From contig NC_092678.1 in assembly GCF_964355755.1 (NCBI RefSeq), positions 22,709,365-22,773,364 of the forward strand: a stretch of 64,000 bases of DNA. Direction: 5' to 3'. Positions 1 through 64,000 of the stretch are shown here, one piece after another. Position numbers and translations under genes: made by a program. The notes under the pieces are model-generated. The model ran no database searches, was not told the origin of the DNA, and saw only the letters and a list, made by a program, of their open reading frames with translations. Source of the DNA: Antedon mediterranea. Its lineage: Eukaryota > Animalia > Echinodermata. Each line of letters opens with the position of its first letter. Position 1 is the first letter of the stretch.

Positions 1-125
1 TAGTCCCAAAACAGCATTATATAATTATTGAATTATTACTCCTACTATTATTATTATTATTATTATTACTATTTATTAATACAAAATGTGTATATTAATT
101 GAAAGTTTAAAAAAATAATGCTCAC

Positions 126-200
126 AGTGTGTTATTCCGTCTGCTTGCTAAAAAGATAGGGCCTACTTCGTTATATAACAGTCCACCATTCGTCATTCGT
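126..200 (-). other. Probable non-coding first exon of a further cluster paralog running off the left edge
   Basis: Homologous to the putative 5' exons with GTGAG donors at 4662, 33209 and 41896; donor at 124-125. 420-660 also matches the upstream block at 5810-6090. The 5' boundary is approximate. Confidence 0.55.
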
Positions 201-1164
201 CATTTTGTGTAATGTAATTCAGTCATATATAGAGTAAGCATACTCAGTCGCAAAATGGCTTATGAATTTAAAAATAAACCCATATTTTAACAGAAATGCA
301 GATTATATAGGCATATTCTAATTATTTATATACTCTACTTACTTACTTCTTCCAATTTCCAATGACAGTAGTCTTTATTGCATTCTGTTTTGTGTTTAGT
401 AACAAAAAGACGCTTTTCAATGTTAATAGACCTATGATGTAATTAAGACGTTATACCAAGATGAATGTCTGTTCATTATAATTATTCTTTTCGTTAGCAT
501 GACATTTTGCAACAGTACCTCTAAAATTAGGATTTGCAATGTTTATTAGTAGCCCTAGTTTTAAAACATGCCAAATTTAATTTACGGGTTGACCTATCGA
601 TTTTAAAACCAATAAAAAAACTTAACGAAGCATAACTACAATGCATATTTTATTTAATCAATGCCATTGAGCCCTAAATGATCAGTTCCATTAGGAACTT
701 GATAGGCTACCCTCAGTAAAGATGGTAATAAATAAATAAATAAATAAATAAATAAAAATAACTTGAAATACTTGGCCATAAAACAAATAAATAGTACAAA
801 CCAAGTGATGTTTTTCGGTAATACAGTAATATTATTAAAAGACCACAATTTCAGATAAAGGTTAATTTCATATTTTATTTCATTCTTTTTTCATCTGAAA
901 ACAATTAAAGTTAAAACTATTGCCACTAATAATGATTTAAGGCAATTACCTAAAATGTACGTAAATTCAAATTCTTTAATACATCAAAACAAATTTGATA
1001 AAATTAACATCAAGATAAACGAAGAAAACAAGGAAAATAAAACAAAGAGAAAGAACAAAAAGAAAGTTAATTATGTCTCGTAAATGTACCTTCATTTCTG
1101 GAGAGATACACTTTTTCGTGTTTTTTACAATTTAAAATATTTGAGAATGAATCAATGTGATGCC

Positions 1165-3930
1165 CTAATAATTGCCAACCAGTTTTTCATGAATTTTCTT
1201 AATTCTGTATGGATCCTTGGCTAGTACTTCAATTTCTAATTTATAAACGACATTCCAAATATTTTGTAAGTTATGATGTTTTAGGTTGTAGTAAGAAACC
1301 AAACGTTTTAATGCATCTGTGTCAACTTGTCTCATGGCTTTAAACAGTCGCTTCCGATCATCTGACAACATTGTGTCATCATAATTTTGAAGTTTGTTGT
1401 CCTTCATATACTCTTTTATAAGATTTTCTGCAGGCTTCACTTCTGTTAGCTTCGTAATCTCTAATAATAGACTTACATTAGTAGGTGTGATTAAGCCTTT
1501 TAATTGAAGTGCATTAAACAAGTCATTTCCAATAGCATCTGTAATATCACTAACACTTAAATAATCAATTAGACAGAATCTTAACCAATAATATCTTTCA
1601 CCCTCATAGTATCTACTGAGATCAGCATTCAAGGTTTGAAACTTTGTTTTAGATTCCTTTTTAGATTCTGTAATTTCACTGTATTTTGTTGTGCCTGCCA
1701 AAAAAAACAAAAACAAATTGTATACATTATTTCTATATTAATTCTACTAATTCTGGTTAAAGCTCTTAATCGTTTTAAACACACAGAAGAAATATACAAA
1801 AATAATAACTAACTTTCCGTTCCTTTTCGTTTGTGATCCAAAACTTGACTTTCAAAATAGTGAGATGGATATGAGAATATGTTAGGAATAGCTATTATCA
1901 AGATACCAATGGCCAGTGCTAAAAATATTAAGGCAAACAAAAAATACAAAGTTAATTGTAAGGTTTCACTCCAAAATTTTAGATTAAAGTACAAATTAGT
2001 AATTCATAATTATGATTAATTCACAGTATGAATTGCTTTTTTATGATTGATAGTGAATTTATCGAAAATAATGATAAGTTTTAATGATCAACACTTACCG
2101 GTACATATGGTTATATGCTTCTTACATGATGAAGATATCCAGTGTTCTAAATTTAAATTTAAAAATAAAATTCTAAAATATGTTAAAATATTAAGATAAA
2201 TTTTAAATCATAATAAGCATCCTCATTCCAAATTAATTCCATAGCTAATTCTTCTTCATTAAATTATGATTAATTAGATTTTGATATTTGTGTAATACTT
2301 TCACACGGTCATTATTTACTCAGTTAGGAAATGTATTCACTTAACTGAGAAATACTTCCTCGGGTGATGATTGTACTTTGTTTGTAATTCAATACAATAA
2401 AAATACTTACCATTATGTATAGGCCTATAGTGTTTACGTTTTTCTGTGCCTATAAGAATAAAATTAAATATCAAATGTGTATTATGATTAAAAAAGTTGC
2501 TTTTTGATGAACATTAATCAGGTCTGATCATTTTCATTAAATTTAGTTAACAAAATAAGCTAAAATTTAATGTATATTTCAGGATTACTGCAGAGTAAGT
2601 TCATTTGATGATTACTTCTTCTTCTTTCTTTTTATTATTTGTTATAGAAAAGAAAAAATAAATTAAAAGAGGCTTTTGAATACATTGTATAACATAGGCC
2701 AATGTTACATTGTAAATTCATTAATACACATTTACGATATTCTTTATGCTTACCGATAGGCCTACGTGTAGTTGGTTTAGATTTAGATTTCTGGTTACCT
2801 GTAGGATAGAAACAAAAATATAATACGTATCAAAATTCAAACCAAACAACGTCATTAACCCATGACGTCATTTTTACTCATAACCAATAATATTATTTGA
2901 GTGTCTGACACCATAGATCATTCTCTATGACCAGTGGTTTCTAAGATGATGGAGTGGTTATAAAAAAATACCGCCATTGGATTTATTTTGTAATGGTTTG
3001 CGCCACCTACAGTTCAATATCATCATTACATTATTTTGGTATTCACTGGATTTGCTAATGATTTCTGTCACTGATTAGACTAAGCCTCATACCTGTAGAA
3101 ATTGATGTTGGTGTCGATGCTGAAGTTTGAATAACTGCCGGCTGATACGGTTTGGCTGATACAAAAAGAAATCAAGATAAAATATAAGTTTAAACTAGAC
3201 CAAAAACTATAATAGGAAAATTAAAATCTTAAATTAGATTAAAATTGCTGTTACCTCATTTGATGTTTTGGTTTTATATTTAAAATAAATTGCATACTAT
3301 TACAAATTTGATGTAGTTTAATGACCAAAGCAAATAAACTCAATTTATAATTTGCATCAATGTAATACCAAAGTATCCATGAGTTGTACCCTCTCTATTT
3401 CAAATGTTTGTGTTATGCATACCTAGTAGAATATGTTGTGTCACTTTGTTCAGAAGTTTTGCAAACACTTCAATCTTCTGTTGTGAATCCAGTCTTCCGG
3501 CTTTCTCAATGTGGTATACAGAATCCCATATGTTGTCATAGTTGAAGGCACGCAGTTTGTAAAAACCAGTAACTTTTTTCAAGTCACCTTTTCCAACGTT
3601 TTTAAGCGCTCTAAACAGTGCTCTACGATATTCTGTTAGTGGGCTTACTGTTTTTGTGCATTGAATAATGTTCTTGTATTCTGTTATACACTCTCTTGCT
3701 GAGGCCAGATTAGTTACTTCAGCTATGTCGGACAACAGTTCCACATTATTTTTAGAAATAAATCCATGTTCAGTAAGTTTGTTAAACAGTTCTAAGGCTA
3801 TGTGTGATTGATCTAGATCTCCAATAGGCAGAATACCATATAGAAGCATTCTTAACTCTCTGACTGTCACACCAGTATAGTGTTCGCTAAGGTTTTCCAA
3901 AAAGATTTGGAAATTTAGATTTTCATCCAT
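1165..3930 (-). CDS. Copy 1: NACHT-less DED-DED / linker / TM / DED-DED protein (3' end possibly frameshifted)
   Basis: Exons 3930-3423 (MDENLNFQIFL..), 3155-3093 (63 nt), 2798-2754 (45), 2449-2411 (39), 2146-2099 (48), 1918-1814 (105), 1694-1165, all GT-AG and phase 1. The junction peptide KKHITICTALAIGILIIAIPNIF is TM-like. The last exon resembles the DED exon (LFNALQLKGLITPTNVSLLLEI vs LFNKLTEHGFISKNNVELLSDI). DED assignment is by motif resemblance. Confidence 0.65.
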
Positions 3931-4304
3931 GTTTAATCTATAAACGAAGAAAATAGGCCTACAAATTAGATATACAATTTTCAAATCAAAAAAAAAAAAA
4001 AATTTTTTTTCTTATCGAATTCAGTGTAGGGTCTATATTAGGCATACAGTGGCTTTTTTTGACTAGTTTTGAATTTTTATCGCACCATAATCGAATTTAG
4101 ATTACGTCAGTGAAAAGTGCGACTAACCTGACAAAGCAGAAATACTGTATTGCAAAAAATGTAAGTCAACTGTATGCCAGCACATTTTTCAATACTGTAT
4201 AAAGTGTATTTATTTATTCTAACTATGCATACTCCCAAAACAGCATTATTCATTACTCTTACTATATTAAATAGAAAAATTATTACTCTTACTATATTAA
4301 ATAA

Positions 4305-4650
4305 AAGAAAATCTAAATTTCCAAATTTTCTATCTGATATCATTTCTCCATACAAGCCAAAACGAACTCTGATGTCATCATCTGAGGTTTTACTCAGGCC
4401 TATACCTACACGGCCTTCAACAAAATTGTATGGACAACGTGCCTTTTCGTGGTCAGCTGCTGTTCTCTGGAACGCCCTTCCAAATTATATCAGGAATGCT
4501 GAATCACTCACCACATTCAAACAACTCCTGAAATCCCACCTTTTTAATTTGCATTTTTTGCTCTTCTTTTTTCTGTTGATTGTTCAGCGCTTAGAAGCGT
4601 CCTGCATTTTGCGCTATAGTAAATTGAACATTATTATTATTATTATTAGT
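4305..4650 (+). mobile_element. 5'-truncated L2-group LINE 3' end in intron 1 of copy 1
   Basis: YKPKRTLMSS..GQRAFSWSAAVLWNALPNYIR..FKQLLKSHLF is a typical L2/CR1-group ORF2 C-terminus; (ATT)n tail; absent from the paralogous intron at ~33180. Confidence 0.8.
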
Positions 4651-7399
4651 AAAATGCTCACGGTTTGTGTTTGTGTTATTCCGTCTGCTAGCCTACTTCG
4701 TTAATAAGACAGTCCGCCATATTCGTTTTTCGTCGTTTTGTGACGTATGTATATCCACAGTTTCATAGATCGATACATATAACAATGTAATACTTGATGC
4801 ATACAATATGAGTAACATCGTCATGACCTAAAAAGTAGTTTCATCATAATTATATATTAGAGTGGGCCTACAAGGATTGTAATAATAATTATGTTAATTG
4901 TGATAGCTATATTTTTGCCTACAAAAAATGTTTCTAAGCACATTTATCATATTTTTTCGACGGACGGATTTTATAATGTAAATGCTATCAAAGTAAAATA
5001 TGTTTTTAAATAAATATTTTTATAATAAAAAAATATATAGTTGGATTAACAGTCTTATAATTTAAAATTACATTTACCCACAGCATGTCTGTTATCATAA
5101 ACTAATCATGTTTTATTTATCATATATTATCACGAAAGTTTGGTTTATAATCATTTCAGTTGTTTAATTACACCATAGAGATATTGTCTATATGATTACA
5201 CCTGTAAAGAAACTCAGTTCGAAACCGAATTTCAAATAAACCCATATTTTAACAGGAAATGATTATCTAAAATGCAGATTTAGTGATATTCTATGTTAGG
5301 CCTATGGTGTGTACTTTTTTCTTCCATATTCCCATAAACTATTGCGCTAGGCTTATCCATTGTATTTTGTAACACAACGAAACGTTTCACAATTATTGTA
5401 TTTACTCTGCATTGAGTAGGCCTATTGATATTGCAGATTAAACAACGTTAGCTGAACTAAATAAATTGAAAGGACTGTTATGGTACAGTACGTCCATTCG
5501 TCTTTTATTAATTCACCTACTACTATAATATAATAGTATTGCGTGCTCAATAAACACCATCACCTTAATCAATCCGTTTGTGCTTTCTGTGGTAGTACAT
5601 TCCAGGTCCATTATATCTAACTATAGGAAACTTATAATCCCAACAAAAGCGAATATATTTTCGGAGCTAAATATACTGTTTTGTTGTATGACGTTCTACT
5701 CAGCCTCAATGAAATATAATATTATAATACCAAATTAAAGTATGGTACATACAACAAGGTTCTTGTTTTCGTCGACAGCAAATTATTTTTAATCAAAGGC
5801 ATTGTTATAGTTTTCAATGTTAGTTATGATGTAATTTCCTTTTTGAGGATCAATAAAAGTTATCTTATCTTAATTAAGATGTTATACCAAGATGAATGTC
5901 TGTTCATTATAATTATTGTTTTCGTTGACATTTTGCAACAGTACCTCTAAAATGTATAATTTGCAATGTCTATTAGAATATAGTCCTGGTTTTAAAACAT
6001 GCCAAATGTAATTTACAGGTTGACCTATCGATTTTAAAACCAATACAAAAACGTAACGAAGCATAAATACAATGCATATTTTATTTAATCAAACGCAAAC
6101 AAGATCGTAAAGCAGGAATACTTATATTATAAATTAAAGAAATTAAATATTAATTAAAATTATCCACTTAATATAATATAGGCCTACTGTATACCAACAC
6201 TTTTTTTGCTGTTATATGGGTTTATTTTTAAATTCATAAGCCATTTTACAACGGAGTTTCTTTTATTTTATTGTTGTATTTAATTATTTTGTTATTTCAA
6301 ACGCATCCAACAGCGAGCACAAACTCGCCAATTAGTCCTACAGGATGGATAAACTGTTTAATAGTATCATTTAAGGCTTAAGGAGTGGAGTTGAAAGATT
6401 CGTGATATCGTGCATTCCAGACCAATTATAACTGTAGGGGCTTTACTCCAACAAAGGCAAATTTCTTTTAGACTATAGAATTACAGTTTCTTTTGCCGTT
6501 ACACTTTGCGACGTGGTTTTGTTATGCGCTTCTTCAATTAATACTCAATTGTAATAGCCTATTCAGACAATACATACTTTGACAGCAAACTAACAAATAG
6601 GAAACGAATAATTTTTTTTCATTAAAAGTATTTTATTTTAAAATATTTTTGTATTTTCAAATGTTATTTTAGGCTTACTGTATACAATGTTTCTAAGGAT
6701 ATAAATTGTCTATCTGTCTATCTATAAATAGTTACCCTATTCGCGTTCCATGTTAGTTGGATATATTTGTCCTAACTTTGCCCCAACATGTGCAGTAAAC
6801 TATTAGATGTGTAATATGTCTGTAAATGTCACCTTGTAATTGTGGAGGCCCTACAATTGAATTGTCAGGTTTAGGCTTGTGTAATATTAATTGGGTTCTA
6901 AAATTATGACATTTCACGCCACTACTTTCAATTTTAGCAATTCGTTTTAAATTATTTTGTGTTTGTGTGTTCATAATGTGCAGTAATTAAGGTGTATAGT
7001 TTTTTTGGACAATACGATATCTTTACTGAAGAGATAACAAATATAAATCAATGGTCAGATGCTGACAAAACTACCAATTTCAATTTACATGTACATCTAC
7101 CTACATTGAATATAAAACCATACGAAGCTGTACATTATATAGTTAGTTAAATAATTGAAAAGAAAAACAGACACGTATTTACACAAATTAGTTATTACAA
7201 ATTGAAATATATTAAAATAAATGTTTAAACATAAATTTATTTTTTGTACTATTATAAAAGTCTTTAAAATACTTATTCCACATTATGTTTTCATATATTA
7301 TATAAACTTATAATAATTGAAGGTCAACATTGACATATCCTACATATATTTATAAATTAATATATAATTGTGTTAATTGGGTCCTTGTCAGATTAACTA

Positions 7400-8570
7400 C
7401 AGTATAGTCGATTCCTAATAATGATTCAACAAAGAGTAGAAGAGGGAGGACCGAATATGATTGATTTTCAATCAATGGTAAACGCTTTGAAATTAACTTG
7501 GGTTAAGCGTCTGCTAAGTCCACACCCTGGAAAATTGAAAGTTATTCCGAATCATTGTATGTACAAAACACCTTAGCTTAACCCTAATATTCATTCATTC
7601 ATTCATAGTTAAGTTGAATAATAATGTTGGTATAAATCCAACAAACTACTATGAAATTATAAAACAAAATTTATGGGAAAATAACTTTAAACAAATATTT
7701 TAAATCTTGGATAAACTCTGGATTACACTTTCGCAAAAAAGAAATGGACTAATAGAATACATTTCTTTTGTAAATGAAATTCCAAATGAATGGAAGATGA
7801 TTCAATCAATCAATCAATCAATCAATTCACTTTTATTTCAGAACAAAGTCCATATCATAACAAATAATAATATTTAATAAATAGATGAAAGTAAAGTAGT
7901 ATACCACATGTCGCACATAATAATGCCGTCGGAAAACCGTCGGTTTTCAACTAGGAGTGAAAAAAAAAACACATTATTATGGCTATACTGATACAAATGA
8001 AGTTAATATACAAGATATTAGAAGAAATAGTGATTTTCTGATTAAAAGTAACCGTAAAGCAACTTTCTATTATAATCATTTGATCATTAGCAAAAGTATT
8101 GCTCCGATATCACAAATTAAATGGTGTTTGAAGCTAAACGACAATTATATTAACTGGGATAAAGGAGTGATTTATGTGACAATTGTGGTATTAGTATCGA
8201 AAATGAGCAGGATATGTTTCTTTTATGTATTGTTGTCCAACCAGTATTGATACAATTCAACAAATTAATCAAAAAATGTTTTCCTGAAATCCAAGAAATT
8301 ACTTTTTTAAACATTATTGTTGGAACGTAAATGAACTATTGTCGTTATTTACGTTGATAAGCCAAATTTTTTATTTTTTTATGTATAAAACATTAATGCA
8401 TTGTTTACATTCATGGTATATATGTATTTTTGTGTGTTACTAATTGCCTTTTATCATTTTAACACATTCTTATTCATGGTGTCAACTTATTTGTAAGAAG
8501 TAATAAAAAAAAAAAACATAGTGGAAATAATAAAGGTGGGTTGTTTCCACGAAAGACAATAAAAAATATT
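7400..8570 (+). mobile_element. Degenerate Tx1/L1-group LINE fragment
   Basis: VEEGGPNMIDFQSMVNALKLTWVKRLLSPHPGK matches IEEGGVNMIDF..LKLNWVKRLLSPDPGK of the element at 50561-52143. It has the same 3' hairpin and A-rich end (8536-8567), and is interrupted by an inverted (TCAA)n-tailed fragment near 7800. Confidence 0.75.
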
Positions 8571-8845
8571 AAATATATATATCTCGGTTGGGGCTTTTTC
8601 TCATTTTCACAGATTTCCTCATCTTTATTTTATCTATATATAATTATATCCTCTATATTTATCTTTATTTAAAGTATCTCTTCGGAGATTCCGCTTCGTG
8701 AATAAATTACTGAAAGATGAGGGCGTATCAATTTGATCTCTGGTTCGCGTGCGTCGTACAATTGAGGGACTAGTGCTGTTCCGCCGTACCACGCCGAGAG
8801 TGTTAAAGAGTCGCTATCCAATCGAGTTTGAACAATACCATGAAA

Positions 8846-8900
8846 GCCCCAGTGGTCTAATGGTTAGGACATCTGCATATCAAGCAGAAGCTTCCGAGTT
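8846..8900 (+). mobile_element. tRNA-derived SINE head / truncated pseudo-tRNA
   Basis: A-box TGGTCTAATGGTTAGG and stem TCTGC-7nt-GCAGA; the B-box breaks off after GAGTT. The downstream CACAGATTTCCTCATCT body recurs at ~8608. Confidence 0.5.
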
Positions 8901-9755
8901 TGGGTGACTTTTTTTCATTCTCACAGATTTCCTCATCTCATTTCTCTACATCGAATCTTAGGGACCAAATCAATTGTCCTATTTATCTCCCTTTCTCCCT
9001 AAGCAGAGATTTGTTTCGCCCTAAGCAGAGACTTCTTTTGTTCCTGAACCTAATCTTTTGTCTATGCTTCCCTTTGAGCAGAGGATCGGCGTATATATAT
9101 ATTGTTTCTATAATTTGACAGTATGATTTAAATATAGTTTACACAGTGCTACGCAACACAATTGATTTACATATACACAATATATGTATGCATATATATT
9201 TGTGTAAGAATCATTATTAATAAATTAAAATATTACTTTTTGAGCGTGATACTTTAAACAACAACAATACTGAACGAAATATATAAAGACATATAATTCG
9301 CTGCCAATAAATATATTGTTAAACAGAACAAATTCATATCTACAACTTTCATAAGTTTTTTTTTTAATAGAACCTATAATAGAATAAAAATAGGCTTAGT
9401 TTTACATAAATTTGCATTAAATTGCCTATTTTCAAGCGCGCGATAAGTTTGACATGCATGTGTGTCGCTAATTTGTACATGAAGTTTATGAAAATCGATA
9501 GAATTGAACATGAAAAGTATGAAAAACAGAAATTAATGGGAAAATTCTACGGTACATATGCGTTGCGCGAAACGCATAAAACAACTATTGTTTGACATGC
9601 TCAAATTTACCTGAAATGTGGAAAGGTTGATTCGCACATTTTTTAAACGTGCGTGCGTTTGTGTTCAACACGTCATTTTTACTTTATAGAAAGTTGATCC
9701 TTGATATGAATGTATATAATTTTATAAAATGAATACGCTACTCGGTCATATTATC

Positions 9756-12700
9756 CTAATCAAAGTTGAGCAACCATAAACATATTAACATAACACATAC
9801 ATCCAAATACCCTATAACAATCTCATTAAATCCATATAAGTGATGATTGACCAGAAAAATACAGAAATGATGAGCCAAGTCGCTTATTTTCAAAGTCATT
9901 TGTGAATACTTACTAAAAAGCGTAGTTACCCAAACAAATCTAAATGATTTCCCCATTCTAGAATATGATAGTAAAGTCAGTGAATAATTATTCATATAGT
10001 CACAGTTAGAAGTAACAGTTAAATCATTTTCTAGTGTAACAATAAAGTACACCACTAAAAAAATAACAGATGGCTGATTGTTCAAAATAACTAGCTGTAC
10101 AAAACAGGTCGTCCCTATCATACATAATGTCATGTATTCTTGTGATAATGATACTATTGTTAATGCTATTAAAGAACTGTAATAACCCCATTCTTCTATT
10201 ACTAATGTTAAATTACTGTTTGTTTTTCGTAAAACACACAATGGGATTATTGAGTTATCATTGATATTCTTAAGATCATATCTATTGACAGATATTAAGT
10301 CGTCTTTGATTATTGTACCCTTTCTATAACATTCACTTAGCATATCATTAACAATAATGCCTGTTAAATTACAATAATTCATAGAAAGATGTGTTAAGTT
10401 TGGAAATATAATAAATATATTAGCTAGTGTACTTCCGTTGATTGATGATAGGTCGATATAATTCAAATTAAGAATATTCCATTTAAATTGGTAAGGCGTA
10501 GGTGATATTAACAGACCGTATAGTTGTTCGGCTGATAAAGAATAACGATGCCAAATTAATCCATTTTTTACGTATTCTGGTACTATAAATGCATAAAAAA
10601 CCTTTCCTAATAAATCACTTTTAAACTCTGAAAGATTAGTTTGATTTAAAGGGATAAGGTTTCTTTTTAAATTTAAATAGTTTATATCTACTACATTCAG
10701 CATATCAACAATTTGTGTGCTTGTTAAACTCAAATCAAAATATTGTAAAGCTTTGAAACTATATAATATTTTACCTAATAAAGCTCCGTCGATACATTCA
10801 AGATTTTGCACAAATATACTAAATTTCTTTAATTTGATAAATGTTTCACTATGTTCGCATTTTATTATCATTGACTTAATGCGCTCACACTGTAATCGTT
10901 TTGTTCTTTGTGAATATAAACGTATGCCGATAGCTTCTAGGTTTGCAAAATTTTGAAATAATTCGCACATCTGTAAGCCCTTAGTAAACCTTTTTGAATA
11001 GTATTTGTCATCTTCATAAAACATAAAAGATCACACTTCCTCACCATAATTGTATTTTCTCCATTCGTTTGAAAGAATTTCAAGAGCTTTGTCACCCCAT
11101 TTTTCAAGTAGCTTTATCAAACTTCTATCATAATACATTGGTATACGGTCAAAAACGGCGTGTTCTTCAACATTGTCGTCTATTATCATTGATATGTGTG
11201 CTACAAACATACACACATTATCAGATAACTGATTGTTAGATTCATTTATGATTGAATCTACGTTATTTATTACCTTATTCCTATCTTTTGTAAGTTCATC
11301 TGAGAACATTTTCAGAAGTTGTATCAAGTGCAAATTGTTGCGCCTAAAATATATATTTAATGAATTACCTACATTTTCAAAATCTCTCTTTATTTCTGAA
11401 GCTGTATGTTTATCCAATGATTCCAACACTTTTTTTTCGTGTGATTCATTCACATATTTAAAATATTTTGAAAACGAGTAATAATTTGAGGCCCTGTTTA
11501 CCAACCAGTGTCTCATCAATTTGTCTGCATCGGGGCCTAGAAAACTAATGGTGAAAACTCTTACCATGTGTAAATACGCGTTCGTCCTAAATTTCTCACA
11601 TTCCTCAGAATCCAAAGTATCAATTTTGGTAAACAAGTAAAACCCGGCTAATGCTTCTGACAATAACGTGTGTTGATATCGATAGGTGTCCACATAATTA
11701 TCCTGTACGATAGGATCTTCTTTGTAAACAAACCCAAAGTTTAGCAATAAGTCTACTAAAGTTTTATTTTTTGTAAGCTTATTTAATTCTGTTTCAGGAA
11801 AAGATACTAAATTATTCTGTAAACTATTGTAACTAATGTTTCCTAATATTAGAATTGCATTTTTATACTCACTCGGAATTTTGTCGAAGTCTGTTACTGC
11901 GTTTGTAGTATCAGATCTGCCGCTGTATTGATTTATAAAGGAACGAAATATTTCTTTAAACAAATTTTGAAAATTATCTAGGTTTAGTTCTTTGTGTTGC
12001 CACATACTACACACTTTAAGCAACAAAAATGGTGATGAAAATAGTTCTAATATATATTTGTCATCACCATCCCAAAGATCTCTAGAATCAGAATCAAGTT
12101 TAAACTTCTCAATTAATTTCTGACCCAGTTCTGGCTTTTCAATAGATTGGAAATATCTGTTAATATAGGGCTTTATGTTTTCTACATCGAATCCTTCTAC
12201 TTTTACATGTACGCCATAATATTTATGTAAATGTTCAGTAAATCCCGGTCGTGAAGAAAGAATAACTGTACTGTCTTCCAATTCTTCTCTTTTTAATATC
12301 ATTGGAATATCTACCCCAGATGTTAACTCATCTAATCCATCTATCAGAATAACTAATTCTTTGTCGTGATCTTCTATAAACGTTTTTATAATTGTTTGAT
12401 TGATATGGAGACCTATTTTACGAAAACTTTTTAGTTTAACTTTATTAACTATTGTATCTGTGATTGTTTGACCTGGTTTGATGTCTCTGAGGTTTATGAA
12501 AAATAATATTTTACCAGCAAACGTCATGTCAGAATTTTTCGCCCAGTTATAAGATATATATTGAAGTAATGTTGTCTTACCAATTCCCCCATTTCCAATA
12601 ATCAATACCTTACATGATTCTCTGGACTTTATAATACCCAGTAATTCTTGTACAGATGTGTTCTTTTCTTGTTTCTCTACAGTAGTGTATAGTACTGGAT

Positions 12701-15314
12701 AGGTAAACATCTGTGAAATATTATAAGTTTCAAAATGTGTTCTCCATATCGGTGGCCTTATCATTTCGTCTTTTAACGTTTGTTTCTGTTGTGCTGTTAA
12801 GCATTGTCGAATAGTCTTATCTGAAAACACACAAAAAGAGAATATTATCTGTTGAAACACATATTAAATCTGAACGTGGAAAATAGTGAGCTTTATTGAA
12901 ATCATAGTTACAAATACATACCTTCATCACTTTCTGTTAATTGTGTATCCGAAACTTGGCTTAAGAAACTGTTGAGTACGATGCCAATGATGATGATCAG
13001 CAGTACTACTAATAAAATTATGATTTTTTTTAATTGAAAAAAAACAATATAAATGTAGACAATATCCACAACTCAAAAGTTTAACAATATTAACATCATT
13101 AGAATATATACAAATACAAAGAATAATAAATAAAAATGTTGTTATCTCGAAGTGATACTGTTAAAATCTAAATAGAATTTCAATAAACTGTAAATATTCC
13201 AAACCATAATCTTTGTCACAACCAAAATACTGTATAATCAATTCTTTCTTCATTATGATTATAAACAGGAATAATACTCAAATATTGTTAAATAAGTTAA
13301 TAAAAACATTATTTAGTAGGTGCTAATTCAAAATATTGGCTAATATTGTCTATGACACTGAAAAATAATTTTTTTTTATGTTACTTGTGTCCCAAAATGC
13401 CTTATATACTGGCCTTGATCAGACTGAGTTCGTAAGCAATGCAGAAAGCATGACATTAATTTATTTACTTCTTTTATTGAATATAAAGCATAGCGCATGA
13501 CGTAAAAACTCCCTTGGTGCCTGTACTTGTGCCGGTACTTGTGCCGGTAGTTGTCCCGGTGCTTGTCCCGGTACTTGTGCCGGTACTTGTGCCGGTACTT
13601 GTGCCGGTGCTTGTGCCGGTGCTTGTGCCGGTGCTTGTGCCGGTGCTTGTGCCGGTACTTGTGCCGGTACTTGTGCCGGTGCTTGTGCCGGTGCTTGTGC
13701 CGGTGCTTGTGCCGGTAGTTGTCCCGGTGCTTGTCCCGGTACTTGTGCCGGTACTTGTGCCGGTACTTGTGCCGGTGCTTGTGCCGGTGCTTGTGCCGGT
13801 GCTTGTGCCGGTACTTGTGCCGTTGCTTGTGCCGGTGCTTGTGCCGGTACTTGTGCCGGTACTTGTCCCGGTACTTGTGCCGGTACTTGTGCCGGTACTT
13901 GTCCCGGTACTTGTCCCGGTGCTTGTCCCGGTGCTTGTCCCAGTGCTTGTCCCAGTACTTGATCCGCTGCTGAAGTATGTATGCATATGTATTAGTATAA
14001 ACAAAAATAATCTTCAAAAAGTTCATTTACCACAACTACTAATATTTTGCTTGTTGACTCTTAATTTATTGTGAATGATTTATCATTTTTAACCCATTTT
14101 TTGCTGTACAGTTTTTTCAGGAAAATAATTTTTGGTCAAAGTGAATAGCTATTATGTAACATTAAATAGCATATTAAATAACAAACAAAAAATTTTTTTT
14201 CAGGGTACAATATATCTTTAATAATACCTACATAATATATCAATCCTCAATTCTTTATGTATTAATGATTTGTACTACAAAAAAACGCATTTTGAGGGTA
14301 CAATATTGCAACCATGCCCACTGCATCCTAACCCCTCTCTGCATTTGTTAGTTATAATTCTTTCAGTCACTGGCTAGTCTGGTACATACCTGTGGGAACT
14401 ACCATTGTTGTAGCTGAAGCCGATATCAATGTAGGCTGATAGGGCGTTACTGTAACGTAGATTCATATGCACAAAAAAATAAGATATAAGTTTAAACTTC
14501 ACCAAAATGTTACTAAAATTGAAATATACAGTATTTCCAGAAACTACAAAGACCCCATAAAAATCTTAAATAATTTAGTTTGAATTAATATCTTTGTTAT
14601 TTTGAAATTATTATTTTCAAATAAATGCCATGGCCTTTGATATAGTTTAGTTGTTTAGAGGAAATACGCTCAAGCCATCATTGATTTTGCATGATGTAAT
14701 ACACGGTAAATCCGTGATTAATAATCAATATTGTATTGTTTTCTAAAACAAATGTAATGAGTAAATAAAAAAGAAGCTCTCTATCGAGATGTAGTAGGCA
14801 TACCTAGTAACATATGTTGTGCCACATTGTTTAGTAGTTTTGCAAATGTTTCAATTTGTTGTTGTGAATCTAAGTTTCCGGCTTTCTCAATGTGATATAC
14901 AGCATCCCAAATGTTGTCGTAGTTGAAGGCACTCACCTTGTAGAAATCAATCACATTTCTTAAGTCATCTTTGTCTACGTTAATAAGCGTTGTAAACAGT
15001 GCTCTGCGGTAGTTGGTTATTATTGTCTCTGATGTGTTATTACTACATTGTACAGTATTCTTGTATTCTGTTATACAATTTATCGCTGATTCCTGATTAG
15101 TTACTTCAGCAATCTCCAACAACAGCCTCACATCAGTTTTTGAGATAAATCGATTGTCAGTAAGTGTATTAAATAGGCACAAGGCTGATTTATTTAGATC
15201 GCCAATGGGTATAACACTATACAGAAGCATTCTTAACTTCCGAACGTCCACGCCAGCATAGGATTTGCTAAGTTTTTCCAGAAACATTTGGTATTTAACA
15301 TCATTTTCGTCCAT
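9756..15314 (-). pseudogene. Copy 2: DED-DED/(AQVP)n/TM/NACHT/LRR/multi-TM NLR with a single in-frame TGA at 11031-11033
   Basis: Exons 15314-14804, 14449-14390 (60), 13969-13469 (501), 13008-12922 (87; IVLLIIIIGIVLNSFL), 12820-9756. Walker A GNGGIGKT, Walker B LVILIDGLDEL. ORFs 11031-12860 and 9756-11024 share a frame. 982 aa to the stop, 1407 aa without it; it may be expressed as a truncated protein. Confidence 0.8.
13520..13961 (-). repeat. Coding 12-bp VNTR (~37 units) encoding (A/G)Q(V/A/L)P
   Basis: Unit GTGCCGGTACTT and variants; splice phase places it in the CAA GTA CCG GCA frame. Confidence 0.9.
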
Positions 15315-15918
15315 TTTTAATCTGAAAACAAAAACCTATTAGTAAAAAACTCACAATATTAACTCAATTTGGAACAAATTTCATACATTGTAGCCAGCTA
15401 AGGACAAGAAAAATTGTTCAAATGTAAGCAATTAATGTGTAGGCCTAACTTTCTAACTATGCATAGTCCCAAATGTTCAACACACTCTGACCTGAAGAAT
15501 CTTTAGTTTAAAGTACATTAGGCCTACTAATTCAATATCAACATTACAGTTATTACCAACAATATAACTGACCTATTTCAATGTATTGGAAATAACAGCC
15601 TTATAAATTAAAATTCCATTTTTTTTCAATATTCATCAACAGTATTTCTTTCTTTTTTCCCATCATCTCAATTTTTTGCCGATTGAAGTTTGATCAGATG
15701 CCTCGTAAACTGATCGAAACGTTTAGTGCAAGAACTATATAATACTATATGTACTGATTTATACTTTACCAGTTGTTGTTTCTTTCTGATGAACAGTAAC
15801 AGTAGGCGTATTCAAAATCGACAAGACAAGTTCCAAAATGGTTGCTGTACACTGAACCGTAACATCTCAGGGTTGACTTTATCGTTTTTTCATTTTAATC
15901 TCTACTTGTTTTTTTGTC

Positions 15919-15930
15919 TGAAACGAAACG
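15919..15930. promoter_or_regulatory. ISRE/IRF-like GAAACGAAAC upstream of the putative first exon (donor at 15768-15769); also at ~24756 and ~57407
   Basis: Motif resemblance and position only; the three copies are recent duplicates and so not independent support. Confidence 0.25.
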
Positions 15931-16967
15931 TTTTTCTGAGTCTTCTCCTAGTGTAGGCCTATGCCTACTGTTAAATCCAATTCAGAAGAGTTTGCAATAA
16001 AACTGATTTATTGAACCTGAACCTGTGTAGATCCTATTTTAATGCACTTGTCGTGCTAAATAAATTGCCTAGGAATATAATGGCGACAACAAGTATTTTG
16101 AAGTATTGTATGTAGAGTATTGTATATTATTCAGTAATTATTCTATTTCACTGAAGCGTGTTTGAACGGGTCAACGTCACAATAACGAACTTTTGTGAAG
16201 AACGTGTTAACATTATACAGAAAGCGCCATATAAATATGATATTAGGGACTTTTAGATTTTAGGTCGTAGTCTACTGTTAAGTGGACATTACGTTGACGT
16301 GCCAGTGAACGTATAACGTAAAGACCTTGGGATCTTACTGCGTAACCTCTAGAATAGCTATTCCATCGCTGGTGGACGGGCTTATAGGTCAGGCTAAGTT
16401 TGTAGCTTGGCTTAGCCTAGATCCTTCATTTTCTGAACAAAGGTTGGCGTCCTAGTGATAAAACTCAAAACCTGTAGTATTTTTTTTAGTTTCTTGTGAG
16501 CTTTATTCAATCAATCATATTATTTTTTTAGTCATAATAATGTGTAGTATTATATTTGCAATTTTTTTTGTAAATATATTTGTATTGTAGCCTAGGCTAT
16601 ATAACAATAACACGTGAAGTAAAATATCGAGTCGTTAAAGAGACAATAAGCAATAATCGTATATGAGGGTTTAAATGTTAAAAAACTGAACAATATAATA
16701 ACATTTTAAAATATAAGACCAGAATAGTTTATTCATTTAGATAAAATCGAGAATGATAAATATTTTGTTCATGATACGTTGAGATTTTAGGTATTAAAAT
16801 ATTTGTTAAGGAGATTAGTATAAATTGTTTTTTTCAATAGACCTGTTAAAATAAAATATTTATTATAATTATTAAAATTAGCTCTTTATTTAAAATAACC
16901 AATAAAAATCGATAAGTCACAGTTTGTAAATATAATTAATGTACTTTATTTACTACATTCTCAGAAA

Positions 16968-17146
16968 ATCGCGAGACCATTCTCAGAAAATCATTGCGAG
17001 ACCATTCTTCTCCGCCAATCATCGCGAGACCATTCTCCGCCAATCATCGCGAGACCATTCTCGGCCGCCAATCATCGCGAGACCATTCTCCGCCAATCAT
17101 CGCGAGACCATTCACCGCCAATCATCGCGAGACCAGTCTCCGCCAT
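16968..17146. repeat. CpG-rich ~25-bp minisatellite TCGCGAGACCATTCTCCGCCAATCA (7 units)
   Basis: Direct tandem repeats with no unique spacers. Confidence 0.9.
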
Positions 17147-17699
17147 GATTCGTGGTAAACTTTTGCAGTGATATGACGTCATACATCCACTCGTCAAAGA
17201 GCGAACGCGCCAAATGCCACGTGAACATGCCAGTCGCCTAGCGCGCGCACGACCATATCATAAGAATGACGTCATAGTGTAACAGTCGGCACAGTGGACG
17301 TGCAAAAAACTCCCGTATTAAATGAGGAACGTTGAAAAGACAATAAAAATAAGTCTACAATTACTATTACCGTATAGTATGTTTATCTAATACAAGTATG
17401 CAACACTGAAGATTTCGATTGTGAATATTTCTTAAGTAAAATTGCCCCGTATGTATCACAACCAGAATGTGTATTTATATTGTGGGTTCAATAGGGGAAA
17501 TTTTTCTGATTAAAAAAAGATGTCCTTGTTAATATAACAATAACATATAATAATATACTTTAAATATGTTAACTTTAATGTTGTATGCAGACACCTTTCT
17601 ATAATAATAATAATAATAATAATTATATTTTAGTGTGCTTTTTTATTTTATTTTTAAATTTATTTTAAAGCATATCACTCTTACATTTTAAATTACTAC

Positions 17700-18620
17700 T
17701 GAACATTTTAGCAGTATTGATAAAAAAAACCTGTTATTTACACCAACTGTGAACTACTCTATAATGTATATGTATTTACTATTTATTTATCTCAATTTAT
17801 TCAATAATGCTAAATTGTTCTTTCTCCAAATTAGTTACTTGATGACATTATTTTGTTGTATATTAATTACATAACAATTATAGAATCTTCTTTACAAGCT
17901 CTAGTTATATCATCTGAATAACAGAATAAATAATTGAAAATAAAAATGTTGATATTTTGTTGCTTAGTTTTCTGTACACATTATGCTTGGCATGAATCAA
18001 TACATTTAAGAAAGTTGTAGATTGAGTGTGACTTAATAATTATAGTTTTTTTTTTGGTCTATTTTTTGAAATTCTTCTTATAAAATAGTATTACGAATTT
18101 TTACAACATTGCATTTTAGTTATACACACTTTTAATAAAATATATATTTCGCCTTAGCACCGATGTTTCCCAATGTTCTGTAAATAAATTTAAATCTGAC
18201 CGAGTTGTAGCAGTCTTTATTTTTAGAAGAAGGAATACGGCACACTTTTCCAGTTTGTGTTTAAACGACCGACATTGTATTTACCAAATTGTTTAAATAC
18301 TGAACAATTTATATCCAAATACGTCTTTCATTCGTAGTAAAGTGATTTTGCTGCCTCATATGTTGCTGTATTCACGCTTGAGTAAGCTCATTTGCATTCT
18401 CTCTTCAACAGATGCATTTATGTTTATAGCGTTCCAGCCCACGTGTCTGAGATGTGTTTACTATTGCTATTGTTTTGTACAGACGAAATCTAGGCCCGAC
18501 CTTTGTCAAGCCAGGAAGTACTCAATCACACGGTAAGCGGCGCATTTGTTTATTTTTCTTGTTGATGCATAACTGCTAGGCCTAGACACATTTTATCGTT
18601 TAGCTTTTAGTGACTGTAGT
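17700..18620. repeat. ~1-kb block repeated downstream of NLR 3' ends (also ~26630-27850, 35185-36130, 42340-43260, 62460-63450)
   Basis: Shared strings TGAACTACTCTATAATG, GGCATGAATCA, TAAGCTCATTTGCATTCT and CACGTGTCTGAGATGTGTTTACT, with minor variants, in all five copies. Confidence 0.85.
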
Positions 18621-18874
18621 GAGTACAGAAGTAAAGTATCAATACTTAAGAGATGTAAAGACACAAAAACGACTACAAACAGAAATAGAGAAAAAAACAA
18701 TTAGTTTAATAAAATATCGTAAACAGCTATAAATAAGCCATTGGGCATAAACGAAAATAATAAATCTAAATGTACATGGAGTTACTCCCTGGTAATATTA
18801 ATCATGGAAAAATAAGTTTTCTCTCCATGTATTAATCAAGTTAACTTAGGCCAGGGAGTTGTAAATTAATTATT

Positions 18875-21800
18875 TTATAACTCCCTGCTTAGGCCTAGAA
18901 GAACTGCAAACAATATACACATACATTTAATAAATAAACTAAGGCTAATCAAATAAATGAAATGATGAGATCGAATGTATCCTCGGTTGTGTAATATATA
19001 TAAAAGAAGATAATAACACGTTATCAGACTTAAGAACGCTATTTTGTGATTATATATAGAACTTTCTAAAAACAAGTTCAGTCGATGTTTATTTCGTTTT
19101 TGTATTATACAACTGTGATAAGGCCTAAGGTTCAATTTCTGTCCTTTCAATGTTATACTACTGTTTGTTTGTGTGATAACCATTGATTTGAATAATAATT
19201 TATCATGAATATCATACAAGTAATTTCCATCAAGAGATATTAAATCAACTTTAATTCCCTTTCCAGAATATCCTTTTAGCATGCCTATAACATTATAATT
19301 TACTAATTGACAGTAATTCATAGAAAGGCGTGTCAAGTTTGGAAACATAACAAATATATTAGCTAGTGTACTGCCATTGATTGAAGATAGGTCGACAAAA
19401 TCTAAATGAAGAATTTTCCATCTAAATCTGTAACGCTTAGGTGATATTAACAGATCGTGTAATTGTTTGGCTGATAAAGAATGACCAATCCATGAAAATC
19501 CAACTTCTTCTTCTACAGATATTTTTAAGACATTGATAACTTTTGCAAGTAAATAAGTATCAATACCTGAAAGATCATTTAGCTCTAAATTGATTAAATT
19601 TTTCCTTAAATATGTTATATCTACTTCGTTCAGCATATGAACTATTTGTTTACTTGATAAAAAACAACTATTTAGTTCAAAAATTGTTAAATCTTCAGAA
19701 GTATTTAATATGTGATCTAGTAAAGCCCCATTGATATGTGACAAATTATTGTTCCCAAGATAGAACGAACTCAAGTTAGCAAATGTTTCACTGTGCTTAC
19801 ATTCTGTCAGCATTGAGTTAATAAGAGAACTGTGTGATGCACCCTTTGAGTCCCGAGAAAACCCTATCGATAGTAGGCTTAGGTTTGGAAAGTTTTGAAA
19901 TAATTTACACATGCGTGAGCCAGTACTGCTACTATATGAAATGTGTGGCTCATCTTCAAATAACACAAAATAACGTATTTCTTCGCCTAAATTATATTTC
20001 TTCCATTCAATCGAGAGAATCTCAAGGGCCTCATCACCATATTTTTCAATTAGTTTGATCAAATACCCATCACGATTAGATAAGGTTACTGGTATGGTAT
20101 CAGCACTATATAATTGTAATATGATTGAAAGGTGAGCTATAATCCTGCAATCAATTTTACAAGGTGTGTTAGACTCCGTTATAAATGACGACACAATTCT
20201 TGTTAATTTATTACTATCGTTTATAAGTATAGTATGAAACGTATTCATTAATTGTATTAAATGCATACTATTGTCACCATTGACACCAAAAACAAAAAAC
20301 ATCCAATGATTTTAATACCTTTTTCTGGTATGTTTGATTTACATATTTAAAGTACTTTGAAAATGAGTAATAATGTGAGGCACTATTTACCAACCAGTGT
20401 TTCATTAATTTATCTGCATTGGGGCCTAGAAAAGTAATAGTGAAAACTCTTGTAATGTATAAATACTCAGTCGTCCTTAAGTTCTCGCATTCCTCAGATG
20501 TTAAAGTATCAATTTTGTTAGACAAGTAAAACCCGGCTAGTGCCTCTGACAATAACCTATGCGGACTTCTGTAAGTCTCTATAAAACTGTCCTGAACAGT
20601 AGAAGTATCTTTGTAAACAAATCCTAATTTTAGTGATAAGTCAACTAAAGTATCATTTTTAACTACAGAATTTAAGTCAGTTTTAGTAAAATGAAGTAAC
20701 ATTCTTTTTAAACCAATGTAACTAATTTCACCTAATATTATAATTGCGTTTTTATAATCTGTGGGAATGTTGTCAAAGTCTGTTATTGCTTTTGTAGTAG
20801 GTTCATCCCTTCTATTAATGTACTGATTTAAAATTGTGCGGAAAATTTCTTTAAATAAATGTTGAAGATTATAGGGAATCACTTGTTCATGTTCCCACAA
20901 AACACACATTTTAAGTAAAAGAAATGGAGATGAAAATAGTTCAAATATGTCTATGTGAATACCGCCCCAACTAGTTACATCATATGAATCAAGATTAAAT
21001 TCACTAATCAATATCTGACCCAATTCAGACTTTCCAATAGATTTGAAATACCTCTTGATATATGGTTTTATGCTTTTTGTATCAAATCCTTCTACTTTTA
21101 CATGTATGTCATAATATTTATGTAAACTTTCAGTAAAACCTGGTCGCGAAGTAAGAATAACTGTACTGTCTTCCAGTTCTTTACTTTTTAATATCATTGG
21201 AATATCAACCCCATTTATTAACTCATCTAATCCATCTATCAGAAAAACTAATTCTCTGTCGTGATCCTCTATAAACATTTGTATAATTGTTTTATTGATA
21301 TGGAGACCTGTTTTTTTACGAAAACGTATTAGGTCAACTTCATCAACTGTTGTATCTGTGATTGTTTGACCTGCCTTGATGTCTCTGAGGTTTACGAAAA
21401 ACAAAATTTTACCAGCAAATGTAGTATCAGAATTTGTCGCCCAGTTATAAGATATATATTTAAGTAATGTTGTCTTACCAATTCCCCCATTTCCAGTAAT
21501 CAATACCTTACATGAGTCTCTGGACTTTATAATACTCAATAATTCTAGTAAAGATGTTTGCTTTTGTTCTCCATTTGGTGTACTGATGATATATAGTTCT
21601 GGATCGGTAAAGATTTGTGAAATATTATGATATTTATCTTCCCTGAACGTTGGTGGTCTTATAAATGGATCTTTACATTTTTTTCTCTGTTCTTCTGATA
21701 AGTAGTTTCGAATAAGCTCATCTGAAATGAAGACCATTTATGAAAAGAAATAAAAAGTGTAACAAAAATGAAATGTATACACCAAATAGGACAGGGAAGA

Positions 21801-24183
21801 ATTTTACTCGGGGTACCCGAGTCTAGGACCCTCATTTTCTCTTCCATCCGACACTATTGAGTAAAAAGTGCGATTTATAAAGTACTACTCCTCCCTTATT
21901 CGTTGTAGTATCGATCTGGGTTTTGGCATGAATATACTACAGGGACATGTCATCAAAGGTATAGAGCCAAAATGTTTAATTAATATAATTAATACGCAGC
22001 CATATGACGTCTCGAAGATGGTACCATATAGCCGTATTTGGTAGCGAGGTTGTTGATGTGTATGTGACGTCACATCCCGTCTTATGACGTCATTACAACT
22101 TCTTTTGCTGTACCCCGAGTATCGCACATTCGTGTTTGTTTTTTAATTTGAAACTGGTGAACAGTCAACAACGTTAGAACAATAGAAACATAATAATAAT
22201 AATAATTATAGGCCTAACATAATAATTAATAAACATATTTAATAATAAACATAATTACCTTCTGTTAATATGTGGTCTGAAAATTTAGTCGCAAAAACGT
22301 GGAATAAGTATGATGAGAGTGTGACAGCTGAGATGACAACAACAATAAATGCAAAGACCATCGCTAAAGCTGTAAAAAAAAAAAACTTTACGGGTTATTT
22401 CAGGATAACTACATTGGATGTACGGTTTAAGTTCATTTTTGAGGATTTTTTATAGAAAAGAAAAATTAAATTAAATATGCTTTTGAATACATTGCTCTTC
22501 TTATTTTGATTTGTCGTAGGTCAATGTTACATTCTAAATTCATTAAAAGATTTAGATTTCCGGTTACCTGTAGGATAGAAACAAAATTACAATACTCCAA
22601 ATAAAAATAATCCGAACAACGTCATTAACCCAAATAACGTCATTTACTCATAACCAATGCTATTATTTTAGTGTCTGTTGTGACACCATAGATCATTCTC
22701 TATGACCGTTTTTTCCAAGATGATGAAGTGGTTATGAAAAATATCGACATTGGATTTATTTTGTAATGGTTTACGCCACCTACGGGTCAATATCATCATT
22801 ACATTATATGATAATGAATGGTGCATGTAGCTCACGTCACTGTATTGTGTTTCATACATCTATCACAGCATTACAGTATTTTATAATATCTGAATTTTCA
22901 ATCTCAGAAAATGGAGTCTCATGAAGCCCTTTTCCCTCTCTTGCACCCGTGCACCCCAATGTTTTGTATTCACTGGATTTTTTAATGATGTTACTGAATA
23001 GGCTAACCTCCATACCTGTAGAATTTGATATCCGTGTTGGTGTCGATGCTGAAGTCGATGTTTGAATAACTGTAGGCTGATAGGGTTTAGCTGATAGGTT
23101 CAAATGCACCGAGAAATACAAATAGAAATCAAAATATAATATAAGTTTTAAACTTAACCAACTAACTAAAAACAGGAACATTTTTAGATTATCAGAAATT
23201 GCTGTACATATGGTTTTATGCTTCTTACATGATGAAGATATCCAGTTATTCTTATGTTCTAGGCCTAAATTTAAATTTAAAATAAAATTCTAAAATAAGT
23301 TAAAATATTTTAACAATTGCAACCATACCCACTGCACCCTTCTGTCACTGGCTAGTCTGCTACATACCTGTGGGAACTACCATTGTTGTAGCTGAAGCCG
23401 GTATCAAGGTAGGCTGATAGAATGTTGCTGTAAGTTAGATTCATATGCACAAAAGAAATGAAGATATAAGTTTAAACTTCACCAAAATGTTACTAAAATT
23501 GAAATATACAGTATTTCCAGAAACTATAAAGACCCCATGAAAATCTTAAATAATTTAGTTTGAATTAATATCTTTGTTATTTTGAAATTATTATTTTCAA
23601 ATAAATGCCATGGCCTTTGATATAGTTTAGTTGTTTAGAGGAAATACGCTCAAGCCATCATTGATTTTGCATGATGTACTACACGGTAAATCCGTGATTA
23701 ATAATAAATATTATTATTTTCTAAAACAAATTTAATGAGCAAATAAAAAAGAATCTCAATCGAGATGTGGTAGGCATACCCAGTAGAATATGTTGTGCCG
23801 CATTGTTTAGTAGTTTTGCAAATATTTCAATTTGTTCTCGTGAATCCAAGTTTCCGGCTTTCTCAATGTGATATACAACATCCCAAATGTTGTCGTAGTT
23901 GAAGGCACTCAGCTTGTAGAAATCAATCACATTCCTTAAGTCATCTTTGTCTACGTTAATAAGCGTTGTAAACAGTGCTCTGCGGTAGTTGGTTATTATT
24001 GTCAGTTTTTGAGATAAATCGATTGCGAGTAAGAGTATTAAATAGGCCCATGGCTGACTGATCTAGACCGCCAATAGGTATAATACCACATAGAAGCATT
24101 CTTAACTTCCGAACGTCCACGCCAGCATAGGATTTGCTAAGTTTTTCCAGAAACATTTGGTATTTAACATCATTTTCGTCCAT
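18875..24183 (-). pseudogene. Copy 3: DED/TM/NACHT/LRR/TM NLR pseudogene
   Basis: Exons 24183-23780 (107-bp frameshifting deletion at ~24003 vs copy 2), 23427-23368, 23090-23016, 22567-~22549 (donor deleted), 22363-22259 (TM), 21721-18875 (deletion/frameshift at ~20295). Confidence 0.85.
21761..22140. mobile_element. Small non-autonomous element with asymmetric subterminal inverted repeats (Helentron/HINE-like or MITE) in the last intron of copy 3
   Basis: TACTCGGGGTAC at 21805-21816 is inverted at 22110-22121; AACAAA..TTTGTT ends; absent from the paralogous introns of copies 4-6. Confidence 0.55.
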
Positions 24184-26305
24184 TTTTAATCTGAAAACAA
24201 AAACCTATTAGTAAAAAACTCACAATATTAACACAATTTGGAACAATTTTCATACATTGTAGCCAGCTAAGGACAAGAACAATTGTTCAAATGTAAGCAA
24301 TTAATGTGTAGGCCTAACTTTCTAACTATGCATAGTCCCAAATGTTCAACACACTCTGACCTGAAGAATCTTTAGTTTAAACCACATTAGGCCTACTAAT
24401 TCAATATCAACATTACAGTTATTACCAACAATATAACTGACCTATTTCAATGTATTGGAAATAACAGCCTTATAAATTAAAATTCCAGTATTTCTTTCTT
24501 TTTTCCCATCATCTAATTTTTTTGCCGATTGAAGTTTGATCAGATGCCTCGTAAACTGATCGAAACGAACTATATAATACTATGTGTACTGATTTATACT
24601 TTACCAGTTGTTGTTTCTTTCTGATGAACAGTAACGGTAGGCGTATTCAAAATCGACAAGACAAGTTCCAAAATGGTTGCTGTACACTGAACCGTAACAT
24701 CTCAGGGTTGACTTTATCGTTTTTTTCATTTTAATATCTACTTGTTTTTTTGTCTGAAACGAAACGTTTTTCTGAGTCTTCTCCTAGTGTAGGCCTATGC
24801 CTACTGTTAAATCCAATTCAGAAGAGTTTGCAACAAAACTGATTTATTGAACCTGAACCTGTGTAGATCCTATTTTAATGCACTTGTCGTGCTAAATAAA
24901 TTGCCTAGGAATATAATGGCGACAACAAGTATTTTGAAGTATTGTATGTAGAGTATTGTATATTATTCAGTAATTATTCTATTTCACTGAAGCGTGTTTG
25001 AACGGGTCAACGTCACAATAACGAACTTTTGTGAAGAACGTGTTAATATTATACAGAAAGCGCCATATAAATATGACATTAGGGACTTTTAGATTTGAGT
25101 GAACGTGCACGACGTTCATGTCTACATGGGTCGTAGTCTACTGTTAAGTGGACATTACGTTGACGTGCCAGTGAACGTATAACGTAAAGACCTTGGGATC
25201 TTACTGCGTAACCTCTAGAATAGCTATTCCATCGCTGGTGGACGGGCTTATAGGTCAGGCTAAGTTTGTAGCTTGGCTTAGCCTAGATCCTTCATTTTCT
25301 GAACAAAGGTTGGCGTCCTAGTGATAAAACTCAAAACCTGTAGTATTTTTTTTAGTTTCTTGTGAGCTTTATTCAATCAATCATATTATTTTTTTAGTCA
25401 TAATAATGTGTAGTATTTGCAATTTTTTTTGTAAATATATTTGTAGCCTAGGCTATATAACAATAACACGTGAAGTAAAATATCGAGTCGTTAAAGAGAC
25501 AATAAGCAATAATCGTATATGAGGGTTTAAATGTTAAAAAACTGAACATTATAATAACATTTTAAAATATAAGACCAGAATAGTTTATTCATTTAGATAA
25601 AATCGAGAATGATAAATATTTTGTTCATGATACGTTGAGATTTTAGGTATTAAAATATTTGTTAAGGAGATTAGTATAAATTGTTTTTTTCAATAGACCT
25701 ATTTCTATTTTTCGGTGTTAAAATAAAATATTTATTATAATTATTAAAATTAGCTCTTTATTTAAAATAACCAATAAAAATCGATAAGTCACAGTTTGTA
25801 AATATAATTAATGTACTTTATTTACTACATTCTCAGAAAATCGCGAGACCATTCTCAGAAAATCATTGCGAGACCATTCTTCTCCGCCAATCATCGCGAG
25901 ACCATTCTCCGCCAATCATCGCGAGACCATTCTCGGCCGCCAATCATCGCGAGACCATTCTTCTCCGACAATCATCGCAAGACCATTCTCCGCCAATCAT
26001 CGCGAGACCATTCTCCGCCAATCATCGCGAGACCATTCACCGCCAATCATCGCGAGACCATTCTCCGCCATGATTCGTGGTAAACTTTTGCAGTGATATG
26101 ACGTCATACATCCACTCGTCAAAGAGCGAACGCGCCAAATGCCACGTGAACATGCCAGTCGCCTAGCGCGCGCGACCATATCATAAGAATGACGTCATAG
26201 TGTAACAGTCGGCACAGTGGACGTGCAAACAACTCCCGTATTAAATGAGGAACGTTGAAAAGACAATAAAAATAAGTCTACAATTACTATTACCGTATAG
26301 TATGT
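22250..26305. repeat. Recent segmental duplication, near-identical to ~54820-58963; 23310-27200 is also near-identical to ~14310-18320
   Basis: Long colinear identity, including introns and upstream DNA. Confidence 0.9.
25841..26070. repeat. 25-bp minisatellite, second copy (9 units)
   Basis: Same unit as 16968-17146. Confidence 0.9.
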
Positions 26306-27209
26306 TTATCTAATACAAGTATGCAACACTGAAGATTTCGATTGTGAATATTTCTTAAGTAAAATTGCCCCGTATGTATCACAACCAAAATGTGTATTTA
26401 TAATGTGGGTTCAAAAGAGGAAATTTTTCTGATTAAAAAAAGATGTCCTTGTTAATATAACAATAACATATAATAATATACTTTAAATATGTTAACTTTA
26501 ATGTTGTATTAATTAATAATAATAATAATAATGATATTTTAGTGTGCTTTTTTATTTTATTTTTAAATTTATTTTAAAACATATCACTCTTACATTTTAA
26601 ATTACTACTGAACATGTTAGCAGTATTGACACCAGCTGTAAACTACTCTATAATGTATGTGTTTACTATTTATTTATCTAAATTTATTCAATAACACTAA
26701 ACTGTTCTTTCTCCAAATTTAGTTACTTGATGACATTATTTTGCTGTATATTAATTACATAACAATTATAGAATCCTCTTTTCAAGCTCTAGTTATATCA
26801 TCTCAATAACAGAATAAATAATTGAAAATAAAAATGTTGATATTTTGTTGCTTAGTTTTCTGTACAAATTATGCTTGGCATGAATCAATACATTTAAGAA
26901 AGTTGTAGATTGAGTGTGACTTAATAGTTATAGTTTTTTTTTGGTCTATTTTTGGAAATTCTTCTTATAAAATAGTATTACGAATTTTTACAACATTGCA
27001 TTTTAGTTATACACACTTTTAATATAATATATATTTCGCCTTAGCACCGATGTTTCCCAATGTTCTGTAATTAAATTTAAATCTGACCGAGTTGTAGCAG
27101 TCTTTATTTTTAGAAGAAGGAGTACGGCACACTTTTCCAGTTTGTGTTTAAACGACCGACATTTTATTTACCAAATTGTTTAAATACTGAACAATTTATA
27201 TCCAAATAT

Positions 27210-27530
27210 AAGGAGGAGCTGTAGTGCTAGTGCTATGTTTGTTGATAACCATGTTCCCTCCTTCTATGAGTACATTCGGAAATCAATTTTTTGTTTCAAA
27301 ACAAAAATTGAAAAAAGCTGTAATACTTTAATTACATGTGTTTTTTCTCGTATTCTAAAAGATTCAAAGTTGCATAGAAAATGGACAGAACTTTTGTATA
27401 TTTAATCTCATGTATACTTTTACGTGTGTTAACTAGTATCAGTATGCCATAATAATGTGTTGTTTTTGTAAACTTTATGTGTTTCATATGGACAGTTTGT
27501 CTGAAATAAAGTTGAATTGAATTGAATTGA
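27210..27530 (+). mobile_element. 5'-truncated non-LTR retrotransposon 3' end (clade unresolved)
   Basis: Reads RRSCSASAMFVDNHVPSFYEYIRKSIFCF..SCNTLI (RT C-terminus-like); AATAAA then (TTGAA)n tail; AAATA on both sides; empty site ATCCAAATACGTC at ~18313. Confidence 0.7.
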
Positions 27531-28082
27531 AATACGTCTTTCATTCGTAGTAAAGTGATTTTGCTGCAACATATGTTGTTGTATTCACGCTTGTGTAAGC
27601 TCATTTGCATTCTCTCTTCAACAGATGCATTTTATGTTTATGGCGTTCCAGCCCACGTGTCTGAGATGTGTTTACTGTTGCTATTGTTTTGTACAGACGA
27701 AATCTAGGACCGATCTTTTTCAAGCCAGGAAGTACTCAACCACACGGTAAGCGGCGCATTTGTTTATTTTTCTTGTTGCTAACTAACTGCTAGGCCTAGA
27801 CACATGTTAGTGTTTAGCTTAGTAACTGTAGTGAGTACAGTAAGTAAAATATCAATACTTAAGAGATGTAAAGACACAAAAACGACTACAAACAGAAATA
27901 GAGAAAAAAACTATTAGTTTAATCAAATATAAACGATAATAATAAATCTAAATGTACATGGAGTTACTCCCTGGTAATATTAATCACTGAGAAATAAGTC
28001 TCTCTCTATGTATTAATCAAGTTAACTTAGGCCTAGAAGAACTGCAAACAATACACACATACTTTTAATAAATGCACTAAGA

Positions 28083-31000
28083 CTAATCAAATAAATGAAA
28101 TGATAAAATCGAATGTATCCTCGGCCGGTTACGTAATATATATAAAAGAAGATAATAACACGTTATCAGACTTAGAAACGCTATTTTGTGATTATATATA
28201 GAACTTTCTAAAAACAAGTTCAGTCGATGTTTATTTCGTTTTTGTATTATACAACTGTGATAAGGCCTAAGGTCCAATGACTGTCCTTTCAATGTTATAC
28301 TACTGTTTGTTCGTGTGATAACCATTGATTTGAATAATAATAATTTATCATTAATATCATACAAGTAATTTCCATCAAGAGATATTAAATCAACTTTAAT
28401 TCCCTTTCCAGAATATCCTTTTAGCATGCCTATAACATTATAATTTACTAATTTACAGTAATTCATAGAAAGGCGTTTTAAGTTTGGGAATTTAATAAAT
28501 ATATTAGCTAATGTACTTTCGTTGATTGATGATAGGTAGACAAAATCTAAATTAAGAAATTTCCATTTAAATCTGTAACGCTTAGGTGATATTAACAGAT
28601 CGTGTAATTGTTGGGCTGATAAAGAATGAAGAAACCAAGAAAATCCATAGAATGTATCAGTTACATCAGATACCAATAATGAATTGATAAGATTCGCAAG
28701 CAATTCGCTATCAAGATTTGAAAGATCATTTTTCTCTAAATTGATAAAATTCTCTTTTGACTCTAAATAGCTTTATCTACTTCATTCAGCATATCAGCTA
28801 TTTGGGCGCTTGATAAAGAACAATTATATAAAAAAAACATTTCTAAGTCTTTATAAACATTTAAAAAATGACCTAATAAAGCTCCGTTGATGTTTGACAA
28901 ATTATTGTTCCCAAGATGAAACGAACGCAAGTTAGCAAATGTTTTACCGTCTTTACATTCTGTCAGCATTGAGTTAATAAGTGAACTGTGTGATGCACCC
29001 TTTGAGTCCCTCGAGAAACGTATCAATAGATTTCTTAGGTTTGGAAAGTTTTGAAATAATTTACACATGCGTGAGCCAGTATGACGCCTGTATAAAAAGC
29101 GTGGATCATCTTCAATAAACATAAAAGAAGTTATTTCTTCGCCTAAATTATATTTCTTCCATTCAATCGAAAGAATCTCAAGGGCCTTATCACCATGTTT
29201 TTCAATTAGTTTGATCAAATATCCATCCCGATTATATTGGGTTAGGCCTACTGGTGGTATGGTGTCAGCACTATATAATTGTAATATTATTGAATATTGA
29301 GCTATAAGGCTGCACATACATTCACAAGATTCATTATACTCCATTAAAATTGAAGACATCATTCTTGTTATGTTATTACTATCTTTTGTAAGTCTTTCAT
29401 AAAATACCTTCAGTAATTCTATTAAATGCAAATTGTCGTCACAAACAAATTTTCTAAATGAATCTCTTAAAGCTTTAACGTGTATTTTCATTTCTGGTGA
29501 GATTTGTTTATCCAGTAATGTTAATACCTTTTCCTGGTATTTTTCACTTACATGTATGAAATATTTGGAAAAAGAATAATAATTAGAGGCCCTATTTACC
29601 AACCAGTGTTTCATGAGTTTGTCTGCATCGGGACCTAGAAAATTAATAGTAAAAACTGTTACCATTGGTAAAAGCGGATGAAGCCTTATTATCTCGCATT
29701 CTAATGAATCTAACATTTCAATTTTATTAGAGAAGTAAAATCCGGCTAGTGCCTCTGACAATAACCTATGTGGACTTCTGTAAGTCTCTACAAAACTATC
29801 CTGAACAGTAGAAGTATCTTTGTAAACAAATCCTAATTTTAGTGATAAGTCAACTAAAGTTTCATTTTTAACTACAGAATTTAAGTCAGTTTTAGTAAAA
29901 TGAAGTAACATTCTTTTTAAACCAATGTAACTAATTTCTCCTAATATTATAATTGCGTTTTTATAATCTGTGGGAATGTTGTCAAAGTCTGCTATCGCTT
30001 TTGTAGTAGGTTCATCCCTTCTGTTAATGTACTGATTTAAAATGTGCGGAAAATTTCTTCAAACAAATGTTGAAGATTATTGGGAATCACTTGCTCGTGT
30101 TCCCACACAACACACATTTTAAGTAAAAGAAATGGGGATGAAAATAGTTCAAACATGTATTTGTGATTACCGCCCCAACTACTCACATCAACTGAATCAA
30201 GATTAAATTCACTAATCAATAATTGACCCAATTTAGTCCTTCCAATAGATTTGAAATACCTCTTGATATATGGTTTTATGTTCTTTATGTCAAATCCTTC
30301 TACTTTTACACGTATGTCATAATATTTATGTAAACTTTCAGTAAAACCTGGTCGCGAAGTAAGAATAACTGTGCTGTCTTCCAGTTCTTTACTTTTTAAT
30401 ATCAGTGGAATATCAACTCCAGAATTTAACTCATCTAATCCATCTATCAGAAAAACTAACTCTCTGTCGTGATCCTCTATAAACATTTTTATAATTGTTT
30501 TATTAATATGGAGACCTGTTTTTTTACGAAAACGTATTAGATTCACTTCATCAACTATTGTATCTGTGATTGTTTGTCCTTCTTTGATGTCCCTGAGGTT
30601 TACGGAAAATAATATTTTACCAGCAAACGTACTATCAGAATTTGTCGCCCAGTTATAAGATATATATTTAAGCAATGTTGTCTTACAAATTCCCCCATTT
30701 CCAGTAATCAATACCTTACATGAGTCTCTGGACTTTATAATACACAATAATTCTAGTAAAGATGTGTGCTTTTGTTCTCCCTTTTGTGTACTGCTGATAT
30801 ATAGCTCTGGATCGGTAAAGATTTGCGAAATATTATGATAGTTATCTTCTCTGAACGTGGGTGGTCTTATAAATGGATCTTTGAATGTTTTTCTCTGTTC
30901 TCCTGATAAGAAGTTTCGAATAAGCTCATCTGAAATAAATGAAAAGCAACTATAAACCATTAATAACATTGAAGATTTTTTTAAAATTTGAAACAGTAAA

Positions 31001-32698
31001 TTTCTAATGACCGTTAGGTAGCGTCTATTAAAAAAAAATATTATAATAATAATTATAATATTATAATAATTACCTTCTGTTAATATGTGATCTGAAAATG
31101 TGTTCGCAAAAACTTGGAATAAGTATGAGAGTACGACGGCTAAGATGACAACAATAAATGCAAAGACCATCGCTAAAGTTAAAAACAAATTTAAGGTATA
31201 TTTCAGGATTACTAAGAGCATGCACGGTTTAAGTTCATTTGATGATTACTTTTTCTTTTTTTTTAAGTTATAGAAAAGAAAAATTAAATGAAAAGATGCT
31301 TTTGAATACATTCCTTCTTATTTTGATTTGTCGTAGGTCAATGTTACATTGTAAATTGATTAAAACACATTTTACGATATTCATTATGCTTACCGATACG
31401 TGTAGTTGGTTTAGATTTAGATTTCCGGTTACCTGTAGTATAGAAATAAAATATACGTAACAAAATTCAAATACAAATAGAACGTCATTTACTCATAACG
31501 GCATTTACTCATAATCAATAATATTATTTTAGTGTCTGTTTGACACCATAAATCATTCTCTATGACCAGTTGTTGGTGGAGTGGTTATGAAAAATACCGC
31601 CAATGATTTATTTTAAAGGTTTGCGCCACCTACAGGTCAATATCATCATTACTGGTAGGCCTACATGTTACTAACTCACGTTATATTTTTGTGTTTCATA
31701 CATCTATCACAGCGTTACAGTATTTTAGTTACATAATATCTGAATGTTTTTAATGGAATCTTATCAAGCCCCGCCCCTTCTCTTGCACCCGCAGTATTCA
31801 CTGGATTTGTTAATGATTTCTGTCACTATTATAGAGATTATATAGAATAGCGCCATACCTGTAGAAAATGATATAGGCGTTGGTGTCGATGCTGAAGCCC
31901 ATGTTTGAATAACTGTCAGCTGATAGGGTTTTGCTGAAACAAAAAGAAATCAAAATATAATAGAAGTTTAAACTTAACCAACTAACTAAAAACAGGAACA
32001 TTTTTAAATTATCTTAAATAAATTGCTGTTAACTCATTTGATGTTTTGCTTTTATATTTCAAATAAAATGCATACTATGTAGTTTAATCACCAAAGCAAA
32101 TACACTCAATTTGTAATTTGCAGCAATGTAATACCAATATTCAATACCTCCATGAGTTGGCCTTATTTCAAATGCTTTTGTTATGCATACCTAGTAGAAT
32201 ACGCTGTGTCTTTTTGTTCAGAAGTTTAGCAAATATTTCAATTTGTTGTTGTGAATCCAGTTTTCCGGCTTTCTCAATGTGATATACAGAATCCCATATG
32301 TTGTCATAGTTGAAGGCACTCAGTTTGTAGAATCCAGTCACTCTTTTCAAGTCGTCATTTCCAACGTTTTTAAGCGCTCTAAACAGTGCTCTGCGGTATT
32401 CTGTTAGTAGGCTTACTGTCTCTGTGCATTGAATAATGTTCTTGTATTCTGTTATACAATCTCTTGCTGAGGCCAGATTAGTTACTTCAGCTATGTCGGA
32501 CAACAGTTCCACATTGTTTTTAGAAATAATTCCATGTTCAGTAAGTTTGTTAAACAGTTCTAAGGCTATGTGTGATTGATCTAGATCTCCAATAGGTAGA
32601 ATACCATATAGAAGCATTCTTAACTCTCGGACTGTTACACCAGCATAGTTTTCGCTAAGGGTTTGCAAAAAGATTTGAAATTTTAGATTTTCATCCAT
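28083..32698 (-). pseudogene. Copy 4: DED/TM/NACHT/LRR/TM NLR pseudogene
   Basis: Exons 32698-32191, 31933-31859 (75), 31432-31394 (39), 31172-31074 (99; AMVFAFIVVILAVVLSYLF), 30929 onward. Walker A is altered to GNGGICKT; frameshifts at ~30043, ~28773 and ~28123. Confidence 0.85.
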
Positions 32699-33470
32699 TT
32701 TTAATCTATAAACGAAGAAGATAGCCCTAAAAATTAGATACACAATTTTCAAACCGAAAAAGAAAAGAAAAAACAATTCAGTGTAGGGTCTATATTAGGC
32801 CTAGGCAACATACAGTGGCTTATTTTGACTAGTTTTGAATTTTGATCGCACCATAATCGAATTTAGATCACATAAGCGAAAAGTGAGACTAACCAAACCA
32901 AAATATTATTAACATTGATTTAAGACATTCTAACAATTAATAAACGACAAAAATTATTATAGGATTATATGATATAACAAAGCAAGAATACTTATATTAC
33001 AATAGAGTAATTCAATATTAATTTAATATTATAATATTGCAAAAAATGTAGGCCTACTTAATACCAGCACCTTTTTCAATACTGTAGGCCTATAAAGTGT
33101 ATTTATTTATTCTAACTATGCATAGTCCCAAATCAGCATTATTCATTCAGTATTCAGTATTTTGTATTATTACTCTTACTATATTATTATTATTACTAAA
33201 ATGCTCACGGTTTGTTTGTGTTATTCCGTCTGCTTGCCTACTTCGTTAATAAGACAGTCCGCCATATTCGTCTTTTGTCGTTTTGTGACGTATCTATCCA
33301 CAGTTTCATAGATCGATAAATATAACAATGTAATACTTGATGCATAAAATATGAGCAACAGCGTCACGAAAGTAATTGTTAGAGTAGGCCTACAAGAATT
33401 ATATCAATAATTATGTTAATTGTAATATCTATATTTTGCCTACAAACTAAAATGATTTATAAGCACATTT

Positions 33471-35185
33471 ATTAGGTGATCATTTAGAATAAAATGATCA
33501 CCTATTGTTGTTGATACAATAACAATAATAGTATGAAATCTTTAATATTATTTATTTCTTTCTGTACAGATTTTGTTTGTCAATTATCTCAAAAAGTTTA
33601 ATGTCAATAATCACAACAATTTCACAATATCTTTAAAATAATTAAATTTAGTCCTAGTTAGCTTTTCAGCGTGATCACTTCTCTGTGACGTCATTTATAC
33701 GCCATTTTGTGAAATCACATTATCAATCATATCTCCATAATTTATTATCACATATTAATGACATTTACTACTGTAAACTTCAGGTCAAGGGTAAAAATAT
33801 TAGCTAATAAAACGCACGCGCACGTAGAGTCATGTGCGTAAAATCGCGCGTTAACATTTAAAAAGCTCAAAATTAAGTTTTTAGAGCATGAATTAGGCCA
33901 TTTGCGTGTTCTAATGTCTCTGACGTTTACAAAAAATAATATTTTACTAGCAAACGTATCATAGAAATGTGTTGCCCAGTTATAAGATATATATTGAAGT
34001 AAGGTTGTCTTACCAATTCCCCCATTTCCAGTTATCAATACTTTAGGTGAGTCTCTGGAATTTATAATAGCCAATAATTCTTGTAATGATGTGTGATTTC
34101 TTTTATATTCTTCCTCTCTTGTACTGATATATAGTTCTGGATCGGTAAACATCTTTGAAATATCATATTTAGTATCTGCTCTCCATGTAGGTGGTCTTAT
34201 ATTTGTTTTTTTAAATTTGTATTTCTGTTCCGTTGTCATGTATTCCCAAATAAGCTCATCTGAAATCAGTTTGATTTGGTTGTTATAAACTAAGTTGTAT
34301 TCAATGCAAATTCCTAATTATAAATAAACCTATAATAATGAATATACCACAGTTTCCTTTTGTTAAGATGTGGTCTGAAAATTTATTCGCAAAAGTGTGG
34401 AGTAAGAATATGAGAATTAAACTTCAGGTCAAGGGTAATAATATTAGCTAATAAAACGCACGCGCACGTAGAGTCATGTGCGTAAAATCGCGCGTTAACT
34501 TAAAAAGCTCAAAATTAAGTTTTTAGAGCATGAATTAGGCCATTTGCGTGTTCTAAAAAATTACTGCGCAAAAACACGTCTTTGCGCGCGCGATTCTTAG
34601 AAAGCGTAAAAAATAAAATTTGTACCATCCTTAGTACATTCACTGAATGTGAGTCCATTCGGACTTAAAATAGCGCTATACGAGGACGTTAAATATGGCA
34701 AAATGCGAAAATTGCATTTTATATATTTGTCAGGCATTTGTATGATTTGTTTTTATTTTTTTTATTTTTTTTTGAATGCGCATTGAGCACTCTTGAGTGG
34801 TATGTGCGCTATAAAAATCCTGTTATTATTATTATTATTATTAAAATTAATTTCACAAAGTGCTAAAAATTGTAAAAAATAAGGCATTTTTAAAATCAAA
34901 CTAACTCTTCAAAAGTTTCGTCGAAACTCGTTTTTTTAACTTATTCGGGAAGCCATTGAGTTGTAGATATGAATTAATGTACACATTTGACGTACACAAT
35001 TTTGTGACGTCATCAAATGGCCACTTGAATTTAAAAATTAGTAATTTTTATCTTTTTGTGTAGGTTATCACATTCAATAGAGCGCATCCCCGTTATTTGA
35101 GCCCGATTTTCGCTCAAATTTCAGTATGTGCTTGCTAAATTAATTATCTTTATCATGAGTTGCCACCATTTTCATTATGATGACA
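33471..35185. mobile_element. Helentron/HINE-like non-autonomous element (right end ill-defined) containing an NLR fragment and an L2-like 3' tail (~34735-34843)
   Basis: Begins at a T-rich site with the palindrome TAGGTGATCATTT..AAATGATCACCTA (33473-33504). Homology to the copy-1 upstream region (~4940) stops here. The body is CpG-rich like 61637-62394. Confidence 0.5.
33915..34417 (-). pseudogene. Isolated NLR fragment: end of TM exon, intron and NACHT N-terminus with Walker A
   Basis: DELIWEYMTTEQ..IRPPTW..MFTDPEL..GNGGIGKTTLLQY..VNVRDIR; flanked by direct repeats at 33774-33914 and 34418-34556. Confidence 0.85.
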
Positions 35186-36945
35186 TGAACTACTCTATAT
35201 TGTATATGTATTTACTATTTATTTATCTCAATTTATTCAATAACATTAAACTGTTCTTTCCCCAAATGTAAACTTGATGACATTATTTTGCTGTATATTA
35301 ATTACATAACAATTATAGAATCTTCTTTTCAGTTAGTTATATCATCTCATTAACAGAATAAATAATTGAAAATAAAAATGCGATATTTTGTTGCTTAGTT
35401 TTCTGTACACATTACGCTTGGCATGAATCATTACATTTATTTTATGCATTTCAATTAACTGGTACTGGTTCAGGTAACCATCTACATAGATACATTCTGG
35501 TAGCCATTGGCGTGAAGTTGTTGATTGAATTTCTTCTTATAAAATAGTATCGCAGATTTTCATTTACAACACTACATTTGAGGTTATAGAGACTTTTAAT
35601 ATAATGCCTTTACTTCGCCTTATCACCGATATTTCCCAATTTTGAAATTCTTTTTATTCTGACCGAGCAGTAGCAGTGTTTATTTCCAGAAGAATACGAC
35701 ACATTTCAGTTTGTGTTGAGAATAAACGATTTTATATACCGAATTGTACAAGTTCTTATTAATTATTAACATTTTTAAAAATATCTGAAATATACTGTCA
35801 CTGTTTTTTGAAAACTTTGAATGCGATAAAAGTAGACACATATTTAGGTCAAATACTTCTTTCGTCGTCTAAAGTGAGTGTGCTGCCACCTATATTGTTG
35901 TGTTCACGCTTGAGTAAGCTCATTTGCATTCTTTCTTCAACAGATGTATTTTATGTTTATGGCGTGCAGCCCACGTGTCTGAGATGTGTTTACTATTGCT
36001 ATGTTGTGCGGAAGTTTTTTAAAGAAATCTAGGCCCGAAATTTGTCAAGCCAGGACTCAAGGAGCGACTACGGGGTAAGATTGCATTAACTTATATTCTT
36101 GTTAATGTAGAATTATTAGGCCTAGCCACATTTTATTTATTACAGTACAATACAGTTATATTTAATGATACCCGTACGAGTAAAGTACAGTAGGGCCTGT
36201 CAATACTGGACGCATTCTTATAGTGTTCTTCCTTGTAAGTCGGTAGTGCGTGTAACATGAATATTCATATCACTACCTTATTGAATATGCATGATTTCCG
36301 CATTTGCATACATACAGAAAAAAATCGTAATGGACAGATATAAAGACCATTGACAAAGTTTAATAACAATAAACACAATTGTACAATAAATCGAATCAAA
36401 TTTAATTTAATCAAGTTATATTATACCCACAAAAAGAGAAAATACACACTCATAAAACTAATTTATAATTTAAAACGATTAATAAAAACTAATAAAATGT
36501 ATCCTCCGTTTATATAATCGATATAATAAATTAAAATATAAAAATATTAAGGCCCGAAAACGATCGACGTAAAATAGATAAACGTTTTTTCTTACATAAA
36601 ACAAAATAAATTCAAAAGTTATCCTATAGTCCTACTTCTAGGATAAACAATAGGCCAATATCAATAATAATAAAAATAACAATAATAATTTTGTTTTTAT
36701 TTTAAAATGTTTATACAGCCAGTATTTAAAATAGATACAAAACCACACACATTAGTAATGAACAACAGTAAGATTGTCTCCTGATACTTTACTTTAAAAA
36801 ATACCACAAATAATAGATAGGATTATTGAATAACCATCGATATTCAGAAGGTAGTATTTAAACGGGTAAGCGACATTTAGATTCAATATGCGAAACGCAT
36901 ATACCGTAATATGTTATTTGAATAAATCTAGCTTAATTAAGTTAA

Positions 36946-39900
36946 CTAAAGATAAATAACATAAACAAGTTCTACCCATAAGAAAATATAAATGGCTAAA
37001 ATTGATAATAGAAAAAGTGAAATATATCCTCGTAATAATAGAAGAAAATAAGAAGATGTAGCTATAATTATTAAGTATATAGATATAAAAACTATAAGCC
37101 TATACAAAATATTTAAAAGACGAAATAAATGCTCTTTAAATATAGGTTTACATTTAGTTTCTATATACCAACTGTAATAGTTCAACTCTTCTATTTCTAA
37201 TGTTTTCTGATTCCATTCATCGTTTAAAACAAATGTGGGGATTAATGATGTACTGTAAATATTTGCAACGTCATTTCCATTGATAGATATCAGGTCACTT
37301 TTGATTATTATATTATTTTCATAACATTCACTTAGCATTTCATTAACAATAGTACCTGTTAAGTTACAATCACTCATAGAAAGACGGTATAAGTTTGGAA
37401 ATATAATCAATATATTAGCTAGTGTACTTCCGTTGATTGATGATAGGTCAATGCCATCCAAAATAAGATTATTCCATCTAAATCTATAACGACTAGGTGA
37501 TATTAAAAGATCGTGTAATTGTTTAGCTGACATATTATAATTACCCCAAGTTTGGCTTGGAGGGCCCAGCCGTGTGTCTAATAAATCGATAATGTTTCCA
37601 AGTAATTCGGTATCAATATCTGAAAGATCATTTCCTTTTAACTTGATAAGAGTTTCTTTTGACTTTAGATAGTTTATATCTACTTCATTAAACATGTCAA
37701 CTATTTGTTTGCTTGATAATTGAGAATTTGTCAAAGCGAAAGTTTCTAAATCTTTGGAAGTGTTCAATATACGACCTAACAGAGATCCATTTATAAACTC
37801 CGGATAGTCGGTCACGAGACTAAAACTCTTCAATTTAACAAAAGCTTTACTATGTTCACATTCTTCTAACATTGTGTTAATATGTGAACCACCTATATTA
37901 TATTCCATATAACGTATGTGGAGCTGTTTTAAATTTGGAAAGTTTTGAATTAATTTGCAAATCTGTGAGTCAATTGTAGTGTTATATTCGAAGCAACCAA
38001 TAAACCACCAAAACATGTCTACTTCCTCATCAAAACGGTATTTTTTCCATTCGTCTGAGAGGATTTTAAGAGCTTTATTTCCCCATTTATGAAGTAATTG
38101 TATCATACACCTGTTTCGATCTTGATACAAATATTGTAATAAGATTTCAACGTGTGCTACTAACCTACATACATTACCAGATGACTCAATGTTTGATTTT
38201 TCTATGATTGATAATATAGTTTCAGATATTACATTTCCCCCCATGTTTGTAAAGGCATATGCAAACAATTTCATTTGTTGGAATAAGTGAAAATCTTTTT
38301 TATATAGCATCTTTAAAGAATTTTTAAAATGTTCAACATCTATTTTCATTTCTGGTGACATTTGTTTATCCAATGATTTCACTACATTTTGTTCGTGCTC
38401 GCTATTTACATATTTAAAATATACTAAAAAAGAGTAATAATTTGATAGCCTATTTTCCAACCAGTGCTTCATTAATTTGTCTGCATTAGGACCTAGAAAA
38501 CTGATAGTGAAAACTCTTACCATGTGTAAATACTCGCTCGTTCTTATTTTTTTGCATTCCTCGAAATCTAACTTCTCAATATTATTTGACAAGTAAAGCC
38601 CGGCCAATGCCTCTGACAATAACTTATGTGGAAATTCGTACGTCTCCGTAAAATCATCCTGAACAGGAGGTGGATATTGTTGGTCAACAAATCCTATTTT
38701 CAGCGATAATTTAACTAAAGTTGTATTTCGTATAAGTTTATTCAATTGTTTATCTGTAAAAGTGAGTATATTTTGCTGTAAACCAATGTAACTAATATTT
38801 CCTAATAACAAAATTGAATTTTTGTATTCATCCGGAATGTCTTCAAAGTCTGCCGCTGGTTTAATAGTAGGATTATCACTTCTGTTAATGTACTGATTAA
38901 TAATCACACAAAAAATTTCTTTTAAAAATGTATGATAATCCTCAGGGATTACTTGTTTGTGTTCCCACACAACACACATTTTTAGTAACAAATACGGGAA
39001 TGGAAACATTTGTTCAAATATGTTTTTGTAGTCACCACCCCAATCAAATGTATTACCTGAATTAAGTTTAAGTAGGTTAATCAATGACTGACCTATTTCA
39101 TGCTTTCCAATGATTTCAAAGTATCTGAAAATAAAATGCTTTATGTTTTTTTCTGCAAATCCTTTTAAGTTTACAATTATATCATAATGTTTATGTAAAT
39201 TTGCTGTAAAACCCGGCCGTGAAGTTAGAATAACTGTGGTGTCCTCTAGTTCATCTCGTTTTAACATCTTTGGAATATCCACCCCGGATTGTAATTCATC
39301 TAATCCATCAATCAGAACAACTAATTCTCTATCGTATTTCTGAATAAAAGTGTGTATAGATGTTTTATTTACACAGGGATCTGTTTTTGCATTAACCTTA
39401 AAGTTATTAACGATTATATCTGTGATGTGTTGACCTGAATTGATGTCTCTTATGTTTACGAGAAATAATATTTTACCAGCAAACGTGGTATCGTTATTTG
39501 TCGCCCAGTTATAACATATATATCGAAGTAATGCTGTCTTACCAATTCCTCCTATCCCTACCATTAATACTTTACATGGATTTCTGGCTTTTATCTGATC
39601 TAATAATTCTTCAAGTGATGTAAAAGTATCTTCTTCCTCTTTTTTAATATATAGGTTTGGATCGGTAAACATCTTTGAAATATCATACTCTTTATCTGCA
39701 CTCCATGTAGGTGGTCTTATATTTGGATTTTTTAATTTCTTTTTTTGTTCTGCTGTTATGAAGTCTCGAATATGCTCATCTGCAATGAGTTCAATTAACA
39801 AAAAGAGATAGATTGTTTTAGTATTATCTCTAAAAATATATGAAATCAGTAATCAATTATATAGACGTATGGCAGCGTCCAAATTATAGAAATAATCCTA

Positions 39901-41505
39901 ATTACCTTCTGACAATTTGTGGTCTGAAAATTTGTTTGCAAAAACATTGAATGAGTATGAGGTTATGACAGCCAAGATGACAACAATAAATGCAAAGACC
40001 ATCCACGCTATAAAGAAAAAAAAACATTACAATTTATTTCTTGCCTTTATTTATTTATTTATTATACATGTGTTGACTAAAGTGCCCAGTTTAGTTATTT
40101 GTTTTTTTGTTTTTATTTGTTTTGAGAATAAGACTTAATTCATAATTGGGAATAGATGTTGTAATTGTTAATACTTACCGTTACGTCGATTTAATTTAGA
40201 TTTGAATGTGCTGTTAGATCGAGGTGACACTGTAGGTTAGAAACAAATTAAATAATCTTCAAAAAGTCCATTTAACACAACTACTAATAGTTGACTCTTA
40301 ATTTATTGTGAATGATTTGTCATTTTAACCCATTTTTTGCTGTACAGTTTTTTCAGGGAAATAATTTTTGGTCAAAGTGAATAGCTATTATGTAACATTA
40401 AAATAGCATATTAAATAACAAAAAAAAATTTTTTTCAGGGTACAATATATCTTTAATAATACCTACATAATATATCAATCCTCAATTCTTTATGTATTAA
40501 TGATTGGTACAATATTGTAACCATTTCCATTGCATCCTAACCCCTCTCTGCATTTGTTAGTTATAATTCATTCAGTCACTGGCTAGTCTGGTACATACCT
40601 GTGGGAACTACCATTGTTGTAGCTGAAGCCGATATCAATGTAGGCTGATAAGGTGTTACTGTAAACGTAGATTCATATGCACAAAAAAAATAAGATATAA
40701 GTTTAAACTTCACCAAAATGTTACTAAAATTGAAATATACAGTATTTCCAGAAACTACAAAGACCCCATAAAAATCTTAAATAATTTAGTTTGAATGAAT
40801 ATCTTTGTTATTTTGAAATTATTATTTTCAAATAAATACCATGGCCTTTGATATAGTTTAGTTAGAGGAAATACGCTCAAGCCATCATTGATTTTGCATG
40901 ATGTAATACACGGTAAATCCGTGTTTAATAATCAATATTGTATTGTTTTCTATTTAATGAGCAAATAAAAAAGAAGCTCTCAATCGAGATGTGGTAGGCA
41001 TACCTAGTAGAATATATTGTGCCACATTGTTCAGTAGTTTTGCAAATGTTTCAATTTCTTGTTGTGAATTTAGTTTTCCGTCTTTTTCAATGTGATATAC
41101 AACATCCCAAATGTTGTCGTATTTGAAGGCACTCAGTTGATAGAAATCAATCACAGACCTTAAGTCATCTTTGTCTACGTTAATAAGCGTTGTAAACAGT
41201 GCTCTGCGGTAGTTGGTTATTATTGTCTCTGATGTGTTATTACTGCATTGTACAGTATTCTTGTATTCTGTTATACAATTTATCGCTGATTCCTGATTAG
41301 TTACTTCAGCAATCTCCAACAACAGCCTCACATCAGTTTTTGAGATAAATCGATAGCGAGTAAGAGTATTAAATAGGCCCATGGCTGACTGATCTAGACC
41401 GCCAATAGGTATAATACCACATAGAAGCATTCTTAACTTCCGAACTTCAGTGCCAGCATAGTGTTTGCTAAGGTTTTGTAGAAACATTTGGTATTTATCG
41501 TCCAT
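36946..41505 (-). CDS. Copy 5: intact membrane-associated NLR, DED-DED/linker/TM/NACHT/LRR/TM-TM, 1182 aa
   Basis: Exons 41505-41004 (502), 40658-40599 (60), 40229-40179 (51), 40007-39906 (102), 39779-36946 (2834); total 3549 nt, open. Walker A GIGGIGKT, Walker B LVVLIDGLDEL, sensor-1-like VILTSRP, winged-helix YEFPHKLLSEALAGLYL, LRRs such as FPNLYRLSMSDCNL. Confidence 0.9.
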
Positions 41506-44279
41506 TTTGAATCTGAAAAAAAAATTTATTAGTATAAAAATATATGACTAAAATATGACCATATAGGTCTAATTACGAAAGCAAGAACCATGAATAATCA
41601 TCTAAGACAAGCTAAAACATTTAAACATAAGAAACTTTTATTTTAAAATTATGTTGTTTTATATCTAATTTTATATTACTTAATGATTAATAATAATATG
41701 ATTAATACAATTGTAGGCCTGGTTTCCCCTAACAGTACACACTATACGCCTATATTTCTATGCACAATGCATTAGTCCCAAATCTGAAACACAGCCTAAA
41801 GAATCTATACAGGCACATTTATTAAACTAAATTATTACTATATATTTAGTATAATGTAAAGTTAATATTAATTAAAAGTTTATACAAATGCTCACGGTAT
41901 GTTTTATCCCGTATGTTTTCTGAAATAATATGAGACCGTCCACCATTCGTTGTTCGTAACTCTGATGGCATGTTGTCTACCCAGTGTCATAAATCGAAAA
42001 TAAAACAATATAGTCAATGGTGCATAAAATACGAATAAGCGCATAACAGAAATTCAGTTATAATCGTGTTTACTTTATTGACATTTTCAATAAACCAATT
42101 CATTTAAAATCTAGAAGGCCGTTGTATAAAAATAATTTGAATATTTCTTGTAAATTAATATTAACTTCTAAATCGAATACACATTGTTATAGTTTCTCTT
42201 TGTGGAATTAACCGTTTTAGTTTGTAGTATTCCTAAATTGATCATCATAATAATATTAATATTTGCAACATTTTATATATAAATTTATATATTTCCCACC
42301 ACTTCTTAATTTGAAGAGAAAAAAATAAAATAGATTTAAAACTACTCCTGAACATTTTAGCAGTATCGCTGAAAAACCCTGTTATTGACATCAGCTGTGA
42401 ACTACTCTATAATGGATAAGTAATTACTATCTATTTATCTCAATTATAGAATCTTCTTTTCAAGCTCTTGTTATATCATCTCAATAACAGAATAAATAAT
42501 TGAAAATAAGAATTTCATATTTTATTGCTTAGTTTTCTGTACACATTACGTTTGGCATGAATCATTTCATTTTAAAAAGTTGTAGATTGAGTGTGACTAT
42601 TTTTTATCTATTTTTGGAATTTCTTATTATAAAATAGTATCACGAATTTTCATTTACAACATTGCATTTTAATTATACACATTTTTAATATAATATATAC
42701 TTCACCTTATCACCGATGTTTACCAATGTTCTGTAATTAAATTTTAATCTGACCGAGTTGTATTTATTTTGAGCAGAAGGAATACGGCACACTTTTCCAG
42801 TGTATGTTGTGAATAAACGACCAACATTGTATTTACCCAATTGTACAAGTTAATACAATTTTAAAACAATACATATCTGAAATAGTCACTGTTTATTTGA
42901 GAATTTAATTTTGGAAAACACTACACAATTTATATCCAAATTTTATTCGTAAAATGAGTTTGCTGCCACCTATGTTGTTGTATTCACGCTTGAGTAAGCT
43001 CATTTGCATTCTTTCTTCAACAGATGTATTTTATGTTTATGGCGTTCACGTGTCTGAGATGTGTTTACTATTGCAGAAGTTTTTTAAAGAAATCTAGGCC
43101 CGACATTAGTGAAGAAACCAGGACTCAAGGAGTGACTACAGGGTAAGCTTACATTAACTTATATTCTTGTTAATGTAGAACTATTAGGCCTAGCCACATT
43201 TTAGTAGTACAGTGGTTAGCTTAGATGATAGATCCCGTACGAGTAAAGTACAGCAGTGCCTGTCAATACTGGACGCATTCTTATAGTGTAACATGAATAT
43301 TCATATTAGGCTACCTTATTGCATCGCATACATACGGGAAAATGCGTAATGAATAGATATAACGACCATTGACAAAGTTTAATATACAATAAACAAAATT
43401 GTACAATAAATCGAGTCAAATTTAATTTAATCAAGTTATATTATACCAAAAAAAATAGAAAATACACACTCATAAAAGTAATTTATAATTCATTTAAAAC
43501 GATTAATAAAAACCAATAAAATGTATCCTCGGTTTATATAATCGATATAATAAATATAAATAAAAACATATTAAGGCCCGATAACGATTGAAGTAAAATA
43601 GATAAACGTTTTTTCTTACATAAAACAAAATAGATTCAAAAGTTATCCTATACTATAATATTTTTTTTCAAATTTTAAAATGTTTATACATAGCCTGTAT
43701 TTAAAAAAGATACAACACCACACAAATTAGTAATGAACAACAGGAAGATTGTCTCCTGATACTTTACTTTAAAAAATACCACACATAATAGATAGGATTA
43801 TTGAATAACCATCGATATTAGGCGCCTTCGGTAAATTATTTCAAACGACAAGAACGCGTTCAGGCACGTTTGCTATTGTATTATGACAAAGGTCGTGAAG
43901 ACGCGTTTGGCAGACCATTTGGGGGAACCCCGTTTGGACGCGTTTATTCACGTTTGGCATGTTGCTCCGCCCCATTGAACGTTTGACTGAGCAGCATTAT
44001 TGTTTGTTATTTTGTACGATTCCTTCATTGACTATTAAATTTTCAGATAATGGTATATTGTTCTTCACACGCCCGCCGTTTGTCAAGACGTATTTACATA
44101 GAAATTACTTTTTAAAGCCTAGTCTCTAGAGGAGGCCTAGGCCTACCATGGAGAAACACTATGCATGGAGTTATACTCCTTACCGAATTACGGAAAAATA
44201 TACAACAACAATGCGTACAATATCGCTACAAACGCGATTCCTTGTCTGTGGGGATTTCCTTGATGATAAGGCCCCGCAC

Positions 44280-45185
44280 GCGATTTTTTTTTTCGTACAT
44301 AAGTTGGGGACCCCCTCATGAAACGTCACAAAATAAACATGAATAATTCATCAGTTAAATGTTCTTGTTCCGTGTGCACCCAAGCGTATAGCAACAAGAA
44401 GTGATTACACAAGTGCGGTACGATTCTAGACCTATCTCCGCGCTGTTGTTGCGGCGTGCGATTTCATAGAAGAATAGCGGCGTTTTGTGTGGATTGTCGA
44501 AACAATCAGCCTTTAGTTTATGATAGTGTTTTTAATATAATTTATTACTAAAGAATTACGTGTTAAAATTATAGTTTCTATTAATACTATTAGGCCTAGG
44601 CCTAATTATTAGTCTCTAAACATATGTCTATTCTAGTAGTAGAGCTGTGTGTGTGTGTGTTATAGGTATGACACAATCCGAGTAATAAGTCAGCAAAATT
44701 AAACAATAAACATTACACAAAAATACAGTTTTTATTCTCGTGGGTCTAATCTTCCCATCTCATGTGTTCATATACGCGCATTTTTAAAGTTCCTTTGAGT
44801 ACATGCATTGTTTGATAATAAAATAGCAGAATTAAAAAAAATACAGTACACAAATTATACATATTCTTTATTCTTGTGGGTCTAAGCTTTCTTTGGGCTA
44901 TGTCCAATGAATTACTACTACTTAGTATTCATGTCTTGCCTAGCTGTCGATTAGCCTCGACTCGACACATTTTGTGTGAAGAAGAGTGCGCGAAGGCAAT
45001 CGCGTGAATTTACTTAGAATCCTAGGCCTACTGTAGAAAGTATCGTATCGCAGTTGTGTAATCGCTTCTTGTTGCTATACGCTTGGGTGCACACGGAACA
45101 ACACATTTAACTGATGAATTATTCATGTTTATTGTGTGACGTTTCATGAGGGGGTCCCCAACTTATGTACGAAAAAAAAAATCGC
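44280..45185. mobile_element. Mutator(MULE)-like MITE
   Basis: ~145-bp terminal inverted repeats; 9-bp TSD GCCCCGCAC at 44271-44279 and 45186-45194. Confidence 0.8.
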
Positions 45186-46474
45186 GCCCCGCACAGCCCG
45201 TAAACAACATTGCAATGTAATAATATGCGGCCTACACTATTATAAATGATTTAATCCTACCTTGGGTTAGCGAATTATAAAAAACAACACCTAGGCTAGG
45301 ACACCAACAAAATATATGCAAGATAAATATATATTCCATGTTAAGATTTAAGATATGCCTTTTAAATTATTAAAAAAGAAAATGCCCGACTAGAATTTGG
45401 ATGGAGGGAAAAAAACATGTGAATTGCGGGAACAGTTTAGAGCAGCTAAGAGAGTATTATATTACGTTTCATGTCATGTGACACAAAATTCAGGTACACG
45501 TAATTAGCCACCCCTGGTACTGAGTGAGAAACATGTGAGAGGTTGCGGTAAACAGAGAGTATCGTGTTTCATGCCATGTGACCAAAAAAAACTAGGTCTG
45601 TATTAATTACGGTCTTCTGTCGGCAGTCTTTTTGAGCGACCGACTGCGCGCGTACCAACACAGATCGGAAATGATGAGCGCGCGTGTCACAATGAAAATT
45701 GTTGACGATCCTTTTTTGTCGGGATCGTTTCTGGATCGACTGGACGTTCGCTATATTATTTTTATTTGTTGGCTTAGTTCATTTTGTTGGATCGTGTCTC
45801 TACGTTCGTTTACATCGTGGGAAATTTATTTAATGGCTGGAAATTATAACGTTCAAACACCGTACTGTTAAAAAATAGATTTCTTTCAGATTACCGACGA
45901 TTTTTTAAAACTTTTTTAAACTCTGAAATATAAATTCCCTATCGCGAGAAGCATGATTGGGCTCAATAATACTAAATAGTGAGCTGATTTATAGTTTGAA
46001 AACAGCTTACGGCATTTCTTAAGTGAATTTTTATTCAACGTATTCTTCCTTGATGAATCCTTTTCCCATTGCTGTGTAAATCAGTATTTAAAGATGCCAA
46101 AAGTGTGTGTAATTATTTCACAGGTAAATCAGGCATAAGAAAACTCATCGCCCAACAGGCAGGACCTCGTGGTGTGCCGATCTCGAGCGCGAGATCATCG
46201 TAAACAAAATTGGTAGAGTCCATTATGTATGGGGTGTTTACTATTTACGAACCTATTAAAAACGCGCTCCGACCATTGTGTAGGCAAAATATTTATTTCG
46301 TTAAATCCCTAATTTGATAATCGCGTATTCTGTAAACACGTGACTGATGATGTAATCCTCAGCGACAAACTAAATGCACGTGATTTAATGTGTTGGGAAA
46401 AGGCTTGCTGTTTACCACATTACACGATTCACGGTGCTATTCGTGTTTCCTTGACGTAAATCGGCGGCGTGTAA

Positions 46475-48574
46475 AGGCTGGTTTCCTGTCGACGTAAGAA
46501 GTCGAATTTTGCAACGATTCTTGCGTTTCATACGTTTCTTACGTCTCTTACGAAAGTTGAGAAAAACTTGACGTCGTTGACCTTAGTCAAGATCGTGTCG
46601 GGCCGCATAGAAACATCTGTAGTTATGCTGCTCCCGAAAGTTGAAATTTTGGCTGTGAAACACACGTCGTATGCTTACGTCGATTTTAGTGTTGTTACGA
46701 AAGTTGAAATTTTTTCTTACGTCGGTCGGATTTATGACGTATTTGAAACAACATCTCTGATTGGTGTTTCTTTTTAGAGCGGGTTTTATCATTATTCGCG
46801 CGAAATGTTGAATGTTATTGTACCTGTAGCTACTCAGCAGCAGTGTCAGTGCAGCACACCAACATATTATTTTCAGTAGGCTAGGCCCTAGTATTAGTAA
46901 AATACTTAATTAATACTGTACTAATAGGAATTGGATTTGACCAAATAATTAAACTAGCCTAGGCCCCTAGCCTATTATTATTAGACCTACCTAGGCCCTA
47001 GGCTAAGCATTGGCCTATGGGCCTCCCTATAAGCATATCTAATCGAGCATGATATAGTACTAACCGCAGTAAGATACCCATTATTTACAGGCCTATAATA
47101 AGAATAAATTTAACAAAACAATATAAATTATACAAAATCAAGCAAACAATTTTTTTTTAAGTTACATAATAATATTATATTGCTTACAAAGGGGCTTTCT
47201 ATATCTTATCTTGTTGCAAATGTTCATTTTCGCGACGTTTCTACCGATGCTGATTGTTTATTGCACGTCCATAAATAAGAGTATTAGATTTTGATATGAG
47301 TTGTAAACCAATTCAATTCAATTCATCGACATTTTTATTCCATAATCAATATAAAAACATATACAAATACAATACAAATAATAAGATAATGGAATGGGAT
47401 ACAAAATAAGCACAAGTGCTTTAAGCATGTAACCCTAACAAAAAGATCAAACAATTAGTACAAACAAAAATAACATAATGTGATTTACTTAACTTAAATA
47501 TTTCTATTGTTATAATATTGCTTTAATCTCTGTTTAAACAAACTTAAAGTGGGGGATTGTTTTATATAGTCTGTTAAATTGTTCCAAATATGTGTTCCTT
47601 GGTAGGAAATACATTGCTGTCCGACTTTGGTGCGTTTTAGTTGTGGACAGTAGTTTGACCTGTTTCTAGTTGAGTAATTATGGAATGAGGCAGATGTACT
47701 AAATAAGTTATTAAATGATTCAGGTAATAGATTATGTTTATATTGATACATAAATATAGCAGTGTGTTTCGTATAAAGGTCAAAAATATTTAATGTTTGG
47801 GTCGAAATAAAAAGTGGATGAGAAGGATGCATAAAATGAACATGACAAATATTTCTAAGTGCTTTTTTCTGGAGAATATGTATACGGTTTAAATTTGTAG
47901 CAGAAGTAGCACCCCATACTGTGATAGCATACGTTATTCTAGGTAATATAAGTGCATTGTATACCGTTAACAAGATGTTACTTGATAACATAGACTTCAC
48001 TTTGTTTAAGACACCAATTATTCTAGAAATACTGTTTGCTACCTCATTTACATGAAAATTAAACGATAAACTCCCTGATTAGAACATTATTATGCCTATA
48101 TTGAAACTACTGTGCATTTGTAAAGTATGTAGGCCTACAACATCGTAAAGTGGGCTAAAATTATAGTAGTAAATACATACAAATGTTATTGTCCGGCTTT
48201 ATTTCACTATAAGGAAATACACATTACGTCATAACTCTTGTCGCTCATTGGTTGCTTGTTACGATTGCGCTTACGTCTCTTGCGAAAGTTGACTTTCGTA
48301 AGAGACGTAAGAAACGTGACGCAAGGGCGTTCATTCAAGCGTAAGATAAAAAATCCCGGTTTCCTGTAAAATCGGAAGAAAACGTCGTAACGCAACAATT
48401 GTTAGGTCATCGGTTTCCTGTAAAATCGGCGTTTGTCGTTACCATTTTTCTTACGTTGCGTCGATTTTGTAAATTTTCGATCGTAATCGGTTTCCTGTAA
48501 AATCCGCATTTCTTACGACAAATCGGCGTAGTCGCAACAAAAGTGATGTTCTTACGTCGACAGGAAACCAGCCT
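46475..48574. mobile_element. PIF/Harbinger-like non-autonomous element
   Basis: Perfect 26-bp TIR AGGCTGGTTTCCTGTCGACGTAAGAA; TAA target duplication at 46472-46474 and 48575-48577. Confidence 0.85.
47310..48070 (-). mobile_element. 5'-truncated Crack/L2-group LINE nested in the Harbinger-like element
   Basis: YNALILPRITYAITVWG..LQKKALRNI..HNYSTR..IWNNL..FKQRLK; AATAAA followed by a (TGAAT)n tail. Confidence 0.85.
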
Positions 48575-49652
48575 TAAATGAAACAATTGTTTTCATCAAA
48601 TTGGTTCCTATTAGCCGTTGTCGACATAGAGCGATCGGCGGCTAGCGTGCCTAAGCTAAAAAGTACGTATTTTTTCAAAAATTACACTAGCAAACATTTG
48701 CTAGTTTGAAATTTTCAACTAGCAATTATGAAGAATCTAGGCCCCTACTAGCAAAATGCTAGTTTGCTAGCGTGAATTTCGAGCCCTGCTCTGGAGCTGG
48801 ACCGGGCCGCTGAACTTTCTGTCATATACCGTATGGGTAAAAAAAAATTTTTTTAAAACAGAGGCGGCTGGATAATCAGACGCTTAACAAGTATGTTTTT
48901 TTATTTGGCCTAATAATAATATGAAGATACGATTTAGTGATGCTTATAAACGATTGATTCGTGTAAACGTGATTTGGCGCCAAGTAGCTAGCGAGATAGA
49001 AGGTAATGCAAAGCGACGATTTGCTGTCACTCGCTCGCGATCAACTAGGCCTAGCTAAATTGAGGTTATTTTTACAATTTGTGAACTGCCGATCGGTTAT
49101 ATAATCATTGCGCTACAAATACAGCACTGTACATTTTATTTCACTTTAAAATCTACGAAAACCGTTTGTTTATGCTTCACCATATTATTAATATTAGACG
49201 TTGTTTTGGCTTCACTGTATACGTCCTGTCCGATTATACCGTGATGTTTGCCGCGAAAGGGGGTTCCCCGATTAGTTTGCAAGAGTTCGAGACAATAGAA
49301 AACGCGACTCTGTGACACAAACGTGTTCGAACGTCGATGTTTTGTTTGAACTGGCAAGACAAAGGGAAGCCGTTTGCGTGACACAAACGCGCTACAACGC
49401 TCCGGCTCCGTTTGGAAAGGCGTGTCGGGAACGTGGTCCTCTTCATGAATATTCAATTAGATGCACTAATTAGAACGGTTGATTGTCAAACACGTTTCAA
49501 CGACGGTCAAAATCGAAACGCGTTCTTGTCGTTTGAAATAATTTATTAAAGAAGGTAGTATTTAAACAGGGTAGCGACATTTTGATTCAATATACGAAAC
49601 TCATATACCGTATGTTATTTGAATAAATCTAGCTAAGTTAATTAAGTTATAA

Positions 49653-52600
49653 CTAATGATAAATAAGTTCTACCCATAAGAAAATATAAATGGTTAAAAT
49701 CAATAATTGAAAAAGCGAAATGTATCTTTGTGAGATTAGAAGAAAATAAGTAGATGTAGCTATAATTATTAAATATATTAAAACTATAGGCCTATACAAA
49801 ATATTTAAAAGACGAAATAAATGCGCTTTAAATATAGGTTTACATTTAGTTTCATATACCAACTGTAATAGTTCAACTCTTCTATTTCTTTTTTTTTTCT
49901 CTTTCGTGGGGGTCACCCACATTTATTCATTCCTTTTACAAATATATATTATATAACATACATACATTTTTATAAAATAAAGAACAATAAAATTCAATAT
50001 AACAGCTAAAAAGGCACTATATCTATACATGTACATAAAATCGATGGAGTAAAAGTATGCTTTAAAAACGTACATTTTATGTTTATTGCAAGTTATAGTA
50101 AAAGTACGACTATTTATCATTTAAATTTACTTTATATTAAGAAATGTATTAAAAAGTAGCTGTTTCTTTTATTATATCTTAAATCAGTACTCACAATTTT
50201 CTTTATTTCTTTTGACCTTATATTACATCCATTACAAATATATACACACATACACACATTAATATACCTATTTACATTTACGAATCAGTTTAATATAGTT
50301 ATTATAAACACATTATATGCTACTTTTTATGTTTTGGCCTTGTATAACATTTGTTTCATTCCACTATTTGTATTCCTTTAAAGTTCTTTTCTTACTATGT
50401 TGGCCCTTTACATTTACCAGTTTGTTTACTTATATGTTTGACCGTGTGTTTCAGTCTATGTTTTACCCTAATACATTTATTTCTATCATGTATTAGTTTT
50501 AGTATAAGTCTAGGTGTTTGTTAGTTTTACACTACAGCTTGTACTAGTTTTATATTTTTCTTATTTTATGAATTCTAATAATTTAATTTTAACATCATTC
50601 CATTTTATAACTGCTTTATACTGATTACATGCGTATTCATTTTCTATAAGCTTTTTTAATTCAAACTTAAACATATTCAAGATACTTTTTGATTCGTTAC
50701 CCATCATGTTATCTAATAAACTAAGCCTTATGCGGGATTTGTATATACAAAACGTAAAGATAGATGTTAGCTCATTTACAAGTTTATCTTTGGAACCAGT
50801 AACTATATCAAACCAATGTATTGGCGTTTCATTAGGAAAACATTCAACAATAAGAATATTGAATTTCCTCCAAACTGGCTTAATCACTTTACACTTAAGT
50901 AACATATGTTCTTCGTTTTCTATCACATTCTTACATCTATCACAAATATTAGTTTTAGACAATTTCCAAATATGTAATCTTTTATTACAAACAAGTATGC
51001 GATGTAAAAGTTTAAAATTGAATTGCGCAACTTTTACCATATGTTTCATATCTTTGACTTTATTATTCCATATTTTGTTCCATACCATAGTCTTACCGGT
51101 ATTTAAAAACTCTGCTTCCCATTTTACTTGGGAGATTGGCACTGTCTTTAGTTCAAATATAAACTTATCATAAAAACCTGTTTTAACATTTGATTTGAAT
51201 AATTCATTTTTAATATCAACATTAACTTGTTCTTTCTCTAATCTATGTCGTGCCAATACTTCCTTCCATTCAATAGGAATAGCATGCATGAGCTTGAAGT
51301 ATTCTATTATCCCATTATGCTTTACTAATAACGTGGGAATTAAATCTCTAAGACTTACAATTGTGTTATTGACCAAAATGTCACCAATTGTTTTATAGCC
51401 CGACTTTAACCAATCTTTGAAGTATAAAGACTTTCCGTCTGACAGTATATGTTTATTTTCCCACAAGGTTTGAGATTTAATTTCCTGTACATTTTGAGGA
51501 TCTAACATTTCAATATTATTTATTTTCACAATTGCATTAATCATATTTAAATAAAATTCAGGCATAATTTGTAATTGTTTATGCTCTTCAAAATTAAGCT
51601 TACTTATCTCTAATGTACATTCTATAGGGTATATGTAATATTTTGGAATACATTTCCACTTGCCTGGGTCTGGGCTAAGTAGTCTCTTAACCCAGTTTAG
51701 CTTTAACGAGATCACAACTACATAAAAATCAATCATATTAACCCCTCCTTCTTCTATTTTATTTATAAGTGTTTTCCTCTTAATCTTTTCTTTTTTATTT
51801 CCCCATAGGAATCTATACAGTAACTTCTCTACCATTGGAAATACATGTTTTGGTACATTGATAATACTAGCATTGTATATTAATTTTGAAATTGCTAGAC
51901 TTTTATTTATTATCATTTTTCCAAAGAAGGTAAGGTGTCGTTTTTCCCATAGCCTTAAAGTATGTTCTAACTCCATAATTTTATCATCCCAGTTTTTTTT
52001 CTTCACAAACACCTTTTTTATAGCCTACATAAATTCCGAGGAATTTCACTGGCTCTTTCGTCCAAGTGATACCACAAGGGGTTGCTAGGTTATTCTGAAT
52101 TGATCCAATCCAGATTCCTTTACATTTTCCTTTATTTAGCTTTAACTCTTCTATTTCTAATGTTTTGCGATTCCCTTCAATTCCTAAAACAAATGTTGGG
52201 ATTAATGATGTACTGTCAATCTTCGTAAGGTCATTTCCATGGATAGATATCAGGTCACTTTTGATTATTATACTATTTTCATAACATTCACTTAGCATGT
52301 CATTTACAATAGTACCTGTTAAATTACAATTATTCATAGAAAGATGTGTTAAGTTTGGAAATGTAATCAATATATTAGCTAGTGTACTTCCGTTGATTGA
52401 TGATAGGTCAATGCCATCCAAAATTAGAATATCCAATCTAATCTATAACGACTAGGTGATATTAAAAGATCGTGTAATTGTTTCGCTGACATATAATACC
52501 TGTCCCAAGTATCATACAGTTTGTATAATGTCTAATTTTTTCTTTACTTCGGTATCAATATATGAAAGATCAATTCCTTCTAAATTGATAAAAATGTCTG

Positions 52601-55600
52601 ATGATGTTAGATAGTTTATATCTAGTTCATTAAACATGTCACCTATTTGTTTGCTTGATAATTGAGAATTCGCCACATTGAAAGTTTCTAAATCTTTGGA
52701 AGTGTTTAATATACGACCTAATAGAGATCCATTGATAAACTCCGGATATTTGGTCTCGAGACTAAAACTCTTCAATTTAACAAAAGCTTTACTATGTTCA
52801 CATTCTTCTAACATTGTGTTAATATGTGAACCACTTATATTATATTCCATATAACGTATGTGGAGCTCTTTTAAATTTGGAAAATTTTGAATTAATTTGC
52901 AAATCTGTGAGTCAATTGTAGTGTTATATTCGAAGGAATCAATAGTCCACCAAAAATTATGTACTTCCTCACCAAAACGATATTTTTTCCATTCGTCTGA
53001 GAGGATTTTAAGAGCTTTATCACCCCATTTATGAAGTAATTGTATCATACACCTACTGTTTCGACTTTGATCCAGATATCGTAATAAGATATGAACGTGT
53101 GCTACTAACCTACATACTTTACCAGATGACTCAATGTTTGATTCTTCTATGATTGATAATATAGTTTTAAATATTACCCGCTTGTTTGTAAAATCTGCAA
53201 ACAATTTCATTTGTTGGAATAAGTGCAAATCTTTTTCATATAGCAACTTAAAAGAATTTTTAAAATTGTCAACATGCATTTTCATTTCTGATGACATATG
53301 TTTATCCAATGACTTCACTACATTTTGTTCGTGCTCTTGATTTACATATTTAAAATATTCTAAAAAAGAGTAATAATTTGAGAGCCTGTTTACCAACCAG
53401 TGTTTCATTAATTTATCTGCATTAGGACCTAGAAAACTAATAGTGAAAACTCTTGCCATGTGTAAATATTCGCTCGTCCTTAAGTTCTCGCATTCCTCAG
53501 ATGTTAAAGTATCAATTTTGTTAGACAAGTAAAACCCGGCTAGCGCTTGTGACCATAACTTATGTGGACATCTGTAAGTCTCTACTGAATCATCCTGAAC
53601 AGTAGGGTCATCTTTGTAAATAAATCCTAATTTCAACGATAAGTCAACCAAAGTTTCATTTCTTACTAATTCAAGTAATTGTATTTTAGTAAAATGAAGT
53701 TTATTTGTTTGTAAACCAATGTAACTTATTTTTCCTAATATTAAAATTGCATTTTTATAGTCAGTTGAAATGTTGTCAAAGTTAGATATCCGTTTTTGCT
53801 CATTACTTCTGTTAATGTACTGATTTAAAATGGAACGGAAGATTTCTTTCAAAAAACGTTGAAAATCTTTTGTAATTATTTGTTCGTGTTGCCATATAAC
53901 ACACATTTTAAGTAATAAAAATGGGGATGAAAACAGTTCAAATACATTTTTGTGATCACCACCCCAATTATTTTTCACTGAATCAAGTTTGAATTCGTTA
54001 ATCAATAACTGGCCCAGATTAGAGTTGTTTACAAAATTGAAATGTCTATTTATATATGGTTTTATGTTTTCTGTAGAGAATCCTTCTACTTTTACATATA
54101 CATCAAAATGCCTACGTACACTTTCAGTAAAACCCGGTCGTGAAGTCAGAATAACTGTGCTGTCTTCCAATTCTTCTCTTTTTAGTATCAGTTGAATATC
54201 TACCCCAGATGTTAACTCATCTAATCCATCTATCAGAAGAACTAAATCTTTGTCGTATGTCTCTACAAAAGTTCTTATAATAGTTTCATTTACATAGATA
54301 CCTGTTTTTTTACGAGATTTCTTCAGCTTAACTGAATCAACAATTAAATCTGTGATTGTTTGTCCTTCTTTGATGTCTCTGAGGTTTACAAGAAATAATA
54401 TTTTACCAGCAAACGTACTATCGTTATTTTTCGCCCAGTTATAAGATAAATATTGAAGCAAGGTTGTCTTACCAATTCCACCATTTCCTACCATTAATAC
54501 TTTACAGGAGTCTTTAGACTTTATAATATCCAATAATTCTTGTAATGATGCGTCGACTTTTCTTTTTTCTATATGTAGTACTGGATCTGTGAACATCTGT
54601 GAAATGTCATACGGATGATTTTCTCCCCATGTTGGTGGTATTATATTTGGATCTTCGAATTTTTTTCTCTGTTCTGCTGTTATGAAGTTTCGAATAAGCT
54701 GATCTGAAATGAAGACAATCTATGAAAGTATAAACCGAACAGGCTTTTTTTTTTGCAAATTTCAACGTTAGGTAGCGGCTATTAAATACTAATTTCATAA
54801 TAGAAAATTAATAATAAACATTACCTTCTGTTAATTCGCAATCTGAAAACCTGTTTGCAAAAACGTGGAATAAGTATGAGAGTATGACAGCTGAGATGAC
54901 AACAATAAATGCAAAGACCATCGCTAAAGCTAAAACAAATGTAAGGTATATTTCAGGATTACTGAAGGGCATGCACGGTTTAAGTTCATTTGATGATTAC
55001 TTTTTTTATTAAGTTATAGAAAAGATGCTTTTGAATACATTGCTTCTTATTTTGATTTGTGGTAGGTCAATGTTACATTGTGAATTTATTTTACGATATT
55101 ATTTATGCTTACCGATATGTGTACTTGGTTTAGATTTAGATTTCCTGTTACCTGTAGGTTAGAAATAAAATTACAATACGTAACAAAATTCAAATCCCAA
55201 TAAACGTCATTAACCCATGACGTCATTTACCCAAATAACGTCATTTACTCATAACCAATACTATTATTTTTGTGTCTGTTGTGACACCATAGATCATTCT
55301 CTATGACTCTTTTTTCCAAGATGATGGAGTGGTTATGAAAAATATCGCAATTGGATTTATGTTATAATGGTTTGCGCCACCTACGGGTCAATATCATCAT
55401 TACATTATATGATAATGAATGGTGCATGAGTAGCTCACGTTGTATTGTGTTTCATACATCTATCACAGTCTTACAGTATTTGTAGTTACATAATATTTGA
55501 ATGTTCAATCCTTTTTCCCTCTCTTGTTTAGTATTCACTGGATTTGATAATGATGTTACTGGATAGGCTAAGCTCCATACCTGTAGAAATTGATATCGGT

Positions 55601-56822
55601 GTTGGTGTCGATGCTGAAGCCGATGTTTGAATAACTGTCGGCTGATAGGGTTTTGCTGATAGAAATACAAAAAGAAATCAAAATATAATATAAGTTTAAA
55701 CTTAACCAACTAACTAAAAACAGGAACATTTTTAGATTATCTGAAATTGCTGTACATATGGTTTTATGCTTCTTACAGTTATTTTTATGTTCTAGGCCTA
55801 AATTTAAATTTAAAATAAAATTTTAAATAAGTTAACAAATTTTAACAATTGCAACCATACCCACTGCACCCTTCTGTCACTGGCTAGTCTGCTACATACC
55901 TGTGGGAACTACCATTGTTGTAGCTGAAGCCGGTATCAAGGTAGGCTGATAGAATGTTGCTGTAAGTTATATTCATATGCACAAAAGAAATGAAGATATA
56001 AGTTTAAACTTCACCAAAATGTTACTAAAATTGAAATATACAGTATTTCCAGAAACTATAAAGACCCCATGAAAATCTTAAATAATTTAGTTTGAATTAA
56101 TATCTTTGTTGTTTTGAAATTATTATTTTCAAATAAATGCCATGGCCTTTGATATAGTTTAGTTGTTTAGAGGAAATACGCTCAAGCCATCATTGATTTT
56201 GCATGATGTACTACACGGTAAATCCGTGATTAATAATAAATATTATTATTTTCTAAAACAAATTTAATGAGCAAATAAAAAAGAATCTCAATCGAGATGT
56301 GGTAGGCATACCCAGTAGAATATGTTGTGCTACATTGTTTAGTAGTTTTGCAAATATTTCAATTTGTTCTCGTGAATCCAAGTTTCCGTCTTTCTCAATG
56401 TGATATACAACATCCCAAATGTTGTCGTAGTTGAAGGCACTCAGCTTGTAGAAATCAATAACATTTTGTAAGTCATTTTTGTCTACGTTAATAAGCGTTG
56501 TAAACAGTGCTCTGCGGTAGTTGGTTATTATTGTCTCTGATGTGTTATTACTGCATTGTACAGTATTCTTGTATTCTGTTGTACAATTTATCGCTGATTC
56601 CTGATTAGTTACTTCAGCAATGTCCAACAACAGCCTCACATCAGTTTTTGAGATAAATCGATTGCGAGTAAGAGTATTAAATAGGCCCATGGCTGACTGA
56701 TCTAGACCGCCAATAGGTATAATACCACATAGAAGCATTCTTAACTTCCTAACGTCCACGCCAGCATAGGATTTGCTAAGTTTTTCCAGAAACATTTGGT
56801 ATTTAACATCATTTTCGTCCAT
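49653..56822 (-). pseudogene. Copy 6: DED/TM/NACHT/LRR/TM NLR, disrupted in the distal LRRs
   Basis: Exons 56822-56312, 55959-55900, 55655-55581, 55151-55113, 54923-54825 (TM) and 54703 onward are open until a frameshift near 52540 (stop at 52512). A second indel lies at ~52440, then a Tx1 insertion; the TM tail is stranded at 49653-49889. Confidence 0.85.
49890..52143 (-). mobile_element. 5'-truncated Tx1/L1-group LINE inserted in the last exon of copy 6
   Basis: Distal RT motifs (LNKGK..VKFLGIYVG) and a zf-RVT-like CDRC..ENEEHMLLKC; poly(A); 15-bp TSD AACTCTTCTATTTCT at 49875-49889 and 52144-52158; empty site at 37184-37198. Confidence 0.92.
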
Positions 56823-58498
56823 TTTTAATCTGAAAACAAAAACCTATTAGTAAAAAACTCACAATATTAACACAATTTGGAACAATTTTCATACATTGTA
56901 GCCAGCTAAGGACAAGAAAAATTGTTCAAATGTAAGCAATTAATGTGTAGGCCTAACTTTCTAACTATGCATAGTCCCAAATGTTCAACACACTCTGACC
57001 TGAAGAATCTTTAGTTTAAACTACATTATGCCTACTAATTCAATATCAACATTACAGTTATTACCAACAATATAACTGACCTATTTCAATGTATTGGAAA
57101 TAACAGCCTTATAAATTAAAATTCCATTTTTTTTCAATATTCATCAACAGTATTTCTTTCTTTTTTCCCATTATCTCAATTTTTTGCCGATTGAAGTTTG
57201 ATCAGATGCCTCGTAAACTGATCGAAGAACTATATAATACTAGGCCTATATGTACTGATTTATACTTTACCAGTTGTTGTTTCTTTCTGATGAACAGTAA
57301 CGGTAGGCGTATTCAAAATCGACAAGACAAGTTCCAAAATGGTTGCTGTACACTGAACCGTAACATCTCAGGGTTGACTTTATCGTTTTTTCATGTTTTT
57401 TTGTCTGAAACGAAACGTTTTTCTGAGTCTTCTCCTAGTGTAGGCCTATGCCTACTGTTAAATCCAATTCAGAAGAGTTTGCAACAAAACTGATTTATTG
57501 AACCTGAACCTGTGTAGATCCTATTTTAATGCACTTGTCGTGCTAAATAAATTGCCTAGGAATATAATGGCGACAACAAGTATTTTGAAGTATTGTATGT
57601 AGAGTATTGTATATTATTCAGTAATTATTCTATTTCACTGAAGCGTGTTTGAACGGGTCAACGTCACAATAACGAACTTTTGTGAAGAACGTGTTAACAT
57701 TATACAGAAAGCGCCATATAAATATGACATTAAGGACTTTTAGATTTGAGTGAACGTGCACGACGTTCATGTCTACATGGGTCGTAGTCTACTGTTAAGT
57801 GGACATTACGTTGACGTGCCAGTGAACGTATAACGTAAAGACCTTGGGATCTTACTGCGTAACCTCTAGAATAGCTATTCCATCGCTGGTGGACGGGCTT
57901 ATTAGGTCAGGCTAAGTTTGTAGCTTGGCTTAGCCTAGATCCTTCATTTTCTGAACAAAGGTTGGCGTCCTAGTGATAAAACTCAAAACCTGTAGTATTT
58001 TTTTTTAGTTTCTTGTGAGCTTTATTCAATCAATCATATTATTTTTTTAGTCATAATAATGTGTAGTATTATATTTGCAATTTTTTTTGTAAATATATTT
58101 GTAGCCTAGGCTATATAACAATAACACGTGAAGTAAAATATCGAGTCGTTAAAGAGACAATAAGCAATAATCGTATATGAGGGTTTAAATGTTAAAAAAC
58201 TGAACATTATAATAACATTTTAAATTATAAGACCAGAATAGTTTATTCATTTAGATAAAATCGAGAATGATAAATATTTTGTTCATGATACGTTGAGATT
58301 TTAGGTATTAAAATATTTGTTAAGGAGATTAGTATAAATTGTTTTTTTCAATAGACCTATTTCTATTTTTCGGTGTTAAAATAAAATGTTTATTATAATT
58401 ATTAAAATTAGCTCTTTATTTAAAATAACCAATAAAAATCGATAAGTCACAGTTTGTAAATATAATTAATGTACTTTATTTACTACATTCTCAGAAAA

Positions 58499-58728
58499 TC
58501 GCGAGACCATTCTCAGAAAATCACTGCGAGACCATTCTTCTCCGCCAATCATCGCGAGACCATTCTCCGCCAATCATCGCAAGACCATTCTCGGCCGCCA
58601 ATCATCGCGAGACCATTCTTCTCCGCCAATCATCGCAAGACGATTCTCCGCCAATCATCGCGAAACCATTGTCCGCCAATCATCGCGAGACCATTCACCG
58701 CCAATCATCGCGAGACCATTCTCCGCCA
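58499..58728. repeat. 25-bp minisatellite, third copy (9 units)
   Basis: Same unit as 16968-17146. Confidence 0.9.
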
Positions 58729-58962
58729 TGATTCGTGGTAAACGTTTGCAGTGATATGACGTCATACATCCACTCGTCAAAGAGCGAACGCGCCAAATGC
58801 CACGTGAACATGCCAGTCGCCTAGCGCGCACGACCATATCATAAGAATGACGTCATAGTGTAACAGTCGGCACAGTGGACGTGCAAAAAACTCCCGTATT
58901 AAATGAGGAACGTTGAAAAGACAATAAAAATAAGTCTACAATTACTATTACCGTATAGTATG

Positions 58963-60597
58963 TACCACTGTAGGCCCATACTACTGTAGGCCTATACCAC
59001 TGTAGGCCTATTATCCAATATAGGCCCATACTACTGTAGGCCTATACCACTGTAGGCCTATTATCCAATATAGGCCCATACTACTGTAGGCCTATACCAC
59101 TGTAGGCCTATTATCCAATATAGGCCTATACTACTGTAGGCCTATACAACTGTAGGCCTATACCACTGTAGGCCTATACTACTGTAGGCCTATACCACTG
59201 TAGGCCTATACTACTGTAGGCCTATACCACTGTAGGCCTATTATCCAATATAGGCCCATACTACTGTAGGCCTATACCACTGTAGGCCTATTATCCAATA
59301 TAGGCCCATACTACTGTAGGCCTATACAACTGTAGGCCTATTATCCAATATAGGCCCATACCACTGTAGGCCTATACCACTGTAGGCCTATACCACTGTA
59401 GGCCTATACCACTGTAGGCCTATTATCCAATATAGGCCCATACTACTGTAGGCCTATACAACTGTAGGCCTATTATCCAATATAGGCCCATACCACTGTA
59501 GGCCTATACCACTGTAGGCCTATACCACTGTAGGCCTATACCACTATAGGCCTATTATCCACTATAGGCCCATACTACTGTAGGCCTATACCACTGTAGG
59601 CCTATTATCCAATATAGGCCTATACTACTGTAGGCCTATACAACTGTAGGCCTATTATCCAATATAGGCCTATACCACTGTAGGCCTATACCACTGTAGG
59701 CCTATTATCCAATATAGGCCCATACTACTGTAGGCCTATACCACTGTAGGCCTATTATCCAATATAGGCCTATACTACTGTAGGCCTATACAACTGTAGG
59801 CCTATTATCCAATATAGGCCTATACCACTGTAGGCCTATACCACTGTAGGCCTATTATCCAATATAGGCCCATGCTACTGTAGGCCTATACCACTGTAGG
59901 CCTATTATCCAATATAGGCCCATACTACTGTAGGCCTATACAACTGTAGGCCTATTATCCAATATAGGCCCATACTACTGTAGGCCTATTATCCAATATA
60001 GGCCCATACTACTGTAGGCCTATTATCCAATATAGGCCCATACTACTGTAGGCCTATACCACTGTAGGCCTATTATCCAATATAGGCCCATACTACTGTA
60101 GGCCTATACCACTCTGTAGGCCTATTATCCAATATAGGCCCATACTACTGTAGGCCTATACCACTGTAGGCCTATTATCCAATATAGGCCCATACTACTG
60201 TAGGCCTATACCACTGTAGGCCTATTATCCAATATAGGCCCATACTACTGTAGGCCTATACCACTCTGTAGGCCTATTATCCAATATAGGCCCATACTAC
60301 TGTAGGCCTATACTACTGTAGGCCTATTATCCAATATAGGCCCATACTACTGTAGGCCTATACCACTGTAGGCCTATACCACTGTAGGCCTATACCACTG
60401 TAGGCCTATACTACTGTAGGCCTATACCACTGTAGGCCTATTATCCACTATAGGCCCATACTACTGTAGGCCTATACCACTGTAGGCCTATTATCCAATA
60501 TAGGCCCATACTACTGTAGGCCTATACAACTGTAGGCCTATTATCCAATATAGGCCCATACTACTGTAGGCCTATACCACTGTAGGCCTATTATCCA
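58963..60597. repeat. TAGGCCTA-based satellite, 16-18-bp monomers with a frequent 50-bp trimer
   Basis: Monomers TAGGCCTATACCACTG, TAGGCCTATTATCCAATA and TAGGCCCATACTACTG. Confidence 0.95.
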
Positions 60598-61636
60598 CCA
60601 TCGTATTTAAAAAATGATGGTCTGTGCAAACTGTCGTCATTTGATTTTTATATTCGAATCAGGCTATAGTCCACTTTATTGTTTCTGTGGGTTTTCAAAA
60701 TTTAAATGATTATTAAGCAATTTTCGAAATGATTAATTCATTTGCTATTGAAATTAGCAATAGGTTGAATACCAAATGAATGAATACATACTATATTCTC
60801 TTTAATATGTAATGAATATACAAGAAGACAAAACAGAAACACATTATTAAACTTTATAAGATAATTCATAATATTACTTTAATACCCTTTCTTCAACACC
60901 AATAAATTACGTATAAATACTTAAAATAAACAAATTAGGAGACTTAAAAGCAGAAATAAAATGTATATTTATAATATCCATAAACCTAAACACACCGCTT
61001 TGACACTAATCTTTATAATGTCTTAAATTCAATTTCAATTTATTTCCCAAAAAAAAAAAAACCATACAAAACAAAAATTGTGTATAAATACAATAACGTA
61101 AAGTGCAATATGTTGTTAGATGGGAAGAAAGTCCGTTGTGCGTTTTTTTATTTATACCATTGTAATTTATTTATTACATTATGTCTTATGAATGAAAAGG
61201 AACAATGCCCTAAATCCAATAACTTAATTTATTGTACACGATGGTAAACAATTTAATACAAACAAAATCTAAAGTTGATAACACATTAAATTGGTAATTC
61301 TAAAGTTATGTTAATTTTACGTTAGAATAACGATATTTTACATTAACGATGTAACGATGGTTACATTAACCAGGACATAACGTTTAGATCGATAACGTTA
61401 CAATTATTTAAATTCAAGTTTGTACTTTCAGTGTGTTTTTTGACTTTTCTATAAAGGGCTCACTTTAAATATTTTATCTTGAATTTTGTATGCAGAAACC
61501 TTTCTATAATAAATAATAGTATATTAAGACATAATTATTAAATATTAACAGGCTTAATAGTACGTATTGCTAAAATTGATAATAATATTAATATTTACAA
61601 CATTTTATATATAAATTTATATATTTCCCACCACTT

Positions 61637-62394
61637 TTTAGTCGCGTGGAAGCGACTCTATAGTTCACTATGTCGGTCGGCTGGTCGGTCTGTCTGTCGG
61701 TCTGTCGGTCCGGTATCACTATGCGTTTTATCGCTTTCTGACCTTATCTTGATATCAGTTTAATCTAGCTAGGTCAATTTTTCACAGTATATTCCTTATG
61801 GCCAGGAATCAATGTGGTTATGTTTTCACGGTGCGCAATAAAAAATTACGCGGTCTACGCACGATTTAACGAAATCCCGTTTGTAATCATATCTTCACAA
61901 CCATGAATCACAATTAAATAAAATTTGGTACTCATAAATTTCAGGGCATAAATCATCATATGGCAATACAATTACGTGCGTAGCGCATGTAACGCATGCG
62001 TACGCGCGCTTAAAATTGTCAAAATTTATTTTCGATGAAATAAGAGTACGTTTCAGGCAATTTTAAGCGTTTACAAAATTGCGCATATTTTTGCGCGCGC
62101 ACTGCGCGTTCAATGTTATTGCGCACTCTTTTTGCCCGATTTCTGTTTTCTTGACTTACTTTTCAACTCGAAATTACGTTATACGAGCACGTCAAAAGTG
62201 ACAGGCTACGCACGTGTAAATTAAAAAAATATAAATGTTTTTAAACATTTCAACATTTTTAAACATGTTCAGTAATTTCGGTCAGTATAGTTCACTATGT
62301 CGGTCGGTCTGTCGGTCTGTCGGTCTGTCGGTCTGTCTGTCGGTCCGGTATCACTATGCATTGTAGCACGCGACTTAATGGCTGTTGGCCTTGT
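61637..62394 (+). mobile_element. Helentron-associated (HINE/DINE-1-like) non-autonomous element
   Basis: SubTIR AGTCGCGTG (61640-61648) / CACGCGACT (62367-62375), adjacent partial IR, (GTCK)n microsatellite, short 3' hairpin, insertion in a T run; empty site CCACTTCTTAATTTGAAG at ~42299. Confidence 0.75.
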
Positions 62395-63450
62395 TAATTT
62401 GAAGACCTCTATTGAGATAAAAAAAAACATCACTGTAGTAGATTTTAATCTACTACAAAACCTGTTATTGACACCAACTGTGAACTACTCTATAATGTAT
62501 ATGTATTTACTATTTATTTTTCTCAATTTATTCAATAACACTAAACTGTTCTTTCCCCAAATGTAAACTTGATGACATTATTTTTCTGTATGTTAATTAC
62601 ATAACAATTATAGAATCTTCTTTTCAGTTAGTTATATCATCTCATTAACAGAATAAAGGATTTAGAATAAAAATTCGATATTTTTTTTCTGTACACATTA
62701 TGCTTGGCATGAATCATTACATTTATTTTATGCATTTCACGTAACACCATCTACATAGATACATTCTGGTAGCCATTGACGTAAAGTTGTTGATTGAATT
62801 TCTTCTTATAAAATAGTATCGCAGATTTTCATTTACAACACTACATTTGAGGTTATAGAGACTTTTAATATAATGCCTATACTTCGCCTTATCACCGATA
62901 TTTCCCAATTTTGAAATTCTTTTTATTCTGACCGAGCAGTAGCAGTGTTTATTTCCAGAAGAATACGACACATGTCAGTTTGTGTTGAGAATAAACGATT
63001 TTATTTACCAAATTGTACAAGTTATCTGAAATATACTGTCATTGTTTACATTTAAGAATTTAATTTTTGAAAACTTTGAATGCGGTAAAAGTAGACAACG
63101 TATATTTATGTAAAATACTTCTTTCGTCGTCTAAGGTGAGTGTGCTGCCACCTATATTGCTGTGTTCACGCTCGAGTAAGCTCATTTGCATTCTTTCTTC
63201 ACCAGATGTATTTTTTGTTTATGGCGTTCCAGCCCACGTGTCTGAGATGTGTTTACTATTGCTATGTTGTGCGGAAGTTTTTAAGAAAGAAATCTAGGCC
63301 CGACACTTGTCAAGCCAGGACTCAAGGAATGACGGGGTAAGCTTGCATTAACTTATATTCATTTAATGTAGAACTAGTAGGTCTAGCCACATTTTAGTAG
63401 TACAGTGGTTAGCTTTAATGATACCCGTACGAGTAATGTACAGTAGGGCC

Positions 63451-64000
63451 TTCCAAAGTTTTACCTTCAACCTATTGAATATACAGTTAACAGTTGAATT
63501 TAGAAGAGCATGCTAACCTGGGCAGTATGCCTTTATTTTATAGAAATATGATGAAGTCTGTTGTAAAATTAAACAATATCATACATGTAAAACCAAAAAC
63601 TACCATGGAAATAAAGAGCCAACAATTATGGGAAAACAGACATATCGTATTGAACAATAAATCTATGTATTTTAAAGTATGGTTATCTTCTGGGTTTAAA
63701 ACAATCGGAGATATTTACATGAATGATAGAGTACTTTCACCTTGTGAAATATTTCCTAAACTGTATAAACGGCATAACGCCTTAATTGAATATATGCAAT
63801 TGTTAAAAGCCATACAAAAAGAGTGGAAAGAAATTATTGAAAAAGGTAATACAAAAAGGGAAGACAATAGTATTCCTAGTCTACGACTTTATATGAAAAA
63901 TAAAGGAACCGTCTTCTATAATCATTTTATTAATAGATGTTCAAAAATACCAAATTCACAAACAAAATGGGAAATAGAACTAGGTAAGGTAGACATTGAT
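63451..64000 (+). mobile_element. 5'-truncated Tx1/L1-group LINE running off the right edge
   Basis: MPLFYRNMM..EIKSQQLWENRHI..YFKVWLSSGFKTIGDI matches MPEFYLNMI..EIKSQTLWENKHI..YFKDWLKSGYKTIGDI; empty site CAGTAGGGCCTGTC at ~36188. Confidence 0.85.

Follow-up and report, generated by a model that had tools for sequence, protein, structure and literature searches.

A feather star NLR with a predicted signal-anchor helix between its death-effector domains and its NACHT module

NLR signaling is understood as an effector and a nucleotide switch that assemble in one compartment, and death receptors (Fas/TNFR1 with FADD and caspase-8) as an outer sensor joined by one helix to an inner death-fold module. 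Some NLR-like proteins have membrane helices. In the sea cucumber Apostichopus japonicus, AjNLR-new (TM-Ig-Ig-TM-NACHT) is reported to be a membrane receptor with transmembrane helices and an extracellular NACHT, linked to phagocytosis; in the accessible text, its topology is based on TMHMM and cell-binding assays and places the Ig domains inside (PMC13133943). AjNLRC4 and the holothurian Ig-TM-NACHT receptors have an Ig ectodomain, a helix directly before a cytosolic NACHT and another after it, with no DED or LRR in the accessible description (PMC8699970). The anthozoan transmembrane NLRs, as far as the accessible parts of two papers describe them, are a single-origin branch that gained membrane helices, 3 to 5 at the N terminus replacing the effector, with no death-fold domain opposite NACHT (PMC3879445, PMC5094078). 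Soluble DED-NACHT(-LRR) NLRs occur in sea urchin, amphioxus, and Nematostella (PMC2575513), and 2A-like signal sequences of sea urchin NLRs were demonstrated to send reporters down the secretory pathway (PMC4981915). Crinoid immunity is described, in the accessible part of one paper, as largely unstudied (PMC13673367). Among the results listed by our literature searches, no paper dealt with NLRs of crinoids or described a death-fold/helix/NACHT/LRR arrangement; earlier mention in supplements or subscription papers is possible.

We analyzed a 64,000-nt stretch of the Antedon mediterranea genome (the window; contig NC_092678.1) that contains copies 1 to 6 of a gene family. Splice-site inspection gave copy 5 five exons on the minus strand, with AG/GT ends and every intron in phase 1; joined, they form an open reading frame of 1,182 aa with a single terminal stop. 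It encodes, in order, a tandem DED, an S/T/P linker, a basic mini-exon, a hydrophobic exon, NACHT, LRRs, and two C-terminal hydrophobic helices:

41004..41505, minus strand: exon 1, carries the start codon and encodes the tandem DED (aa 1-167)
40599..40658, minus strand: exon 2, 60-nt S/T/P-rich linker (AG/GT, phase 1-1), with a counterpart in copies 2, 3, and 6
40179..40229, minus strand: exon 3, 51-nt basic mini-exon directly ahead of the helix exon
39906..40007, minus strand: exon 4, 102 nt, encoding a predicted signal-anchor helix at aa 204-231 (26 uncharged aa), then an acidic tail
36946..39779, minus strand: exon 5, everything from the NACHT module through the LRRs and C-terminal helices to the stop (open for 943 aa)
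39115..39570, minus strand: NACHT domain (Pfam NACHT, E = 3.3e-17; Walker A at 39558-39535)
39361..39369, minus strand: N-x-T site N376, inside the NACHT module
38719..38727, minus strand: N-x-T site N590, inside the NACHT module
37225..38040, minus strand: LRR region (limits approximate), alternating strands and helices in the AF2 model
36952..37146, minus strand: two C-terminal hydrophobic helices (aa 1117-1152 and 1159-1181) with a short Arg-bearing loop between them

By its domains, copy 5 is an NLR, with a NACHT, intact nucleotide-binding motifs, C-terminal LRRs, and an N-terminal death-fold effector. Exon 1 matches Pfam DED below the gathering score (E = 3.6e-6). The AF2 model of the tandem DED (pLDDT 93) has the caspase-8 tandem DED as its best Foldseek match (4zbw; E = 1.6e-4, TM 0.72) and matches cFLIP/vFLIP structurally as well as caspase-8. 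For the exon 5 product (AF2 pLDDT 75.5), the best Foldseek match was NOD2 (E = 1.6e-18), followed by NLRC4. The NACHT keeps the Walker A and B motifs, read as intact in an earlier note on this DNA, along with the sensor-1 Arg, the GxP Pro, and the winged-helix His. By Pfam, LRRs are weak in copy 5 and clear in its relative P0004 (LRR_4, E = 3e-10); full-length Foldseek matches and the AF2 repeats support C-terminal LRRs in copy 5. We infer from these folds that the protein may oligomerize in a nucleotide-dependent manner and recruit a caspase.

The helix peptide quoted for copy 5 in the earlier note is present, as are the basic run before it and the acidic run after it. There is no signal peptide, again as described: the N terminus is helix 1 of the DED. 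Hydropathy (KD19) reaches 2.29 in the first helix and 2.43 and 2.44 in the C-terminal pair that the note had recognized, which is helical in the AF2 model but at low pLDDT (34 to 57). Related tails occur in copies 3, 4, and 6 and in the relatives P0017 and P0001. A GPI anchor at the C terminus was considered and set aside, since another hydrophobic helix comes before it. The further claim that the family is pinned at both ends stands for copy 5 and three of eight named relatives and fails for the other five, which lack C-terminal helices.

The remaining copies differ in how much of this layout they retain:

1166..3930, minus strand: copy 1, seven-exon gene with a tandem DED, a weak hydrophobic exon (1918-1814), a second tandem DED, and a stop; no NACHT
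about 15314-9756, minus strand: copy 2, big exon interrupted by an in-frame stop after 595 aa
12922..13008, minus strand: 87-nt hydrophobic exon of copy 2, divergent and with a weak acceptor
about 24183-18875, minus strand: copy 3, frameshifts in the DED exon and the big exon
22259..22369, minus strand: helix exon of copy 3 (105 or 111 nt)
31074..31172, minus strand: helix exon of copy 4, 99 nt (whole copy at about 32698-28025; big exon frameshifted)
33750..34423, minus strand: partial gene with the end of a helix exon and the beginning of a NACHT exon
about 56822-49659, minus strand: copy 6, big exon stops after 729 aa; interrupted by a retroelement
54825..54929, minus strand: helix exon of copy 6 (99 or 105 nt)

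Only copy 5 is intact among the five NACHT-bearing copies, the big exon of copies 2, 3, 4, and 6 having stops or frameshifts. That every copy has a helix exon, as the note had it, is right for copies 3 to 6 (clear exons of 99 to 111 nt). Copy 2 has its exon, but the acceptor is weak and the hydrophobic core is shorter, and copy 1 does not fit, its 105-nt exon being weakly hydrophobic, with two prolines and no NACHT after it. Basic mini-exons are present in copies 1, 4, and 6 as well; those of copy 1 are used in an A. mediterranea RefSeq model identical to its product (XP_071960776.1; 445/445 aa). The helix exons stand out above chance. Six of the 72 exon-like segments on the minus strand were hydrophobic, and all six were helix exons of copies 3 to 6 (alternative acceptors included) with consensus donors. 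On the plus strand, 9 of 52 were hydrophobic, none with a consensus donor. Between copies, the helix exon is 79 to 89% identical, compared with 50 to 61% in the 100 nt downstream and 50 to 85% upstream, and dN is below dS in all six copy pairs (on about 21 synonymous sites).

A hydrophobic helix precedes NACHT in all nine close proteins (copy 5 and eight named RefSeq models from Antedon and Anneissia), whereas none of eight more distant relatives has a hydrophobic peak there. P0017 and P0001 carry a helix orthologous to that of copy 5; between sub-branches the helix sequence varies while its position and hydrophobicity are retained. In quick-mode NACHT trees of 59 and 34 rows, the 11 helix-bearing rows of the larger tree fell on one branch (SH-aLRT 86; 83 in the smaller tree), with 100 for the Antedon sub-branch and 97 for the Anneissia pair. 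Such support is compatible with a single helix-bearing branch but short of proof. No linker exceeded a KD of 1.06 in the other 44 rows, six of which start at NACHT and are uninformative. What we have shown for copy 5 is the order of its domains, its exon layout, its folds, and that its nucleotide-binding motifs are intact, and, among the rows compared, that the helix is confined to one branch of the family.

Topology was judged from hydropathy and charge counts. The charge difference across the helix (C minus N) was negative in 15 of 15 cases (-1 to -8; copies 2 and 3 without upstream context), and the earlier positive-inside reading of the flanks holds up, in that the charges would favor N-in/C-out throughout; the bias is just -1 or -2 in eight helices, and P0017 and P0001 are net acidic upstream. 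With an internal helix, a more positive N side, and no signal peptide, copy 5 is predicted to be a type II signal-anchor protein. EGF repeats are disulfide modules of oxidizing compartments, and the relative P0007 has two of them (E = 1e-12) after its helix and ahead of NACHT, a second helix being absent; this case rests on one gene model, possibly a chimera. In P0003 and P0005 an FN3-like domain occupies this position; its origin is ambiguous, as it matches titin (cytosolic) as well as NCAM. The EGF and FN3 exon joins are those of the models XP_033105221 and XP_071959453.

Cysteine makes up 1.05% of the NACHT module in helix-bearing rows (11 rows; 0.5 to 1.5) versus 2.25% in helix-less rows (42 rows; 1.3 to 3.0; 1.7 to 2.7% in the closest 14), and it is lower downstream of the module too. 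N-x-T motifs numbered 22 against 16.7 expected in helix-bearing NACHT modules and 36 against 43.9 in helix-less ones. Of the 11 helix-bearing modules, 7 have site N376 and 8 have N590, compared with none and 1, respectively, of the 42 helix-less modules; the rows share ancestry, so that P values for these comparisons overstate. At both sites N and T are kept while x varies, and both are missing from the two Anneissia rows. Since N376 and N590 lie at helix starts in the AF2 model, where Asn is favored, helix capping is an alternative cause. Sequons in the LRRs, previously offered as a luminal sign, were discarded: helix-less relatives have more (2.25 versus 1.33 per 100 aa). The stretch ahead of the second helix of copy 5 carries a net positive charge, opposite to what a luminal position calls for. 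The basis for N-in/C-out is the charge bias, the EGF repeats of one relative, the NACHT cysteine loss, and the new N-x-T sites. We consider it likely that the copy 5 protein crosses the membrane with its DEDs cytosolic and its NACHT-LRR part exoplasmic, and the sequence evidence points against an effector and NACHT that share the cytosol.

On balance, we lean toward a type II membrane NLR as the product of copy 5, one whose DEDs are cytosolic and whose NACHT-LRR part, luminal or extracellular, would cluster them on ligand binding. With the helix acting as a predicted internal signal-anchor, the DEDs would stay cytosolic while NACHT-LRR enters the ER lumen and then likely faces the cell exterior or the inside of a vesicle. 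With the helix between DEDs and NACHT, the sensor half is likely out of the cytosol and would signal inward like a death receptor: by analogy with known NLRs and tandem DEDs, ligand-driven NACHT oligomerization would cluster the DEDs across the membrane, and these would likely recruit a caspase-8-type enzyme. The C-terminal helices may form a second anchor, as a hairpin, in copy 5, a feature not general to the helix-bearing group. Intact ATPase motifs in an exoplasmic NACHT would require a nucleotide supply outside the cytosol. A bolder and doubtful extension is an inside-out NLR serving as the feather star's cell surface death receptor. NACHT-LRR would be glycosylated and nucleotide loaded in the ER, microbial ligand plus ATP from damaged cells would build the wheel extracellularly and nucleate a caspase-8 DED filament inside, and swappable phase-1 exons (FN3, EGF, stalks) would diversify the ectodomain.

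Alternatively, the protein could be a membrane-tethered but wholly cytosolic NLR, with a re-entrant or surface anchor and an ordinary inflammasome-like wheel on the membrane. Every nucleotide-binding motif is intact (Walker A/B, sensor-1 Arg, and GxP Pro in 11 of 11 helix-bearing rows and the winged-helix His in 10, as in cytosolic kin), both folds flanking the helix are cytosolic folds, copy 1 has DED pairs on either side of its helix-slot exon, and basic residues precede the C-terminal helices of copy 5. We nevertheless regard this as fairly unlikely, given uncharged runs of 19 to 32 aa (20 aa in P0005) with no central Pro/Gly hinge, the position of the P0007 EGF repeats after the helix, and the cysteine loss on the C-terminal side.

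An exoplasmic NACHT need not belong to a signaling receptor. It could instead act as a decoy, as a sensor that is shed or cleaved, or as a membrane-bound reserve of tandem DEDs (a cFLIP-like brake, or one released by intramembrane proteolysis). Such roles would fit a tandem DED that resembles both cFLIP/vFLIP and caspase-8, the polar C-terminal half of the exon 4 helix, flexible linkers of 38 and 15 residues that may uncouple the two sides, and the early ends of many relatives. Purifying selection, however, keeps the full NACHT motif set and the LRRs (dN/dS of about 0.5 across 400 codons), which a decoy would have no need of, and we find such a role unlikely.

Use of exon 4 in transcripts is a gene model prediction. 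Contigs from three of four sequencing runs (one sample) read through introns, and those of the fourth (its RNA origin is a guess) cover intronic repeats, with no joint at the modeled introns among the matches listed, and so are silent on splicing. The exon is symmetric (3n, phase 1-1) and so could be skipped in frame; of the NACHT-bearing copies, four of five are broken, and the matches listed in protein searches included none identical to copy 5. Copy 5 may then yield mainly a soluble DED-NACHT-LRR product, with exon 4 as a cassette exon, be barely expressed, or be decaying in a birth-and-death array. Inclusion of the helix in all eight named models of the branch, dN below dS and conservation above the introns in the helix exon, the same micro-exon chain in the RefSeq model of copy 1, and cysteine and sequon shifts that are hard to reconcile with a soluble product make this improbable. 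Moving the N terminus across the membrane is resisted by a folded domain of 167 aa there, which counts against the reverse orientation. That orientation, with DEDs and an S/T/P stalk outside and NACHT-LRR cytosolic as in the type I sea cucumber Ig-TM-NACHT receptors, would suit the 42% S/T/P linker of copy 5, the cytosolic NACHT described for AjNLRC4 (PMC8699970), and an ATP supply on the NACHT side, but is highly improbable with no signal peptide, opposite charges in 15 of 15 helices, a linker of only 16 to 19% S/T/P in P0003 and P0017, and EGF repeats that would be cytosolic in P0007.

Compared with the described systems, as far as their accessible texts go, the crinoid type II layout is set apart in several ways. 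The precedent for an extracellular NACHT is the AjNLR-new claim, likewise for an echinoderm NACHT protein with transmembrane helices; AjNLR-new has no death-fold effector or DED, whereas the crinoid protein has a tandem DED, one helix in front of NACHT, and a full LRR. Copy 5 resembles AjNLRC4 and the holothurian receptors in having a helix directly ahead of NACHT and another farther on. No Ig domains precede its helix, where the tandem DED stands instead, and the holothurian Ig-TM-NACHT protein P0023 scored only 56 bits against the crinoid profile. The anthozoan branch gained helices in a comparable way; copy 5 differs in layout, with one helix after the DED pair. Soluble DED-NACHT(-LRR) NLRs and the helix-less crinoid relatives have the domain set and order of copy 5 and belong to its NACHT family, but lack the effector-NACHT helix and have about twice the cysteine. 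Sea urchin 2A-like leaders would move the whole NLR, effector included (PMC4981915), whereas the membrane would separate effector from sensor in copy 5. With Fas and TNFR1, copy 5 has a resemblance in logic only: its tandem DED is like that of caspase-8 itself, its orientation is the opposite (type II), its sensor is a STAND ATPase, and we found no signal peptide, cysteine-rich ectodomain, or death domain in the protein. If the preferred topology is true, effector and intact switch lie on opposite membrane sides, a STAND ATPase can serve as an ectodomain, and extracellular ATP or luminal ligands could be tested directly as NLR triggers. As the helix-less sister genes provide controls, the crinoid family is a cleaner case than the single published extracellular NACHT claim.

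Among the best 150 of 8,536 profile matches, the sole pre-NACHT helix outside the crinoid branch was in a four-helix amphioxus protein with no DED. Two weak matches, Ig-type and GTPase-type proteins, also have a helix before NACHT. In the ESM Atlas, residues 1 to 600 of P0003 had no match, and residues 1 to 480 of P0017 gave only generic NACHT leads, under 0.9. Anneissia P0066, which has the same LRR type, shows a plain short-tail/helix/LRR type II layout.

The AT-rich, animal-type DNA of the window carries a tandem array on its minus strand. Five genes of the array combine a tandem-DED exon with a large NACHT-LRR exon; the array also includes a gene that encodes DEDs only and a gene fragment. 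Stops or frameshifts interrupt copies 2, 3, 4, and 6 in the assembled sequence, and copy 6 is additionally disrupted by a retroelement between the LRRs and the C-terminal helices. The sole intact NACHT-bearing copy is copy 5.

41505-41004, minus strand: copy 5 exon 1
40658-40599, minus strand: copy 5 exon 2
40229-40179, minus strand: copy 5 exon 3
40007-39906, minus strand: copy 5 exon 4 (helix exon)
39779-36946, minus strand: copy 5 exon 5
50561-52024, minus strand: zf-RVT retroelement fragment (E=5.5e-7) inside the 3' part of copy 6

All copy 5 exons have AG/GT ends, every intron is phase 1, and the joined exons are open over 1182 aa. Exon 1 was predicted to adopt a tandem DED fold (pLDDT 93), with caspase-8 and caspase-8/cFLIP as best structure matches (TM 0.72-0.75), and exon 5 that of a NACHT module followed by LRRs (pLDDT 75.5), for which NOD2 and NLRC4 were the top matches. 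Exon 4 encodes a 26-residue uncharged run (hydropathy score KD19, 2.29), with a basic mini-exon before it and an acidic tail after it. RefSeq XP_071959994.1 (P0017, 1212 aa) has the same architecture and an orthologous helix. Two hydrophobic helices, low-confidence in the model, lie at the 3' end of exon 5. The earlier note had such a pair ending the protein; it occurs in copy 5, P0017, and the helix-bearing relative P0001, P0004 has a single C-terminal helix, and P0002, P0003, P0005, P0007, and P0008 have none.

Chance hydrophobic frames exist in the window: 9 of 52 plus-strand candidates were hydrophobic, none with a consensus donor. On the minus strand, hydrophobic candidates (6/72) were all helix exons of copies 3 to 6. 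The helix exon is more conserved between copies than its flanks, with dN<dS in 6/6 pairs (few sites). The seven-exon model of copy 1 uses the same micro-exon types as copy 5 and is identical to Antedon mediterranea XP_071960776.1 (445/445 residues), so such micro-exons are also used by an independent annotation. The match identifies the source as this feather star or one that cannot be told apart from it. On this sequence evidence, we regard the helix exon as real. Its supposed presence in every copy held for copies 3 to 6; the copy 2 exon has a weak acceptor, and copy 1 lacks a NACHT.

Orientation was judged from hydropathy, charge counts, and other sequence features. The charge difference favored N-in/C-out in 15/15 helices, strongly in copy 5 (-7) and weakly in eight. 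Between helix and NACHT, P0007 has two EGF repeats and no further helix, and P0003 and P0005 have an FN3-like domain of ambiguous origin. NACHT-module cysteine was 1.05% in the helix-bearing branch versus 2.25% in 42 helix-less rows, several conserved cysteines being substituted, and the region C-terminal to the module is also cysteine-poorer. We infer that such loss would be expected for a move into an oxidizing lumen. Two N-x-T sites (x variable) occur in 7/11 and 8/11 helix-bearing rows versus 0 and 1 of 42 helix-less rows; they are confined to the Antedon half of the branch and lie where helices begin, and the rows, sharing ancestry, do not count as independent cases. The LRR sequons earlier cited for this topology are part of the LRR consensus, and helix-less relatives have more of them. 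A cytosolic tandem DED with an exoplasmic NACHT-LRR is, on sequence features, the probable arrangement.

The full reading, a type II membrane receptor, is the favored one and somewhat more likely than not. The helix would insert as a signal-anchor, leaving the tandem DED cytosolic and the NACHT-LRR exoplasmic; ligand and nucleotide would drive oligomerization, clustering DEDs to which a caspase-8-type enzyme could be recruited. Oligomerization and recruitment are extrapolated from how NLRs and tandem DEDs behave elsewhere. A bolder version would supply a cell-surface NACHT with ATP from damage.

The nucleotide motifs are intact in the helix-bearing NACHT modules, as the earlier note had it for the Walker motifs. 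This counts against N-in/C-out, as do the basic side preceding the C-terminal helices and the DEDs of copy 1, which flank the helix slot on both sides. A cytosolic tether is an unlikely alternative, set against the EGF repeats and low cysteine. The ER lumen contains ATP, and luminal AAA+ ATPases exist (e.g., torsin), so intact motifs are compatible with an exoplasmic NACHT. A decoy or released DED is a shade less likely, the NACHT motifs and LRRs being retained. The helix exon of copy 5 can be skipped in frame, which speaks against a membrane-split protein, but with the exon's conservation and a helix in all eight named models we consider a skipped exon or decaying gene improbable. Reverse orientation is very improbable given the uniform charge differences.

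The database matches form a large DED-NACHT-LRR family; every close member looked up came from Antedon mediterranea or Anneissia japonica, and the helix precedes NACHT in 8/8 named members nearest copy 5. The 11 rows with a helix fell on one branch of the NACHT trees, neither shown nor rejected at support of 83-86, with its two halves at 97-100, indicating one or two helix origins. A hydrophobic linker was absent from all 44 other tree rows (6 of these uninformative). Helix sequences differ widely among members, so position and hydrophobicity are conserved rather than sequence. What fills the DED-NACHT slot differs: helix-bearing genes have EGF or FN3 there, and helix-less genes have cytosolic enzymes, with an OTU-like protease domain in P0013 (Pfam) and a similar linker in P0031. 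Crinoid tandem-DED proteins P0117 and P0070 are fused to a Roc-type GTPase-like region (by eye), P0117 ending in a strongly hydrophobic tail behind its DED pair. Anneissia P0066 (XP_033099151.1) consists of a short basic tail, a single helix, and LRRs; this plain type II layout is in keeping with N-in/C-out. Its LRRs are of the same type as in the crinoid NLRs and nearest to helix-less relatives, so this LRR type may have moved to the outside separately here.

Membrane NLRs are described in anthozoans, with an N-terminal multi-helix region (PMC3879445, PMC5094078), as sponge candidates (PMC12909245), and as sea-cucumber Ig-TM-NACHT receptors (PMC8699970); AjNLR-new was reported as the first NLR with an extracellular NACHT (PMC13133943). 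None of the membrane NLRs described in these papers has a single helix that separates a death-fold effector from NACHT-LRR. Among the results listed by searches of the openly accessible literature, no paper dealt with crinoid NLRs or with a death-fold/helix/NACHT/LRR order. What appears new from sequence is therefore the DED/helix/NACHT-LRR order; membrane NLRs as such were already known. The protein is an NLR by its domains and not a TNFR family member, and its working logic is most likely similar to that of a death receptor.

Copy 1 (1166-3930, minus strand), earlier counted as an NLR, is a stand-alone gene without NACHT: a DED pair, a weakly hydrophobic proline-bearing exon, a second DED pair, and a stop. 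Its product may act on the adjoining receptors as a soluble adaptor or as a brake. Similar DED-only proteins were among the database matches (P0087, P0089, P0100, and P0167). In copy 2 the hydrophobic stretch runs on upstream of its usable acceptor (13008-13050, minus strand) as far as a pyrimidine tract with a non-AG end, which suggests that the original acceptor was lost. Between the DED and helix exons of copy 2 lies a 12-bp tandem repeat (13517-13961, 37 copies) with a plausible acceptor in front, a Pro/Ala/Gln-rich linker in the phase-1 frame, and no clear donor downstream. Copy 5 intron 2 holds a short high-copy repeat element (40362-40456; very high contig depth). Elsewhere, the window has a 25/53-bp minisatellite element three times (16968-17145, 25840-26070, and 58498-58728) and a 16-bp satellite of 98 copies (58963-60591).
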